In this document: positions 1 to 64,000 of the stretch, piece after piece | How positions within the stretch are numbered: position 1 is the stretch's first letter | Layout: every line of letters begins with the position of its first letter | Source: Anaerolineales bacterium | GTDB taxonomy: Bacteria; Chloroflexota; Anaerolineae; Anaerolineales; E44-bin32 | DNA length: 64,000 nucleotides | Direction: 5' to 3' | NCBI GenBank assembly: GCA_036397095.1 | Contig: DASWJQ010000108.1 | Location: forward strand, 5,385-69,384 | The notes under the pieces: generated by a model | Told to the model about the DNA's origin: nothing | Seen by the model: the letters and a program-made list of their open reading frames with translations, nothing else | Databases searched by the model: none | Program-made: the position numbers and the translations under genes

Positions 1-735
1 GCTAAGGTCCTATCAGCACTGCTGGATGCCCCGCTGATCCGGCTGCAGTGCTACGAGGGCCTCGATATTCATCAGGCGGTCTACGACTGGAACTACACAC
101 GGCAGATGCTTCACATCCGCCTGACCGAGGCCCAGGGCGGTACGGCCAACGAGGCCGAGCTGTTCGGTCCCGAGTTTCTTTTGCGACGACCCTTATTGGA
201 GGCAATCGACAGTGATTCACAGATCGCCCCCATCCTGCTGATTGATGAGATCGATCGCAGCGATGCCGCCTTCGAAGCCTACTTGCTCGAGGTCCTATCG
301 GACTTTCAGATCACGATTCCGGAAATCGGGACCATCCGCGCTCGTCAGCAACCGCACGTCGTGATTACGTCCAATCGTACCCGGGAGATCCATGACGCTC
401 TCAAGCGCCGCTGTTTGTACCATTGGATTGACTATCCATCCTTCGACAAAGAGCTGGCGATCGTCGGCGCCCGCGTGCCCGAGGCGGCCGAAGCGCTCGC
501 ACGCCAGGTGACGAGCATCGTCCAGTCGCTGCGCGACCGCTCGCTTTACAAGCGGCCGGGGGTGGCCGAAACGCTAGACTGGCTCCGCGCACTGGTCGCC
601 CTAGAGATCGAACTGGTCGACCCGTCGGTACTGCAGGACACGATGGGTGCGCTGCTCAAGACCGAGGAGGATGTAGCTGCGCTGCGCGGCGAGGCGGCTG
701 TCGAGTTGCTGGAGCAGGCAAAAGTGCATGGCTGA
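1..735 (+). CDS. MoxR/CoxD-like AAA+ ATPase (5' end lies outside the window)
   Basis: Frame 1 is open from base 1 (AKVLSALLDAPLIRLQCYEG...). LLIDEIDRSD (Walker B) and VVITSNRTREIHDALKRRC are MoxR-type AAA motifs. It is followed by VWA and XdhC genes, as in coxDEF-type sets. Confidence 0.85.
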   Translation, partial: AKVLSALLDAPLIRLQCYEGLDIHQAVYDWNYTRQMLHIRLTEAQGGTANEAELFGPEFLLRRPLLEAIDSDSQIAPILLIDEIDRSDAAFEAYLLEVLSDFQITIPEIGTIRARQQPHVVITSNRTREIHDALKRRCLYHWIDYPSFDKELAIVGARVPEAAEALARQVTSIVQSLRDRSLYKRPGVAETLDWLRALVALEIELVDPSVLQDTMGALLKTEEDVAALRGEAAVELLEQAKVHG

Positions 736-1897
736 TCCAGGCCCCGGCCACGACTTGTTGGCCCGGATCGTTGGATTCGCTGGCTTCCTGCGTCTGCAAG
801 GCTTGCCAGTAGGTACGCGCCGGGTGGCGGCACTGGTCGAGGCATTGGCATTGATCGATCTGACGGATCGCCGGGCCGTTCAAACGGCCGTCGAGGCGTC
901 GCTGGTCGGGCGGTACGAGGATCTGGCCATACTACGGGCGGCCTTCGATCACTATTGGTCGGGTCAGGCAGGACTGCTGGATCCGCCCGCAGCTGAAGTA
1001 CAGCGCACACCAGCGGTCGATGAGGGCAGCCCACCGGGGTACTGGCGCCCGACCGCCGGCACAGCACCGGACGATGGTGCGGCTGCATTGGACCTGGCCT
1101 ACAGTGCCGTCGAAGTGCTGCGCACCAAGGACTTTGGCCAGATGACAGAAGTAGAGCTGGCCCAGGCCGAACGCCGGCTGGCGGGGCTGACTTTGTGGCC
1201 GGCTAGGCGCCACGGCCGGCGCTGGCAATCGGGCAGCGGGCGGCGGCTGGACTTGCGCCACAGCCTGCGCGCTGGCCTAGCCTACGGCGGCGAGTGGCTC
1301 GAGTTGCGGCGGCTTAACCCGGCGCCGACCCGGCCTCCGTTGCTGGTGCTGGCCGATATCAGCGGGTCGATGGCGCTCTACAGTCGCCTGCTGCTCGCCT
1401 TCTGCTACGGACTGGCCCGCAGGCGCCAACCACCCGTCGAGGTCTTTGTCTTCGGGACCCGGCTGAGTCGGGTTACTTCGCTCCTAAGGCGACATCCGGT
1501 CGGGGCCGCCCTCGACGGCCTCAGGCGGGAAGTGTCCGATTGGTCCGGCGGAACCCGGACCGGTGAGGCCCTGCAGCGGCTGCATATCGATTGGGGCCGG
1601 CGGATGTTGAGCCGGCGGCCGGTGGTGCTGATTCTGAGCGATGGCTGGGACCGTGGCGACCCCAGCCTGCTTGCAGCTGGTATGGCGCGCCTGGCGCGCA
1701 GCGCCGAACGTCTTATCTGGCTTAACCCGCTCGTGGGCAAGGCCGGCTACCGCCCGCTGACCCGGGGCCTGCAAGCCAGCCTGGCTCATGTGGATGATTT
1801 CCTGCCGGCTCACAATCTGGCGAGCCTGGAGTCACTGTTGGCCGTGCTCAGTCAGCCCAACCAACCATCGTCCGTTCACATAAGGCAGGCTGCATGA
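728..1897 (+). CDS. VWA-domain protein, CoxE family
   Basis: It overlaps the upstream ATPase gene by 8 nt. The C-terminal half (LLVLADISGSM...VVLILSDGWDRGD) looks like a VWA/MIDAS domain, the typical partner of a MoxR ATPase. Confidence 0.85.
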   Translation: MADPGPGHDLLARIVGFAGFLRLQGLPVGTRRVAALVEALALIDLTDRRAVQTAVEASLVGRYEDLAILRAAFDHYWSGQAGLLDPPAAEVQRTPAVDEGSPPGYWRPTAGTAPDDGAAALDLAYSAVEVLRTKDFGQMTEVELAQAERRLAGLTLWPARRHGRRWQSGSGRRLDLRHSLRAGLAYGGEWLELRRLNPAPTRPPLLVLADISGSMALYSRLLLAFCYGLARRRQPPVEVFVFGTRLSRVTSLLRRHPVGAALDGLRREVSDWSGGTRTGEALQRLHIDWGRRMLSRRPVVLILSDGWDRGDPSLLAAGMARLARSAERLIWLNPLVGKAGYRPLTRGLQASLAHVDDFLPAHNLASLESLLAVLSQPNQPSSVHIRQAA

Positions 1898-2949
1898 AAG
1901 ACATCCTTTCCGAGGTCGAGCGCTGGCGAAAATCCAATACCCCGGTGGCACTGGCGACCGTCGTCGATACCTGGGGGTCATCGCCGCGCGGGGTTGGCGC
2001 CAAGATGGCGATCACCGCCGAAGGAGGAATTGCCGGGTCGGTCAGCGGCGGCTGTGTCGAAGGGGCAGTCGTCGAGGTTGGCCAAGAGGTGCTCCTGGGG
2101 ACGGCCCCACAGTTGCTGCACTTCGGCGTTTCGGATGAGACAGCTTGGGGGGTTGGTCTGGCCTGCGGAGGGGAAATCGAGGTCTTTGTCGAGCCGCTGG
2201 CCGACGAACATTTGACTTTTGTCGAGCTGGCTATCGAGCGCGACACACCGGTTGCCAGCCTGACGATCATTCGCGGCCCGGCGGCTGCCCTTGGGGCCAA
2301 GATGAGCGCGCGTGGCAACCGGGGCGAAGAAGTGTGGGGCCAGCTTGACAGCCAGTGGGGAGAAGCAGGTCTGGCGGCGCTGCGCCGAGGAATCCGCCAG
2401 AATCGCTCGGGGCGGCAGGTGCTGGTCGAGGCCGGTGAGCAAACGATCGAGGCCTTTGTCGATGTCATCCCGCCTCAACCGACGCTGATCATGATTGGCG
2501 GGGTTCATATCTCGGTTGCCCTGGCCAAGATCGGTGCCGCGCTGGGGCAGCGGACGATTGTGGTTGACCCCCGACGGACCTTTGGCACTCGTGAGCGTTT
2601 CCCCGAGGTCGACGAGCTGCTAACGGTGTGGCCACAAGAGGCCTTCGAGCGAATTTCGATCCAAACCAGTACCGCCATTGCCGTCTTGACGCATGATCCG
2701 AAGATTGATGACCCGGCGCTAATGGCGGCGCTGCCCAGCCCCGCCTACTACGTTGGTGCCCTCGGCAGCCGGCGAACGCACGCCAAGCGGGTGCAGCGGC
2801 TGACCGAAGCCGGTATGTCACCCGAGTTGCTCGGCCGGCTGCATGCCCCGATTGGTCTGGACCTGGGCGCCATCACTCCGGAAGAAATCGCGTTGGCAGT
2901 GATGGCCGAGATCGTCCAGACCTACCGAACCGGCGATCCAGACTCCTAG
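1894..2949 (+). CDS. XdhC/CoxF-type molybdenum-cofactor insertion accessory protein
   Basis: It overlaps the upstream gene by 4 nt. It has an N-terminal XdhC_CoxI-like region (ALATVVDTWGSSPRGVGAKMAI) and a C-terminal Rossmann-like part (LIMIGGVHISVALAKIGAALG). Confidence 0.85.
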   Translation: MKDILSEVERWRKSNTPVALATVVDTWGSSPRGVGAKMAITAEGGIAGSVSGGCVEGAVVEVGQEVLLGTAPQLLHFGVSDETAWGVGLACGGEIEVFVEPLADEHLTFVELAIERDTPVASLTIIRGPAAALGAKMSARGNRGEEVWGQLDSQWGEAGLAALRRGIRQNRSGRQVLVEAGEQTIEAFVDVIPPQPTLIMIGGVHISVALAKIGAALGQRTIVVDPRRTFGTRERFPEVDELLTVWPQEAFERISIQTSTAIAVLTHDPKIDDPALMAALPSPAYYVGALGSRRTHAKRVQRLTEAGMSPELLGRLHAPIGLDLGAITPEEIALAVMAEIVQTYRTGDPDS

Positions 2950-4088
2950 ACGCCAAACAAGTGTGTGATGAGTGTGGTGGCGGCGCCGCCCACGCTCTGC
3001 ATCATTGCCACCTTGGCCCCCGCGACCTGATTGGGACCGGCCTGGCCTGTCAGCTGTAGGAAGATTTCAGCAGCCTGATACAGGCCGGTCGCGCCGATTG
3101 GATGACCGCGCGCTTTAAGTCCACCCATGGTCGTGATGGGAATACGGCCGGTGAGGCCGATCTCGCCTTCCATCGCCAAGCGCCAGCCCGAGCCACGCTC
3201 GGCAAAGCCGGCGGCTTCCAGCAACAGGCAAGCCATGATGCTGAAGGCGTCGTGCACTTCGACCAAATCGATGTCGCTGGGCTGTAAGCCTGCCTGGTCG
3301 AAGGCGAGCTGCGCCGAGCGCGCGGCGGCCGCCAGCTGAAGCGGGTCCCGGCGGTCGCGCACGCGAAAACGATCGGTGGCCACACTCGATGCCAGTACCT
3401 TGACAGCGTGCTTGGCTGGTCCGGGGGCCTTTTCGCTGGCGAGCAGCACGGCGGCGGCGCCATCGCAAATCGGCGAGCAGTCGAACAAGCGGATTGGCGG
3501 CTGAATCAGGCGCGAGGTTAGTACCTGGTCGACCGTAATCTGCTTTGTCCGAAACAGTGCGTGGGGGTTGCCGGCCGCATTGCGGTGGGCGTTCACCGAG
3601 AAGTGGGCCAACGCCTCGTCAGGCACCTGGTAGCGATCGAGATACAGGTCCATAAGCTCGGCGTTGCGCCGGATCAACGTGTCGCCATCGGGGACCTCGA
3701 ACTGGGCATCGAGAGCTTTGGCCAGTGCCGGTGTCGCCACGCCTTCACTCATCTTCTCCACGCCCAAGGCCAGCACCAGGTCGGCCGCGCCGGAGGCCAC
3801 CGCCAGTTGGCCCATCCGTAAACTGGCGGCGCCGGAGGCGGTCGCCGCCCGCACTTCGAGAGCCTCGGTAGGCGTTAGGCCGGCTTCGTCGGCGATCAGC
3901 GCTGCCACATGCTTTTGTCCTTGGAGATCATCGCTGAGCATATTGCCGACGTAGACGGCGTCGACGCGCTCGATGCCGGCGGCGGCCAGTGTTTGGCGGG
4001 CAACGAGGGCGCCCATCTGACGCAGTGTGAGTGTGCTGGCTTGCTCAACTGGAAGTTGAGCGGCGGCAATGAGATAGACGTCGCGCAT
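2946..4088 (-). CDS. thiolase-like protein (SCP-x / acetyl-CoA acetyltransferase-like family)
   Basis: Start moved to ATG 4088 (MRDVYLIAAAQLPV) with GGAGAGG upstream. It has a thiolase-type C-terminus (GGLKARGHPIGATGLYQ, SVGGAATT). Its stop overlaps the xdhC-like stop in a CTAG. Confidence 0.8.
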   Translation of the reverse strand: MRDVYLIAAAQLPVEQASTLTLRQMGALVARQTLAAAGIERVDAVYVGNMLSDDLQGQKHVAALIADEAGLTPTEALEVRAATASGAASLRMGQLAVASGAADLVLALGVEKMSEGVATPALAKALDAQFEVPDGDTLIRRNAELMDLYLDRYQVPDEALAHFSVNAHRNAAGNPHALFRTKQITVDQVLTSRLIQPPIRLFDCSPICDGAAAVLLASEKAPGPAKHAVKVLASSVATDRFRVRDRRDPLQLAAAARSAQLAFDQAGLQPSDIDLVEVHDAFSIMACLLLEAAGFAERGSGWRLAMEGEIGLTGRIPITTMGGLKARGHPIGATGLYQAAEIFLQLTGQAGPNQVAGAKVAMMQSVGGAATTLITHLFGV

Positions 4089-4104
4089 GACTAAACCTCT
4101 CCCC

Positions 4105-5307
4105 TCAGGCCACGGCACCCGAGGCGCGCCAGGCCTCGATGTCAGACTGGGCGTAACCCAGTTCGGCCAACAGCTCATCGGTGTGCTGGCCCAAGGTCGG
4201 TGGAGCCAGCCGGATAGACACCGGTGATTCCATCAAGCGGAGCGGGGAGCCGACCAATGGTAGCGTCCCCTCTGTCGGATGCACGACCTGGCTTTGCAGC
4301 CCGCGGGCTATCACCTGTGGGTCTTGAAAGACGCGGTCCATCGAGTTAATCGGCGCCGAGGCGATGCCGATCTGCTCAAACATTGCCAACCAGTCGGCCG
4401 CCGGCCGCCCGGCGAACAGCGACTGCAGCATGGCAACGACCTGCTGGCGATTGCTGACCCGGGCGGCGTTGGTGGCGAACATCTCGTCATTGGCCCACTG
4501 GGGGCGGTCGACCGCCTCACAGAAGCGGGCCCACTGTTGATCATTCCCAATGGCAAAGGCTATGTAGTCGTCGCCGGCCTGGAAGGATTGGTAGGGGACG
4601 ATATTGGGATGAGCGTTGCCCAGCCGCGGCGGCATTTCGCCGGAAACCAGGTAATTGCTGGCGACATAGCTCATAAGGGCGACCATCGAGTCCAGCAGAG
4701 AGATGTCGATGCGCTGTCCCTGGCCGGTCCGCTCGCGGGCGAATAGGCTGGCTAGGATAGCATTGGAGGCAAATATGCCGGCGGCCAGGTCGGCAATGGC
4801 AACGCCCGCCCGGATGGGCTCACCGTCGGCAGGGCCGGTGACGCTCATGAATCCACCAAGCGCCTGCACGATGAAGTCATAGCCAGGTCGGTCGGCATAT
4901 GGACCGTTGTGGCCATAGCCGGTGATGGTGCAGTAGATGACATCGGGCCTTAGTGCCTGAAGGGCCGGGTAATCCAACCCGAGCCTGGCCAGCGTGCCGG
5001 TCTTGAAATTCTCGACCACCAAGTCCGCACCCTTGATGAGCCGGCGTAGGATGGACAGGCCTACATCGGATTTGAGGTCAATGGCGATACTGCGTTTGTT
5101 GCGGTTGGCGCTCAGGTAGTAGGCCGAAAGACCACCCTCTGTGAACGGTGGCCCCCAGTGGCGGGTGTCATCGCCACGGCCGGGTGCTTCGATCTTGATG
5201 ACATCAGCGCCCAGGTCACCAAGCATCATGGTGCAGTAGGGTCCCGCGAGCACACGTGTCAGGTCGACAACGCGGATGCCATCAAGCAACGGCGAAGCCT
5301 CGGGCAT
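4105..5307 (-). CDS. family III CoA-transferase (CaiB/BaiF type)
   Basis: Start moved to ATG 5307. MPEASPLLDGIRVVDLTRVLAGPYCTMMLGDLGADVIKIE is the canonical family III N-terminus. It lies 16 nt upstream of the thiolase-like gene. Confidence 0.85.
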   Translation of the reverse strand: MPEASPLLDGIRVVDLTRVLAGPYCTMMLGDLGADVIKIEAPGRGDDTRHWGPPFTEGGLSAYYLSANRNKRSIAIDLKSDVGLSILRRLIKGADLVVENFKTGTLARLGLDYPALQALRPDVIYCTITGYGHNGPYADRPGYDFIVQALGGFMSVTGPADGEPIRAGVAIADLAAGIFASNAILASLFARERTGQGQRIDISLLDSMVALMSYVASNYLVSGEMPPRLGNAHPNIVPYQSFQAGDDYIAFAIGNDQQWARFCEAVDRPQWANDEMFATNAARVSNRQQVVAMLQSLFAGRPAADWLAMFEQIGIASAPINSMDRVFQDPQVIARGLQSQVVHPTEGTLPLVGSPLRLMESPVSIRLAPPTLGQHTDELLAELGYAQSDIEAWRASGAVA

Positions 5308-5531
5308 GGTCTCTCCTTGCAGATCCTGGGTTGGCGCACGGCGAACGGCCGTCAACTGGAATGGCCAGATTATACTGAGCCCCCATCGTGCTCGCCTGGC
5401 TGGGTTTGTCAGCCTGGCAACGTAATGCATATAATCGTGGCACTGGCTTGGCTGAAGGCAAGCCCGTCATCACCATTCGGGCTGCCTTCTTCGTTTCAAG
5501 CGGTGGACGGCGGTCAATCTGGGAGAAATGG

Positions 5532-6407
5532 ATGAAACCCGCCCCATTTGTGTATCACGCTCCCGAGAGCGTCGACCAGGCGATTGAGTTGCTGGGCGAA
5601 GTTGGCGAAGATGCCAAGCTGCTGGCCGGGGGGCAGAGCTTGGTCCCAGCGATGAACTTCCGGATTCTGCAGCCATCCGTGCTGATCGACCTTAACCGGA
5701 TTGACGCCTTGACCTACCTGGAGCCGACCGACGACGGCGGCGTGCGTATGGGCGCCATGACCCGCCAAGCGGCGGTGGAGCATTCCGAGGAGGTGGCCAA
5801 ACGGGTGCCTCTATTGCAGCTGGCGATGCCGTTAATTGCCCACCCTCAGATCCGCAACCGAGGCACAATCGGCGGCAGTCTGGCCCATGCCGATCCGGCC
5901 GCCGAGCTGCCGGTGGCGGCCGTCGCCGCCGATGCCAGCTTCGTCATCCGGCACAACGGCAGCCAGCGAACGGTGGCCGCCCCCGAGTTCTTCCAAGGGA
6001 TGTTCACGACGGATCTCGGGCCGCAGGACCTGCTGGTCGAGATCCAATGGCCCGGCACGCCGGCCCGCACTGGTTGGGCCTTCGAGGAAGTCACACGCCG
6101 ATCGGGTGACTACGCTATGGCCGGGGTTGCTGCCCGAGTGACCCTGGCACAAGATGGCGCCTGTGAACAGGCGCGTCTGGTCTACCTGAATGTTGGCGAC
6201 GGACCGACGCTGGCGCCCCAAGCCGCCGACATGCTCCGTGGCCAGAGTCGGTCGAGTGACTTGTTCGCCGAAGCCGCCGACAAGGCCGCCGCCGACGAGA
6301 TATTCCCCTTCGGCAACGTGCACGCCAGCCCGAACTACCAGCGACATCTGGCGCGGGTCCTCACGATCCGGGCGTTGGAAAACGCCTGGCAGCGGGCGGC
6401 CGGCTAA
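5532..6407 (+). CDS. Mo-hydroxylase FAD-binding medium subunit (CoxM/XdhB-like)
   Basis: Start moved to ATG 5532 (GGGAGAAA RBS). MKPAPFVYHAPESVDQAIELL...AGGQSLVPAMNFR is the FAD_binding_5 type. Confidence 0.85.
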   Translation: MKPAPFVYHAPESVDQAIELLGEVGEDAKLLAGGQSLVPAMNFRILQPSVLIDLNRIDALTYLEPTDDGGVRMGAMTRQAAVEHSEEVAKRVPLLQLAMPLIAHPQIRNRGTIGGSLAHADPAAELPVAAVAADASFVIRHNGSQRTVAAPEFFQGMFTTDLGPQDLLVEIQWPGTPARTGWAFEEVTRRSGDYAMAGVAARVTLAQDGACEQARLVYLNVGDGPTLAPQAADMLRGQSRSSDLFAEAADKAAADEIFPFGNVHASPNYQRHLARVLTIRALENAWQRAAG

Positions 6408-6452
6408 TTAAGCCAGGTCTCTTGAGCTCGAGAAGTAGCCAGGAGCAGACAG

Positions 6453-6926
6453 ATGCAGCCTTTGCATACGGTTCGACTTACGGTCAACGGCCAGGCGTAC
6501 GAGCGACAGGTGGAGCCCAGGCTGCTGCTGTCCGACTTCTTGCGCCACGAACTGGCTCTGACCGGGACCCATGTTGGCTGCGAGCACGGCGTGTGCGGCG
6601 CGTGCACCATCTTGCTCGATGGCCAGTCCGTCCGCTCGTGCTTGATGCTGGCCGTGCAGGCTGAGGGCCACGAGTTGAAAACGGTCGAAGGGCTGGCGCC
6701 TTCGCCCGACGAGCTCCATCCGCTTCAGCAGGCCTTTTGGGAGAAACACGGCTTGCAGTGCGGTTTTTGCACCGCCGGCATCATGATGACGCTGGTGCCG
6801 TTCCTCGAGACCAACGAGCGGCCCAACGAAAACCAAATCCGCGAAGCACTCTCCGGCAACATCTGCCGCTGTACTGGCTACCAACACATCATTGACGCGG
6901 TGCTTCACGCCTCTCACCCAAGTTGA
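6453..6926 (+). CDS. Mo-hydroxylase [2Fe-2S] small subunit (CoxS-like)
   Basis: Both cluster motifs are present: CEHGVCGACT and CGFCTAG...CRCTGY. Confidence 0.9.
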   Translation: MQPLHTVRLTVNGQAYERQVEPRLLLSDFLRHELALTGTHVGCEHGVCGACTILLDGQSVRSCLMLAVQAEGHELKTVEGLAPSPDELHPLQQAFWEKHGLQCGFCTAGIMMTLVPFLETNERPNENQIREALSGNICRCTGYQHIIDAVLHASHPS

Positions 6927-6929
6927 TCG

Positions 6930-8285
6930 ATGGCTATCGCTGACCACTGCGAGCGCTTGGAGTCGTTAGCCGGTGTCCTGACGGGCGGCCGGCAAACGCT
7001 GGCCGGCTACCTGGACGAACTTGAAGAACGCTTCACCAGGATCGAGCCTGAGATCCAGGCGTTTGTCGAGGAGCCGGCGCGTTTTGCACGGTTGCGTGCG
7101 GAGGCGGCGCAGCTGCTCGAGGCGTATCCGCATCCCCAGGACCGGCCAGCCTTGTTTGGGGTGCCGGTTGGGGTCAAGGATATCTTTCATGTCGAGGGCT
7201 TGGTCACTCGGGCGGGAACAGTGCCACCGCCGGAACGGCTGCAGGGTCCGGAAGCCGAAGCCATCCATCGGCTGAAACAGGCCGGTGCGCTGATTCTGGG
7301 CAAGACGGTGACGACCGAGTTTGGCTATTTTGCACCCGGGCCGACGCGCAATCCGCACAACCCGGATCACACGCCGGGCGGGTCGAGCAGTGGGTCGGCG
7401 GCAGCTGTCGGTGCTGGCCTGTGCCCGCTGGCGGTCGGCAGCCAGACAATCGGATCCATCATCAGGCCTGCCGCGTATTGCGGGGTGGTCGGTTACAAAC
7501 CGAGCTACGGTCGCATCTCGCGCGTTGGCATGATCCCGCTGGCGCCGTCCGTCGACCATACCGGCTTTCTGACGACGGACGCCGTCTCGGCCAGGCTGGC
7601 GGCCAGCCAGCTGTGCTACGACTGGTCGACCCGCCAAGGCCGGCCGCGGCCGGTGCTTGGCGTACCGGAAGGGCCATACTTGGAGTACGCCGACCAGGTA
7701 GCGGTCGAACATCTGCGACATATTATTGGGGTCCTGGAGCAGGCCGGATTCGTCACCCGGCCGGTTCCCGCCCTGGCCGACTTCGATCAGGTGCAGCGAG
7801 CTCACCACCGTTTGGTCGCGGGGGAAGCGGCCCGGGTCCACCAACGCTGGTACGCCGACTATGTCGAAACCTATCATCCTACGACCCTGGCGTTGGTGCG
7901 GGATGGGCAGGCGGTCAGCGACGATGAGCTGACGGCGGCGCGTGAGAGCTGTCTTCGGCTGCGCCATCAATTGACCCAGACGATGGATGCCTACGGGATC
8001 GACCTGTGGATCACGCCCTCCGCCACCGGGCCAGCGCCGGCCGGGCTGGCCAACACCGGTGACCCGGTGATGAATCTGCCGTGGAGCCACGCAGGATTGC
8101 CGGCCCTGGGGCTACCGGCTGGCCTGGCGGCCAACGGTCTGCCGCTGGGGGTGCAGTTGGTGGGGCGCTGGTTTGCGGATGAAGAGCTGATGTCGCAAGC
8201 CATCGTTCTGGAGCAGGCCTTGGCGCCGCTCCAGGGCCGACCGTTTACCATGATTGCCGGCGACGATGTCGCCCGTCCAGAATAG
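6930..8285 (+). CDS. amidase-signature family amidase
   Basis: It has GVPVGVKD (catalytic Lys region) and the GGSSSGSAAAV amidase signature. It starts 3 nt after the coxS-like stop. Confidence 0.85.
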   Translation: MAIADHCERLESLAGVLTGGRQTLAGYLDELEERFTRIEPEIQAFVEEPARFARLRAEAAQLLEAYPHPQDRPALFGVPVGVKDIFHVEGLVTRAGTVPPPERLQGPEAEAIHRLKQAGALILGKTVTTEFGYFAPGPTRNPHNPDHTPGGSSSGSAAAVGAGLCPLAVGSQTIGSIIRPAAYCGVVGYKPSYGRISRVGMIPLAPSVDHTGFLTTDAVSARLAASQLCYDWSTRQGRPRPVLGVPEGPYLEYADQVAVEHLRHIIGVLEQAGFVTRPVPALADFDQVQRAHHRLVAGEAARVHQRWYADYVETYHPTTLALVRDGQAVSDDELTAARESCLRLRHQLTQTMDAYGIDLWITPSATGPAPAGLANTGDPVMNLPWSHAGLPALGLPAGLAANGLPLGVQLVGRWFADEELMSQAIVLEQALAPLQGRPFTMIAGDDVARPE

Positions 8286-8310
8286 ACAGGGCCAAGCGAG
8301 AGAAGGCTGC

Positions 8311-9564
8311 ATGATGGATACCCGGCAGGCTAACCAGACGGCGTTCGAGCGCATGATGGCCAGCCAGCCGCGCCTGGTTAGGGTTGCCCCGGCGGGCGAG
8401 GTCGTTCCCGGCCTGACCGGCGACTTAATCTTGCACGCAGGCCCGCCCATTGCCTGGGACCAAATGAGCGGGCCTCTGCGCGGTGCCATCATCGGTGCGC
8501 TGCTTCTTGAAGGGCGCGCCCAGGTCGAGGACGAGGCCGCCGAGCTGGCGGCCAGCGGAGACATCCGCTTCGCACCCTGCCACCATCACGATGCGGTCGG
8601 GCCGATGGCGGGGGTTCTTTCGCCTTCGATGGCGGTCTACGTGGTCGAAGATTCAGCCGGCGGCCAGCTGACATTCTCCAGCTTGAATGAAGGCTATGGC
8701 AAGGTGCTGCGCTATGGCGCGTTTGCCCCCGAGGTCATCGAGAAGCTGCGCTGGATGAACCGGTCCATGGCGCCCGCTTTAAGCGCCGCGTTGGAGCAGT
8801 TAGGGGAGGTTGACTTGCGGGCCCTGATCGCCGAAGCGTTGCACATGGGCGACGAGGGTCACAATCGCAACAAGGCGGGTTCGCTTCTCTTCCTGCGCAC
8901 GCTGGCACCGGTCCTGGCGCAGGTCGTCGCCGACGCTGACGAAGGCAACCGCATCTTGGCCTTCCTCGGGGGAAACGCCCTCAGCGTGCTCAACCCGGTG
9001 ATGGCGGCCTGCAAAGCCATGACTCTGGCCGCCCATGGTGTGGAGGGCAGCAGCCTGGTGACTGTGATGGCCCGCAATGGCACCGACTTCGGCATCCGCG
9101 TGAGCGGGCTGGGCGACCGCTGGTTCGTGGCCCCCTGCGAGATGCCGGCTGGCAAGTACTTCGAGGGCTACAGCCAGAACGATGCCAACCCCGATATCGG
9201 GGACAGCACGATCACCGAGACGGCCGGCATCGGTGCCTTTGCCATGGCGGCGGCCCCGGCAATTGTCGAATTCATCAGCGGCACGCCCGAACTGACGATG
9301 GAATCAACGCTGGAGATGTATCAGATTACGCAGGGTGAGCACGAGCACTTCAACATACCGGCGCTCGGCTTCCGCGGCACCCCGACCGCCATCGATGCCT
9401 TCAAGGTGGTTGAGACCGGCATCCTGCCCCGCATCAACACCGGCATCGCCCACCGGGAGGCTGGGGTGGGACAAATCGGGGCGGGGCTCGTTCGACCGCC
9501 GATGGCAGTGTTTCAGGAGGCGGCGGAGGCGTTGCGCACCCAAGGTGCGCAGCACCATGGGTAA
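8311..9564 (+). CDS. DUF1116 protein, YlbE/AllG-like (oxamate carbamoyltransferase subunit G family)
   Basis: Start moved to ATG 8311. There are long collinear blocks with E. coli YlbE as I remember it: LHAGPP..W..M.GP..GA, PCHH..AVGPM.G, FGIRVSGLG.RWF.AP, NPD.GDS.ITET.GIG, INTGIAH.EAG.GQIGAG. Confidence 0.85.
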   Translation: MMDTRQANQTAFERMMASQPRLVRVAPAGEVVPGLTGDLILHAGPPIAWDQMSGPLRGAIIGALLLEGRAQVEDEAAELAASGDIRFAPCHHHDAVGPMAGVLSPSMAVYVVEDSAGGQLTFSSLNEGYGKVLRYGAFAPEVIEKLRWMNRSMAPALSAALEQLGEVDLRALIAEALHMGDEGHNRNKAGSLLFLRTLAPVLAQVVADADEGNRILAFLGGNALSVLNPVMAACKAMTLAAHGVEGSSLVTVMARNGTDFGIRVSGLGDRWFVAPCEMPAGKYFEGYSQNDANPDIGDSTITETAGIGAFAMAAAPAIVEFISGTPELTMESTLEMYQITQGEHEHFNIPALGFRGTPTAIDAFKVVETGILPRINTGIAHREAGVGQIGAGLVRPPMAVFQEAAEALRTQGAQHHG

Positions 9565-10220
9565 CACGCGATACGGAAAACGGGAGCTCGATAAGGAGGA
9601 ACTGTCGGACACGAAGTTCGTGTATGTGGATTACCGTCACCTCAAATGTGATTGTTGTCAGTTGATGTAGGCCTGGATAGTAGGGGGAGCCAGTGGCCAA
9701 GTATGGATTGGAGCAGCTAGAAGTCTGGCGAGCAAGCATGGAGTTGGCTAGAGACGTTTGCTTAAGGCTTGTTCCGGCATTGCCGGAGGAAGAAAAGTAC
9801 GCGCTGGCATCGCAGCTTCGTCGCGCTGCCCAGAGCATTCCGGCCAACATCGCTGAGGCTTATGGCAGATTTCATTATGCAGATGCCGCTCGCTGCTGCT
9901 ACATTGCCCGTGGATCCCTCGAAGAAATGTGGAGCCATGTGCTCTTAGGCAGGGAGATTGGATACTGGCGAGATTTCTCATTCGAGGAATTGCGCAAGAG
10001 ATATCTGAGAGTCCAACAGATGCTAAATGGCTACATTGGCTATCTCAAGAGGAGTCGCAGAACTTGAGGCCACTGGCAGAGTGCGGGCACGCCATCGCAA
10101 AGTTGGTTGAGACAAGGTTCGCTACTTTCGTGATTCAGGGGACTGGATCAGTCTTGAAAGCAGCCGAGCGTGCCCCGGTGCTGATTTTCCGTATCCCGTG
10201 TTTCGTATCCCGTATTACCT
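9561..10220 (+). repeat. inverted-repeat-flanked, lower-GC cassette carrying the four-helix-bundle gene (IVS-like element)
   Basis: The left arm (9561-9587, GGTAACACGCGATACGGAAAACGGGAG) is near-complementary to the right arm (10193-10220, CCCGTGTTTCGTATCCCGTATTACC). That gives about 26 bp with 3-4 mismatches or wobbles. The interior is visibly less GC-rich than the flanks. Confidence 0.6.
9693..10067 (+). CDS. four-helix-bundle protein (family formerly called 23S rRNA intervening-sequence protein)
   Basis: GTG start with GGGGGAG 5 nt upstream. LEVWRASMELARDVCLRL...ALASQLRRAAQSIPANIAEAYGRF...ARGSLEEM is the hallmark of this family. Confidence 0.85.
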   Translation: MAKYGLEQLEVWRASMELARDVCLRLVPALPEEEKYALASQLRRAAQSIPANIAEAYGRFHYADAARCCYIARGSLEEMWSHVLLGREIGYWRDFSFEELRKRYLRVQQMLNGYIGYLKRSRRT

Positions 10221-10256
10221 GAACCAGTTCAGATCTCAAACCAAAGGACTCATCCG

Positions 10257-11045
10257 ATGAAAATCTACGACCTCTCCCAACCCCTCAACCAGGACGCCCC
10301 CTTCTGGCCGTTCTATCCGCCGTTTGAGGTCAAGTACTTCAAGCGCAAGGCCGAGCATGGTGTCAATGCACAATACATCCAGACCTCCAATCACATGGGG
10401 ACGCATCTTGATGCGCCGCGGCACTTCATGACCGCTGGCAAGACGATCGACCAAATCCCGCTGGAGTGGGTCTACGGGCCCGGTGTCATCGTCGACTTAA
10501 GCGATCTCATGGATGAACTGGAAGTGATCACGGTCGCCATGATTGAAGAGCGGGCTGAGGTGCGCCAGGGCGATATTCTCTTCCTGCACACCGGCTGGCA
10601 CCGCCATGCTCAGTTTGGCGACCAGCCAGACGAAGAGAAGTACATTCACCGCCATCCGGGGCCTCACTTCGAAATCGTCGACTGGCTCATTGCCAAGCAG
10701 ATCCACCTGTGGGGGGTCGACATGGTATCGACCGATCACCCAATGAACCTGCCAATCGGACGCTTCCTTGGCAAGGGTGGTCTCGAACATTGGCAGAAGG
10801 TCCGCCAGCAGTGCATCGACAAGTTTGGCGAAGACCAGCTTGACAAGCTGTTTCCCGATTCGGCCTACCAATTGACGCACAATGCTTTGTTCCCGCACGA
10901 CTGTATCCATGTCGAAAATTTGGGCGGGCAGATTGGGGCTCCCGAACTGCAGAACCGCCGGCTTACGCTGGGCGCGTTCCCCTGGCTGTTTCAAGGGGGA
11001 GAGGCCGCGTTCTGCCGGGCCGTCGCTTTCGTCGAAGAGGACTGA
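10257..11045 (+). CDS. cyclase-family metal hydrolase (kynurenine formamidase / isatin hydrolase-like)
   Basis: The HxGTHxDxPxH motif is present as NHMGTHLDAPRH, within a cyclase-type fold length of 262 aa. Confidence 0.85.
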   Translation: MKIYDLSQPLNQDAPFWPFYPPFEVKYFKRKAEHGVNAQYIQTSNHMGTHLDAPRHFMTAGKTIDQIPLEWVYGPGVIVDLSDLMDELEVITVAMIEERAEVRQGDILFLHTGWHRHAQFGDQPDEEKYIHRHPGPHFEIVDWLIAKQIHLWGVDMVSTDHPMNLPIGRFLGKGGLEHWQKVRQQCIDKFGEDQLDKLFPDSAYQLTHNALFPHDCIHVENLGGQIGAPELQNRRLTLGAFPWLFQGGEAAFCRAVAFVEED

Positions 11046-11047
11046 GC

Positions 11048-13405
11048 ATGACGACACGCACCTTCGGTCAACGCATCAAGCGGAACGAAGACCCCCGGCT
11101 GCTGACCGGCCGAGCACTCTTCGTCGACGACGTCAACCCGGCAGGTTTGACGCACGCCGCCTTCGTGCGCAGCCCCTATGCCCACGCCCGCATCAAGTCG
11201 ATCGACACCTCGACGGCGCGCCAATTAGCAGGCGTGGTCGCCATCTACACGGCCGACGATCTTGGCGACTACTGGCGTAAGGGACCGCTCAACGTGTCGC
11301 CGCCCCCGATCGAGGGGCTCGAGTTCCACGAACGGACCCAGCCCATCCTGGCGCGTGACAAAGTGCGCCATGCTGGGGAAGCGCTGGCGGTAGTCATCGC
11401 CGAGAGTCGCTACCTGGCGGAAGACGCCGCCCACCAGATTGTCGTCGACTACGAGCCGCTGCCAGTCGTGGTCGAGCTTGAAGCCGCGCTCGAACCGGAG
11501 GCGGCGCTGATCCATGACGACCTCGAATCGAACCGGGCGGCCCACGTCATCCAGCGGAAGGGCGACTTCGAGGCGGCCAAGGCCAAAGCCGACCTGGTGC
11601 TGACCCGGCGTCTCGACTACGACCGCGGGGTGGCGGCGGCCATGGAAAACCGCGGCATCGTCGCCGACTGGGACCGTCTCAACCAGCGGCTGACAGTCTG
11701 GGACACAACCCAGGCACCCATCCCGATCCGCAACGGGCTGGCCGGCATGCTCGGGCTGTCGGAGGACCAGGTGCGGGTGGTGGCGCCTTTTATCGGCGGT
11801 GGGTTTGGTCCCAAAATTATGATGTTCTATCCGGAAGAAATGCTGATCCCGTGGATTGCGCTGCAGCTGCAGCGGCCCGTCAAGTGGATCGAAGATCGCG
11901 CCGAGAACTTCGTGGCCACCAGCCACGAGCGGGGTCAAATCCATGATGTCGAGTTCGCATTCACCAGGGACGGCCGACTGCTGGCTGTCAAGGATGTCTT
12001 TCTGCACGACAGCGGTGCCTACGATCCGTACGGCTTGACCATTCCCATCAACAGCCAGTGCACGTTGCTCGGCGCCTACGACGTGCCCAACTACTATTCG
12101 GAATTCACGGCGGTCTTCACCAACAAGACGATCGTCACGCCCTATCGAGGCGCCGGCCGCCAGCATGGTGTGTTTGTCATGGAGCGGATGCTCGACCTGG
12201 CGGCGCGCGAACTGGACCTCGATCCGACCGAAATCCGCCGCCTGAACTTCATTCCTTCGGACGCCTATCCCTACGACAACCAGATCATTTACCAGGACTT
12301 TGCCCCCCTGGTTTACGACAGCGGTAACCATGAGCCGGTGCTGGACAAGACGATGGAGCTCATTGGCTACCGACAGTTCCGCGATGAGATCCAGCCGGCG
12401 GCCCGCAAGCAGGGGAGAAAGTTGGGTCTTGGGTTGGTGTACTACGTGGAGGGCACCGGCATTGGCCCCTACGAAGGGGCGCGCGTGCAGATCCAACCGA
12501 GCGGCAAGGTCAGCGTCGTCACCGGCGTCGGCACCCAGGGGCAGGGCCATTTCACAAGCTTCGCCCAGGTGGTGTCCGACCAATTGGGCGTGCCCGTCGA
12601 CCAGATCACGGTCGTGACCGGTGACACCGACCAGTTCCATTGGGGAACCGGAACCTTCGCCAGCCGCGGGGCCGTGGTGGCCGGTAATGCCATCCATGCC
12701 GCTGCCAAGGAAGTGCGGCGCAAGGTGTTGGCGATGGCCAGCGAAAAACTGGAAGCGGCCGTCGAAGACCTGGAGCTGGACGGCGGATCGGTACAGGTGA
12801 AAGGCGTGCCCAGCTCGGCTATTCCGCTCGGCCAACTGGCTGCCGAAGCCAACCCGCTGCGAGGGGCGGTCAAACCCGGCACCGAGCCCGGTTTGGAGGC
12901 CACCGACTATTTTGGCCCGGAACGTGGCGCCACGGCCTACGGGGCCCATGCCATGATCGTCGAAGTCGACCAGCAGACGATGCAGGTCCACATCGATAAG
13001 TACGTTGTGGTGCACGATTGCGGCCGGGTGATCAACCCGCTAATCCTCGACGGCCAAATACACGGCGGGGTGGCGCAGGGGCTGGGCAATGCTTTCTTCG
13101 AGGAGTTGATCTATGACGAAAACGGCCAGCTGCTCAACGGCTCCTTCATGGATTACTTGCTGCCGACGGCGTCGGATGTCCCGCGCATGATCGTCGACCA
13201 TCTCGAGACCCCGTCGCCGCTGAATCCACTGGGGGTCAAAGGGGCTGGAGAAGCCGGTGCCATCCCGGTGGCGGCGCTGTTCGCACAAGCAGTCGAGGAT
13301 GCATTGGACCTGCCCGATCTCGAGCTACTCGAGATACCCCTGAGCCCAAGCCGTCTGTGGGAGCGGGTCGAGGCCGAACGACTGGCCGCGGCCGCCGAGG
13401 CCTAA
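11048..13405 (+). CDS. Mo-hydroxylase molybdopterin-binding large subunit (CoxL-like, form-II type)
   Basis: 785 aa. The N-terminus RIKRNEDPRLLTGRALFVDD is typical. The active-site loop reads TPYRGAGRQHG (AYRGAGR type), not the VAYRCSFR of true CO dehydrogenases. Confidence 0.9.
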   Translation: MTTRTFGQRIKRNEDPRLLTGRALFVDDVNPAGLTHAAFVRSPYAHARIKSIDTSTARQLAGVVAIYTADDLGDYWRKGPLNVSPPPIEGLEFHERTQPILARDKVRHAGEALAVVIAESRYLAEDAAHQIVVDYEPLPVVVELEAALEPEAALIHDDLESNRAAHVIQRKGDFEAAKAKADLVLTRRLDYDRGVAAAMENRGIVADWDRLNQRLTVWDTTQAPIPIRNGLAGMLGLSEDQVRVVAPFIGGGFGPKIMMFYPEEMLIPWIALQLQRPVKWIEDRAENFVATSHERGQIHDVEFAFTRDGRLLAVKDVFLHDSGAYDPYGLTIPINSQCTLLGAYDVPNYYSEFTAVFTNKTIVTPYRGAGRQHGVFVMERMLDLAARELDLDPTEIRRLNFIPSDAYPYDNQIIYQDFAPLVYDSGNHEPVLDKTMELIGYRQFRDEIQPAARKQGRKLGLGLVYYVEGTGIGPYEGARVQIQPSGKVSVVTGVGTQGQGHFTSFAQVVSDQLGVPVDQITVVTGDTDQFHWGTGTFASRGAVVAGNAIHAAAKEVRRKVLAMASEKLEAAVEDLELDGGSVQVKGVPSSAIPLGQLAAEANPLRGAVKPGTEPGLEATDYFGPERGATAYGAHAMIVEVDQQTMQVHIDKYVVVHDCGRVINPLILDGQIHGGVAQGLGNAFFEELIYDENGQLLNGSFMDYLLPTASDVPRMIVDHLETPSPLNPLGVKGAGEAGAIPVAALFAQAVEDALDLPDLELLEIPLSPSRLWERVEAERLAAAAEA

Positions 13406-14281
13406 TTGCGGATCCGAGCACTGCGCCTGACTCCGGTTGCCCGAGCCTGGCTCCAGGCCGCCGGCCCCGCCAGGCCGCTGCACATCTTTTCCCAGGTCTG
13501 CAACCTGATAGACGACGGCGGCCGGGTCCTATCGCTGCAAACGGCCCGGCTGGCCGACGGTCCACTATCCCTGACCGTGCCGGCGCAGGTCGGGGGCGGG
13601 CAGGGATTGGGGCATTGGATCCATGATCAGACTTCCATTGTTCGATTAGAAGATAGGCTCACAGTCGGCAAATTGACGATCGATTGGGCTGGCGCCGAAA
13701 ACTGGGATCCGACCCCTGATTGGCAGCGGTTGCGAGCCGACCAGGGTTTTACGAGCAGGCTGCCGGCGCTGCGCCGGTTGCTGGCGGCTGGGGCGCCACC
13801 TGGGGGATTGGCTGGTCTGCTAGACGAGGGAGAGTTGGCCGCGGACTCACTGGCGGCCCAGCTGTTGGCTACTGCCGGCCCGCTGGCCGCCGCTTTGCAG
13901 TCAGCGTTGCGATCGGGTAATCGGAGCCGCCTGCAGCCGGCGGCGGCCGGGCTGGCCGGCTTGGGCGGCGGTCTGACTCCATCCGGCGACGACTATCTGG
14001 TTGGGGTGATGCATGCCTTGTGGATCCAGCGGCCGCCGGCCGAGTCGACCGAGCTGTCGGAGCTGCTGGTGAGCGCGGCCGTGCCACGTACCACCCCCCT
14101 ATCGGCGGCCTGGCTGCAGGCAGCCGCCGACGGGCAGGCCTCGCGGCTGTGGCATGATTTGCTGGAGGCGCTGTTGTCGGCCGAAGGGGGAGCGATTGAA
14201 GCACCGGCCCGGGCCCTGATGGCAGTTGGTCATACCTCGGGTGCCGATGCGCTGGCCGGCTTCCTGCAAGCATTCGAGTAG
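13406..14281 (+). CDS. DUF2877 protein, YlbF/AllH-like
   Basis: TTG start directly after the large-subunit stop. GLGGGLTPSGDDYLVGVMHALW and the C-terminal VGHTSGADALAGF are the DUF2877 hallmarks. Confidence 0.75.
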   Translation: MRIRALRLTPVARAWLQAAGPARPLHIFSQVCNLIDDGGRVLSLQTARLADGPLSLTVPAQVGGGQGLGHWIHDQTSIVRLEDRLTVGKLTIDWAGAENWDPTPDWQRLRADQGFTSRLPALRRLLAAGAPPGGLAGLLDEGELAADSLAAQLLATAGPLAAALQSALRSGNRSRLQPAAAGLAGLGGGLTPSGDDYLVGVMHALWIQRPPAESTELSELLVSAAVPRTTPLSAAWLQAAADGQASRLWHDLLEALLSAEGGAIEAPARALMAVGHTSGADALAGFLQAFE

Positions 14282-14303
14282 CTGCCCATATCATCGGGGG
14301 ATC

Positions 14304-14337
14304 AAAAAAAAGCGGCGCAGCTTTGCTGCGCCGCTTT
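14304..14337. terminator. bidirectional intrinsic terminator between convergent genes
   Basis: There is a perfect 11-bp stem (AAGCGGCGCAG / CTGCGCCGCTT) with a 5-nt loop. An A7 tract precedes it, which is the U-tract for the minus-strand permease transcript. A short T-run follows. Confidence 0.75.
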
Positions 14338-14360
14338 CGGGAACCCCGACTGCGAAGTGG

Positions 14361-15773
14361 TTAGTCGCCCATTCCCATTTCGGTCGTCCGGCCAGTCCCA
14401 ACAGCATGGGATTCGACGCTGGCAACCGCGGGCGGCTTGAAGACCAGGAAGATCAGGTTGAGCAGGATGCCCGCTACGGCGCCGGTAGCGATCGCCGGCC
14501 AGCCGAAGGGGAACAGCCCCTGCAGCAACGGGATCGGCAGGAAGCCACCGGCGTAGCCGATGTGGCCGCCCACGCCGATCACCATGATGACAGCACCGAT
14601 GGCCAGCTGCTTCGGATCGAACAGGTTGACCTTCTCCGACATGATCAGGGCAATGCCTTGCATGCCGATCACGCCGAACAGGTAGATAGCCAGTCCGCCC
14701 GAAACCGCCAGCGGGATGCTGTTGACCACCGCCACCAGCTGGCCGCTGAAGGCCAGGATCATGGCGATGATGCCGCCGCCAATCAGGGCGGGGCCGGAGT
14801 AGTTGCGGGTGATCACCATCAGCGAGTTGTTCTCGCCGTAGTTGGTGCCGGCAACACCACCGATCAAGCCGTTGGTCATGTCGCCCAGACCGTCCAGTAC
14901 CAGGTTGAGGCCGATGAACTCACTGAGCTTCTGCTTCGGCCGCCCCATCTGATCGGCCAGGTTGTCGACGTACAGGCTGATCTGATACAGGTGGGCTGTT
15001 GATTCAGGGATGGTGGCGATGGCCATGGCGGCGATGCCGAAGATGGCGGTCGCAGCCAGTTCACTGCTGAAGTTCGGGAAGGTGAAGTGCGGCACCGTGA
15101 TCAGGCTGGCCGCACCCACGCCACTGAAATCGACCAGGCCGAAGGGGATCGCCACCAGGTAGCCGACGACGGCACCCAACAGCACTGGGATCATCCCGAT
15201 GAAGCCGCGGCCCTGCAGGTAGACCGAGAAGATGATGGTCACCAGCAAGGTGATCAAGGCGACGCCCCAGTGAGAGCTGGACATGTCGAGCGCAGCGAAG
15301 CCGAGGGCGAACCCGATGACCGCGGCCACCGAGCCCGTCACAATTGGCGGGAGGACCACGTCGATCGATTTCTTGCCTCCGGAGAAGCGAATGATCAAGC
15401 CGATGGCGATGTTGACCAAGCCGGTGACGATAATGCCGGCCTGGGCCGCGCCGATCAGCTCATCGCTGGCCGGGACACCGAACTGAGCGCCCGTGACCGC
15501 CAATGTGGCGGCGATGTAGCTGAAGCTCGAGCCATAGTACAGCGGGATGAACGTTCCGATCCCGAGTCGTGAGCCGAGCAGGGCCACCAGTGTGGCCAGA
15601 CCGGAGGCAAACAGCACAGTGCTGACGTGGAACCCGACGAGCAAGGCCACCAACACGGTGGCGGGGAACATGGTCAGCACGTGCTGAAGTCCGAGGAGCA
15701 CCAACTGTCCGATTGGGGGTGTGTCATTGGGCAAGTAGCCCATGACCTTGACCTTTGGGGACTCCATGGTCAT
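14361..15773 (-). CDS. NCS2-family nucleobase (uracil/xanthine-type) permease
   Basis: Start moved to ATG 15773 (MTMESPKVKV, GAGGAG RBS). It is polytopic and Gly-rich, with a typical NCS2 N-terminus (PIGQLVLLGLQHVLTMFPATV). Confidence 0.85.
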   Translation of the reverse strand: MTMESPKVKVMGYLPNDTPPIGQLVLLGLQHVLTMFPATVLVALLVGFHVSTVLFASGLATLVALLGSRLGIGTFIPLYYGSSFSYIAATLAVTGAQFGVPASDELIGAAQAGIIVTGLVNIAIGLIIRFSGGKKSIDVVLPPIVTGSVAAVIGFALGFAALDMSSSHWGVALITLLVTIIFSVYLQGRGFIGMIPVLLGAVVGYLVAIPFGLVDFSGVGAASLITVPHFTFPNFSSELAATAIFGIAAMAIATIPESTAHLYQISLYVDNLADQMGRPKQKLSEFIGLNLVLDGLGDMTNGLIGGVAGTNYGENNSLMVITRNYSGPALIGGGIIAMILAFSGQLVAVVNSIPLAVSGGLAIYLFGVIGMQGIALIMSEKVNLFDPKQLAIGAVIMVIGVGGHIGYAGGFLPIPLLQGLFPFGWPAIATGAVAGILLNLIFLVFKPPAVASVESHAVGTGRTTEMGMGD

Positions 15774-16151
15774 TATGTTCTCCTCTTCACAAAGGAATGT
15801 GTCTAGTAAAAGCGCTTGGGTTGGACGCGGGGCGCTTGGTCCGCCGCACCGCGAGTGCAGTTCGAGGTCTCCAACACCTCCTTGGCGCAAGAGAGCCATA
15901 GCCGGCAGGTGGTGGGGTGGGGTTCCCAAGTGTTGCTTCGCGGGCGGTCAGCAGGCGTTGTGTTTGCCTGCATCCGCGTCGGCACCCTCCGGCGGTGTGA
16001 TCCATGTAGGAAAACACCAGATGTGGGAAAAAGTGTCGCTGAATCCCCACACTTATGCTTAGACTAGCACGGTAGCGGGTATGATTCTGGGTCCGCCAAT
16101 CACATCCTCGACCGCCATTCGTCACATCACGACAGGGCGGCCCGTGTTTGG

Positions 16152-16180
16152 TTGACGGCCCCTAAGCGCTACGTTACAAT
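16152..16180 (+). promoter_or_regulatory. sigma70-type promoter for the tRNA-Ala pair
   Basis: TTGACG (16152-16157), a 17-nt spacer, then TACAAT (16175-16180). It lies about 17 nt upstream of the first tRNA. Confidence 0.6.
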
Positions 16181-16196
16181 GCGCTCATCCCTTCGG

Positions 16197-16269
16197 GGGC
16201 CTGTAGCGCAGTTGGGAGCGCGCTTCAATCGCACTGAAGAGGTCGCGGGTTCGAATCCCGCCAGGTCCA
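16197..16269 (+). tRNA. tRNA-Ala (anticodon CGC)
   Basis: The cloverleaf was drawn by hand: acceptor GGGCCTG/CAGGTCC with the G3:U70 Ala identity pair, D arm GCGC-AGTTGGGA-GCGC, anticodon loop AT-CGC-AC, T arm GCGGG-TTCGAAT-CCCGC, discriminator A. No CCA is encoded. Confidence 0.9.
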
Positions 16270-16284
16270 CAGACAACCTAGCCT

Positions 16285-16357
16285 GGGCCCATAGCGCAGT
16301 TGGGAGCGCGTCTCAATGGCATTGAGAAGGTCGTGGGTTCGAATCCCACTGGGTCCA
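16285..16357 (+). tRNA. tRNA-Ala (anticodon GGC)
   Basis: Acceptor GGGCCCA/TGGGTCC with G3:U70, anticodon loop AT-GGC-AT, T arm GTGGG-TTCGAAT-CCCAC. It lies 15 nt after the first tRNA. Confidence 0.9.
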
Positions 16358-16363
16358 CCTGAA

Positions 16364-16390
16364 CTGCCCGTCCGCCCGGATGGGCAGTTT
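16364..16390 (+). terminator. hairpin terminator after the tRNA pair
   Basis: CTGCCCGTCC-GCCC-GGATGGGCAG is a 10-bp stem with one G-U pair, followed by TTT. The U-tract is short. Confidence 0.5.
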
Positions 16391-16392
16391 CC

Positions 16393-16546
16393 GTTAACCA
16401 CAAAGACTCGAAGAGCACAAAGGGTTCAATATGTACACAAAGAAGTGCAGACGACGTGTGAGTGAGCTGCAGCGCAGTCAGCCATGTATGTCTTTCTTTG
16501 TGCACCTCCCTTCCCCCCTTTGTGTCCTTCGCGTCTTTGTGGTTAC
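16393..16546. repeat. long imperfect hairpin / MITE-like element with CACAAAG motifs
   Basis: Arm 16395-16423 (AACCACAAAGACTCGAAGAGCACAAAGGG) is complementary to 16516-16544, with 3 mismatches in 29. An inner arm pair ACACAAAGAA / TTCTTTGTGC follows. The element is lower in GC than its surroundings. Confidence 0.5.
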
Positions 16547-16560
16547 CCTGCGGGCGCCGC

Positions 16561-16589
16561 TTGCATTCTGGCCGGAACCCGTTTAACAT
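16561..16589 (+). promoter_or_regulatory. candidate promoter for the leuS leader
   Basis: TTGCAT, a 17-nt spacer, then TAACAT, just upstream of the T-box stem I. Confidence 0.4.
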
Positions 16590-16596
16590 GGGTTGT

Positions 16597-16880
16597 CACA
16601 ATCGAGATTCCTTAAGGCTGAGGCAGGAGTAGTAGGGCCTCCCACAGTGAGCCGGGGACGGTGGAAGCCCGGCAAGGCGACCTCGGATCGCCGCCAAGCC
16701 TGAACTCGCCTGTCGCCCGCCGCTGGTCGGCGGGGCAGCCCTTCCGGTGAACGCCGAGTAGCTGGGAGCGGGTGCGCCCGATAACGCGCCAAGAGCGGCC
16801 GGCCGGATTTCCGGTTGGCAAGCAGGGTGGTACCGCGGATCCCCTTTCGCCCCTGACGATGGCGAGAGGGGTCTTGTTTT
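16597..16880 (+). promoter_or_regulatory. T-box riboswitch leader (Leu, specifier CUC) with terminator
   Basis: The stem I AG-bulge is AGTGA (16646-16650) and the distal loop is GGTGGAA (16660-16666). The specifier is GAA-CTC-G (CTC at 16705-16707). The T-box core is AGCAGGGTGGTACCGCG (16821-16837), whose UGGU fits a discriminator-A tRNA. The terminator is CCCCTTTCGCC...GGCGAGAGGGG followed by TCTTGTTTTT (16841-16880). Confidence 0.8.
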
Positions 16881-16941
16881 TCCAGGGTCGCTTGGGCCGT
16901 GCCCCGGGCCGACCCGCAAGCAACGGCAAATGAGGTGGTGT

Positions 16942-19428
<2,487 letters not shown>

Positions 19429-19430
19429 GC

Positions 19431-19505
19431 CCCGAGTTTCCAGCAGGTACGCCCCAACGCCTCCAACGCAGGGGCGACTGGCCTAGACTTTGCTGGACTC
19501 GGGGA
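19431..19505 (+). other. branched/long hairpin downstream of leuS (possible terminator without U-tract)
   Basis: The outer stem is CCCCGAGT..CCAGCA / TGCTGG-ACTCGGGG and the inner stem is CGCCCC / GGGGCG. No T-run follows. Confidence 0.3.
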
Positions 19506-19775
19506 CCCAGGAGAACCGGCCCTCCGGCGGGTACCCAGCCCTCTCATCTCCGACCGCGCCCGCCCTGGGCGATCACAAGGATCGCCCATACGCGCCAGCG
19601 GACGACAACGAGTTGCGCCCTATTTCGTTTAGGTGGAGGCTGGGGACCTTCTGCGCCAGTTTGAGATCCCACAAACCAAGGCAACTCCTCGCTGGATACG
19701 AATTGGGAGCACCGGCGGTTTCCCTTCCGAACTCGGTTCGGCAATACTTAATCAGCGAGCATCTGGCAAAGAGGG

Positions 19776-20477
19776 ATGGCGACCATGCGCATCGAAGATC
19801 TCAACTGGATGGATGTCGAACGTTACCTGGAGCAAGATGATCGTCTGCTCCTGGTGCTTGGTGCCTGCGAGCAGCATGGCTACCTGAGCCTGCAAACCGA
19901 TGTACGCATCCCCCTGGCGCTGGCCGATGCCGCCTCGCAGCGCAGCGGCGCCCTGGTGGCGCCTCCAATCACTTACGGCGTCGCTCCTTGGTACGATAGC
20001 TATCCCGGCAATGTCAGCCTGCGTTTGGCGACCTTTCTGCAGGTCGTCGACGATCTGGTCCGGGCTTTCCACAAACAGGGCTTTCGCCGCTTGCTGGTGA
20101 TCAACGGTCACGGCGGGAACGCACCGGCAAAGGTGCTGTTGGGCGAAGTTGTGAACCAGTTGACCGATTTGCGCCTAGGTTGGATTGAATGGTGGACTTC
20201 ACCAAGTGTCCTCCAACTGGCCGCCAAGCGGGGTTTGGAGCCGACCCACGCCTCGTGGCTCGAGGCCTTTGCTTTTACCAAAGTTGGCGAGCTGCCATCG
20301 GGAGAATCAACCGCGCCGGCGCAGGACAATCGGATTTACTCGGCCGAGGTGGAGCGCGCAAGGACCGGCGTTGGCCCCCTGGGTGGGCCCTATGAGGTCA
20401 GCGACGAAATCCAGGAAGCACTGTTCGAGGCGGCCCTCCGTGACATCCTCGAGGCCATTAAGGCGCTGGATCACTGA
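19776..20477 (+). CDS. creatininase-family amidohydrolase
   Basis: LLLVLGACEQHG, ...YGVAPWY... and LLVINGHGGN are motifs typical of the creatinine amidohydrolase / MftE-like family. Confidence 0.8.
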   Translation: MATMRIEDLNWMDVERYLEQDDRLLLVLGACEQHGYLSLQTDVRIPLALADAASQRSGALVAPPITYGVAPWYDSYPGNVSLRLATFLQVVDDLVRAFHKQGFRRLLVINGHGGNAPAKVLLGEVVNQLTDLRLGWIEWWTSPSVLQLAAKRGLEPTHASWLEAFAFTKVGELPSGESTAPAQDNRIYSAEVERARTGVGPLGGPYEVSDEIQEALFEAALRDILEAIKALDH

Positions 20478-20538
20478 TTGCCAGGGGACGCCGAGGGCGT
20501 ACAATCGCAAGTTGAAAACAGGTTCGAAGGAGCACTAG

Positions 20539-20946
20539 ATGAGGGGCAGAGGCAAGGAAGTGCTAATTGCCAGCCAGGCGCCCAAGGCGCTTGGGCCTTA
20601 TTCGGCCGGGATCCGGTCGAACGGGATGATCTTCACCTCGGGCAATGTCGGCATCGACCCGGCCACCGGCAAGCTGGTAGACGGGGGTATCGAGGCCGAA
20701 ACGCGGCAAGCGCTGGCCAATCTGGCGGCGGTGCTGGCCGCCGGCGGCTCATCGCTTGACCGAGTACTTAAGACAACTGTCTTCCTGGCCAACATGGATG
20801 ACTATGCTGCCATGAACCAGGTATATGCTGAGCATTTTGGGCAGGACCCCCCGGCCCGCTCCGCGGTCCAGGTGGTGCGGCTGCCCGCCGGAGCTCAGGT
20901 GGAGATCGAAGCGATCGCCGTGGTCGAGGAGCGGCTTGGCGACTAG
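20539..20946 (+). CDS. RidA/YjgF-family reactive-intermediate deaminase
   Basis: APKALGPYSAGIRSNGMIFTSGNVGIDPATGKL...PARSAVQVVRLPAGAQVEIEAIA matches this family. Confidence 0.85.
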   Translation: MRGRGKEVLIASQAPKALGPYSAGIRSNGMIFTSGNVGIDPATGKLVDGGIEAETRQALANLAAVLAAGGSSLDRVLKTTVFLANMDDYAAMNQVYAEHFGQDPPARSAVQVVRLPAGAQVEIEAIAVVEERLGD

Positions 20947-20964
20947 CTGTCGGCGGGGCGCACG

Positions 20965-21651
20965 ATGAGCGGCCAGCTGATCCTGCTCGTCGACGACGAG
21001 GCCCACATCCTCGAGTTGTGCCGGCTCTACCTGGAGCGCGACGGGTTCCAGGTGCTGGCGGCCCAAGACGGCGCCGCCGGCTTGGCGCTCTACCAAGACA
21101 AGCACCCCGATTTTCTCGTGCTCGACTTGATGCTGCCCGAGGTCGACGGCTTCGAAGTGTGCCGGCGCATCCGGGCGCAGTCAAGCGTTCCCATCCTTAT
21201 GTTGACGGCGCGCGATGACGACGTCGACAAGATCGTCGGTCTGGAACTCGGGGCCGACGACTATCTGACCAAGCCATTTAACCCGCGAGAACTGGTCGCC
21301 CGTATTAAGACCATCCTGCGCCGCAGCCAGAGTCAGCCGGCCGCAGACGACGGGGAAGAGCCGCGGATGGTCGGGGATGTGCGCCTCGATCCACTGCGGC
21401 GGGAGGTAGAGGTCGGAGGGAAATCGGTTGACCTGCGCACCAAGGAGTTCGATCTGCTGCGGGCGTTCCTCGACCACCCGGGCATCGTGTTGACTCGCGA
21501 GAAGTTGCTCGAACTGGTCTGGGGCTACGATTATTATGGGCAAACGCGCACCGTTGACGTGCACGTTGCTCACCTGCGCAAGCATCTGGCCGGCTCGGCC
21601 AATGTTCGCCTAGAAACGGTGACCGGCGTCGGCTACAAGCTGGTCGCCTGA
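20965..21651 (+). CDS. OmpR-family response regulator
   Basis: It has a REC domain (LLVDDE...DFLVLDLMLPEVDG...KPF) and a winged-helix C-terminus (RTVDVHVAHLRKHL...GVGYKL). Confidence 0.9.
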   Translation: MSGQLILLVDDEAHILELCRLYLERDGFQVLAAQDGAAGLALYQDKHPDFLVLDLMLPEVDGFEVCRRIRAQSSVPILMLTARDDDVDKIVGLELGADDYLTKPFNPRELVARIKTILRRSQSQPAADDGEEPRMVGDVRLDPLRREVEVGGKSVDLRTKEFDLLRAFLDHPGIVLTREKLLELVWGYDYYGQTRTVDVHVAHLRKHLAGSANVRLETVTGVGYKLVA

Positions 21652-21652
21652 C

Positions 21653-23080
21653 TTGATGCTGCGCTCCTTGCACTTGCGCCTGTTGCTTTCCCACCTGCTG
21701 GTTGGCGGGCTGGTCCTCTTGCTCCTGGGTGTCAGCTTCCTGGTGCTGGTCAGCGGCGAGCGAACCGCTGACCGCCTGGTTTTCGAGCGACTCGACACGA
21801 TCGCTCGCGTCGCCACGGCGCAGGAACGGCTCCGTGCTTCGACCGACGACGTGCCGATCCAACGGCTACTTCCCATTCTGGGCCGCGTGATTGGCGCCCA
21901 GGCGTTGCTGGTCAACGAACGCGGTCAACCAACGTTGGATCCGGCCAGCGGCACACCGTTGCCCCCGCTGGCGACCGTCGTGGAGGCGCTGGAAGCGCCC
22001 GAACAAGCGGCCGCCTTCACTGCCGACGACGGCTCCCGCTGGTTGGTGGTTGCTCGTGAATTGGGACCTAGACGCACGCTGGTCGTCCTGGCGCCCCGGC
22101 CTACGATCCGCACACTGGCCCTGATTCTGCAGGACACCGTCGGTCCTCTGTGGCAGGCCGGATTGGTGGCATTGCTGGCCTCCGTGGTGCTGGCCGCCTT
22201 GCTGGCCCGCTGGATTGCGGCACCGCTGCAGCGGGCCGCTGCCGCCGCCGGCCGGGTGGCAGCCGGCGATTACGAGCAGCGCCTCGATCCCGCCGGCCCC
22301 GAAGAAACACGCCGATTGGCTGGCGCTTTCAACCAGATGGTCCAGCAGGTCCGCCTCAGTCGGCAAGCGCAGCGCGACTTCGTTGCCAACGTTTCCCATG
22401 AACTTAAGACCCCTTTGACCTCGATCCAGGGGTTCGGCCAGGCGATCGCCGATGGCACGGCGCGAGGCGGCGAATCGCTGGAGCGGGCGGGGCAGGTCAT
22501 CGTCCAGGAGGCGGCCAGGCTTGGGCGTCTGGTGGATGATCTGCTGGCCCTGACGCGCTTCGACGCGGGTCAGGCCATGATCGATCGGAGGTTGATCGAT
22601 CCGGCCACAGTCCTGGCGGCGGCGCACGAACGCATGCAGATTGCCGCCGCCGAACAGGGCGTGGAGCTTAGCCTGACAGCCAAGCCGCTGCCCCCCTTGC
22701 CGGCCGACCCCGACCGTTTGCTGCAGGTCATGACCAACCTGATCGCAAACGCCATCCAGCACACAGCCCGCGGCGGGCGGATTCTGGTAGCTGGCCAGGC
22801 CGATGCCGAATGGCTGCGGCTGACCGTCGAGGACAACGGACCGGGGATCGCCCCCGAGCATCTGCCGCGCATCTTCGAGCGTTTCTACCGGGCAGACCCA
22901 GCCCGGCCGGCGGCAGCCGGCCGCGGGTCGGGCCTGGGGCTGGCCATCGCCGAAGAGATCGTTCGTGCCCACGGTGGACGGGTTGACGTCTGGAGCCAAC
23001 CGGGTGTCGGCAGCCGCTTTACGGTGGTGCTGCCGTTGGCGCCGGAGGCGGCCTCCACGATCTCGGCCAGACGCCGGTGA
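21653..23080 (+). CDS. sensor histidine kinase (TM-HAMP-HisKA-HATPase)
   Basis: H-box FVANVSHELKTPLTSI, N-box LTNLIANAIQHT, G-boxes DNGPGI and GSGLGLAI. The start is TTG 21653 or ATG 21656, directly after the regulator stop. Confidence 0.85.
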   Translation: MMLRSLHLRLLLSHLLVGGLVLLLLGVSFLVLVSGERTADRLVFERLDTIARVATAQERLRASTDDVPIQRLLPILGRVIGAQALLVNERGQPTLDPASGTPLPPLATVVEALEAPEQAAAFTADDGSRWLVVARELGPRRTLVVLAPRPTIRTLALILQDTVGPLWQAGLVALLASVVLAALLARWIAAPLQRAAAAAGRVAAGDYEQRLDPAGPEETRRLAGAFNQMVQQVRLSRQAQRDFVANVSHELKTPLTSIQGFGQAIADGTARGGESLERAGQVIVQEAARLGRLVDDLLALTRFDAGQAMIDRRLIDPATVLAAAHERMQIAAAEQGVELSLTAKPLPPLPADPDRLLQVMTNLIANAIQHTARGGRILVAGQADAEWLRLTVEDNGPGIAPEHLPRIFERFYRADPARPAAAGRGSGLGLAIAEEIVRAHGGRVDVWSQPGVGSRFTVVLPLAPEAASTISARRR

Positions 23081-23117
23081 TATAATCCGCCGATCTTTTC
23101 GCCGCCAGGAGGATTGG

Positions 23118-25154
23118 ATGGAAGCCGAAAGCCGGCCAGGCTGGCTTTGGTTGGTGCTGGCCCTGATCGTCACGTTGTTTTGCTGTCTGTGTGTGCTTGT
23201 CATTGTTGGCGGCGCCTCGTTCCTGGTAGTTCGGTCTGCCGACGGCGGAATGGATCCATCGCCCGTTCAAGAAGAGACCCAGTCTGTGCCGACGCCGGTG
23301 CGGCCGCCGGATGGCAGCAACCAGATCCCGGACGAGGCCTTCGAAACGCTCCAGGCCTTACGCGACACGTTCGTGCCGATTGCCGATCCGATCGACTTGG
23401 CCCAGCGCCTGACCGGTCTACCCGAGATCTCCCGCACTGTCAGCGACAGCGCCGAGCCGATCGAAACCGGTGCGATTAAGACCTTCTGGGCGTCCGATGT
23501 CGACACCAATGAGAATTTCCAACTGGACGCCGAGCTGACATATGCCACCGATCACGTCTACTTCTGGGTTGAACAGGGGGTTGACGTCAATCTCAACGAA
23601 GTCCGCGATCTGGTGGACACTTTCGAGGATGAGATCTACCCGACCAATCGAGCGTTCTTCGGTTCGGAGTGGAGCCCCGGCGTTGATGGGGACGAGCATT
23701 TGTACATCCTTTTTGCCCGCGGCCTGGGGTTTTCGATCGCCGGCTATTTCGCCTCGAATGACTCCTATCCGCCGGCCGTGCATGAATTCTCCAACGGCCA
23801 TGAAATGTTCTATCTCAGCGCCGACAATCTTGATCTGACCGATGAGTTCACCTACGGCGTGTTGGCCCATGAGTTCCAGCACATGATCCACTGGAACCTG
23901 GACCGCAACGAAGAGACCTGGATGAACGAAGGTTTCGCCGAAGTGGCCGCCCTGCTCAACGAATACGACGTAGGCGGTTTCGACTTTGCCTACGCCAGCC
24001 GCCCCGACCAGATTCTGACCTACTGGCCGTCTGAGCCGGGGACGGCCGGGGGGCACTACGGTCAGGCGTTCCTGTTCTTGGCCTATTACCTGCAGCGGTT
24101 CGGACCGGAAGCAACCCAGGCCCTGGTCGCCAATCCGGAGAATGGGCTCGACTCGATCGATGGCGCCCTGGCCGAGTTGGGTGAACTGGACGAGAACACG
24201 GGAGCCCTGCTGACAGCCGATGATGTTTATCGTGACTGGGCGGTGGCGATGGTGCTGCAAGAGCCGGCGCACGCCGACGGTCGTTATGCCATCAGCATCT
24301 ACAATGGTGCGCCCCGCGCCAACCTGAGTGACGAATTCACCTCTTGTCCGGTGTCGCCGGAGCAGCGGGCCGTCTTCCCCTACGGGGTTGACTACGTTCG
24401 CATCCGCTGCGATGCGCCGCACCGGGTGGTGTTCGAAGGGGCCAACCTGACCCAGGTGGTGCCGGCGGATCCTCATTCCGGCGATTACGCATTCTGGTCC
24501 AACCGTGGCGACGAGTCCGACATGACGTTGACCCGGGCCTTCGACCTGACCGGGGCAAGTGGCGACGTGGTCCTGGACTACTGGGTTTGGTACGACATCG
24601 AAGAGGGTTGGGACTACCTGTATCTCGAGGTGTCGGCCGATGGCGGAGAGACCTGGGAAATCCTGAGGACACCGTCGGGCACGGACGACGATCCGTCCGG
24701 CAATTCGTTCGGTTGGGCGTACACGGCCACCAGCGGCGGGAGCTCCCGGGCCGAATGGATCCAGGAGTCGATCGATCTTTCCGACTATGCCGGCCAGGAG
24801 ATCTTGCTGCGTTTCGAGTATGTGACCGATGCCGCCGTCAACGGCGAAGGTCTGCTGCTTGACGATGTGTCGATTGACGCCATCGGCTACGCCGAGGATT
24901 TCGAAGACGGCGAAGGTGATTGGCAAGCCGCCGGCTTCGCCCGGATCTACAACCGGCTGCCGCAGACGTACCGGTTGGCGTTGATCGAGCGCGGGGATGA
25001 TCTGCGGGTGACCGAGGTGCCGTTGAGCGAGGATGGCCGGGCAGTGGTCGATCTGCCCTTCGGCGCGTCGGTTGACGAGTTCACGCTGGTCATCATCAAC
25101 ACCGCCCGCCACACCTGGCAGGCGGCACCCTACACCCTGACTATCGAACCCTGA
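23118..25154 (+). CDS. membrane-anchored zinc metallopeptidase (MA-clan gluzincin, M1-like motif)
   Basis: Start moved to ATG 23118 (CCAGGAGGA RBS). It has an N-terminal TM helix (WLWLVLALIVTLFCCLCVLVIVGG), HEFQH...WMNEGFAE (HEXXH plus NEGFA glutamate) and a C-terminal beta-rich region (DYWVWYDIEEGWDYLYLEVSADGGETW). Confidence 0.7.
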   Translation: MEAESRPGWLWLVLALIVTLFCCLCVLVIVGGASFLVVRSADGGMDPSPVQEETQSVPTPVRPPDGSNQIPDEAFETLQALRDTFVPIADPIDLAQRLTGLPEISRTVSDSAEPIETGAIKTFWASDVDTNENFQLDAELTYATDHVYFWVEQGVDVNLNEVRDLVDTFEDEIYPTNRAFFGSEWSPGVDGDEHLYILFARGLGFSIAGYFASNDSYPPAVHEFSNGHEMFYLSADNLDLTDEFTYGVLAHEFQHMIHWNLDRNEETWMNEGFAEVAALLNEYDVGGFDFAYASRPDQILTYWPSEPGTAGGHYGQAFLFLAYYLQRFGPEATQALVANPENGLDSIDGALAELGELDENTGALLTADDVYRDWAVAMVLQEPAHADGRYAISIYNGAPRANLSDEFTSCPVSPEQRAVFPYGVDYVRIRCDAPHRVVFEGANLTQVVPADPHSGDYAFWSNRGDESDMTLTRAFDLTGASGDVVLDYWVWYDIEEGWDYLYLEVSADGGETWEILRTPSGTDDDPSGNSFGWAYTATSGGSSRAEWIQESIDLSDYAGQEILLRFEYVTDAAVNGEGLLLDDVSIDAIGYAEDFEDGEGDWQAAGFARIYNRLPQTYRLALIERGDDLRVTEVPLSEDGRAVVDLPFGASVDEFTLVIINTARHTWQAAPYTLTIEP

Positions 25155-25183
25155 GTCTAGTGACTTTAGCGCAGTAGGCGAGA

Positions 25184-25211
25184 AAAGGGCTGCCCCACGG
25201 GGCACCCCTTT
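25184..25211 (+). terminator. candidate intrinsic terminator of the metallopeptidase gene
   Basis: AAAGGG-C-TGCCCC..GGGGCA-C-CCCTTT hairpin whose 3' arm ends in a short T-run (25209-25211). Confidence 0.45.
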
Positions 25212-25316
25212 CGATTCTCAACTGGTGCGCCCCAGGCAGAAGTTCAGCCAGACGTAGTCTCCGATGGGCGTAGATTCTTGAGTATCGCACCCAGACTGGG
25301 ACAGAGCCGTGAACAA

Positions 25317-25346
25317 TGTAGGGACGTTGTATACAACGTCCCTACA
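25317..25346. repeat. perfect 30-nt palindrome (REP-like hairpin) between convergent genes
   Basis: TGTAGGGACGTTGTATACAACGTCCCTACA is its own reverse complement. It shares the GTAGGGrCG arm start with the palindrome at 31072. Confidence 0.8.
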
Positions 25347-25445
25347 CAGGCTACGCATTCATTGATCGCCGAGGATGAAAGAGGAATCCCGCAATCCCTG
25401 CGCGGTCCTTGCGTGTGCCCCCTGCGCTAACGGCAGAGTTTGGGC

Positions 25446-25661
25446 TCAGCCCTCGCCTTGTCGCATGGACTCCAACTCGGCTTCCAACTGGGCGCGCCGC
25501 ATGCGGTACGCGTCACTCATCTCATCCCGTAGGGAGCCAAGACGGCTGGTAGCCCGCTGGCGCAGTTGGTCACCGGAGGCCGGGGTAATCAGCAGGGCGA
25601 CCACCGAGCCGGCCAATGCGCCGCAAAAGGCGCCCGCGACGAAATTCATGAATCGGCGCAT
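25446..25661 (-). CDS. YtxH-domain small membrane-associated protein
   Basis: It has an N-terminal hydrophobic helix (FVAGAFCGALAGSVVALLITPASG) followed by a charged coiled segment, the typical YtxH layout. Confidence 0.7.
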   Translation of the reverse strand: MRRFMNFVAGAFCGALAGSVVALLITPASGDQLRQRATSRLGSLRDEMSDAYRMRRAQLEAELESMRQGEG

Positions 25662-25769
25662 AGTTCACCTCCTCTTTCCCTTCCATTATCCCATAGGTCG
25701 CGCCTGGGCCTGACTGTGACAGGTCATGGCCTGGGGTACACTCGGGGCAACGAGCTATAGGAGGCAGAC

Positions 25770-26021
25770 GTGTTGATCAGCATCGCGATTGAATACTGCG
25801 CGGTTTGACACTACGCCGACAGAGCCATCGGTCGGATGGCAGAGCTATTGAAGGCGTACGAAACAAAGATCGAGAAGATTGCACTAGTTCCCTCGGAAGG
25901 CGGCCGCTTCGAGGTGACGGTCAATGGACAACTTCTATACTCGAAGCTTGAGACCGGTCGACACCTGGAAGACGGAGAGATCGTCGAAATCGTTGGCCGC
26001 CACCTGGACGAGCAGGGCTGA
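25770..26021 (+). CDS. SelW/Rdx-family (SelW-like) selenoprotein candidate; in-frame TGA (25806-25808) read as Sec
   Basis: The ORF track gives only the C-terminal 61 aa. The same frame is open upstream to GTG 25770, with AGGAGG at 25759-25764 (5-nt spacer). It reads MLISIAIEYCAV-TGA-HYADRAIGRMAELL..., the Rdx CxxU redox motif in the right place. Downstream, GGRFEVTVNGQLLYSKLETGRH is the family core. Confidence 0.7.
25824..25840 (+). promoter_or_regulatory. candidate bacterial SECIS hairpin
   Basis: GCCATC-GGTCG-GATGGC is a 6-bp stem with a G/U-containing apical loop. It starts 15 nt after the TGA. It was folded by eye only. Confidence 0.4.
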
Positions 26022-26063
26022 GTTGGCCGCTTCAAGGGCCGCCCACTTGTAGTCGGGAGCACC

Positions 26064-26513
26064 ATGCGGGTATTGCTGCAGCGGGTGCAAGCCGGCCGCG
26101 TCTCGGTCACGGGTGAGATGATTGCCGCCATCGAAAAGGGCCTGGTCTTGCTCGTTGGTGTAGTGCACGGCGACGGGCCGGAACAAGCCAAGTGGCTGGC
26201 GGCCAAGTGCGCCGGCTTGCGGGTGTTCGAGGACGAAGCCGGCAAGATCAACCTGTCCGTGCTCGACATCGGTGGCCAGGCCCTGGTTGTATCCCAGTTC
26301 ACGCTCTATGCCGATGTGCGCAAGGGCCGCCGGCCTAGCTTTACTGACGCCGCCGAGCCGGAATTGGCGGAACGACTGGTCGGGGAGTTCGCCCACGCGC
26401 TGGCGGCCGAGGGGGTCCCAACGCAAACCGGGCAATTCGCGGCCCACATGCTGGTGGAAATCCAAAATGATGGGCCGGTGACGATTCTGCTTGAGCGAAG
26501 CTCAGACTCCTAA
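26064..26513 (+). CDS. dtd: D-aminoacyl-tRNA deacylase
   Basis: MRVLLQRV...GLVLLVGV...VSQFTLYADVRKGRRPSF...NDGPVTILLE are canonical Dtd motifs. Confidence 0.9.
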   Translation: MRVLLQRVQAGRVSVTGEMIAAIEKGLVLLVGVVHGDGPEQAKWLAAKCAGLRVFEDEAGKINLSVLDIGGQALVVSQFTLYADVRKGRRPSFTDAAEPELAERLVGEFAHALAAEGVPTQTGQFAAHMLVEIQNDGPVTILLERSSDS

Positions 26514-26539
26514 AGCAATCAGATAGGGCTACACAAGAC

Positions 26540-26566
26540 AACAGCGCGCCGTGAGGGGCGCTGTTT
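26540..26566. terminator. hairpin between convergent dtd and membrane-protein genes
   Basis: AACAGCGC..GCGCTGTT stem followed by a short T-run. Confidence 0.4.
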
Positions 26567-26590
26567 GGATTCGGTGAAGGCTGGGATGGG

Positions 26591-27337
26591 TCAGCCGGCA
26601 CCGGCTTGGCCGACGACAGGCAGCGGTGCAGCCTCCTCGGACGGGGCGGGCCGGCCGGCAATGACGAAGCCGGCGAACATCAACACTGCCGCGACCAATT
26701 CACCGACATACAGGTAGGAGCCGATGCCGAAGCGGGTGAGCGAAGAGGCGAATCCAATGGAGAGGGCGCCGGCGGCGATGAGCACGTTCCCGACGACCCG
26801 GTTGGGCATAACACGTTTACGCCAAAACAGGAATGACGACCAGAGTGCACCCCCAACCAGCGTGACCAGGCCGTAGATGTTGAAGAACGGCGTGGTCAGG
26901 CGCACGGTGGCGCCATCGCTGATGGCCGGCATGATCTCCCGATATTGCTCGGAAATGGCCACGCCAGGTGTGAATGCTGCCTCGTTAAGATCAGGCATGA
27001 TCTGCAGCATCATCACGGTCGCGACCAGGCTGCCGACGACCAGGATGGCGGTGATCACGTGCACCCATCGCTTGCGGAACAACAGATAGACCGTGCCATG
27101 GCCGATCCAGCCGGCGTTGAGGGCGGCGCCGAAGAGGTACCAACTGAAGAAGACCCACCGGTTCCAATTCAGGGCCAGAAAGGCCTCGGCAAAGCTGCCG
27201 GTGCCGAACATCGCCAGGCCCAACCCCCAGAACAGGAAATGCGGCTTGCGGCGGATGGCGTATTTCTGCAACACCCAGATGGTGAAACCGGCCATGATGG
27301 CGGTCGAAAGGAACGGCAAGATCAGATTCAGGCTCAT
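26591..27337 (-). CDS. polytopic membrane protein of unknown function
   Basis: 248 aa with about 7 hydrophobic segments. I recognise no family motif. Confidence 0.6.
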   Translation of the reverse strand: MSLNLILPFLSTAIMAGFTIWVLQKYAIRRKPHFLFWGLGLAMFGTGSFAEAFLALNWNRWVFFSWYLFGAALNAGWIGHGTVYLLFRKRWVHVITAILVVGSLVATVMMLQIMPDLNEAAFTPGVAISEQYREIMPAISDGATVRLTTPFFNIYGLVTLVGGALWSSFLFWRKRVMPNRVVGNVLIAAGALSIGFASSLTRFGIGSYLYVGELVAAVLMFAGFVIAGRPAPSEEAAPLPVVGQAGAG

Positions 27338-27364
27338 CTCTCTCTCCAGGGCTCGGCTACACGC

Positions 27365-27538
27365 TTATTGAAATGGGATGAAACCCAGCAGGATGCCGGC
27401 GGCGAAAACGATCAAACCTACGGTAATGATCCCCAGTACGACCAGCAGGGCCGGCACGACGCGTTCAAAGAATGCCGAGTCGGCAGGCATGCGGTTGCTG
27501 CCGGGTCGGGGATCCGGCTTGTCGGGTTGATCGGTCAT
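27365..27538 (-). CDS. small single-TM protein (57 aa), not in the ORF track
   Basis: Hand translation gives MTDQPDKPDPRPGSNRMPADSAFFERVVPALLVVLGIITVGLIVFAAGILLGFIPFQ*. Its ATG overlaps the stop of the upstream HTH gene (ATGA at 27535-27538). Its codon usage is GC3-rich like the neighbours. Confidence 0.45.
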   Translation of the reverse strand: MTDQPDKPDPRPGSNRMPADSAFFERVVPALLVVLGIITVGLIVFAAGILLGFIPFQ

Positions 27539-28173
27539 TTGCTGCCTTCGGCCTGCTTGTAGGCGTCGACCACAGCCAATTGAAGTGCGTTCATCACCGG
27601 GTTAAGGCGGCGCAGCAGGCGCACGTTGTGTTCGGGCCGAACGGGTACCTCGGCGGGTAGCTCGAAGGTGGTCTCGACCAGGTTGTCGCGAAAGAACATG
27701 GCGATCTCCATGGCTTGTTTGAGATTTAGACCCGCTTGCTGTGCTGTGGCGGCGTACCCCTGGCCCAATTGGCCAACCTCGTGGAGCAGTTCGTCGCCGC
27801 CCTCTGGCAGGGATACATAACGCAGGACTAGGGCCAGCAAGCGACGGCCGAGCTCCCGCCCGCGCTGCCGGTCATGTTCGCCAAAGGCAGTCAACCAGGC
27901 CGGAGTGGTGCTGGCGCTGATCTGCGTGCGGGTGTTGGCCAATGCATGCTGGGCCCAGACGGTCGGCAGTTCGGCGCCCGTCGGTTGGCGTCCCTCGTCC
28001 GCCATCCGATCCAGGTCGGCAGCCGCAAAGCGCCGATGCCCCCCGGGCGTGACCATCGCCGGCAGATTGCCGTCGTCGGCCCAACGGCGGATCGTCGAAG
28101 GATGGACGCCGAGCCGTTCGGCGGCCTGAGTCGTTGTCAGCCAGTCTGGCTTAGGGAGAGAAGTGCCCTGCAT
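27535..28173 (-). CDS. MerR/excisionase-type HTH DNA-binding protein with helical C-terminal domain
   Basis: Start moved to ATG 28173. WLTTTQAAERLGVHPSTIRRWADDGNLPAMVTPGGHRRF is an HTH_17/MerR-superfamily motif. Confidence 0.7.
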   Translation of the reverse strand: MQGTSLPKPDWLTTTQAAERLGVHPSTIRRWADDGNLPAMVTPGGHRRFAAADLDRMADEGRQPTGAELPTVWAQHALANTRTQISASTTPAWLTAFGEHDRQRGRELGRRLLALVLRYVSLPEGGDELLHEVGQLGQGYAATAQQAGLNLKQAMEIAMFFRDNLVETTFELPAEVPVRPEHNVRLLRRLNPVMNALQLAVVDAYKQAEGSK

Positions 28174-28256
28174 TGGCGTTCCATACGGGATCGGGCCATT
28201 ATATCTATGTAAATATACACAAATCTGTATCAACTGGCAAGGCAGGGCTGGGGAGG

Positions 28257-29030
28257 TTACAGGGGCAGTACGGCCGAGGGGTCGAGCCACAAGATAAAGT
28301 CGAGCTGTATGCCATCGGCGCCGGCGTCGAGCATTGCGTGCGCGGACTGCCGGTCCCCGATCCCGCCGGCGGCAATCAAGGGCAAAGAGACGTACGCCCG
28401 CAGCCGCGCAAGTTTGGCCAACATCAGCGGCAGCATGGCCGGTCCATAGAGGCGGCCGCCAAACGGGCCTTCGGGCCGCGCCACGCGGCCGTGCGCTGGT
28501 CCGAAGGAGAGCGCTCGACAGCCGGCTTCGGCCGCCTCCAAGAACAGATCGTCGGGCTCGTCCAGACCCAGGCGCACCACCACCGGCAGCTCGGCCGACT
28601 GGCTGAGGCGGCCGACCACCTGCAGCAGCGCCGGGCCCGGCCTCTCGAGGCCGATTTCGATGGCGGCAACGTGCTCGTGCGCTTCCGTTTCAAGGATCAT
28701 CGTCTCCAATTCGGCCGGATCCCCGATCAGGTGGACGATGCGCGGCAGCGGGGGATTGGCGGGCGGCGGTTTGCGCAGCCCGGCTGTCAACCCGGGATTG
28801 GGCAGGCCGCTATGGAGCACGAAGCCGCCAGCGGTCTCAGCAACGCCGGCGTTGGCTGCCGGCGACCGCCGGTGGTGCGACAGCGGATTGGTGATAAATG
28901 CCCCCAAGTGCCGGAGTTCCAGCCAGCCGTCGGCCTCGTTGTGCCAACCGAGGGTGCCGGCCGCGTTCATGACCGGCGGATCGACCTCCAGCTCGCGCTT
29001 GCCGCTCGAAAGAAGCAGTGGCTTAGCCAC
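28257..29030 (-). CDS. dihydroorotate-dehydrogenase-like (class 1B PyrD-like) TIM-barrel flavoprotein, divergent and short
   Basis: GTG 29030 overlaps the PyrK-like stop by 8 nt. VMNAAGTLG (compare MNASGTFG) and the C-terminal PLIAAGGIGDRQSAHAMLDAGADGIQL FMN-phosphate-site-like motif are present. Confidence 0.6.
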   Translation of the reverse strand: MAKPLLLSSGKRELEVDPPVMNAAGTLGWHNEADGWLELRHLGAFITNPLSHHRRSPAANAGVAETAGGFVLHSGLPNPGLTAGLRKPPPANPPLPRIVHLIGDPAELETMILETEAHEHVAAIEIGLERPGPALLQVVGRLSQSAELPVVVRLGLDEPDDLFLEAAEAGCRALSFGPAHGRVARPEGPFGGRLYGPAMLPLMLAKLARLRAYVSLPLIAAGGIGDRQSAHAMLDAGADGIQLDFILWLDPSAVLPL

Positions 29031-29733
29031 GCAGCTCACCCAGGGCAAAAACGGGTCCATCCTGACACAACCAGCGCCAGCCGTGCCCGGTTCGAAGCGA
29101 GCAAGCCCCGCAGGCGCCGAAGCCGCACGCCAGGCGATCGAGCAGGAGCAGCTCGGCCGGCGGCGATCCCAACGGCGCGTGCCGGTCCAACCATTCCATT
29201 GTCGCCGCCAGCGTCTGGCGGTCGGCCAGCAGGGCGACGTAGTCGGCCCAGGCCAGGGCTCCTTCGGGTTCCGTGGCGACCTCGACCTCCGGCGGCAGGC
29301 CGGCGACCGGCGGGTGGCCGGCCAGGGTCAGGGCGACACCGGTATCCAGACCACGGGTCATCAAGGGCAGCAGCGGGCCGGCATCGCCATGCGGGGCCAC
29401 CAACAACCAGCGCCGGGCCGCTATCGGCGGTTGGAAACCCGGCCCGATGGGGCCCCGCAAGCCGACTTGATCCGCCGGCAGCCACCTTTCTCCCTGCGGC
29501 AGCCGGCAGGTGAACGCCTCGGCCGTGATTGCGATCGGATACAGGGTGTGGACCAAGGCACTGCTGCTGGCCTGCTGGCAGGCCAGCATTGGCTGGCCGG
29601 GCCGAGGCAAGCTGGCGGGTGGGCAGCGCAGCCGGACGGTGTCTTGTCCGGCGACATCGCGACCAATGCTCTCGACCGTAGCCACCATGCTGCCCATGCG
29701 GTCGATGCTAGCATGCTGCCGCCGGCGGGACAA
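29023..29733 (-). CDS. PyrK-like electron-transfer subunit ([2Fe-2S] C-terminus), degenerate flavin domain
   Basis: The C-terminal CGFGACGACS...WLCQDGP is the PyrK-type cluster motif. The usual RPxS FAD motif position reads LYPIAI. Confidence 0.6.
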   Translation of the reverse strand: MSRRRQHASIDRMGSMVATVESIGRDVAGQDTVRLRCPPASLPRPGQPMLACQQASSSALVHTLYPIAITAEAFTCRLPQGERWLPADQVGLRGPIGPGFQPPIAARRWLLVAPHGDAGPLLPLMTRGLDTGVALTLAGHPPVAGLPPEVEVATEPEGALAWADYVALLADRQTLAATMEWLDRHAPLGSPPAELLLLDRLACGFGACGACSLRTGHGWRWLCQDGPVFALGELRG

Positions 29734-29767
29734 CGTCAGCTAGCTGTCAATGCGCCCTAAGTCCGCA

Positions 29768-29776
29768 TGCTATAAT
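29768..29776 (+). promoter_or_regulatory. extended -10 promoter (TGCTATAAT) for the SPFH gene
   Basis: TGnTATAAT lies about 53 nt upstream of GTG 29829. The -35 is weak. Confidence 0.45.
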
Positions 29777-29828
29777 CCGGCCGATTTGGGATCCATCGCG
29801 GGTTCTGGCGAGTGCCGAGGAGGCCTAG

Positions 29829-30869
29829 GTGAACGTTGCTGAGTTGCTGCGTGGCGTTGCCACCCTGTCGTGGGTGGCGGCTTTTGTCATCATCGCTTTG
29901 GCGGTTGTTCGGGCCACCCGCGGGACGGCCCTGCGCGGCGCATCTACCATCGTGATCGCCGTGATTGTGGCGGCGCTTGTGTTGACCAGTGTCAGCGCCG
30001 GACTGGTTTTTATCCAGCCCGAAGAGCGGGGCATCGTGATCTCGGCAATCGAGCCGGGCGGCTACCGAGAGCAGGCGCTTCCGCCGGGCTTGCACTGGAT
30101 TGTGCCGTTCGCCGAATCGGTCGTACGTTACCCGATCTCCCGCCAGACCTACACAATGTCGATCGCCCCAACCGAGGGTCAGATCTCGGGTGATGATTCG
30201 GTCTTCTCCCGCACGGCCGATGGACAGGAAGTGCTGATTGACGCTTCGGTGATTTTTGCCATCGATCCCGACAAGATCATTCAGGTCCACATCGCCTGGC
30301 AGGACCGCTATGCCAATGACTTCGTGCGGCCGCTGGCGCGCGGCATCATCCGCGATGAGGCCGCACAATACGGGGTCGAAGAAATCGTCACCTCACAGCG
30401 TCTTGAGTTGATCACCGGCATCATCGAGCGGATGACCCAGCGGCTGGCGGACAACGGCTTGCTGCTCGAGGAGTTCGTCCTCCGCAACATCACTTTCAGC
30501 CCCGAGTACGCCGCCTCGGTCGAGCAAAAGCAAATCGCCGAGCAGCGGGCGCAGGAAGCGGCCCTGACCGTCGAGCAGCGCCGGCAGGAGGCCGAACAGG
30601 CCCGCCAGGTGGCGCAGGGTCAGGCCGACGCCCAGGTTATCGCCGCCCAGGGTAGGGCGGAGAGCCGGCTGATCGAGGCCGAAGCCGAAGCCGAAGCGCT
30701 GGGTCTGATCGCCGATGCCATCCGGGAAAACCCGGCCATCATCACGTACGAGTACATTCAGCGGTTGGCGCCGGGCATCCAGGTGATGCTGGTGCCCAAC
30801 GACAATCCGTTCTTGCTGCCGCTGCCGGGCCTGGAAGCGCCGAGCACCGGAACTACTCAGACTCCGTAG
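29829..30869 (+). CDS. SPFH/Band-7 (prohibitin/HflC-like) membrane protein
   Basis: GTG start after GAGGAGG. It has an N-terminal TM helix, an SPFH core (GLHWIVPF...DGQEVLIDASV) and a C-terminal Ala/Glu/Gln coiled coil. Confidence 0.85.
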   Translation: MNVAELLRGVATLSWVAAFVIIALAVVRATRGTALRGASTIVIAVIVAALVLTSVSAGLVFIQPEERGIVISAIEPGGYREQALPPGLHWIVPFAESVVRYPISRQTYTMSIAPTEGQISGDDSVFSRTADGQEVLIDASVIFAIDPDKIIQVHIAWQDRYANDFVRPLARGIIRDEAAQYGVEEIVTSQRLELITGIIERMTQRLADNGLLLEEFVLRNITFSPEYAASVEQKQIAEQRAQEAALTVEQRRQEAEQARQVAQGQADAQVIAAQGRAESRLIEAEAEAEALGLIADAIRENPAIITYEYIQRLAPGIQVMLVPNDNPFLLPLPGLEAPSTGTTQTP

Positions 30870-30890
30870 ACAGAACGCACAGCAAGCGAT

Positions 30891-30920
30891 ACGGCCCCTG
30901 CGCAAGCGGGGGCCGTTTTG
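30891..30920 (+). terminator. intrinsic terminator of the SPFH gene
   Basis: ACGGCCCC-loop-GGGGCCGT followed by TTTT. Confidence 0.75.
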
Positions 30921-30926
30921 ATTCCC

Positions 30927-31007
30927 GGACCACAGACGATGGACCAAGGACGATGGGGACCGCCGACGGCCGACGGCGGACACCGGACCGCGGACGACAA
31001 CGGAGAC
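30927..31007. repeat. degenerate heptanucleotide (GAC every 7 nt) tandem array
   Basis: GGACCAC AGACGAT GGACCAA GGACGAT ... CGGACAC CGGACCG CGGACGA was read by eye. The periodicity was not computed. Confidence 0.55.
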
Positions 31008-31071
31008 CCCTGAGTCCGCTCAGGGATCGTGCGTCGTATTCAGGTCCAGGTCGCATTGAAACCAACCCGTA

Positions 31072-31093
31072 GGGGCGCATTGCAATGCGCCCC
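31072..31093. repeat. perfect 22-nt palindrome (REP-like hairpin)
   Basis: GGGGCGCATTGCAATGCGCCCC is its own reverse complement and is preceded by GTA, giving GTAGGGGCG. Confidence 0.8.
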
Positions 31094-31140
31094 AATAATG
31101 TTACGGGATCAGCGGCCGGTCGCCGGCGCCAAACCGAGGG

Positions 31141-31284
31141 CGATGGATCATCGTGACGGTCGATATGGGCCGTGGACCGCGGACGATGGCCGCGGACGAA
31201 ATGGACCGCCGACGGCGGACCGCGCTCGATACGGTCGATCGTCCATGGTCCGTCCTTGCCGTCCGCGGTCAGCCGTCTGCGGTC
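31141..31284. repeat. second heptamer array, switching from GAC-type to its complement (GTC-type)
   Basis: ...GGACCGC GGACGAT GGCCGCG GACGAAA TGGACCG CCGACGG... is followed by CGTCCAT GGTCCGT CCTTGCC GTCCGCG GTCAGCC GTCTGCG GTC, ending at the kinase stop codon. GACCGCGGACG (31176) is complementary to CGTCCGCGGTC (31260). Confidence 0.5.
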
Positions 31285-32242
31285 ATGCTCCCCATTGCTC
31301 TCCCAACACCTCGCTTGCTTCCGGCTCGAACTGCGCCAGCATCGCCTGGATCTCCTGGCGCGTCGGCACATTGTGGCCCGTGCCCAGCTTGCGCACCTTG
31401 GCCGCCCCGGCGGCGTTGGCCAGGGCTCCCAAGGTGATCAGATCGAGGTTGCGCAGCCAGCCGAATACCACGGCCGCATCCAGGCTGTCGCCGGCGCCGG
31501 TGGCGTCGCGCACCTCGACCGGCAAGCCGGGGGCGATTTCGGTCGCCTCGTCGGTCAGCAGCAGGCAGCCGGCCACGCCGCGCTTCATCACAATCAGAGA
31601 TGGGCCGGCCTCGAGCAGCGCTTTGGCCGAGGCCAGCGGGTCGGGCAGCCCGGTCAGCCGGCTGGCCTCGCTCTCGGTGGCCAATACGACGGTCGCTAGC
31701 CTGGCAGCCTGTTCGTGCCAGGCAAGGCTCAGGTCGGGGTTGCCCGGCCCAGGGTCGAAAAACGATGGCACCTGGGCTTGCTTGGCCGCTTCGAGCCCGG
31801 CCAGGATTACCTGGTGCTCATGCGGCTGATCCTCCCATCCGTCGGCGAAAAGGGCTTCGGAGTTTGCGATCGCCTGACTCCACTCGGGAAGCAGTTCTTC
31901 GATCGTCAGATTGCCCCGGTACCCTAGGTAGGCGGGTTCACCCTGGCTGTCGACGATGACGGCGGCTACCGGCGTTTCGGATGCGTTGGTCCGCCGGATC
32001 AGATCGGTGTCGATCCCTTCGTGCGCCAGGCCGTCCACCACCAACTGCCCAAAGCGGTCTTCGCCGACTTCGCCCAGGCAAGCGACGGACAGCCCCAGCC
32101 GGGCGGCGACGATGGCGACGTTGGAGGCGCCGCCCGGCCCCAGACTCAAGTAGTCGGCACGTATTAGCGCACCGGCCTGGACGGGAAACGAAGCGATGCG
32201 CAGGTTGAAGTCGGCGATCAAATCGCCCAGGATGGTGATCAT
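31283..32242 (-). CDS. PfkB-family carbohydrate/nucleoside kinase (ribokinase-like)
   Basis: The N-terminus has GPGGASNVAIVAARLG and the C-terminus has DATGAGDSLDAAVVFG (PfkB signature 2). Confidence 0.85.
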   Translation of the reverse strand: MITILGDLIADFNLRIASFPVQAGALIRADYLSLGPGGASNVAIVAARLGLSVACLGEVGEDRFGQLVVDGLAHEGIDTDLIRRTNASETPVAAVIVDSQGEPAYLGYRGNLTIEELLPEWSQAIANSEALFADGWEDQPHEHQVILAGLEAAKQAQVPSFFDPGPGNPDLSLAWHEQAARLATVVLATESEASRLTGLPDPLASAKALLEAGPSLIVMKRGVAGCLLLTDEATEIAPGLPVEVRDATGAGDSLDAAVVFGWLRNLDLITLGALANAAGAAKVRKLGTGHNVPTRQEIQAMLAQFEPEASEVLGEQWGA

Positions 32243-33063
32243 GGACGCCCTCCTTGCGGGCGATGTTGTCGCTCATAGTCTGCTATGAAGTTTTCCACGG
32301 TCAGCGGCCACCCCTCAAGCCCCAGAGCCGCCGCCAGACGCATCATCTGCGGCTGCTCGACGGCGGCCCTGGCCAGTAGGTCCGTCTGGCTCAGGACTTG
32401 GGCCAGTGGGCCGTCGGCCAAAACCTGGCCATCGGCCATCAAGACCCCGCGTTCCAAGTGTTCGCTGCAGAAATCAATGTCATGCGAAATTACGATAATG
32501 GTCCGGCCGTCCGCTTCCAACCGATCGAGCACCGCCGCCAGGACGCGCAAGCCGGCCGCGTCCTGGCCGGTGGTCGGTTCGTCGATTACAACGATCGGTG
32601 TCTCCAGTGCCAGCGTGGCGGCCAATGCCACCAGCTTGCGGTCGGTCGGCTGGAGATCATAGGGGTGAGTGTCTGCCCGGGCCGCCAGGCCAACGAGACC
32701 CAGCACCGCCCTCACCCTGCGGTCGACTTCGCCGGCCGACAATCCCAGGTTCTTGGGCCCAAAGGCGACCTCCGCCCGCACGGTGCGTTCGAACAGTTGG
32801 TCGTCGGGGTTTTGAAAAGCATAGCCGACGCGGGCCGCCAGTTCGGCCGGGCTGTGCTCGAGCGTGGACCAGTCACCGATTTCGACCACGCCCGAGTCGG
32901 GCTTGAGCAAACCGTTCAGGTGTTTGGCCAGCGTGGTCTTGCCGGCGCCGTTTTCACCGAGGATGGCGATCCTTTCGCCCGGCTCGATGGTCAGATCGAC
33001 GCCGTCCAACGCCACCACATCGGGGGCATAGGCGAACCCGACCGATTCCAGGTGAATCCTCAT
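32239..33063 (-). CDS. ECF-transporter ATPase component (EcfA-like)
   Basis: Start moved to ATG 33063 (ATGA overlap with the upstream ATPase). Walker A GENGAGKTT, Walker B VIDEPTTGQD. Confidence 0.85.
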   Translation of the reverse strand: MRIHLESVGFAYAPDVVALDGVDLTIEPGERIAILGENGAGKTTLAKHLNGLLKPDSGVVEIGDWSTLEHSPAELAARVGYAFQNPDDQLFERTVRAEVAFGPKNLGLSAGEVDRRVRAVLGLVGLAARADTHPYDLQPTDRKLVALAATLALETPIVVIDEPTTGQDAAGLRVLAAVLDRLEADGRTIIVISHDIDFCSEHLERGVLMADGQVLADGPLAQVLSQTDLLARAAVEQPQMMRLAAALGLEGWPLTVENFIADYERQHRPQGGRP

Positions 33064-33896
33064 GAGAAGTACTCGATCGCCTGGGAAAGGGTGACCGGAA
33101 GCGGCCGATCGGCAGGGATCAGGCCCCGCTGTCGGGCCAGGCGGCCGGCGCGCGTGTAGCGTGTCTGGCCCAGGCCGGGCCGCGTGGTTTCGTCGGCGAC
33201 CAACGCCTGGTCGGGAGGCGCGTCTTCGACAATGCGGCCGTCGTCGAGCACGACCACGCGATCGGCGAAGGCTGCCACCCACTCCAGCTTGTGCTCGGCT
33301 ATCACGATCGTTGTACCGCGCTCGCCTGTGAGCCGGTCGAGCGCCTCAAACACCTGGCGCGTGCCGACCGGATCGAGCTGCGAGGTCGGTTCGTCCAGCA
33401 CCAGCAGTTCGGGCTCCATCACCACAATCGAAGCCAACGCAAGACGCTGCTGCTGGCCGCCGGACAGGGCAAAGGGTGAGCGGTCGCCCAGACCTTCGAG
33501 ACCGGCCAGTGCCAGGGCCCGATCGATGCGTTCGTCCATCTGAGCGCGCGCAACGTTCAGGTTCTCCAAGCCGAAGGCGATCTCCTCCCTCACCGTGAAC
33601 CGGGCGCCGGAGATCTGATTGAACGGATCCTGGAAGACCAGCCCAACTTGACCGACAACCGAGGCCGGCCCGTCGGCGGCGACGTCATGCCCCAGCACCC
33701 GCAACCGCCCGTCGAAGTCGCCCCCGTAAAAGTGGGGCACAAAGCCAGCCAGCGCATACAGTAAGGTGGATTTCCCCGCGCCGTTGGCCCCGACCACGGC
33801 TACGAATTCGCCGGCCTTGATCTGCAATGTTATGTCTGCCAGCGCCGGCTGCTGGCTGGCCGGGTAGCGGTAGTTGACGTTCTCCAACTCAATCAT
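33060..33896 (-). CDS. ECF-transporter ATPase component (EcfA-like)
   Basis: Start moved to ATG 33896 (ATGA overlap with ecfT). Walker A GANGAGKST, signature LSGGQQQR, Walker B LVLDEPTSQLD. Confidence 0.85.
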   Translation of the reverse strand: MIELENVNYRYPASQQPALADITLQIKAGEFVAVVGANGAGKSTLLYALAGFVPHFYGGDFDGRLRVLGHDVAADGPASVVGQVGLVFQDPFNQISGARFTVREEIAFGLENLNVARAQMDERIDRALALAGLEGLGDRSPFALSGGQQQRLALASIVVMEPELLVLDEPTSQLDPVGTRQVFEALDRLTGERGTTIVIAEHKLEWVAAFADRVVVLDDGRIVEDAPPDQALVADETTRPGLGQTRYTRAGRLARQRGLIPADRPLPVTLSQAIEYFS

Positions 33897-34678
33897 GGAA
33901 TAATCAGCAGGGCCAGCCGGCCGACCACTGCCAGGACGGAAAGTACGATAAGGGCCGCTCGCAGGATCGATTGCCACTGGCTGTCAACTAGCTGCAGGTA
34001 GCTGGTCTTCGGCCCCGGCCGGCTGAAGCCTCGGGCCTCAAGTGCCATCGCTCGCTGCTCGACATCGACAATGCTGCCAAGCACCAGCGGCACGACGAGC
34101 GGGATCAATGCCCGACCACGTTGGATGAGAGACCCTTCCAAGCGCAGGCCACGCGACTGCTGGGCGTCCATGATGGTCTGAGCTCGAGCCTGAAAGCGCG
34201 GCACGATCTGGATAGTGGCCAGCACGATGTAAGTGATCGTAGGCGGCAAGCCGCGCTCGGTCAGGGCAATCATCAAGGCGTCGGGTCGGGTGGAGAGGAT
34301 CAGAAGCAAGAAGGCGGTCACAACGGTCAGGATGCGCCCGGTGCTGGCGATGGCGAAGGAGATGCCTTCGGCCTTGACCGATAGCGGCCCGAGTTGCAGT
34401 ACAGGCGTGCCGCCGGTCCAGAACAGTCCCTGGATGACGAAGACCGACACGGCAAATGGAAGGACGATCCGCCAGACGGCGTTGCCCAAGCGGCCGGCTA
34501 ATCCACCCCAGGCAGCCAGCGGGAGTACAAAGAGCGCAACCAGCAGGTAGGTGCCCCACCGGCCGGGAAGTGTCAGACCCGCCAACAAGGCAAAACCCGC
34601 CAACGAAAGTTTCGTCAGCGGGTGAAGGTGGTGCAGGCCCGAATTGCCTGGGGCGTACAGACTGACCTGGTCGGGCAT
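33893..34678 (-). CDS. ecfT: ECF-transporter transmembrane (T) component
   Basis: It has CbiQ/EcfT-type topology and the conserved ARG-containing coupling helices (MALEARGF). Confidence 0.8.
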   Translation of the reverse strand: MPDQVSLYAPGNSGLHHLHPLTKLSLAGFALLAGLTLPGRWGTYLLVALFVLPLAAWGGLAGRLGNAVWRIVLPFAVSVFVIQGLFWTGGTPVLQLGPLSVKAEGISFAIASTGRILTVVTAFLLLILSTRPDALMIALTERGLPPTITYIVLATIQIVPRFQARAQTIMDAQQSRGLRLEGSLIQRGRALIPLVVPLVLGSIVDVEQRAMALEARGFSRPGPKTSYLQLVDSQWQSILRAALIVLSVLAVVGRLALLIIP

Positions 34679-34721
34679 TACGGGTCGAGGTGTGCCCCTG
34701 GGTGGTGGCTGATAGGTGTTG

Positions 34722-35315
34722 CTACTGGACGTTCTCCGCCCGCGGGAAGCGAGCCAGGAACCGGCCCGGCAGGGCCCGCACGATCAGCCACACAATGAAG
34801 AAGGTGATGGCCTTATCGAGCGGATCGGAGGCCACACCTTGCGCCATCGAAGCGCCAAGCACATCCAATCCCATTTGGCGGAAGGCAGCCACCAGGATGT
34901 CGGTGCCGCCGCCGGTGACGCCGCCAAACACGTAGGCGGCGATGGGGGCCGAGATGACGGCGGCGACCAAGCCCGTGATCAGTCCACCGACGATTACCTT
35001 CCACAATTTCTGGAACCAGCCGGCCTCGGCGAACAGGCCGGCCAGCAGGCCGATGACGGCGGCGACGGCGGCGAAGGGGGCGTAGGTGACGTTGAGGCCA
35101 GTCAGGCCCCAGATCAGGTTCGACAGCAATCCGGTCAGGGCGCCGGCCCAGGGCCCGGCCAGCACGCCAACCAAGACCGTGCCGATCGAGTCGAGATAGG
35201 CAACGACGACCGGGATCTTGAGCGAGTAAACGATCTGTCCAATGGCGATATTGATGGCGATGGCTAAGGGGATGAGCACCCAGGTCATTGTGTTGAAGTC
35301 ACGCTTGAGATTCAT
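34722..35315 (-). CDS. ECF-transporter substrate-capture (S) component, substrate unknown
   Basis: Start moved to ATG 35315 (GGGAGG RBS). It is a six-TM small hydrophobic protein heading an S-T-A-A gene set. Confidence 0.6.
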   Translation of the reverse strand: MNLKRDFNTMTWVLIPLAIAINIAIGQIVYSLKIPVVVAYLDSIGTVLVGVLAGPWAGALTGLLSNLIWGLTGLNVTYAPFAAVAAVIGLLAGLFAEAGWFQKLWKVIVGGLITGLVAAVISAPIAAYVFGGVTGGGTDILVAAFRQMGLDVLGASMAQGVASDPLDKAITFFIVWLIVRALPGRFLARFPRAENVQ

Positions 35316-35461
35316 GATGGCAGGCCTCCCAATGTTCCCATCCGGCAAGAGGAAAAACCACATCGACTATAGGCCAAAGGCCCTATTCTGTCCAGCGAAC
35401 GGCCCACCGATCGCTGTGCTATGCTACACGTCCGAACCAGCGTCCGCCTGCCGGAGGGCTC

Positions 35462-36142
35462 GTGCTGTTCGATGCTCTGTCGCTGAAGCATATCGCCCGC
35501 CCGCCGCTGTCCCCTACGGGCAAGCGGCCGCGCCTGCTGCTTATGCTTCACGGCGTGGGCAGCAACGAGCGCGACCTATTCCCGTTGGCTGCCGAGCTCG
35601 ATCCTCGCTTTTATGTGTTGAGCCTGCGTGGCCCTTATCAACTAGCGCCGGACCAATTCGGCTGGTACGAGCTGGCATTCACTCCTGGTGGCTTTGAATA
35701 CGATCCGGCTCAGGTCGAGGCCAGCCGGCGCAAACTGGCGGGCTTTGTCGATGAAGCCATCGAGCACTACCAGGCGGCCGATCGGGTCTACCTATTTGGC
35801 TTCAGCCAGGGTGCGACGTTGAGCCTGACCCTGCTGCTGACGGAACCAAGCCGGTTGGCGGCGGTGGTGGCGGTCGCCGGCCGTACCCTGCCCGAGCTGT
35901 TCCAGGCCTCCACTCCGCTCAGCGGCAGGCTGGCCGAGGCCAGCGAATTGAAGGGACACAGTTTGTTTCTGGCGCACGGGGTCGCCGACCGGATTTCCCC
36001 AGTCGCCTACGGCCGACAGGCGTCAAAGCTTATCGAGCGATCCCCAGTTGACATGACCTACCGCGAGTACGATATGGACCATACGATTGGTCCGCAATGT
36101 CTCAAAGAAATCGCGGCTTGGCTCGGGGGCCAAATGGCGTAG
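35462..36142 (+). CDS. alpha/beta-hydrolase (phospholipase/carboxylesterase family)
   Basis: It has HGVGSNERD, a nucleophile elbow GFSQGA and a C-terminal HGVADR...H triad pattern. GTG start. Confidence 0.8.
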   Translation: MLFDALSLKHIARPPLSPTGKRPRLLLMLHGVGSNERDLFPLAAELDPRFYVLSLRGPYQLAPDQFGWYELAFTPGGFEYDPAQVEASRRKLAGFVDEAIEHYQAADRVYLFGFSQGATLSLTLLLTEPSRLAAVVAVAGRTLPELFQASTPLSGRLAEASELKGHSLFLAHGVADRISPVAYGRQASKLIERSPVDMTYREYDMDHTIGPQCLKEIAAWLGGQMA

Positions 36143-36179
36143 CCCTTTGGCGATTGGGACCACGGAGAGAGGAGGGGAC

Positions 36180-37190
36180 ATGGCCGAGAATCACGCGGTC
36201 GCCAAGACGCGGCGGGCGCACACCAAAGACCTGCTTGAACTCGAGAACGTAATCGGAGTGGGTGAGGGCTACCGCGAGAGCGGTGGCCGCCGCACCGATG
36301 AGCTGGTAGTAGTTGTGCTGGTCCGCCAGAAGCTGCCCCGCGAACGTGTGCCCAGCTCACAGATGGTGCCCAAGACCCTCGACCAGGTGCCGACCGACGT
36401 CATCGAGGTCGGGGATGTGCGCGCCTTTGCCGAACGCACCGACCGGTTCCGGCCTGCGCCGCCGGGCGTCAGCCTGGGTCACTACCTTGTGACCGCCGGA
36501 ACCTTTGGCGCCGTGGTGCGCGACCGGGCGACCGGCGACCCGCTGATCCTCTCGAACAACCACGTGATGGCCAATAGCAACGACGCCCGCATCGGCGATC
36601 CCATCCTCCAGCCCGGCGCCGCCGATGGCGGGCAGCGGGCCAGCGACACGATCGCCGAGTTGGTACGCTTTGCCCCCATCGAATTCTTGGTCGAGCCGCC
36701 GGCCTGTTCGATTGCTTCGGGCGTGGCGGCGCTGGCCAACGCGGTTGCCCGCCTATTGAGCTCGAGCCATCGCCTGCAGGCCTACCAATCCCATCCCGAA
36801 GCCAGCAACCTGGTCGACGCAGCAGTGGCCGCGCCGGTCGATCCGAGCCTGATCGGGCATGATGTGCTCGAGATCGGCGCCATCAGCGGTGTGCGGCCGG
36901 CCTCCTTGGGGATGCCGGTGCGCAAGTCGGGCCGCTCGACCGGGTTCACGATGGGTGAGGTGAATATCCTGGACGCTACGATTTCCGTTGGCTATGGGCC
37001 ATCGCGGCGCGCCCGCTTCGAGGGCCAGATCATCACCAGCGCCATGTCGGCACCCGGCGATTCCGGTTCGCTGCTGGTGGCCGGTGACGGGCCGCAGGCC
37101 GTCGGCTTGCTCTTTGCCGGCTCCGAGCAAGTCACAATCCACAATCCAATCGAAGCTGTGCTGGCCGCGCTGGAGGTGGAATTGCCATGA
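36180..37190 (+). CDS. chymotrypsin-fold (S1-type) serine peptidase with N-terminal accessory domain
   Basis: Start moved to ATG 36180 (GAGAGGAGGGG RBS). It has candidate triad residues in LSNNHVM and VDAAV, plus GDSGSLLV. No obvious signal peptide is present. Confidence 0.65.
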   Translation: MAENHAVAKTRRAHTKDLLELENVIGVGEGYRESGGRRTDELVVVVLVRQKLPRERVPSSQMVPKTLDQVPTDVIEVGDVRAFAERTDRFRPAPPGVSLGHYLVTAGTFGAVVRDRATGDPLILSNNHVMANSNDARIGDPILQPGAADGGQRASDTIAELVRFAPIEFLVEPPACSIASGVAALANAVARLLSSSHRLQAYQSHPEASNLVDAAVAAPVDPSLIGHDVLEIGAISGVRPASLGMPVRKSGRSTGFTMGEVNILDATISVGYGPSRRARFEGQIITSAMSAPGDSGSLLVAGDGPQAVGLLFAGSEQVTIHNPIEAVLAALEVELP

Positions 37191-37438
37191 GCGAGCATTC
37201 GGCCCGCGTTGACGAGCCGGGTCGTCTGGCGGCCCGGCAGGTGCTCGATCGCCACCAGGATGAGCTGCTGGCCAAACCCGGTGTGGTGGGCGTCGGGCTG
37301 GGCGAGGCAGACGACGGCGGTTGGCAGTTGGTGGTCTTGGTTGGAGAGCTCTACGGGGCCTCCCTGCCCGTGGCGCTTGAAGGACTGCCGCTAGCGGTGC
37401 GGGCCATCGGCCAGGTTAATGCGCTTGACGAAGACTGA
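37187..37438 (+). CDS. small protein paralogous to the N-terminal domain of the upstream peptidase
   Basis: ATGA overlap. LLAKPGVVGVGLGEADDGGWQLVVLV parallels LLELENVIGVGEGYRESGGRRTDELVVVVLV of the peptidase. Confidence 0.5.
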   Translation: MSEHSARVDEPGRLAARQVLDRHQDELLAKPGVVGVGLGEADDGGWQLVVLVGELYGASLPVALEGLPLAVRAIGQVNALDED

Positions 37439-37453
37439 GATGTGCCGATCTCG

Positions 37454-39793
37454 CTAGTCAGCCCCAGGCAGCGGGCGTTGCGCAATCACCCATAACCGGC
37501 TGCCATCGGTGGACAGTTCAATCCAGCCCAGTTGATCAGTGCGCAGCACCGCCCGGCCGTCGAGCGCCTCCAGTAAGGCCGTCGATGGACGGTCAGGCAC
37601 TTGACCGGGATCGACCGAAAGCAGCACCGCGCGAGGGTTGAGGCGCAAGAGTTCAGCCGGTGGGGTAATTGTGCCGTCGCCGGCGGCCGGCAGCATCAGC
37701 GCCGACCAGCCCGGCGCTTGCCCGATATCCCTCATCCGGCCCATCCAACCCGCACTGGCTCGCGGGACAAGCAAGATCCGGGCCGAGCCGTCCTCCAACG
37801 CTAGCAGCAAATCGTCGCCGTCGGCCGTCAAGAAGGTAAGAGCGGCGCCCTCACCCAGATCGAGGCGCATCCCCTGGCCGGCTGACCCGATCGGCCGGCC
37901 CATGTCGGACAGGTCTTGCGCCAGGCGCCGGTAGGCGCTGGTGGCCGGCGCTGCGGTCACAATCGCCCCGCCGATGGCATAGCGTTCGACCAGACGGGCG
38001 ATTCCACCGATGGTCTGCTCATCAGCCTTGGTAACGATCAGCCAATCGAGACTTCGTTCGAACGGGGGCAAGCGGCGGTCCAGCGCCTCGCCCAGGGCCA
38101 GCGCACTGGCGCCGCCGTCAATGAGAAGCCGTCGGCCATCCCGGGTCTCGATCAGCACACCATCGCCGGGATGGGTAGCCAGAAAAGTCAGACGCGTTCG
38201 ATCGTCCGGCAGATGGGCCACACGTTGCCAGGCAATAAGCGTAGCCACTGCCAGCCCGGCCAGCGCAACGGCCTGGAGCCAGGTTGGCGGCCGCAGATCT
38301 CCATGAGCCGGTATTCGGTCGGCCAGCCAGGTGACGAATAGGATGAACAGGTACAGCCCGGCCAGTGCCAACGATCCCAGGGGTGGCAGGGTAATGCTGG
38401 CGAGCGGAAGGCCGGCGAAGAACTCGACGACCCGAATGGTGAACGCGGGAAACGGCCAGGCGACGGCGGCCGCCAGGTCGCCCAGCGGCGGCCATACTGC
38501 ACCCAGACCGGTTGCCAGGCCCCCCAGAATCATCAGCGCTGGCTGCACGGGCAGGATGACCAGGTTGGCCAGTGGTGCGATCAATGACAGCCGGCTGAAG
38601 TGGTACAGGATGAGGGGCAGGGTCGTTAACTGGGCGGCCAACGTCAGCAGGAAGTACTCGGAGACCGGTCCCGCCCAGGCTTCGGCCGTGTCTTCAGTGA
38701 CATGGCCCCGGCGGCGCACCAGATTGACGAACCCGGCCTGAAAGCGGTCCCCATAAAGCAGCAACCCGAAAGTGGCCGCGAATGACAGTTGAAAACTCAC
38801 ATCCCACAGCAAGTGGGGATCGACCAAGGTCATTCCGCTGGCGGCCGCGCCGAGCGAGGCGTAGCCAAGGGTTTGACGACCCAGTCGCTGCGCCGCCAGT
38901 GACAGACCGCCCATGACGGCCGCCCGTACAACAGCTGCGTCGGCCCCAACCAGCAAGGTATACAGGGCAATCCCGGCGCCGGCGGCCAGGGCGCCGCGCC
39001 GGGCGCCGAGCCAGCGACCAAAGACGGCCAAAAACAGGGCAGCAATGATCGAAATGTTGAAACCCGAAATGGCGATCACGTGGGTAGTGCCGGTGCGGTC
39101 AAAGGCCTGGCGCACTGGATCCGAAATGCCAGTCTCCACTCCGAGCAGGATGCCGGCCAGCAGGGAGGCCTCCGGCTCGGGAAAGAGCCGGACGAGGCTG
39201 TCCAGCAGGCGGGCGCGCAGCCGGTAGATCGCCCCCTGCCCGTCGATCAAGGGACCCCGACCAAGCTGCATGGCCCGATTGGCAGTCATCAAAGTGTGGA
39301 TCCCGCGCCGTGCCAGGTACGCTCGATAGTCAAAGGCGTCGGAGGCCGGCGGCTCTTGCAGATTGCCGCGCAGTTCGACCCGGTCACCGTAGGCCCAGGG
39401 GGAGAAAGGATCGACGTTGGCAAGGATCAGTCCAGCCTGCGGCTGCCAGCTGCCGCCGTCGGTCAAGATCGACTCGACGGCCACGGTCAAGCCCGTCAGG
39501 CTATCGCGTTGGGCGGGGTAGTCAACCACACGGCCACGTATCGTCAGGCCGCGGCTGAGACCGTGGTAATGAATCAAGGGGCTGTTGGGCAGGGAGGGAT
39601 GGTAGCGGGCAGCACCGAGACAGGCGACCAGCAGAAGTCCAAGCAACAAGCGCTGCCGGCTTTGACTCCGCTGCCAGAGCAGGCCGCCCAGGAACAGGGC
39701 GGCCAGCACAAGCCATTGCCAAGGGCGCAGTGTGAACCTTGACCCGGCCAGAATGCCTGCCAGCCAGGCGCCGCTGAGCCAGAACATTGTCAT
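37454..39793 (-). CDS. comEC: ComEC/Rec2 DNA-internalisation protein with C-terminal metallo-beta-lactamase domain
   Basis: It has a polytopic ComEC core (THVIAISGFNISI) and a C-terminal lactamase_B-like region (HPGDGVLIETRDGRRLLIDGG). Confidence 0.85.
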   Translation of the reverse strand: MTMFWLSGAWLAGILAGSRFTLRPWQWLVLAALFLGGLLWQRSQSRQRLLLGLLLVACLGAARYHPSLPNSPLIHYHGLSRGLTIRGRVVDYPAQRDSLTGLTVAVESILTDGGSWQPQAGLILANVDPFSPWAYGDRVELRGNLQEPPASDAFDYRAYLARRGIHTLMTANRAMQLGRGPLIDGQGAIYRLRARLLDSLVRLFPEPEASLLAGILLGVETGISDPVRQAFDRTGTTHVIAISGFNISIIAALFLAVFGRWLGARRGALAAGAGIALYTLLVGADAAVVRAAVMGGLSLAAQRLGRQTLGYASLGAAASGMTLVDPHLLWDVSFQLSFAATFGLLLYGDRFQAGFVNLVRRRGHVTEDTAEAWAGPVSEYFLLTLAAQLTTLPLILYHFSRLSLIAPLANLVILPVQPALMILGGLATGLGAVWPPLGDLAAAVAWPFPAFTIRVVEFFAGLPLASITLPPLGSLALAGLYLFILFVTWLADRIPAHGDLRPPTWLQAVALAGLAVATLIAWQRVAHLPDDRTRLTFLATHPGDGVLIETRDGRRLLIDGGASALALGEALDRRLPPFERSLDWLIVTKADEQTIGGIARLVERYAIGGAIVTAAPATSAYRRLAQDLSDMGRPIGSAGQGMRLDLGEGAALTFLTADGDDLLLALEDGSARILLVPRASAGWMGRMRDIGQAPGWSALMLPAAGDGTITPPAELLRLNPRAVLLSVDPGQVPDRPSTALLEALDGRAVLRTDQLGWIELSTDGSRLWVIAQRPLPGAD

Positions 39794-39856
39794 GTTCTCC
39801 CCCTGGGCTCATCTACCTCAATTTAGGATAGCACGCGTTGGGGTTGGATGGCCAGG

Positions 39857-40978
39857 CTAGCTGCCGCCGCCGGTGTAGACGATGCGGTAGATGAAGCCAG
39901 CTAGGTCGTCGCTCACATACAGGGCACCGTCCGGACCGACGGCCAGACCCACCGGCCGCCCGCTGACCGAGCCGTCGGCCGCCAGCCAGCCGCTGGCAAA
40001 GTCAACCGGATCGCCCGCTGGCAGACCCCCTTCGAACGGGATGCGGATGACCTGGTAGCCGACCGGCGTGCTGCGGTTCCACGAACCGTGCAGCGCCACA
40101 AACAGGTCTCCCGCGAATTCGTCCGGGAAGGTGTCCCCATCATAGAAAGTCAGTCCAAGCGGGGCTGAATGGGCCTGAAGCTCCACGTCGGCCGCCGGCA
40201 CGCCCTGGCAGCCGTCGGGTGTGGCCAGCTCCGGATCCACGATCTGGCCGGCGTGGCAGGTTGGCCAGCCATAGTCGACGCCCTGCTGCACCTGGTGAAT
40301 GGTATCGGGCGGCAGATCGTCCCCCAGGAAGTCCCGCCCGTTGTTGCTGGCCCAAAGGAGATCGGTGGACGGCTGCAGCGTCAAGCCGACAGCGTTGCGC
40401 AGGCCGCTGGCATAGATCTGCTGGCCCGATCCGTCCGGTCCGTCGTAGCTCACAATGCCCGCCCGACGCCGATCGTCCTCTTGGCAAGCATTGCAGCTCG
40501 AGCCGACCGACACCAGCATGCGCCCGTCGGGCAGGAAGATGACGGTCCGCGTGTTGTGGCCGCCGGTGGGGTAGTCGTCGATCACGACTTGCCGCTCGTC
40601 GGCCACACCGTCGCCGTCCTGGTCGTGAAGAGCCACTACTCCGCTGGGCACGCCGACAAACCAGCGTCCCTGGTGGAAGACAAGGCTGTGCGGTGACGAC
40701 AATTCATCGGCGAACACCGACAGCGAGTCGGCCCGCCCATCCTGGTTTTCGTCGGGCAGCCGGACAATCCTTCCGGCGCCGCGTTCGGCCACGTGCAGCA
40801 CGCCGTCCGGACTGAAGGCGATAAAGCGGGGGCCGACCAAGCCGGAGGCAAAGACCGTGGCTTCGAAACCGGTTGGGAGTTGGAGGCTGGCCCGATCGCC
40901 CTGGCTGACGAAGCCGGCCAGGTTGACCTGGCGCAGCAGGCGCCACACCTGCAGACCGCCGGCCGCCAGCACCACCAA
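39857..40978 (-). CDS. PQQ-dependent (soluble glucose/sorbosone dehydrogenase-like) beta-propeller
   Basis: GLVGPRFIAFSPDGVLHVAE, GHNTRTVIFLPDGRMLVS and YGWP are SGDH motifs. The TTG 40978 start is doubtful and the true start is probably upstream (see findings). Confidence 0.75.
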   Translation of the reverse strand: MVVLAAGGLQVWRLLRQVNLAGFVSQGDRASLQLPTGFEATVFASGLVGPRFIAFSPDGVLHVAERGAGRIVRLPDENQDGRADSLSVFADELSSPHSLVFHQGRWFVGVPSGVVALHDQDGDGVADERQVVIDDYPTGGHNTRTVIFLPDGRMLVSVGSSCNACQEDDRRRAGIVSYDGPDGSGQQIYASGLRNAVGLTLQPSTDLLWASNNGRDFLGDDLPPDTIHQVQQGVDYGWPTCHAGQIVDPELATPDGCQGVPAADVELQAHSAPLGLTFYDGDTFPDEFAGDLFVALHGSWNRSTPVGYQVIRIPFEGGLPAGDPVDFASGWLAADGSVSGRPVGLAVGPDGALYVSDDLAGFIYRIVYTGGGS

Positions 40979-41025
40979 CAGGAGAAGGCCGATGACAGCC
41001 CAGGCCCAGGACCGGCGGCGCCGGC

Positions 41026-41511
41026 TTATCGGAAGGCCTCGCCGCGGGTTGGCTCGCCCTCAAACACCCGCACGGCAACGACGTCGGCTTCGGCGGTCTG
41101 GTTTCCGTCGACGAAGGTGCGGCAGGTCACACGCGTCTTGCGCCCGCTCATCGACTCGACGCGGGCCCGCAGCGTAACAGGCAGCTCATTCGACGTGGGC
41201 AGCAGATAGCGGATGGTGATCGTGCCGGTGGCATAGCGGTAGACCGGATCCGAGCCAACCGGCCGGCTCTCACTGGCGTAGGCTGCTTGCAGGGCGGTGG
41301 CCATCGAATGGCAATCAATCAACGTCGCCAGAATGCCTCCGTTCAGGACCGATTGCCAGCCGTGGTACTTCTCGGCCGATTGCCAGACGGCGACACACTC
41401 CTCGCCGTCCATGAAGCTCTTGATTTGCAGGCCGTCGGGGTTGAGCGATCCGCAACCGAAGCACACGTTGTCGGGCATGAAATCTTGAATGTAGACGCGG
41501 TCTTCGGACAT
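41026..41511 (-). CDS. PaaI/hotdog-fold thioesterase
   Basis: CFGCGSLNPDGLQI... and GGILATLIDCHS are typical of PaaI-type thioesterases. Confidence 0.75.
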   Translation of the reverse strand: MSEDRVYIQDFMPDNVCFGCGSLNPDGLQIKSFMDGEECVAVWQSAEKYHGWQSVLNGGILATLIDCHSMATALQAAYASESRPVGSDPVYRYATGTITIRYLLPTSNELPVTLRARVESMSGRKTRVTCRTFVDGNQTAEADVVAVRVFEGEPTRGEAFR

Positions 41512-41584
41512 CGGCTTCTCCCGGTTGGAATGTGGCGAGTATACCGTTGGCGCGGGCAGGACTGTCGCAGCTGGCGCGGGCCCG

Positions 41585-42130
41585 TCAGCCGGAGTCGGCT
41601 TCGGAGCTGGCCTCGGGGATGTCTTCCCGCCGCAACGGGCAAATGGCGGTAATGCCGCCGGCGTTAAACAGGATCGCCGGGCTGGAGGCCTCGATATTCG
41701 GGTACAGAATGGACTGGAGTTCGGCGTTGTACAGCGGCGAAAAGACGGCTTCGCCCTCGACGAAGATCGTGCTCAGGTCAATCCGGCCGGAAGCCTCCAA
41801 CATACCGCGAACTTCATAGCCCTCCAGCATCATGTGGACCCAGTGCTGGGCCACCGTCGAGTAACCGTGCCTGGTCAGCGACACCGGCCCGAGCTCGCCC
41901 CGGTTGCTGAGCAAGACGGCCGCCAGGCTGCGTTTGTTGAGCCACAGGCGCGGATAACGGGCGACCAAGCGCGCCGGTTGGTGCAGCCGGGTCAAATGGG
42001 CGCCCTCGATTTCGAGCGATGACCGCGTGCGGTCATTCATGAATCCATACAATCCGGCGCTGCCCGGGGTGACCCGGCCCAGCACACGGTGGCTCGAGGT
42101 GTAAATCTCAACGGAGACGGGATTGCTCAT
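41585..42130 (-). CDS. hypothetical protein (181 aa), possible internal duplication
   Basis: Codon usage looks coding and the gene lies 13 nt after the upstream gene. Two halves share a V-x-I/M-x-T/L...V-x-G-x-V/L pattern by eye. No family was recognised. Confidence 0.5.
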   Translation of the reverse strand: MSNPVSVEIYTSSHRVLGRVTPGSAGLYGFMNDRTRSSLEIEGAHLTRLHQPARLVARYPRLWLNKRSLAAVLLSNRGELGPVSLTRHGYSTVAQHWVHMMLEGYEVRGMLEASGRIDLSTIFVEGEAVFSPLYNAELQSILYPNIEASSPAILFNAGGITAICPLRREDIPEASSEADSG

Positions 42131-42143
42131 CAGGCGCCTCCCA

Positions 42144-43787
42144 CTAACCCGCCGGCAGGGCGAAGGTGATCGAAGTGCTGACCGCTGTATGGTTGTGCCA
42201 CAAGTAGCCGCCCATCGACTCAGCGATCAATCTGACCTCGCCCATCGAGAGCCCCGGGCCCAGACTGCCAACCGTAGGATCGGCCTCGGGCAGCGACAGT
42301 GCGCGAACGGTATCCGGGGACAGACCACCGCTTGAATCTGAAACCTCCACCGCCACCCAACGGCCGTCCGGCAGCGACTGTTCCTGGGGCAAGGGGAAAC
42401 CGCTGCTGTAGCCAGCGGTCACATCGAACTGGCGCAGGGTGAGCGCTATTCGTCCCCGCTGGGTACGGCGAATGGCCGCCGCCGTGAGCGCCTCGATCAC
42501 CCGATGGATCCTTCCCTGATGCCCGCGCAGCCGCGGCAAGCGGCCGTTTGATTCGAGCACCAGTTCAAGACTGCGCTGGCGGGCAGCCATCCTCAGCTCA
42601 TCAACTACCCGGGCCGCCACCTGCTCGAGGTCGATGTAAGAACCCTCGGTGCCGGACTCCAGCAGGGCCATCGGCAGTTGGCGCAGGGAAATGACTCGGT
42701 CGAGCATATCCGCCCAGCGCTGGTGGGAGGCGGGATCGGTCTGATCCTTGAGACCGGCCCGCAGTTCGTTTTCCAGCTGCTCCAACCCATGAATTAGATC
42801 CAACGGTATCTGGGCCGTCGCTGGTGTGGGCGGGGGAGCCGACGGCGGCTCGGCGGGCGCAGCGGGTGGCTCGCCGGCCGATTGTTCGAGCGCGACGCCG
42901 GCCCAATCGGCCAGCGCCCCGAGCAAGGTGACATGGTGCTCACTGAATGGACGTGGCGCCAGCCGGTTGTAGACCCCCAGCACGCCAACCGGCCGCTGGC
43001 CGATCCGGACCGGCACCTTGATCAGGGACTGGACCAGAAAACCGGTCTGCACCTTGACCGGTTTTGCTCCTTCTTCGGGCTGGCGGACGATCGGCTGCCC
43101 CGAGCGGAACACGTGACCGGCCAGGGTATCGGTAATGCGCAATCGCTTGAGCGTGCCGCGCGTCTCGCCGGCCGATTTGCTGGCACGCAGCACCACTTCG
43201 CGCGAGCCTTGCTCGGCCAGGTAGATATTGGCTTCTTCGGCGTCGGTCAAGAAGGCGGCCGCCTCGACTACCCGCGTCAGGATGGACTCGAGGTTGCGCA
43301 ATCCAACCACCGTCCGGCCGATCTCACTTAGCCAGCGGATCTCTTCGGAGCGGCGCCTGGCCTGCTCCCGGGTTGACTGCAACCGGCGCGCCAGCAGTTG
43401 GGTCGTGACCTCGGTCGACCGGGCCTCACTCAATGCATAAATCGACTTGCACAGCTCAACGCCTTTGTAGGGCTTGAGCATGACATCGGCCACGCCCAGG
43501 CGGAATAGGTCCCGCAGCCGCGCCGTCGGGAAATGGGCCGCCAGTACGATCGCCGGCGCTTCGTCGCCTTTGGCACGCAGCGTGCGCAAGCCTCCGAGAG
43601 GGTCGCCTAGCTGCTGGGTGATGTCGACCAGCAAGACGTCGGGGGTCGGGGCCTGTGGGTCTTCGGCGGGCCAAGCGCGGATGCCGGCCGGTTTGAGGAT
43701 TTTGTCAATAATCCCCTGGGCGTTGCTGGCTACATCGGCCAGCACCAGAACGACGGGATTGCGGCCGCGGTGATCAAGTTCACTCAT
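42144..43787 (-). CDS. REC - GAF - histidine-kinase-like (HATPase) signalling protein
   Basis: Start at ATG 43787, overlapping the BMC-P stop by 8 nt. It has a REC-like N-terminus (VVLVLAD...DVLLVDI...MLKPY) and a GAF-like middle (ILTRVVEAAAFLTDAEEANIYL...VGVLGVYN). A possible degenerate H-box (ASHQRWADML) precedes the HATPase boxes (DSSGGL, GPGLSMGEVRLIAESMGG). Confidence 0.7.
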   Translation of the reverse strand: MSELDHRGRNPVVLVLADVASNAQGIIDKILKPAGIRAWPAEDPQAPTPDVLLVDITQQLGDPLGGLRTLRAKGDEAPAIVLAAHFPTARLRDLFRLGVADVMLKPYKGVELCKSIYALSEARSTEVTTQLLARRLQSTREQARRRSEEIRWLSEIGRTVVGLRNLESILTRVVEAAAFLTDAEEANIYLAEQGSREVVLRASKSAGETRGTLKRLRITDTLAGHVFRSGQPIVRQPEEGAKPVKVQTGFLVQSLIKVPVRIGQRPVGVLGVYNRLAPRPFSEHHVTLLGALADWAGVALEQSAGEPPAAPAEPPSAPPPTPATAQIPLDLIHGLEQLENELRAGLKDQTDPASHQRWADMLDRVISLRQLPMALLESGTEGSYIDLEQVAARVVDELRMAARQRSLELVLESNGRLPRLRGHQGRIHRVIEALTAAAIRRTQRGRIALTLRQFDVTAGYSSGFPLPQEQSLPDGRWVAVEVSDSSGGLSPDTVRALSLPEADPTVGSLGPGLSMGEVRLIAESMGGYLWHNHTAVSTSITFALPAG

Positions 43788-44049
43788 ACATTTGTATCGA
43801 GTCGACGATGCCCACGACAACGGAGCGGACACAGCCCTCAGGCTGATCCAGAACCTGGCGGGCGCCGTTACCCTCGTCGTTGATCAGGACCGTGTCGCCG
43901 ACGCCGGCATGGGTGATGTCGAGCGCCACCAGATCCTCTTGCTCCTCATTGTCGGGATCGAGTGGCTGCACAACCAGCAGCCGACGCTGCTTGAAGTCAG
44001 GGTGGCTTATTGTGGTGACTACGGTGCCGACGACTTTCCCTAGAATCAT
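43780..44049 (-). CDS. BMC-P (EutN/CcmL-family) vertex protein
   Basis: MILGKVVGTVVTTISHPDFKQRRLLVVQPLD...GVGDTVLI is the EutN/CcmL pattern. Confidence 0.85.
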   Translation of the reverse strand: MILGKVVGTVVTTISHPDFKQRRLLVVQPLDPDNEEQEDLVALDITHAGVGDTVLINDEGNGARQVLDQPEGCVRSVVVGIVDSIQMYE

Positions 44050-44058
44050 GACATGGTC

Positions 44059-44373
44059 TCAACTGTAGAGGTTGAGCCCCTTCTTGAGTTGGAAGTCAAT
44101 GCCTTCTTGGATGTTCAGTTCGTCGACAATGCCGATGATGGCCAGATCGATCGGGACGAACGTCTCATTGCGCATGGCCAAGGCCGCCTCGCGTGAGGCC
44201 ACCGTCAGGCACAAGTCGCCCGGCCCGGCTTCGACCACGTCCGCCGCCACCTGCAGGCTGTCGACCGGTTCCAGGCGTTTGTTCACCGGCTGCACCACCA
44301 GCAAGCTGACGCCTTTGATCCCGTCGACCTTCAGGGTGCAAACGGCGCGGCCATGCACCCTGGCCAAGTTCAC
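44059..44373 (-). CDS. BMC-P (EutN/CcmL-family) vertex protein
   Basis: GTG start. LARVHGRAVCTLKVDGIKGVSLLVVQP...GPGDLCL... It carries a C-terminal extension. Confidence 0.85.
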   Translation of the reverse strand: MNLARVHGRAVCTLKVDGIKGVSLLVVQPVNKRLEPVDSLQVAADVVEAGPGDLCLTVASREAALAMRNETFVPIDLAIIGIVDELNIQEGIDFQLKKGLNLYS

Positions 44374-44374
44374 C

Positions 44375-44734
44375 TTAACTCACTCCCAACTGGTCGAGTA
44401 CGCGATCGAGGATGCGGTCGAGCAGTTCCTGGTCGACCTGGTCGCCGAGCTTGTGGCCAACCGCTTGCCGGACGCGCTGGCGAATGTCGCTGGCTGCTGG
44501 CAGGCTGCCACCATCATCCGACTTGGTCTCGAGTGGCGGCGCATAGCGCATGGAGGCCGCTTGACGTGCGGCCTGCTCGGGGATCTGGTAGGCGCCGACG
44601 ATGATGATGCCTTCTTTGGCGGCTCGCTCGCGAGCCAGGTCGGTCATCCGATCCTCGGGCCCAAGGTGCAGCTGGCGCCCTCCCGCCTGGGCAAGGTCGA
44701 CGATGTCAACTTCGGTGTAAAACTCGGCAGCCAT
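44375..44734 (-). CDS. BMC-associated hypothetical protein with C-terminal amphipathic helix
   Basis: Start moved to ATG 44734 (MAAEFYTEVDIVDLA...). The C-terminal DQELLDRILDRVLDQLG resembles an encapsulation peptide. Confidence 0.55.
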   Translation of the reverse strand: MAAEFYTEVDIVDLAQAGGRQLHLGPEDRMTDLARERAAKEGIIIVGAYQIPEQAARQAASMRYAPPLETKSDDGGSLPAASDIRQRVRQAVGHKLGDQVDQELLDRILDRVLDQLGVS

Positions 44735-44751
44735 CGCTACACCGCCTCGTG

Positions 44752-45381
44752 CTACTCGGCGCGGCCTTCGAGGGCGCCCAGCGCAGTATCGACCGCTTCG
44801 CGCGCCGTGCTGATTTCGGACTCGGATCCGGACAACCACATTCGGCCAAAACGACCGATCCCCGAGAAGTGAAGCAGGTTAATACTGGCCGACTTCTCGG
44901 CTTCGTTGCAGGCGTAAGTGATGTAGGCGGCCGGTGCAACTTCCATCACCAGCATGGTCTGGCCTGGAATCAACATCGTGCCGCGCCTGAAACGATTGAT
45001 CAGCTGCGCCTGGTAAGGCTCGACATTGGTGATGATCTGGTTGGAAATCACCTGCGGTTTGACCCGGTCTTCTCGTTTCAATCCCAGCCGATCCAGCACG
45101 ATGCGGCCCGCTTCAAGCACCTCGGCCTGCTCGGGGTGATGGACTTCGAAGGTGCCGAATTCGCGTTCGACAATCTGCACGCCCGGCCGGGCCCGCGTCG
45201 CTTTGACGGCGATGTCGACGACGCGGAACACTTCATTACCTGGCGCCATCTCGATGTAGAGCGAAGCCATGCCCTCGGTCGACAGGTCGCCCTGGGTAAT
45301 CGTACCGATGAATGCGGCGAACTGGGCCTGCATGCGATCGAGGTACACGTAGCAGCGAAGTGAGAAATCAGTGCTCATCAA
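44752..45381 (-). CDS. BMC-T (tandem BMC-domain) shell protein
   Basis: Two BMC-like halves are each marked by the shell-domain helix (FRVVDIAVKATRARPGVQIV and AYITYACNEAEKSASINLL). 209 aa. Confidence 0.7.
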   Translation of the reverse strand: MMSTDFSLRCYVYLDRMQAQFAAFIGTITQGDLSTEGMASLYIEMAPGNEVFRVVDIAVKATRARPGVQIVEREFGTFEVHHPEQAEVLEAGRIVLDRLGLKREDRVKPQVISNQIITNVEPYQAQLINRFRRGTMLIPGQTMLVMEVAPAAYITYACNEAEKSASINLLHFSGIGRFGRMWLSGSESEISTAREAVDTALGALEGRAE

Positions 45382-46247
45382 CGGCTCCAGTTCGAAACGG
45401 CTTCTAACAAGCTGGGATTGGCAGCCAATGGGCGGCCCAGCGCCAGCCCCAGCGGCGTGACCAGTTGGGTGTGCGGTGCCACCGTCGCCGGCAAGCCGGT
45501 CACCTCGGCCACGACCTCGTCGATGCCGGGGAAGGCGCAGGCGCCACCCACCAGGTGGATCTGATCGACGGACCGGCCAGCCAGGTGGCGGGCTATGATC
45601 GTGCCAATCTTCTCCATGACCGGCCGGACCATCCCCAGGAGTCGACTTTGTTCGCCCGGTGTTTCTTTCAGGCGTTCGGCGTCTTCATACGAAATGTCGA
45701 GCGCCCCGGCGATCACAAGGTTGAAATGGGTGCCGCCGGTGGCTTCATCGGCGGTGTACACAATCTCGCCTCGCTCAACGACGGCGATCCCGGTTGTACC
45801 CCCACCGACATCAACAATTGCACCCTGGCGAATTCCCAGGACGTTGTTGGCCGCCGACGGTTCGTCGATCAGCTCGAGGCAGTCCATGCCGGCGCTTTGC
45901 ACGACATGAGCGATGGCCTGACGCTCCGGCTCGGGCACCCCGGGGGGATAGCCGGAGACAGCCGCCGTCAGGGTTCGCTGTAGTTCGGCCTCGACTTCCG
46001 CCTTCATTTGGCGGAGCCGGTCGACGGCGCCGATGAAATCGACGACCAGGCCGTCGCGGACGACCTGTGCTGGCCACAGGCGACCGGCCAGCGGCTGCCC
46101 CTGGTCGTCCAGGGCCAGCAGCACCATCTTGGCCGTGCCCAAGTCGACACCGACGCGCACATCGCCCTGCACCGCCGGGCGGCCGGGCGTTGCGCCGGTG
46201 AGAACGGCCTGGGCCTCGGCGAGCAGAGCCTCGGCGGCCGTGTTCAC
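45378..46247 (-). CDS. eutJ: EutJ-like actin/Hsp70-fold putative chaperonin
   Basis: VGVDLGTAKMV...DVGGGTTGIAV...ATGGTHFN are ASKHA phosphate and adenosine motifs in the EutJ arrangement. Confidence 0.85.
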   Translation of the reverse strand: MNTAAEALLAEAQAVLTGATPGRPAVQGDVRVGVDLGTAKMVLLALDDQGQPLAGRLWPAQVVRDGLVVDFIGAVDRLRQMKAEVEAELQRTLTAAVSGYPPGVPEPERQAIAHVVQSAGMDCLELIDEPSAANNVLGIRQGAIVDVGGGTTGIAVVERGEIVYTADEATGGTHFNLVIAGALDISYEDAERLKETPGEQSRLLGMVRPVMEKIGTIIARHLAGRSVDQIHLVGGACAFPGIDEVVAEVTGLPATVAPHTQLVTPLGLALGRPLAANPSLLEAVSNWSR

Positions 46248-46257
46248 CTAGGGTCGG

Positions 46258-46593
46258 CTATGACTTCTTGCTGGATGATTCGGAGCGACCGCCGATCCCA
46301 CCCTTGGAGCGTTGCGGCAGAATCATCTCGACGTCCTCGTGGGGACGCGGGATAACGTGCGCCGACACCAGTTCGCCAACGCGCTTGGCCGCTGCTGCGC
46401 CGGCATCGGTGGCTGCCTTGACGGCGCCAACGTCGCCGCGCACCAGGACGGTCACGTAGCCGCCGCCGGTGTACTCGGAGCCAATCAGGGCGACATTGGC
46501 CGCCTTGACCATGGCATCGGCTGCTTCGATCGACCCGATCAAGCCGCGAGTCTCAACCATGCCGAGGGCGATCATCGAGATTTCTTGGGCCAT
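46258..46593 (-). CDS. BMC-H (PduA/EutM-type hexamer) shell protein
   Basis: [30 protein letters not shown]...[19 protein letters not shown] is the canonical Pfam00936 sequence. GGAGGAAG RBS. Confidence 0.9.
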
Positions 46594-46648
46594 GTTGCTT
46601 CCTCCATCAAGTAGTGGGCAGGCCGGATCCCGACCTGAGTCGGGTCAG

Positions 46649-48139
46649 CTAGCTCTCTCGCTCTGCTCGGATCTCGTCAAGGATGCGCACGACCATCGAC
46701 TCGATCCGCTGGATATCTACCTCGTTTGGCACCTGGGCGCCAGCCACCGCCGGCGCGGCCGCGCCAAAGATAGAATCGGGCGGCGGGTTGCGCTCAAAGG
46801 CCAACCGTTTGGTGTCATACAGGTGGTGCACCGTGATGTTGTCGCCGGTGATCGATCGACCCTCGCCGCCCGATCCCAAGGTCATCGACGGCATGACATT
46901 CGTGGTATAGCCGATGGCGCCCAGCGTGCCAGGCGTGTTGACCAGAATGCGGAAAACGGGCTTCTCCAGGCCAAAGGCCATGATCACGTCATCGTCCTCG
47001 GCGTGAATCACCAGGCTGTGGCCGCGCCCGCCAAAGTGAATCAATTCGATGCAGCGGTCGCAGCCAGCGCGCCAGCCGTCGGTCTCGTACCAGCCGAGCA
47101 CTGTCGTCAGCTTCTCGCGCGACAGCGGCTCCTCCGGTCCGACCTTGTCAACCGGTGTCACCAGGATGCGAGCCGAAGCTGGCACTTCGAAGCCGGCCAT
47201 CGCCGCCAGCGTTTGCGGGGATTGGCCGACCGTCTTGACGTTGATGCCGCCGTCAGCCTGGAACAATGTCCGGCGCAATGCCTCGGATTCATCGGGGGAG
47301 GTGAAGTAGGCGCCTTCGGCTTGCATCCGGCTGCGCAGCGCGTCGGCGATGGGCCGGTCGGCGATCACATCCTGCTCGGTCGAGCAAATAACCGAGTGAT
47401 CGAAAGCCTTGCTGGCAACGATATAGCGGGCCGCCCGGTCGATATCGGCGCTGCGGTCAACGTAGCAAGGCACATTGCCCGGGCCGACGCCATAGGCCGG
47501 CTTGCCGACCGAATGGGCCGCCCGCACCATTGGCGTACCGCCGGTGGCCAGGATCAGGCTGGTGCGCTTGTGGCGCATCAGCTCCTGCGTGCCCTCCAGG
47601 CTGATGGTTTCGAGGCATTGGACCAGATTGGCCGGTGCCCCGGCGGCGACGGCCGCCTCGGCCATGATCCGTGATGTCTCCCGGCAGGCGCCGACCGCCG
47701 TCGGATGGGGGGCATGCACAATGGCATTGCGCGCTTTGACTGCGATCAGGGTCTTGAAGATGACCGTCGAGGTCGGGTTGGTGCTGGGGCTGAGGGCAGC
47801 CACAACGCCCACCGGCCAGGCGATTTCGATGATGCCTTTGGCATCGTCACGCCTAATAACTCCGACGGTTGGGATGTCGCGGATCGACTCCCACACCCGG
47901 CGTGAGCTGAACTGGTTCTTGATCGTCTTGTGGGCCGGTACGCCATAGCCCGTCTCGTCATGAGCCATTTGGCCCAGCCGTTCGGCGGCCTGATAGGCGG
48001 CGTCGGCCATCGCCTGGCAAATCCGATCGACCAGGTCCTGGGGAGCATCGGCAAACTGCAGGAAGGCCTGGTAGGCCGTCTCGGCCGCCCGCCGAGCTTC
48101 CTGGATTGACCTCAGGTCTTTGTCAAATGTCTCGGCCAT
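46649..48139 (-). CDS. CoA-acylating aldehyde dehydrogenase (EutE/PduP-like) with C-terminal encapsulation-peptide-like helix
   Basis: The catalytic Cys context FDHSVICSTEQ is present. The C-terminal tail NEVDIQRIESMVVRILDEIRAE follows an Ala/Pro linker. Confidence 0.9.
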   Translation of the reverse strand: MAETFDKDLRSIQEARRAAETAYQAFLQFADAPQDLVDRICQAMADAAYQAAERLGQMAHDETGYGVPAHKTIKNQFSSRRVWESIRDIPTVGVIRRDDAKGIIEIAWPVGVVAALSPSTNPTSTVIFKTLIAVKARNAIVHAPHPTAVGACRETSRIMAEAAVAAGAPANLVQCLETISLEGTQELMRHKRTSLILATGGTPMVRAAHSVGKPAYGVGPGNVPCYVDRSADIDRAARYIVASKAFDHSVICSTEQDVIADRPIADALRSRMQAEGAYFTSPDESEALRRTLFQADGGINVKTVGQSPQTLAAMAGFEVPASARILVTPVDKVGPEEPLSREKLTTVLGWYETDGWRAGCDRCIELIHFGGRGHSLVIHAEDDDVIMAFGLEKPVFRILVNTPGTLGAIGYTTNVMPSMTLGSGGEGRSITGDNITVHHLYDTKRLAFERNPPPDSIFGAAAPAVAGAQVPNEVDIQRIESMVVRILDEIRAERES

Positions 48140-48152
48140 CGGTCCGGCTCCC

Positions 48153-48443
48153 TCAGGATTTGCGGAATGTTACCTTGCCGTCGACCTCGAGCGAGTCGAT
48201 CACCGCCATGATGACGGTGTCGACAGGCGATTTGTCTGTCATGTCGGTCTGGCGAGCGGCGCTGCCCTGGGCGATCAGGACCAGTTCGCCGACGCCTGCG
48301 TCAACCACATCCACGCCGACCAGGGGCTTGCCCGTCACCTGACCGGTCTCATCAGTCTCACGCAGCACCAACAGCTTTCGCCCGTGCAGCTTGTCCTGCT
48401 TGATGGTGGCGATCGTAACCCCGACGACTTTGGCGATGCGCAT
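48153..48443 (-). CDS. BMC-P (EutN/CcmL-family) vertex protein
   Basis: Start moved to ATG 48443. MRIAKVVGVTIATIKQDKLHGRKLLVL...GVGELVLI. Confidence 0.85.
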   Translation of the reverse strand: MRIAKVVGVTIATIKQDKLHGRKLLVLRETDETGQVTGKPLVGVDVVDAGVGELVLIAQGSAARQTDMTDKSPVDTVIMAVIDSLEVDGKVTFRKS

Positions 48444-48456
48444 GCGGTCTCCTGGG

Positions 48457-48762
48457 TCAGCCCCGGTTATCCGGGTTGTGCAGTCGATCCTGGCCGGTCG
48501 GATCCGGGCTGGTGCTGTCCGTGCGGCGCCGCCGGTCGCGCTCATCGCGCTCCAGGTGGAGCAAAGTCTGCAGCTCCTGGACCGATTCTTCATCATACTC
48601 ACGCCGGCCGCATACATCGCAAATCCAGGCCGGGAAATCGGGGGCAGAGATGAACTCTCCTTGAAGCCAGGAGCAGTAGAAGGCCGTCCCCGGCTGCAGC
48701 GTCCCCAAATGGCACTCCGGGCAGGCGTAAGCGGCGGCTTCGAAGTTCTCGTCAGTAGCCAC
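48457..48762 (-). CDS. zinc-ribbon (YgiT-type-like) small protein inside the BMC operon
   Basis: CPECHLG...CDVCG forms two CxxC pairs and the tail is Arg/Asp-rich. The likely start is GTG 48762, overlapping the deoC 3' end by 11 nt. Confidence 0.5.
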
Positions 48763-49681
48763 GGGCGGCCTCGGTCTCCGGCTGCAGTTCACCGCGCGCC
48801 TCGCCGACAATGCGCACGCCAGCGCTGGCGCCGATGCGGGTGGCGCCGGCCTTGACCATGCTTCGGGCGTCTTGCAGGCCGCGGATGCCGCCGGCCGCCT
48901 TGATCCCCATCTGCGGTCCGACCACCTTGCGCATCAGGGCCACATCCGCAACGGTAGCGCCGCCCGGACCAAAGCCGGTCGAGGTCTTAACGAAATCAGC
49001 GCCCGCCTCCTTGGCCAGCAAGCAGCCGGCCACTTTCTCCTCTTCGGTCAGCAAAGCCATCTCGAGGATGACCTTGACCAGCGCATGGCGGGCGTGGGCC
49101 ACCTGCACGACACCGCGGATATCTTGTGCAACCGTGGTGTAGTCACCGCCCTTGAGCGCACCAATGTTGATGACCATATCGATTTCGGTGGCGCCATTCT
49201 TGATGGCGTCGAGCGCCTCGAAGGCTTTGACCTCGGGCAGGGTGGCGCCGAGGGGGAAGCCAATGACGGTACATACCTTGACCGGCGAGCCATCCAGCAA
49301 GTCCGCCGCCAACTTGACATGGGTTGGGTTGACGCAGACCGAAGCGAAGCCGTACTTGCGGGCCTCGAAGCACAATTGGGCAATCTGGTCGGGGGTGGCG
49401 TCGGCCTTGAGCAGGGTGTGGTCAATGGCCCGGGCCAGGGCCTCGTCGGCAGGCACGGCGCCCAGCGCTGACGAAACGCGGCTGGCGCCCGCTTGCACCA
49501 CCTGGCCGACGTCGTCGATACACGTCTGCACGCACAGCCCTTCGTAGCATTCTTGCTGGCAGACTACGCCCGACTGCTTCTCGCGCTCGGCGTCGGCCAG
49601 CGCCAGCAGCACTTCGCGGGTGACTGTCTCCACGATGGTTTGAACGAGCTGGCGATCGATGTCAGAGGGGGTCATAGGCAC
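48752..49681 (-). CDS. deoC: deoxyribose-phosphate aldolase (DERA) with ~85-aa N-terminal extension
   Basis: The core runs from [12 protein letters not shown] with Schiff-base Lys context FVKTSTGF and IKAAGGIR. The N-terminal extra region has an amphipathic helix and four Cys residues. Confidence 0.85.
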
Positions 49682-49684
49682 TGG

Positions 49685-50230
49685 TCAGCGGCGGCTGAAA
49701 CGGCGTTCGATGTCACCGATTTTGTCCACTCGCCGGGCATGGCGGCCGCCGGCGAAAGCCGTTTCCAGCCAGACGGCCGTAATCTGGCGCGCCAGTTCCC
49801 TGTCAAGCAAACCCGAACCCAGGCAAAGGACGTTGGCGTCGTTGTGTTGGCGGGCATTGTTGGCGGTCGCCTGATTGTAGCATAGGGCCGCCCGCACGCC
49901 CGGCACCTTGTTGGCGGCCATGCAGCTGCCGATGCCGGCGCCATCGATCACAATGCCGCGCCAGGCGGCGCCAACCGCCACCTGGCGAGCGACGGCCTCA
50001 GCGATATCCGGGTAGTCCGTCGAGCCGTCCGGCCGCTGGCTGTGATCCTGGATCTGGTAGCCCAGGTCCGCCAGCCAGTCGAGCAAATCGACTTTCAGTT
50101 CCTGGCCCCGATGGTCGGCGCCGATGGCAATCGTCCGCAACCGGTCGGCCTGCCAGCTGCCGCCGGTGGTTTCGGCAACCACGCGGGCAATCAGGGCCTC
50201 CAACTCGGCTTCGGAAATCGGCTGGGTCAT
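49685..50230 (-). CDS. rpiB: ribose-5-phosphate isomerase B (RpiB/LacAB family) with N-terminal extension
   Basis: The core is IAIGADHRG...GIGSCMAANKVPGVRAAL...HNDANVLCLG. The N-terminal AELEALIARVVAETT helix precedes it. Confidence 0.85.
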   Translation of the reverse strand: MTQPISEAELEALIARVVAETTGGSWQADRLRTIAIGADHRGQELKVDLLDWLADLGYQIQDHSQRPDGSTDYPDIAEAVARQVAVGAAWRGIVIDGAGIGSCMAANKVPGVRAALCYNQATANNARQHNDANVLCLGSGLLDRELARQITAVWLETAFAGGRHARRVDKIGDIERRFSRR

Positions 50231-50293
50231 CGGTTTTTCCGCCTTGGACCGGCCCCTGCGAGCGGTCGTTTGCCTGGGGCTAGGCTCATCGCA

Positions 50294-50302
50294 AAGCGGC
50301 GC
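50294..50302 (-). promoter_or_regulatory. extended -10 promoter (TGCTACAAT) for the BMC operon
   Basis: On the minus strand TGCTACAAT lies about 64 nt upstream of the rpiB ATG. The -35 is weak. Confidence 0.45.
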
Positions 50303-50324
50303 GATTGTAGCACAGCGGCCAGGC

Positions 50325-50930
50325 TCAGTTGCTGGCGGCGGTGGCGAGCTCGTAGTGGGGAATCAGGCCGATATCGGTGAGGGGCCAGTAGATCAGAACC
50401 GCTTTGCCGATGATCTCACTGAGCGGGAGCATGCCCCAGTTCTGCGAGTCCGACGAATTGTTGCGGTTGTCACCCAGGACGAACGCCTGATCGGGGCCGA
50501 CCTGCCATTCACCGCTGTATCGCGGGGCGGCCGCGATATACGGTTCGTCGAGCAGGTTGCCATTGACGTAGACCTGGCCACCTTGGATCTGTACAATGTC
50601 GCCCGGCTCGCCGACGATGCGTTTGATGAAACGCCGGCCGGTATCGAGCGGGAAATGAAAGACCACGATATCGCCGCGCGCCGGGTTATCGAGGCGATAG
50701 GCCAGCCGGTTGACGACCACGAACTCGCCGTCGTGCAGGCTGGGTTCCATGCTGTTGCCTTCGACCCGGATGCGCGCCGTCACCATGTTGACCAGCAGGA
50801 AGAGCAAGCCGGCAATGATCAGGGTCTGCGCCAGCTCTCCGAGGGTGCGAAGCAGGCGCCGGCCGAAACCAGGGGGCGCAGAGGCGCCCCACGTCGGGGG
50901 CGCCGGGTCGAAGCTGGCCGGATCGGACAT
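50325..50930 (-). CDS. lepB: signal peptidase I
   Basis: GNSMEPSL (catalytic Ser), FIKRIVGEPGD (Lys box) and VLGDNRNNSSDS. ATG 50930 is preferred over TTG 50966. Confidence 0.85.
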   Translation of the reverse strand: MSDPASFDPAPPTWGASAPPGFGRRLLRTLGELAQTLIIAGLLFLLVNMVTARIRVEGNSMEPSLHDGEFVVVNRLAYRLDNPARGDIVVFHFPLDTGRRFIKRIVGEPGDIVQIQGGQVYVNGNLLDEPYIAAAPRYSGEWQVGPDQAFVLGDNRNNSSDSQNWGMLPLSEIIGKAVLIYWPLTDIGLIPHYELATAASN

Positions 50931-50990
50931 GGATGGGATTATAAGAGGGCGCCAGGGGGCCGGCAAGGTGGACTGGAGTACGGTCGCCGG

Positions 50991-52361
50991 CTAGCTGCCA
51001 CTGCGCCGGCGGAAAGACAGGCGGAGCGGGGTGCCGAGGAAGCCATAGCGCTTCCGGATCTGGTTCTCCAGGAAGCGCTTGTAGGAAAAGTGCACCAGGC
51101 GCGGATCGTTGACATGGAATAGAAACGTGGGCGGGTCGGTGCGAACCTGGGAGCCATAGTAGAACCGCAGCTGCTTTCCAGAATGCGTTGGGGGTGGATG
51201 GGCCGCCAGCGCCTCGTCGAGCATGCGGTTGAACTCGCCGGTCGGTATGCGCCGCAATCGTTCTTCCTGAACCTGCAACGCAAGCGGCAGCACCCGGTCC
51301 ACCCGTTGACCGGTCAGCGCCGAGATGAACAGCACCGGCACGTGTGGCAGAAAGCGCAAGCGCTGCTGGACGTTGGCGGCGTAGTCGTCCATTGTGTGGG
51401 TGTCTTTGGGCACCAGATCCCACTTGTTGACCAGCACCACCACGCTGCGGTACTGGTCGATGATCAAGCCGGCGATGTGGGTGTCCTGGGCGGTCACCCC
51501 ATCGGTGGCATCGACCATCAACAGGGCCACATCGGCCCGTTCGATCGCCCGCAAGGCGCGCAGGACGGAATACTTCTCGACACCGGGTTCGACCTTGCCA
51601 CGGCGGCGAATGCCGGCGGTGTCAATCAGGACGATTTCCTGGCCGTGATAAACGAGCGTCGTGTCGACCGCATCGCGCGTCGTGCCAGGGATGTCCGACA
51701 CAATGACTCGCTCTTGGCCCAACAGCCGGTTGAGCAGGCTCGACTTGCCGGCATTCGGCTTGCCGACGATGGCAATGTGCACCCGCTCGTCGTCTTCGAT
51801 CGGCAGGGGCGGCCGCGGGCCAAGTACTCCGAGCAGGCGGTCGAGCATGTCGCCGGTGCCGGTCCCGTGCAGGGCCGAGATGGCCAGTGGTTCCCCGATG
51901 CCCAGTTCGTAGAAGGCGGCGGCCTCAGCCCGCCGCTGGGCGTTGTCACACTTGTTGACCACAAGCAGCACCGGGGCAGGCGCAGCACCTGTCGGGCCCC
52001 GCCGGCGCAGGATGTGGGCCACTTCAAGGTCCGCCGGCGTCGGCCCGGCCAATCCATCCACAATGAAGATGACTGCGTCGGCCTCGCGCGCCGCCAGCTC
52101 AGCCTGGGCGCGTATCGCCTGAATGTAGTCGGCCGAGTCGACCGACAGGGGCTCTCCACCGGCCAGCGCGGTTGGATCGATGCCGCCCGTATCCACAATG
52201 TTGAAAGTGACCCCTTGCCACTCGGAGTCGGCCACCAACCGGTCGCGCGTGGTCCCCGGCTTCTCGTCGACGACCGCCAGCCGTTCACCCGCCAGGCGGT
52301 TAAACAGGGTTGACTTACCGACATTGGGGCGCCCAACAAGCGCCACGACCGGCGAGGCCAT
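50991..52361 (-). CDS. der: ribosome-biogenesis GTPase Der (EngA)
   Basis: Two G-domains (GRPNVGKSTL and GKPNAGKSSL) and a KH-like C-terminus. Confidence 0.95.
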   Translation of the reverse strand: MASPVVALVGRPNVGKSTLFNRLAGERLAVVDEKPGTTRDRLVADSEWQGVTFNIVDTGGIDPTALAGGEPLSVDSADYIQAIRAQAELAAREADAVIFIVDGLAGPTPADLEVAHILRRRGPTGAAPAPVLLVVNKCDNAQRRAEAAAFYELGIGEPLAISALHGTGTGDMLDRLLGVLGPRPPLPIEDDERVHIAIVGKPNAGKSSLLNRLLGQERVIVSDIPGTTRDAVDTTLVYHGQEIVLIDTAGIRRRGKVEPGVEKYSVLRALRAIERADVALLMVDATDGVTAQDTHIAGLIIDQYRSVVVLVNKWDLVPKDTHTMDDYAANVQQRLRFLPHVPVLFISALTGQRVDRVLPLALQVQEERLRRIPTGEFNRMLDEALAAHPPPTHSGKQLRFYYGSQVRTDPPTFLFHVNDPRLVHFSYKRFLENQIRKRYGFLGTPLRLSFRRRSGS

Positions 52362-52363
52362 AT

Positions 52364-53611
52364 TTACTCTTGCGTCGGGACGGCGGTTGGAGTCGGGGGA
52401 GGGGTGTCGGTGATCGTCAGCTCGATCGTGTCCGGCAGCACCGACTGCACGTTGACCTCCGGCAGGGCGACGATCACCTCGGGGGTCAACTGGTGAGAGC
52501 CTTCGGCCAGCCCAAGCACGTCGATAATCACGCGCACGTCGCGCGGCTGCAAACCGTCCAACACCGGCAGGGGGCCGGTCAGGATCAGGCTGACGCTTTG
52601 GGGGGAGGCCAGGGCGTACAGTCCATCCTCCAGGCCCTGCACTTCGACCTCGCGTGTAATCGTGATCGAGGTCTCGATCGGGTCGATGCTGACGCGGACG
52701 AGCACGCTCTGCTCGCCCACGATCGAGACGCCGGTCGGCAGGTCAAGGCTAACCCGCCGTTCGAAGTCGTCGGTGACATTGGTCAACGAGACAGGCTCAG
52801 TTTCTACGAAGCCGCTCAATTCATTCATCGCCAGCGGGTCTGAAGCAAAAACGCGCACAAGCGTAGGCGAAACCGTGATCTGGGTCAGCTGGTAGCCCGG
52901 TTCGAGTTCACCTTCAATCTTGGGCAGCACCACCACCGAGCGGTAGCCACCGAGGTCCTCAATGCCAATCGTCACCCGGATGGTGGCCGGCTGGAGCGTG
53001 ACGCCGGCGACCGGGTTGCCGTTCTCGTCGAGCGGCAGTGGTTCAATCTGTTCAATCAGCGCCTGGCTGCGGCCGCTGATATCGATTTCGCTGGCCACCG
53101 TCGCGATCCGGCTGACGGCCGAATCGGGGCCAATGACCGTGACTTCGGCTGGTTCGAGTTGTGGGGCGGTAGCGCGGAAACCGACCGGCGGCTCACCGAC
53201 AATGTTGATTTCGACCGGGAATACGGCTGAGGCGGTAGGCTCGAGCGTAAGCGTCAAGTTGGCCGGCTCAATCCGGGTTATCTCAACCGGACGGGCGCCG
53301 ACCCGGTACTGCACCGGATAACGCCCTTCGCCGGTGGTGGCGCTGGCCAGATCGACCCACAGTTCGACATCGGCCTGCGACAGGCCGTTCCATACGGATT
53401 GGGGTGCCCGCAGGGTGACCCGGGCGGTCTCCGGTGGTTGGTTGACGATCATGAGCCCGGCGGGCTGGCTGCGCAGCTCGATCGGCACCGGGTTGGGCAG
53501 GGTGCGCTCTTCGACGGGGTCTTCGGCCGAAACGGCGGCGACCCAGACGGTGATGGCCAGCACCAGGGCCAGCAGGAGCGAACTCAGATTGCGCCAAAGC
53601 CAACGAAGCAT
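52364..53611 (-). CDS. cdaR: YbbR-domain protein (CdaR, diadenylate cyclase regulator)
   Basis: An N-terminal TM helix is followed by repeated YbbR-like beta modules, immediately downstream of cdaA. Confidence 0.8.
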   Translation of the reverse strand: MLRWLWRNLSSLLLALVLAITVWVAAVSAEDPVEERTLPNPVPIELRSQPAGLMIVNQPPETARVTLRAPQSVWNGLSQADVELWVDLASATTGEGRYPVQYRVGARPVEITRIEPANLTLTLEPTASAVFPVEINIVGEPPVGFRATAPQLEPAEVTVIGPDSAVSRIATVASEIDISGRSQALIEQIEPLPLDENGNPVAGVTLQPATIRVTIGIEDLGGYRSVVVLPKIEGELEPGYQLTQITVSPTLVRVFASDPLAMNELSGFVETEPVSLTNVTDDFERRVSLDLPTGVSIVGEQSVLVRVSIDPIETSITITREVEVQGLEDGLYALASPQSVSLILTGPLPVLDGLQPRDVRVIIDVLGLAEGSHQLTPEVIVALPEVNVQSVLPDTIELTITDTPPPTPTAVPTQE

Positions 53612-53620
53612 AGGTGGATC

Positions 53621-54499
53621 CTAACCGCGTCCGGCGACTTCCGCGCTGAAGCGGTTGAAGCGCTCGATGAGCCCTTCCAGCCACTCCGGCAGCAGTCGTG
53701 GGGCCTGTGGGCGGTAGAAGGCAATCAGAATGTTGCGCAGCCGGCTGGCGTCCAGCCGCCGGATCATGCGTCCGTTGTGGGCCACCGAAACCACGCCGCG
53801 CTCCTCCGACACGACCACGGCGACCGCATCACTGACCTCGCTGATCCCCAGGGCTGCCCGGTGGCGCAGGCCCATTTGGCGGTCGGGCGAGCGGGACAAT
53901 GTACCGCTGGCCGACAGGGGCAGCACGCACGATGCGGCCACTATCCGGTCGCCACGCACGATGACGGCCCCGTCATGCAAGGGTGTATTCAGGAAGAAGA
54001 TTTGCAGGAGCAGTTCGGCGGAAAGCATGGCGTCGAGCGGGACACCCGTCTCGATGTACTCCTCGAGCTGGACCTCCCGTTCGATGACGATCAACGCGCC
54101 ATGGTAATGGTCGGTCAGGCGTTGGGCGGCGGTGACGATGGCGTCGATCCGGACTTCGATCTCGCCGGGTTCGGCGTTGGCGGTCAGAATCGTGCCCGCA
54201 CGGCCGATGCGTTCCAGTGCCCGCCGGATCTCGGGGGCAAATATGACTGGAATGGCGACGAGCAAGGCAGGCAGGGCCGTCCTTAACAAGAAGGAAAATG
54301 CGGGCAGCTCTAGCAAACTGGTGAGCAGCGTGATGCCGATGAGAAGCAGGATCATCCCCCGCAGCAGCACAACGGCCTGGGTGCCACGAACGAGGGTCAG
54401 GATGAGGAAGAAGATGACCGTGACCAGAACGAGGTCAACAACGTCCAGCCAATCGACCCGCTGGAAGAGAAAGATCAGTTCATTGAGCAGGTCAGTCAC
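53621..54499 (-). CDS. cdaA: diadenylate cyclase CdaA
   Basis: GTG start. Three N-terminal TM helices precede a DAC domain (TPLHDGAVIVRGDRIVAA, GLRHRAALGISEVSDAVAVVVSEERG). Confidence 0.9.
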   Translation of the reverse strand: MTDLLNELIFLFQRVDWLDVVDLVLVTVIFFLILTLVRGTQAVVLLRGMILLLIGITLLTSLLELPAFSFLLRTALPALLVAIPVIFAPEIRRALERIGRAGTILTANAEPGEIEVRIDAIVTAAQRLTDHYHGALIVIEREVQLEEYIETGVPLDAMLSAELLLQIFFLNTPLHDGAVIVRGDRIVAASCVLPLSASGTLSRSPDRQMGLRHRAALGISEVSDAVAVVVSEERGVVSVAHNGRMIRRLDASRLRNILIAFYRPQAPRLLPEWLEGLIERFNRFSAEVAGRG

Positions 54500-54519
54500 G
54501 GTTGGTTGTCTGTCGGTTC

Positions 54520-56901
54520 CTAGGGCTCACCGGACTGCTGCTTCTTGAGGTTCGCCAGCAGATCCACGTAGCCACTTGAATCAGGCGGTTCCAGGTCAAC
54601 AATCGTCTGAATGGTCTTGATTGCGGCCTGAGTTTGGCCGGCGTCAAGCTGGAGTTCGCCCAGCGCGTCGTATTGGGCGATCGCATCTGCCTTGCGCCCG
54701 GCGGCCCGGTAGGCGTCGGCCAGCCGAGCGTGCAGCGCTTGTTTCCCCGGATGCTCGCGGGCCAAGTCCTCGAGCAGCTCGAGCGCTTGGGTGCCGTGGC
54801 CGGCGTTGACCAATTGCTCCAGGTGGCCGTCGAGCGCTTCGGCGGCTTGGTCTTCCTGGCCCAGGCGCAGGTTGAGATCGATCAGCCGGGCGCGGGCGTC
54901 GGCGTTGGTCGGGTCGAGCTGCCGGATCTTCTGGTAGACATCTAGCGCCATGCGCCAGTCGAGCCGGGATACTTCAATGTCGCCCAGCATCTTCAACAAC
55001 CGGAGCTTGGAGGCGTTGCCCGCACCAACTTGTTCGGCATGGGCAACGGCGTCGGCCAGTGTCTTGCGGGCCAGATCAATTTGAGCCATCTGGCGGAAGA
55101 GCTCGGCCAGTTCAATGTAGTGTACGAGCGCTTCATCGAAGCGGCCCTGCGTTTCAAGCAGCCGAATGAGGCGTTGGCGCGCCAGGCGGTCGACCGGCGA
55201 GTGACGCAGCAGGCGTGCGTAGACCTCGGAAGCCTCACGCACCTCACCGCGGACACGGTGGGTTTCGGCCACCATGCCCAGCTTGACGATGCCCGCCTCA
55301 TCCTGGCCGCTGCGCAGTTGGATTTCGGCCATACGACGGTGAAGGGCCAAGTAGCTTGGCGCAAATTGGAGGGCGAGCATCGTCTCCTCCATGGCCGAGG
55401 CCATCAGGCCCTCCTTGATGTAGCCGTCAATGCGGTTAAGGGCGCTCATGACCCGGCCGCTGCCGCCGACAGCGATCATGTGGGCAATGGGCACGACCGA
55501 TGCATCATCCGAGTCGCCGCGCAATTGTGCGCGCGCCTGCCGGATGCGCTGGAGCCATTGCGGGCCGCTGAGGAAGTTGAGCGTGTTCTCGACGATCTGG
55601 TTCAGCGAATCCTCGTCGCCCTCATCCTGGGTGGCCAGGATCGAATCGTACAACTGGCTCAACTCGCTCGACTTGGATTCGTCGACCGACAGGCTGTCGG
55701 CAAGGCGCAGCGCCTGCACCAAATGGCGGGCGGCTTCGCTCATATCGCCCTGCAAGCGGCACAGCCGGCCTAGCGCCAGGTTGGCGCCCAATTCGAGCTC
55801 GGGATGGCCGACTGCGTCCAGCAAGTGCTTCTTAGCTTCGTCGTAGTCGCCCAGGTCCTTGAACAAGAGCCCCAGGTTGTAGTGGGCCGCAGGATGGTTC
55901 AAGCCGGCTTGAATGGCCCGTTCGAATTCCTTGGCCGCCTGGCGCTTGTTTTCCCGCGATTGCAAATCGATGGCCTGGCTCAAGTAACGGTACATCACCG
56001 GCTGGCCGGCCGATTCCTTTCGGCTCGAGGCGCGGCCCCTGGTCAGCGCCTCGAAGTCGAGGCCCTCGCCCGACCCGTTCTCGCTGCCATCGCTGTCTTC
56101 GAACAGCAGGCCAGCCAGCACCGATAAAGCCTGGCGTCGGGCTCCCTCCTCCGGGTCTTCCAGCCCGACCTTGTGCCCGTCCGAGTCGAGCTCGAGTTTG
56201 CCGTCCTCGGCCAACAATTCGCCTTCGACGCGCGACTCGAGGAGGGTCTTCAGCTGGCTTATGCGCAGCGGCCGGGTGGCGCCGCGCGGCGGAGGTGGAT
56301 CCGGCAATGGCTTGCCGGCGCGCAAAGTGCGCATGGCTTCGGTGGCCTCGGCATCACCTGGGATGATGGTCAGCGCCCGCTGCAGGGCCTCTGTTGCCGA
56401 GTCGAGCCGGCTGGCCTTCTGCAGGATGGCGGCGACGGCCAGGTATTCGTGGGCTGCTTCACGCCGGCGGCCGAGCCGTTCGTTGGTCAGCGCCAGGCGC
56501 GATCGGGCTTTCAGGTTGCTCGGTGCCAGGCGCCCGATGTCGGTCCAATTCTCGACCGCTTTCTCGGCGTCCCGGCGCTGCATGTAGCGTTCGGCGGCCA
56601 GCTCTCGCTGTTGGACGGCCTCGGACGTCTGGCCAAGGCTCTCGAAGATCTCAGCGCATTTCTCGAAGGGGATGGGATCGTCCGCCGTTAGCTTGCTGGC
56701 CTGATGGTAGGCGGCCAGCGCTTCCTTTTCGTGGCCCGTCTCAAGCAATGCCAAACCAAGACTGACGAGTGCGTCGGGGTTCTCCGGAGACTCGGCGAGC
56801 GCCTTCCGGTAGTACCCGATCGCCCGCTCCCAGTCCTGTTCCCAAGCAGCCGAGTGGCCAAGCTGCATGGACTCTTCAAAGAGCTCGAACCGTCCGGTCA
56901 T
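54520..56901 (-). CDS. large TPR-repeat protein
   Basis: 793 aa of recurring TPR-like A-x-x-x-Y/ A-L-x-x-x-P patterns. There is no TM helix or enzymatic motif. Confidence 0.75.
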   Translation of the reverse strand: MTGRFELFEESMQLGHSAAWEQDWERAIGYYRKALAESPENPDALVSLGLALLETGHEKEALAAYHQASKLTADDPIPFEKCAEIFESLGQTSEAVQQRELAAERYMQRRDAEKAVENWTDIGRLAPSNLKARSRLALTNERLGRRREAAHEYLAVAAILQKASRLDSATEALQRALTIIPGDAEATEAMRTLRAGKPLPDPPPPRGATRPLRISQLKTLLESRVEGELLAEDGKLELDSDGHKVGLEDPEEGARRQALSVLAGLLFEDSDGSENGSGEGLDFEALTRGRASSRKESAGQPVMYRYLSQAIDLQSRENKRQAAKEFERAIQAGLNHPAAHYNLGLLFKDLGDYDEAKKHLLDAVGHPELELGANLALGRLCRLQGDMSEAARHLVQALRLADSLSVDESKSSELSQLYDSILATQDEGDEDSLNQIVENTLNFLSGPQWLQRIRQARAQLRGDSDDASVVPIAHMIAVGGSGRVMSALNRIDGYIKEGLMASAMEETMLALQFAPSYLALHRRMAEIQLRSGQDEAGIVKLGMVAETHRVRGEVREASEVYARLLRHSPVDRLARQRLIRLLETQGRFDEALVHYIELAELFRQMAQIDLARKTLADAVAHAEQVGAGNASKLRLLKMLGDIEVSRLDWRMALDVYQKIRQLDPTNADARARLIDLNLRLGQEDQAAEALDGHLEQLVNAGHGTQALELLEDLAREHPGKQALHARLADAYRAAGRKADAIAQYDALGELQLDAGQTQAAIKTIQTIVDLEPPDSSGYVDLLANLKKQQSGEP

Positions 56902-56936
56902 AGGCGAATCTTAAGAAAAATGCGGCAGGCCAAGCG

Positions 56937-56945
56937 AGTATAGCA
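56937..56945 (-). promoter_or_regulatory. extended -10 promoter (TGCTATACT) upstream of the TPR-cdaA-cdaR-der gene string
   Basis: On the minus strand TGCTATACT lies about 36 nt upstream of ATG 56901. Confidence 0.4.
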
Positions 56946-57014
56946 CAAACAGCTCCCTCGCCCGGATATGCCCATAGGGCTAGCCGCCAGCGGCCCTTTT
57001 GGCGGCTGGATGGG

Positions 57015-59801
57015 TCACGCTAGCGGCCGCATCTCGTACCAGTTGGGTCCGGTCTTGGCCTCGGTCTTGAGCGGTACGTCCAGTTCGTAGGCCTGCCGCA
57101 TCAAGCGCTGCGCCAGCTGGTTGGTTGCTTCCAGCTCGTCTTCGGCCACCTCGAAAACCAACTCATCGTGCACCTGAAGCAGCATCTTGGCAGACAGGCG
57201 TTCCTTGGCCAGGGCCGCCGGTAGGTCGAGCATCGCCAGCTTGATAATGTCGGCGGCGGTACCCTGAATCGGAGCGTTGATGGCCTCGCGCTCGGCGCGC
57301 GCTTTGGCCTGCTGCGCCACGGCTGGCCCGCCCTCTTCCAGCTGTGGGAAGTAGCGCCGGCGGCCGAGCAGGGTCTCGACGTACCCGTCCTGACGGGCCC
57401 GTTCCTTGGTTTCCTCCAGGTAGCGCTTGACCCCGGGGAAGCGCTCGAAGTAGGCACTGACGAAGTCCTCGGCTTCGGCCAAGGTCAGGTCGGTGGTGCG
57501 AGTCAAGCCAAACGGACTCATGCCGTAGATCAAGCCAAAGTTCACGCCTTTGGCCCGGCGGCGCATGCTGGAGTCGACCTCATCCAGCGGTACGCCGAAG
57601 ACGGCCGAGGCAGTAGTTGCGTGGATGTCCTGATCCTGCTCGAACGCCTCGATCATGGCCTTGTCCCGCGCCATGTGGGCCACAATGCGCAGCTCGATTT
57701 GCGAGTAGTCAATGTCAAGCAGGACCTTGCCCGGCTCGGCGACAAAGGCTTTGCGGATTTGTCTGCCCAATTCGGTCCGGATCGGGATGTTCTGCAGGTT
57801 GGGGTCGGATGAGGCCAGCCGGCCGGTCACGGATCCAATCTGGCTGTACGAAGTGTGGACCCGTCCGGTGGTCGGATTGACCTGGGCCCGCAGGGCATCG
57901 GCATAGGTCGATTTGAGCTTGGCGATTTCACGGTGCTCCAGGATCAGCTCGACGACCGGGTGGGCCGACTGCAATTCCTCGAGCACAGAGGCGGCGGTCG
58001 AGTAGAAGCCGGAGGCCGTCTTGCGAGTGCGATCCGGCGGTTGCAGGCCCAGCTTTTCAAACAGGATCTCGCTCAACTGCTGCGGCGAATTCAAGTTGAA
58101 TTCCTGGCCGCATTGCTTGAAGATTTGGACTTCAATTTCAGCCAGCCGGCTTTCCAGGCCGGCGCCGAACTCGTCCAGAAACGCCGAGTCGAGTTTGATC
58201 CCGGCCATTTCCATACCGGCCAGGATCGGCACCAGCGGCATTTCGACCTTGTGGAACAAATCGAGTTGGGCCTTCTCCTGGAGCTCTTGCTCGAGTTGCG
58301 CTTGAAGCGCCAGGCAGACAGCGGCGTCGGCGGCGGCATAGGGCGCCACGTCGGCGATCGCTACCTGGGCCATGGTCCGCTGGTTGCGCCCCGTGCCGAT
58401 CAGCTCGCTGATCTCGGTCATCTCAACGCCCAGCCGCACCCAGGCCAGGTTTTTCAGTCCCAGGTTATGTGAGCCCGGATCACATAGCCACTCGGCGATC
58501 ATGGTGTCAAAGGCGAGCGGCGTGGCCTCGAGGCCATAACGAGCCAGCACCAGGAAGTCGTATTTCAGGTTATGGCCGACTTTGGGGATTTTGGGGTTAT
58601 CCAGGGTGGGGCGCAGTGCCTCAAGCACGGATTGCAGGTCGAGCTGGTCGCCGCCGGCGTGAGACGCTTCATGTCCGACCGGCAGGTAGTAGCCGGTCTC
58701 CGGTTCGGTCGCCAGCGAAATCCCCACCAGGTCGGCGGTCATCGGATCGGTGCTGGTCGTCTCAACGTCAAAGGCGATGCGTTTGGCCTTTGCCAGCGTC
58801 TTGGCCAGTTCCTCCAGTGCTTCCGGGTTGTCTACAATCTGGGCATCCTGGCTGGCACTTGGCGCGCGATTTTCCGAACTGACAAACAGCGCCATCTGCT
58901 GGCCATCGGCCTTGCCTTCGCTGGCCGGGATGCGGTCCATCAGGGAACGGAATTCCAAGGTGCGGAATAATTCGAAGACTTGATCGCGGTTGTAACCCTG
59001 GGCCCGGCAGGCATCGAGGTCGAAGCGAAGCGGGACATCGGTGACGATTTGTGCCAGCTTGCGGCTCAGCTCGGCTTCCTCCCGGCTAGCGGCCAGCTTG
59101 TTGCGGAAACGGGCTGGGATCTCTTCCAGGTGTTCAAAGATGGCGTCCAAGGTTTCGTAGTCCTGGAGCAGCGAGATGGCTGTTTTCTCACCGACACCGC
59201 GCACACCGGGGATATTGTCGCTGCTATCGCCCACCAACGCCTTGAAATCCACGATCTGGCTGGGCGGCACGCCCATTTTGCCTTCGACCTCGGTTGGGCC
59301 GAAATCCTCGGCCTCGGAAAGCTTCTGCCCAGCCAGGCGAATGATCACCCTGTCCGTCGCCAACTGAAGCAGGTCGCGATCACCGGTGAGGATGATGACC
59401 TGAACGCCGGCTTCGGCGGCCTGGCGGGCGACAGTGCCCAGCACGTCGTCGGCTTCGTAGCCCTCCGACTCCAGGATGGGGATGCCGAATGCCGCCACCA
59501 CCTCACGAATGCGGTCGATCTGCAGGGCCAGGTCATCCGGCATCTTCTCGCGCGTCGCCTTGTACTCGGCAAACAGGTCGTCACGGAAGGTGCGGCCCGT
59601 GTCGAAGGAGACCGCCAGATACTCGGGCTTCTCTTGCTCCAACAGGCGCAGCAGCACGGAGGTGAAGCCATAGGTGCCGGCGGTTGGTTCGCCGGCCTTG
59701 GTCATCCAACGGGTGCCGCCGCCGACGGCTGTCAGGGCAAAGTAGGTGCGGTACGCCAGGGCGTGACCGTCGATCAGAAAAAGGCGAGGCGTGGCCGGCA
59801 T
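57015..59801 (-). CDS. polA: DNA polymerase I
   Basis: Start moved to ATG 59801 (MPATPRLFLIDGHALAYRTYFA, the 5' nuclease N-terminus). Pol motifs A (LLDIDYSQIELR) and B (RRRAKGVNFGLIYG) and the QVHDELVFE motif are present. Confidence 0.95.
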   Translation of the reverse strand: MPATPRLFLIDGHALAYRTYFALTAVGGGTRWMTKAGEPTAGTYGFTSVLLRLLEQEKPEYLAVSFDTGRTFRDDLFAEYKATREKMPDDLALQIDRIREVVAAFGIPILESEGYEADDVLGTVARQAAEAGVQVIILTGDRDLLQLATDRVIIRLAGQKLSEAEDFGPTEVEGKMGVPPSQIVDFKALVGDSSDNIPGVRGVGEKTAISLLQDYETLDAIFEHLEEIPARFRNKLAASREEAELSRKLAQIVTDVPLRFDLDACRAQGYNRDQVFELFRTLEFRSLMDRIPASEGKADGQQMALFVSSENRAPSASQDAQIVDNPEALEELAKTLAKAKRIAFDVETTSTDPMTADLVGISLATEPETGYYLPVGHEASHAGGDQLDLQSVLEALRPTLDNPKIPKVGHNLKYDFLVLARYGLEATPLAFDTMIAEWLCDPGSHNLGLKNLAWVRLGVEMTEISELIGTGRNQRTMAQVAIADVAPYAAADAAVCLALQAQLEQELQEKAQLDLFHKVEMPLVPILAGMEMAGIKLDSAFLDEFGAGLESRLAEIEVQIFKQCGQEFNLNSPQQLSEILFEKLGLQPPDRTRKTASGFYSTAASVLEELQSAHPVVELILEHREIAKLKSTYADALRAQVNPTTGRVHTSYSQIGSVTGRLASSDPNLQNIPIRTELGRQIRKAFVAEPGKVLLDIDYSQIELRIVAHMARDKAMIEAFEQDQDIHATTASAVFGVPLDEVDSSMRRRAKGVNFGLIYGMSPFGLTRTTDLTLAEAEDFVSAYFERFPGVKRYLEETKERARQDGYVETLLGRRRYFPQLEEGGPAVAQQAKARAEREAINAPIQGTAADIIKLAMLDLPAALAKERLSAKMLLQVHDELVFEVAEDELEATNQLAQRLMRQAYELDVPLKTEAKTGPNWYEMRPLA

Positions 59802-59871
59802 GCAACATGCTCCCGGTTGGGGGGGGAAATCGGCCCATTGTAGCATTGCGAACGATCGGTTCCGGTCGAGG

Positions 59872-61938
59872 TCAGCCGTCCAGGCCCTGGGCCAGCCGGG
59901 TGCGTTCGACAAAGCGATCGATGTCGTCCGGCCCTGGCTCTTCCCCGGCAATCAACAGATAAGCGCGGGCCCAGAACCGGCCCGAGGGCAGGTCCGTATG
60001 GAAGTTGGGATAGCGTTCAAGCACGCGGCGCGATAGGTCGTCGCGCAGCTGCTCGATGGCGTGGGCCGGGGCGCTTTCGGGGATCAGGCTGACGCGGATG
60101 GCCAGGTAGCCGGACGTGACCGAAATCCTGTCGGCGCGCCAGTCCCAGGCCAGGCAAAAACGCTGCGCCCACTCGCGCAGCTGGCGCGCCAACTCACCAC
60201 TGAGATAGTGTTCGGGAAAGCGAGGGACTAGCACCGCCGTGAACGGAAGGTGGTAGGTCGCTTCCTGGACCGGGGAGTCAAAGATGGTACCGTCGGTCAT
60301 GGCTGGCCCGGCGGTCTCTTCAAGGATGGCGAAGTAGGCCTCGGGCGGTTGGGCGCGTGGGATCCAATCGCGCGGCAGTGGCTGGGTGGTCGGTTTGGCT
60401 GGTGCGGGCCGGCGCGGCGCGGCCGGCTGCGGGTCCGGTGGCGGCAGGTCGACTTGTGTCAACTCCTCCAGCAAGGCTTGATGGGCCGGGCTCAACGAAG
60501 GGGCCGGCCGCCAGTCATCGGGCAGCTTGAGCGCCGGCTCCGGTTCGGGGAGAGCTTCCAGTTCGGTTGGTGAAGCTGGCACCGGCTCCGGTTCGGGCGG
60601 TCCAGGCGGGGGAACCGGTTCGGCTGGCGCGGGCGCCGGCTCCGGTGGGGGCGGTGCAGGCGGGGGAACCGGTTCGGTTGGCGCGGGCACCGGCTCCGGC
60701 GGGGGCGGTGCAGCCGGAGGTTCCTGTTTGGCTGTCGCGGGCGCCGGCTCAGGTAGTGGCGGTGCAGGTGGGGTTTCCGGTTCGGCTGGCGGTGTGGGTG
60801 CCGGCTCCGGTGGGGGCGGTGCGGGGGGGGGTGCCGGTTCGGCCGGCAGCCTGGGCGCCGGCTCCGGTGGGGGCGGTGTAAGTGGGGTTTCCGGTTCGGC
60901 CGGCGGCTTGGGCGCCGGCTCCGGTGGGGGCGGTGCGGGGGGCGGTTGTGGGCCGGCCGGTGGCGTTGGCCCCCGACTGGGGGAGGGCGAGATCGATCTC
61001 GGCATCAGATCGGGAAAGCTCGGGGAAGGGCGGGTCGGTCCGGTTGTCCCTGGACGCCCCAGTGCCTTCGACGGGGGTGGCCAGACCGTACGTGGGGCAG
61101 GTGCAGGCTGCTTGACAGGCATTTCGCCGCCAAGCAACCGGTCGGCGATCTGGCGCGTGGTTTCCCGGACGTCTGAGAATGGATGGTCGGCCGGGAATAC
61201 GACCCCCAGGCGAACGCCGCCGGGAAGTGGTGCGGTGTACAGCAGTTGGTCGCGGTAGGCGCCGCTGACGCGCACATATTGGGCCGTGGCGCCGGAGGTG
61301 CCGCGACGGCGATCGGTCAGGGGCAGGCCTTCGGCCAACTGCTGGGCATCGCGCCGGGATAGACCGGCGAAGGCAAGCGCCTGGCCGTCCTTGGCCAGCA
61401 GGCAGCCCGGCAGTCCCAGTTGGTCGCACAAAGCATGCAAGGTCGAGCCGGCGGCTTCGTAACGCCGGCGCAACGATCGGGTCGGAGTAGGCGTTGGTCC
61501 AGGTTTAGCCTGCGGCGTCCGTCGCGGTTTGGGCAAGGGCCCGGTGCCTGGCAGCGGCCCGGTGCCGCCGAAAGTTTTGGGCGCCTCAAGGGCGCGGGTC
61601 AGCACCGCCGGCAGTTCCGGCAAGTAGAACGGCTTGGTCAGGACGCCTTGGACCTGTACGTCCTTAAGTTCATCTTCGCCGGAGCCAACCATGGGAATGG
61701 CGACGATCTTCAAGTCGGCCGAGCGGCGGCGCAGCAGGCGGACCAGGTCGGCGCCGGACATGTCCGGTAGGCCAAAGTCGATGATCGCCAAATCAAACGC
61801 ATGATGGGAGACAAGATCTTCGGCCTGGCTGCCGCTCGTGGCCAGGGCGACTGCGTACTCACCGGTATCTTCCAGCGACTGCCGAATCAGCATGCCGAAT
61901 TCGCGGTTGGCGTCGACGATGAGTACCGGCGTGGTCAT
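59872..61938 (-). CDS. response-regulator receiver - Roadblock/LC7-like? - proline-rich repeats - degenerate IS200/Y1-transposase-like domain
   Basis: Start moved to ATG 61938 (MTTPVLIVDAN). REC motifs are DLAIIDFGLPDMSG and LTKPF. The C-terminal block YHLPF..VPRFPE...SGYLAIRVSLIPESAPAHAIEQLRDDLSRRVLERYPNF...RFWARAYLLIAGE...IDRFVERT is collinear with IS200 TnpA, but it lacks the HUH motif and the catalytic Tyr. Confidence 0.7.
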   Translation of the reverse strand: MTTPVLIVDANREFGMLIRQSLEDTGEYAVALATSGSQAEDLVSHHAFDLAIIDFGLPDMSGADLVRLLRRRSADLKIVAIPMVGSGEDELKDVQVQGVLTKPFYLPELPAVLTRALEAPKTFGGTGPLPGTGPLPKPRRTPQAKPGPTPTPTRSLRRRYEAAGSTLHALCDQLGLPGCLLAKDGQALAFAGLSRRDAQQLAEGLPLTDRRRGTSGATAQYVRVSGAYRDQLLYTAPLPGGVRLGVVFPADHPFSDVRETTRQIADRLLGGEMPVKQPAPAPRTVWPPPSKALGRPGTTGPTRPSPSFPDLMPRSISPSPSRGPTPPAGPQPPPAPPPPEPAPKPPAEPETPLTPPPPEPAPRLPAEPAPPPAPPPPEPAPTPPAEPETPPAPPLPEPAPATAKQEPPAAPPPPEPVPAPTEPVPPPAPPPPEPAPAPAEPVPPPGPPEPEPVPASPTELEALPEPEPALKLPDDWRPAPSLSPAHQALLEELTQVDLPPPDPQPAAPRRPAPAKPTTQPLPRDWIPRAQPPEAYFAILEETAGPAMTDGTIFDSPVQEATYHLPFTAVLVPRFPEHYLSGELARQLREWAQRFCLAWDWRADRISVTSGYLAIRVSLIPESAPAHAIEQLRDDLSRRVLERYPNFHTDLPSGRFWARAYLLIAGEEPGPDDIDRFVERTRLAQGLDG
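60581..60965. repeat. seven tandem 54-57-bp repeats (encode the 18-19-aa Pro-rich PPPEPAPxPPAEPxxPPA units)
   Basis: The core GCCGGCTCCGGTGGGGGCGGTGC recurs at 60581, 60635, 60689, 60743, 60800, 60857 and 60914, giving spacings of 54,54,54,57,57,57. Confidence 0.85.
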
Positions 61939-61989
61939 GTCATCAATGTAGCACGCCCGCCGGGCGCTTGCCAATGTCCCGGGGCGCGC

Positions 61990-62727
61990 TCAGTTGTCGG
62001 GGGTCTGGCTGGGCGTGGCGGTGGAGCTTGCCGTCGGAGTGGATGTTGGCGTGCTCGTCGATCCGGCCTCCGTGGCCGTCGGGCTGCTGGTTGCTGTTGC
62101 CGTGCTCGGGGAGGTCGGCGGCGCCGGCACCACGATCTTGACCCAGAAGGATTGGTCCCCCTGGGGACCAATGCCGAAGAACTCGCCATCGGGTGTGCGC
62201 AGCTTCCAATACCCCTGGTAGGTGCCCGGTTCGGCAGGGGCCTTCATATCGACCGCCAGGTCGACGATTCCGTCGGGCGCCACCTCGCTGGAGAGGGAGA
62301 CCGTGTCCGGTGCGTTCAGGCGGTTGCCGCCGAAGAACGATAGCAGGTAGGCGGGTGTCCAAGTGCAGGAGCCGGTGTTGCGCAAGCGCCAGATTTTGAC
62401 AAAGGTCTCCCCTGGGTCCAGTTGGCTGTTGTCACGCACGGTGACATCATCGATGAAGGCCGCCCGGTTGTCGCAGGGCTCGTCGTCGGTCGGGGCTGGG
62501 GTTGGCGATGGCTGCGGGCTGGCAAGCACAGGCTGGGTTTGCCGGGCGACGCCGGTGGCTGCGATGCCTGGGCCGGTCCGCGTCAGCACTGCCTCGACCG
62601 TCAAAGCGGCCGCGGCCACGCTGGGCGTAGCGCTGGCCGGGGGCGCCTGGCCGAGCAAGTTGCAGCCCGCCAAGAGCGCACCCACCAGCAGCAGAAGGGG
62701 AAGTTGACGCAGTTTGTCCATGACCAT
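61990..62727 (-). CDS. lipoprotein with NBR1-type Ig-like domain and Thr/Ser/Pro-rich tail
   Basis: Start moved to ATG 62727. The lipobox is LLAGC. FVKIWRLRNTGSCTW...GTYQGYWKLRTPDGEFFG is the N_BRCA1_IG-like pattern. Confidence 0.7.
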   Translation of the reverse strand: MVMDKLRQLPLLLLVGALLAGCNLLGQAPPASATPSVAAAALTVEAVLTRTGPGIAATGVARQTQPVLASPQPSPTPAPTDDEPCDNRAAFIDDVTVRDNSQLDPGETFVKIWRLRNTGSCTWTPAYLLSFFGGNRLNAPDTVSLSSEVAPDGIVDLAVDMKAPAEPGTYQGYWKLRTPDGEFFGIGPQGDQSFWVKIVVPAPPTSPSTATATSSPTATEAGSTSTPTSTPTASSTATPSQTPDN

Positions 62728-62838
62728 TTGCTCGTGTGTGAGCTGGGCGATTCTACCGCGCCACGGCCGGCGGCGGTTAGCGACAAAGCAAAGCGCCCGG
62801 GATAGGCCCGGGCGCTGTGGTTGCACGGAGATTGGGCG

Positions 62839-63843
62839 TTACTTCCAGGTGCGGATGTCGATCGTCAGCACCGGGGGGTTGGCACCCGAGATCTTTTCGA
62901 TCTCAAAGCGGCCGATGCGGCCTTCGCTGGTCTGGAAACAGAGCCAGTCGCCGACCTCGAAGTCGTCAAAATCGATGCGGTCATCAGATAATTCGCCGTC
63001 GTCGTCGCAGTCCTCGAAGTCGGGCACACCATCGGTCCATAGGAAGGCCTCGGCGTCGTTGACGGGGGTCAGGTAGCGCTCGACGGCGCTGATCGACTCG
63101 TACCATAGGTCGCGATCGGCATTGCTGTCTGCCGGGCTCTCCCCCTCGTCCAGATCCACATGGAACGAAGGCTTGAGCTCAATCTTGGCGGTCTTATACA
63201 CGCTGGGTGCCGGCGTCGGCGTCGGGCCAACGACGATCTGGACCCAGAAGGCGACGTTGGCATTGGCGCCGATGCCGAAGTTCACCCCGGTGGCGTTCTG
63301 CAACAACCAGTTGCCGCGGTAGGTGCCGTTGCTGGCAGGTGCCTCGAGGTCGACCGAAAGGTCGACCGTGCTGTTGGGGGGGACATTGCCGGACAGCGGC
63401 TGGCTGGCAGGTCCATCCATCGAGCGGCCACTGTCGAAAACCAGCTTGTATTGGGTCGTCCAGGTGCAGGTGCCGGTGTTACGCAAGCGCCAGGTCTTGG
63501 TGAAATCCTCACCCGGTTCGAAGTACGTGTCATCCGGGACGGTCACATCCGAGAGGAAGGAAGCACGATCGGTGCATCCGGTTGGGACCGGTGTGGCCGT
63601 GGGACCGGCTGGTGTGGCCGAGGCTGGCGGTGTGTTCGTGGCGGCCGCTGTCGGCGAGTCGGTCGGCAGTTGGCCGGCCGACCGGGTCAGCTCGGCGGCG
63701 ACGGTTTCGGCGGCGGCCGTGGCGTTGGCATCCTCGGTCGCCTGCTGGCCGGCGCTGGTTCCCAAACCTGGCATGTTACAGGCCGCCAGAATCAGGGACA
63801 GCAGAACCGGGACGGCAAAGACAATGAACGGGCGGCGTGGCAT
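62839..63843 (-). CDS. lipoprotein with NBR1-type Ig-like domain plus extra acidic C-terminal domain
   Basis: Start moved to ATG 63843 (AGGAGG RBS). The lipobox is ILAAC. FTKTWRLRNTGTCTW...GTYRGNWLLQNATGVNFG. It is a paralogue of the neighbouring gene. Confidence 0.7.
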   Translation of the reverse strand: MPRRPFIVFAVPVLLSLILAACNMPGLGTSAGQQATEDANATAAAETVAAELTRSAGQLPTDSPTAAATNTPPASATPAGPTATPVPTGCTDRASFLSDVTVPDDTYFEPGEDFTKTWRLRNTGTCTWTTQYKLVFDSGRSMDGPASQPLSGNVPPNSTVDLSVDLEAPASNGTYRGNWLLQNATGVNFGIGANANVAFWVQIVVGPTPTPAPSVYKTAKIELKPSFHVDLDEGESPADSNADRDLWYESISAVERYLTPVNDAEAFLWTDGVPDFEDCDDDGELSDDRIDFDDFEVGDWLCFQTSEGRIGRFEIEKISGANPPVLTIDIRTWK

Positions 63844-64000
63844 CGAGTCCTCCTTGAAGGACCACAGCTTTGGCGGATATCGGGTTGGTTGCAAGGTGCG
63901 TTCCAAGCTGTACGATGGCATGCTAGCTATGTCAGGTTCAATCGTCAAGAGGGGAGGTGCAGTTGGGAGAGATTCAGGCGGCCGTTGCTAGCGAGGCTGG

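Follow-up and report, generated by a model that had tools for sequence, protein, structure and literature searches.

What does a signalling protein do with the fold of a transposase, and why should its gene lie next to that of DNA polymerase I? These questions are raised by a gene on the minus strand of the window (the whole stretch of 64,000 nucleotides analysed here), whose product an earlier note had described as a response regulator with a catalytically dead IS200/Y1-transposase fold at its output end, placed directly upstream of polA. Eukaryotes offer well-known cases of domesticated transposases that have lost catalysis and now act as DNA-binding regulators; to our knowledge such cases are rarely documented in bacteria, and the known bacterial domestication of a Y1 transposase, RAYT, retains its active site. 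Here, a receiver, a Roadblock domain and a catalytically dead IS200/IS605 TnpA domain are joined in one chromosomal, vertically inherited signalling protein of Anaerolineae. Because its catalytic residues are lost, signalling domains have been joined to it and polA is nearly always adjacent, we regard the C-terminal domain as a domesticated transposase and the function of the protein as probably DNA-related. With an inactive HUH-transposase fold fixed throughout a bacterial class, coupled to signalling domains and linked to the gene for Pol I, the family is a tractable example of prokaryotic transposase exaptation. It also provides a candidate for a new kind of output in proteins with receivers, and a possible handle on polA regulation or Pol I assistance in Chloroflexota.

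Gene and Protein Architecture

The 688 amino acids of the product fall into four parts: a receiver, a domain of Roadblock/MglB fold, a Pro-rich linker and, at the C-terminus, the Y1-transposase fold. The features of the gene are as follows.

59872..61938, minus strand: dead-transposase gene, ATG start, 688 aa (open reading frame and translation; the start fits homologues P0001 and P0002)
61945..61974, minus strand: promoter-like site TTGGCA-18-TACATT with TG extension (consensus scan, one site against 0.1 expected)
61603..61926, minus strand: atypical receiver (REC), residues 5-112 (Pfam Response_reg; alignments to PhoP and other receivers)
61135..61482, minus strand: Roadblock/LC7/MglB-fold domain, residues ~153-268 (AF2 and Foldseek)
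60274..61104, minus strand: Pro-rich linker, probably disordered, residues ~279-555 (composition; Tandem Repeats Finder)
60578..60969, minus strand: tandem repeat within the linker (Tandem Repeats Finder, period 54-57 nt, 6.7-7 copies, ~80% matches)
59881..60267, minus strand: dead IS200/IS605 Y1-transposase-fold domain, residues 558-686 (Pfam, PDB alignments, AF2, Foldseek, family columns)
60100-60108, minus strand: HUH position, Y611-L612-A613 (PDB sequence alignments)
59911-59913, minus strand: catalytic Tyr position, F676 (PDB sequence alignments)

Translation probably does not begin at the in-frame TTG further upstream, at 61974, since homologues begin with MTTP or MATP. The −10 hexamer of the promoter-like site ends 7 nt before the ATG and, judging from this spacing, the mRNA may be leaderless.

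The receiver is recognised by Pfam PF00072 (Response_reg) with E=1.6e-16 and 60.9 bits (cutoff 30.2), and 99 PDB receivers match it at E<1e-3. In alignments with PhoP and further receivers, the signature positions read D9, A10, D54, P82 and K102, with the phospho-acceptor D54 sitting in AIIDFG and K102 in LTKPF; the CheY counterparts are the acceptor Asp D57, the Lys K109, the acidic Mg-binding pair D12/D13 and the Thr/Ser T87. The domain had been taken for a normal receiver, which holds for the Asp and the Lys, but Ala (A10) stands in place of the second acidic residue and Pro (P82) in place of the Thr, leaving neither an intact acidic Mg-binding pair nor the Thr/Ser. Among 86 family members, D54 is present in 80/86 and the K102 position is Lys in 57/86 and Arg in a further 15; position 9 is Thr in 45 and Asp in 28, position 10 is Pro in 40, Ala in 20 and Ser in 16, and position 82 is Pro in 56/86. 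With two of the five signature residues missing, control by phosphorylation is uncertain, and the sequence suggests that the receiver may take an input other than phosphorylation, its incomplete signature being like that of the phosphorylation-independent response regulators. No kinase domain was found in the run of genes that begins with Der and ends with the second N_BRCA1_IG gene (~50991-63948), nor among the genes adjacent in loci L003 and L004; a cognate histidine kinase may be encoded farther away.

The AF2 model of the middle domain (pLDDT 88.4) has the topology alpha-beta-beta-alpha-beta-beta-beta-alpha, and its best 50 Foldseek matches in the PDB are all of the Roadblock type (MglB, Roadblock/LC7 and LAMTOR/Ragulator, complexes included), with a best E of 1e-4 and TM mostly ~0.6; the segment tentatively called Roadblock/LC7-like in the earlier note is borne out by model and matches alike. 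Unlike MglB and other Roadblock/LC7 proteins, whose fold it has, the domain is fused inside a multidomain protein, is not adjoined by a small GTPase and lies below Pfam detection: PF03259 (Robl_LC7) gave no match in the window protein even at E<=10 and matched 1/86 relatives (E=0.0054). No gene for a small Ras-like GTPase adjoins in the window or in the inspected loci; Der/EngA, at 50991-52361, is a ribosome-assembly GTPase and not one of the MglA type. In the linker that follows, residues 286-555 are 40% Pro and two LPxDWxP motifs occur, and the seven Pro-rich repeats of 18-19 aa counted previously correspond to the ~7 copies of 54-57 nt.

The adaptor-type response regulators, RomR and FrzS among them, are likewise built from an N-terminal receiver, a long tether rich in Pro and an effector region at the C-terminus, although they have neither a transposase-derived output nor an extra Roadblock domain between receiver and tether. 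In characterised systems the Roadblock/MglB fold partners small GTPases (PMC4316618). The protein might, then, be a RomR-like scaffold or polarity adaptor acting with a small GTPase, in which the dead domain is a protein-protein module, e.g. for dimerisation, and the adjacency to polA is inherited and functionally meaningless. Y1 transposases are obligate dimers, and this explanation draws on the Roadblock fold, on a receiver as atypical as those of adaptor-type response regulators and on the long, Pro-rich linker, as well as on the C-terminal domain of the window protein being near neutral and not basic (pI 6.5 versus a family median of 8.9) and on a stand-alone 189-aa version of the domain that lies within a flagellar and chemotaxis cluster in L007. 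We nevertheless consider it rather unlikely, in that no small GTPase gene adjoins any of the inspected loci or the window gene, and that the domain still has features of real TnpA, namely the loop behind beta1 and the FW motif.

Fold Retained and Catalysis Lost

The C-terminal domain has kept the Y1-transposase fold and has lost HUH catalysis. Pfam Y1_Tnp (PF01797) aligns to residues 562-678 over model positions 3-119 of 121, scoring 30.8 bits against a gathering cutoff of 23 (35.3 bits for the domain scanned alone), and phmmer against PDB sequences retrieves the S. tokodaii IS200 transposase 2ec2 at 8.6e-5 and ISDra2 TnpA at ~1e-3. For the AF2 model (pLDDT 94.4), the best 29 Foldseek matches in the PDB are all IS200/IS605 TnpA, with E 1.8e-11 to 3e-8 and TM 0.72-0.83, whereas the RAYT structure 4er8 matches more weakly (E=2e-4, TM 0.55). 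The likeness to TnpA of IS608, ISDra2 and Sulfolobus IS200 thus extends over the whole domain, at a best Foldseek E of ~1e-11, and includes the beta1 loop P-[KR]-[YF]-x, the Ser of helix B, the (F/L)W before beta4 and the C-terminal helix D. The match of the last ~125 aa to IS200-type TnpA, proposed in the earlier note, therefore stands, and so does its reading of the active site: PDB sequence alignments set HvH/HiH opposite Y611-L612-A613 and the Tyr of kYie opposite F676. Unlike IS200/IS605 TnpA, the domain has Y-L-A for HUH and Phe for Tyr, and at 30.4 to 34.8 bits it misses the cutoff of 55 of the NCBIfam IS200 equivalog NF033573.

The same loss runs through the family. HUH and Tyr occur together in 0/154 members; a single relative keeps both HUH His, and that relative has Phe at the Tyr position. 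The nucleophile column is Phe in 119, Tyr in 34 and Ile in 1 (n=154), and the position of the first HUH His is Tyr in 111/154, YLQ being the commonest triad. The former active-site columns vary (Y/H/F/A/L/R for the first His, Q/L/H/A/R for the second), the window protein's own clade having YLA, HLQ, YLV, ALR and RLE, while the non-catalytic motifs PRFPxHxL, WR, PSGxFWA and TRxxQG are invariant or nearly so in the family alignment. Since the HUH metal site and the nucleophilic Tyr are lost, the domain will not cut or join DNA by the HUH mechanism. The abundance of Tyr at the first His position, or the C-terminal Tyr retained in 34/154, could be taken to serve a non-canonical catalysis; this strikes us as very improbable, because without the two His there is no HUH metal site, the first position is variable in the window clade and the window protein has Phe at the nucleophile position.

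As a host-retained derivative of a Y1 transposase, the domain is comparable to RAYT (TnpA-REP). In RAYTs, HUH and Tyr are intact and REP hairpins lie on either side; the dead domain lacks these residues and flanking REP palindromes, and no REP family was found in the window. The GTAGGGrCG palindromes of the window had been put forward, as speculation, as hairpins that such a fold might bind. GTAGGGRCG occurs 3 times against 0.71 expected, a count reached in 2/100 shuffles, and the two sites pointed out in the earlier note are two different palindromes. We have dropped these as a bound hairpin family, as they form no repeat family, are not enriched and differ from each other.

Distribution of the Family

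A search with the full-length protein was dominated by Pro-rich words and gave 2 matches only, and the C-terminal domain alone was used instead. This yields 797 representatives with E<1e-3 (536 with E<1e-10), almost all of which are 500-700 aa long and carry the Y1 domain at their extreme C-terminus; among full-length members, Pfam finds Y1_Tnp in 86/86 and Response_reg in 64/86. At least 477 GTDB species genomes hold the family, the best 80 all being Anaerolineae/Chloroflexota, and domain identity across the divergence of the family is 31-40%. The architecture is thus conserved across hundreds of Anaerolineae species. For gene neighbourhoods, 80 loci were retrieved with a subfamily alignment, the whole-family alignment having no stretch of 7-10 columns conserved enough for locus retrieval; the loci are biased to the main Anaerolineales clade, away from the window's own.

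The polA Neighbourhood

Downstream of the dead-transposase gene the window contains the following.

59802..59871, minus strand: spacer of 70 nt to polA, with the extended −10-like TGCTACAAT and a GGGAG Shine-Dalgarno sequence
57015..59801, minus strand: polA, full-length DNA polymerase I (Pfam 5_3_exonuc_N, 5_3_exonuc, DNA_pol_A_exo1 and DNA_pol_A)

The polA synteny is conserved. In 63/75 informative genomes polA is the next gene downstream, in the same orientation, and it is followed by a TPR gene in 43/54, whereas the window's upstream neighbour is conserved in 0/68; the order with polA downstream is also found in L001, L003, L004 and L006. About 12/75 genomes, e.g. the L008-L016 clade, have the dead-transposase gene without an adjoining polA. 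That adjacency on this one flank outlasts a divergence to 31-40% identity is a further argument against a meaningless neighbourhood around a scaffold or polarity adaptor.

An ordinary IS200/IS605 element, inserted in or misassembled onto a response-regulator gene, would agree with a Y1_Tnp score above the gathering cutoff and with the names given by NCBI and JGI, which imply a transposase or RayT. Elements of this kind have subterminal hairpins at both ends, variable locations and often tnpB. The dead domain, unlike stand-alone IS200/IS605 TnpA, ends a 688-aa signalling protein at a single conserved locus fixed beside polA; the window junction has no significant hairpin, no tnpB stands among the listed neighbours, and neither IS ends nor tnpB were noticed in the gene lists and ORF tables inspected. 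The four-part architecture is found in a single reading frame in hundreds of species. Together with the absence of HUH plus Tyr from all 154 relatives and the window protein, a NF033573 score of 30-35 bits and the fixed position by polA, this rules out the insertion or assembly chimera for which the earlier note had allowed, and we give it practically no weight.

The stop codon at 59872-59874 and the polA ATG at 59801 enclose the 70-nt gap reported before, and TGCTACAAT is also present in L001. Neither a terminator nor a significant hairpin was found in the window's 70-nt spacer (DNA fold z-score +0.89, not above shuffles). With so short a gap and no terminator, the two genes are probably co-transcribed in the window. 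Many relatives (L034 and L045 among them), but not the window, have a conserved hairpin at the junction, e.g. CGCAGAG-TATAATCA-CTCTGCG, which carries TATAAT in its loop, overlaps terminator and polA promoter and shows compensatory stem changes. In 977 kb of loci, 38 TATAAT-loop hairpins occur, 36 of these in the gene-polA junction. When metagenomes were scanned independently, with only the hairpin as query, 120 loci were retrieved, 89 with the dead-transposase gene immediately before the hairpin and polA immediately after it and a further 18 incomplete at one end, the side present being consistent; at least one locus, L191, combines hairpin and polA but lacks the dead-transposase gene. No Rfam family was found for the hairpin, which is absent from the window's own clade.

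A Possible Nucleic-Acid-Binding Output Tied to polA

We tentatively favour, at somewhat under an even chance, the reading that the dead TnpA domain is the nucleic-acid-binding output of the signalling protein and that its target is tied to the adjacent polA; both the functional link and the binding output we infer from fold and gene order. The domain would act as the output module, most likely binding structured or single-stranded nucleic acid in the way its ancestors bound subterminal hairpins, and would be controlled by the N-terminal domains through a protein partner or a conformational signal, possibly phosphorylation of D54. In the simplest version the protein would be a local regulator at the gene-polA junction, where many relatives have the TATAAT-loop hairpin, while in the window clade, which is without it, the link to polA may be at the protein level. 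In favour are the active-site columns that vary where non-catalytic motifs stay (154 members), the retention of the polA side (63/75) and not of the upstream side (0/68), and the junction hairpin as a candidate DNA ligand. Against are the lack of such a hairpin or of significant structure in the window, the ~12/75 genomes in which polA does not adjoin, the near-neutral pI of 6.5 of the window domain and a receiver without the Mg-binding and Thr signature residues. Also, the hairpin may be no more than a terminator for the gene upstream that overlaps the −10 box of polA, at least one locus (L191) having it without the dead-transposase gene, and gene order can be conserved within one class without a functional link.

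Hairpins in ssDNA are bound by IS608 TnpA, which also recognises fork-like DNA and is found at (stalled) replication forks (PMC5027513). By analogy, the protein could work with Pol I directly, its dead TnpA domain finding ssDNA hairpins or fork-like structures on the lagging-strand template or at repair gaps and recruiting or modulating Pol I, with no control of polA transcription. The conserved adjacency and a window gap without terminator, compatible with co-transcription, fit this proposal, as does the clade lacking polA adjacency, where the convergent downstream gene reads, by its sequence, as the DNA-repair gene radA. This neighbour is, however, seen in one clade and may be there by chance, and in many relatives a terminator-like hairpin separates the two genes, so that co-expression is not general; we judge direct work with Pol I to be unlikely.

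More doubtful still is a joint domestication of a Y1 transposase and its cognate subterminal hairpin, the latter now serving as polA operator such that Pol I expression follows single-strandedness or supercoiling. The hairpin lies downstream of the gene, at the position of the right-end hairpin of an IS, and would place the polA TATAAT in its loop; extrusion of the hairpin and its binding by the dead domain would couple the polA promoter to the single-strandedness or supercoiling of the DNA. If true, bacterial transcription control would gain a new class, and the protein would be the first of response-regulator type whose output derives from a transposase.

Annotation of Family Members

No description of the receiver, Roadblock and dead-transposase architecture was found in the open-access literature, in keeping with the earlier statement that no output domain of this kind is described. 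That statement needs amending in one respect, as the combination already appears in database annotation: JGI labels family members 'CheY-like / RayT' (RayT through a COG assignment) and NCBI 'IS200/IS605 family transposase', the inactivity being unrecognised in both. Hundreds of such 'IS200/IS605 family transposase' and 'RayT' entries are misleading, and mobile-element counts in Anaerolineae genomes are inflated by them. Most of the short matches, of 130-230 aa, come from truncated or split gene calls, among them P0003, the JGI call of the window's own sequence, which begins inside the Pro-rich repeat, and P0221, a fragment from a frameshifted long-read contig. The exception is the 189-aa group P0247, which looks truly stand-alone.

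Results and Discussion

The dead-transposase gene encodes a protein of four parts, comprising a receiver, a Roadblock domain, a Pro-rich linker and a C-terminal Y1-transposase (TnpA) fold that has lost the HUH and Tyr chemistry and is otherwise strongly conserved. The relevant features in the window are:

57015..59801, minus strand: polA, full-length DNA polymerase I, with its ATG 70 nt past the stop codon of the dead-transposase gene
59872..61938, minus strand: dead-transposase gene, uninterrupted ORF of 688 codons, ATG start
60578..60969: tandem repeat in the linker DNA, period 54–57 nt, about 7 copies
61945–61974, minus strand: promoter-like site TTGGCA-18-TACATT with TG extension, ending 7 nt before the ATG

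The spacing to polA and the shared strand are as the earlier note had them. An alternative in-frame TTG 36 nt 5' of the ATG would lengthen the protein by 12 residues; the ATG was taken as start because the closest homologues begin MTTP or MATP. The promoter scan found one such site versus 0.1 expected, and from its position 7 nt before the ATG we infer that the mRNA may be leaderless.

Residues 562–678 match Pfam Y1_Tnp over model positions 3–119 of 121, scoring 30.8 bits (35.3 bits for the domain scanned alone) against a gathering score of 23, and a PDB sequence search with the domain returned the S. tokodaii IS200 transposase (8.6e-5) and ISDra2 TnpA (~1e-3). The AlphaFold model (pLDDT 94.4, 40-sequence alignment) has as its best 29 Foldseek matches in the PDB exclusively IS200/IS605 transposases (ISDra2, IS608, Sulfolobus; E 1.8e-11 to 3e-8, TM 0.72–0.83), whereas the RAYT structure 4er8 matches at only 2e-4; the IS200-type TnpA assignment of the earlier note is thus confirmed at both levels. 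Whether the protein is aligned singly with 2ec2, 2xm3 and 2f4f or these three references are added to a MAFFT alignment of 154 family members, HUH corresponds to Y611-L612-A613 and the nucleophilic Tyr to F676, precisely the Y-L-A and Phe read before. Among these 154 sequences the first His position is occupied by Y (111), H (14), F (9) or others (20), the second by Q (80), L (19), H (14), A (11), R (11) or others (19), and the Tyr position by F (119), Y (34) or I (1); HUH together with Tyr occurs in 0/154, in line with the claim that cleavage chemistry is gone. Noncatalytic motifs vary little or not at all (PRFPxHxL past β1, WR, PSGxFWA ahead of β4 and the terminal TRxxQG), and the NCBIfam IS200 equivalog model gives 30–35 bits against a cutoff of 55. 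Taken together, lost catalytic residues, retained motifs and subcutoff score identify the domain as a conserved TnpA-fold derivative incapable of HUH chemistry. Residual noncanonical catalysis is very improbable, and there is next to no chance that the gene is an ordinary IS element.

The receiver (residues 5–112, Pfam Response_reg, E = 1.6e-16) had been called normal, which does not hold: alignment with PhoP and further receivers of solved structure gives D9, A10, D54, P82 and K102 at its five signature positions, so that the phospho-acceptor Asp and conserved Lys are present as claimed and A10 and P82 are noncanonical. In the 86 full-length relatives, D54 is kept in 80 and position 102 is K in 57 and R in 15; position 9 is T in 45 and D in 28, position 10 is P in 40, A in 20 and S in 16, and position 82, the Thr position, is P in 56. 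The acidic pair of receivers binds the Mg2+ required for phosphotransfer. The atypical acidic-pair positions render phosphorylation doubtful in most of the family and uncertain in the protein studied here. No histidine kinase domain was found in the window genes from Der to the second N_BRCA1_IG gene, nor in the adjacent genes of the related loci L003 and L004.

Residues ~153–268 have no Pfam match. Their AlphaFold model (pLDDT 88.4, 39-sequence alignment) has the topology α-β-β-α-β-β-β-α, and every one of its 50 top-ranked Foldseek hits among PDB structures is Roadblock-type (MglB, Roadblock/LC7, LAMTOR; best E 1e-4, TM mostly ~0.6), so that the once tentative Roadblock/LC7-like call was right. 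The Pro-rich linker follows (residues ~279–555, with 40% proline in 286–555), and its tandem repeat matches the seven 18–19-aa repeats described earlier. Between repeats and dead domain (60274–60500, residues ~480–555) lie two short LPxDWxP motifs, LPDDWRP and LPRDWIP, beside an acidic helix-like stretch, HQALLEELTQVDLPPPDP; motifs and stretch are conserved in the homologues P0001 and P0002, LPxDWIP-like strings recur in the fragments P0033, P0036 and P0059, and they may be linear interaction motifs.

Phmmer, run exhaustively with the C-terminal 149 aa against 1.84 billion representatives, returned 797 matches at E < 1e-3, of which 536 reach E < 1e-10; most of the top 150 are 500–700 aa long and carry the dead domain at the extreme C-terminus. 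Surveying the full-length homologues for the same architecture, we found Y1_Tnp in 86/86, Response_reg in 64/86 and a Roadblock segment alignable throughout. With each GTDB species represented by one genome, a scan relying on only two peptide patterns placed the family in 477 genomes, and MAGs of Anaerolineae, Anaerolineales or Chloroflexota make up all of the best 80; in the genomes examined the family is restricted to Anaerolineae/Chloroflexota. The family is thus large and lineage-specific rather than accidental, and its architecture is real and widespread in one class. NCBI labels its proteins 'IS200/IS605 family transposase' and JGI 'CheY-like chemotaxis protein / REP element-mobilizing transposase RayT'. 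The JGI gene caller splits the window's gene inside the Pro-rich repeat, its 'RayT' call P0003 (236 aa, matching the C-terminal part at 100% identity) beginning at a GTG there, and frameshifts break the gene in long-read contigs (L006). What databases list as a short 'transposase' of this family is therefore in many cases a fragment of the long signaling protein.

Full-text searching of the open-access literature on response regulators with IS200 or Y1 domains, on inactive or domesticated Y1 transposases and on receiver-Roadblock proteins in Chloroflexi turned up no account of the architecture. The 2018 TnpA-Y1 superfamily classification, in which membership follows the conserved HuH/Y core, does not mention receiver fusions (PMC6006769). 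The statement that no such output domain had been described stands for the literature searched, but automated annotation already shows the two domains together, and the architecture was therefore recorded but uninterpreted. The protein combines two known kinds, a receiver-containing signaling protein and a domesticated Y1 transposase.

A stand-alone 189-aa dead Y1 domain (P0247; locus L007, 5691–6260) occurs on 58 contigs, with a YLH triad, Phe at the Tyr position and a disordered N-terminus. Its gene lies in a motility context, not next to polA, with a hemerythrin gene on one side, DUF1521/FlbD/MotAB/FliLMN genes on the other and MCP and CheW genes adjoining. This paralogue in a flagellar and chemotaxis cluster, together with the Roadblock domain, the Pro-rich tether and the atypical receiver, would fit a dimerization or scaffold module whose polA linkage is incidental, a reading we consider rather unlikely.

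Gene order was compared at 80 GTDB loci. At 63 of the 75 informative ones the next gene downstream is polA, on the same strand (gaps 58–884 nt); a TPR gene follows polA in 43/54 related genomes, and a homologue of the window's upstream neighbor was found in 0/68. The two closest homologues, L001 and L002, share the upstream N_BRCA1_IG gene pair with the window, and in L001 polA again lies 70 nt downstream. In L003 and L004 (40–56% domain identity) and the frameshifted L006, polA is next, then a TPR protein. The polA link is thus kept across deep divergence and the other flank is not, which argues for a functional tie; inherited synteny could also account for the adjacency. We tentatively favor, at roughly a little under even chances, a putative nucleic-acid-binding output acting on or near polA, in its simplest form a local regulator at the junction between the two genes. 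Loci without adjacent polA form a clade (L008–L016, plus L018, L021 and L023). In L008 polA's place is taken by a convergent, putative RadA/Sms gene (6471–7889, minus strand), so named from its sequence; a second DNA-repair neighbor of this sort may be coincidence. Farther downstream, the window (50991–59801, minus strand) and L004 share the order polA, large TPR protein with a BTAD-like region, diadenylate cyclase (DAC/CdaA), YbbR (CdaR-like) protein and Der/EngA.

Many related loci (within L027–L086, e.g., L034 6426–6459 and L045 6428–6461) and metagenome loci (L088–L207) carry a hairpin at the junction, absent in the window and L001. Its stem, CGC[A/G]GAG...CTC[T/C]GCG, spans 7–13 bp with compensatory variants (CGCAGAG/CTCTGCG, CGCGGAG/CTCCGCG, GTGCAGAG/CTCTGCAC), the loop is TATAAT plus 2–5 nt, and a T-rich run follows. 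A count over the window plus all loci (977 kb, both strands) gave 38 hairpins that enclose TATAAT in their loop and form 6 or more perfect pairs, and 36 of them sit in the junction. A protein-independent search of metagenome contigs for CGCRGAGTATAATNNCTCYGCG gave at least 120 loci: 89 lie no more than 400 nt downstream of the dead-transposase gene and no more than 600 nt upstream of polA, 18 meet a contig end on one side and are consistent on the other, 8 have the gene upstream with polA undetected within 600 nt (matches lying elsewhere in some), and 5 have no dead-transposase gene detected upstream or, in one contig, too short an upstream side. L191 has the hairpin with polA only, and L106 with another gene. 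TTGACA lies 20 nt upstream of TATAAT in L034, L042, L045, L056, L064, L084 and L106, and Rfam holds no matching family. The plainest reading is an intrinsic terminator of the upstream gene that would overlap the −10 box of a polA promoter. More speculatively, the element is a DNA hairpin of just the sort recognized by Y1 transposases, a candidate ligand of the dead domain in the place of an IS right-end hairpin. IS608 TnpA binds fork-like DNA as well as hairpins and colocalizes with stalled forks (PMC5027513), behavior that would also suit a dead domain working with Pol I at the protein level on structured ssDNA, which we regard as unlikely. The 70-nt spacer of the window and L001 contains an extended −10-like TGCTACAAT and a GGGAG Shine-Dalgarno sequence, lacks a terminator and is no more stably folded than shuffled sequence (z = +0.89).

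Two perfect palindromes in the window had been suggested, as pure speculation, as ligands:

25316–25345: 30 nt, TGTAGGGACGTTGTA|TACAACGTCCCTACA
~31072–31093: 22 nt, GGGGCGCATTGCAATGCGCCCC

Nothing ties them to the dead-transposase gene; they are unrelated beyond a GTAGGG prefix, and GTAGGGRCG is not enriched (3 in the window vs 0.71 expected, 3 being reached in 2/100 shuffles). Each may be a terminator or an isolated REP-like hairpin. In several Anaerolineales genomes (junctions of L058, L062, L063, L065, L066, L071, L073, L075 and L086) the TATAAT hairpin is preceded by an insertion of another repeated palindrome, GTCATTGCGAGG...GAAGCAATCTCC...CTCGCAATGAC, which looks like a REP/MITE-type repeat.
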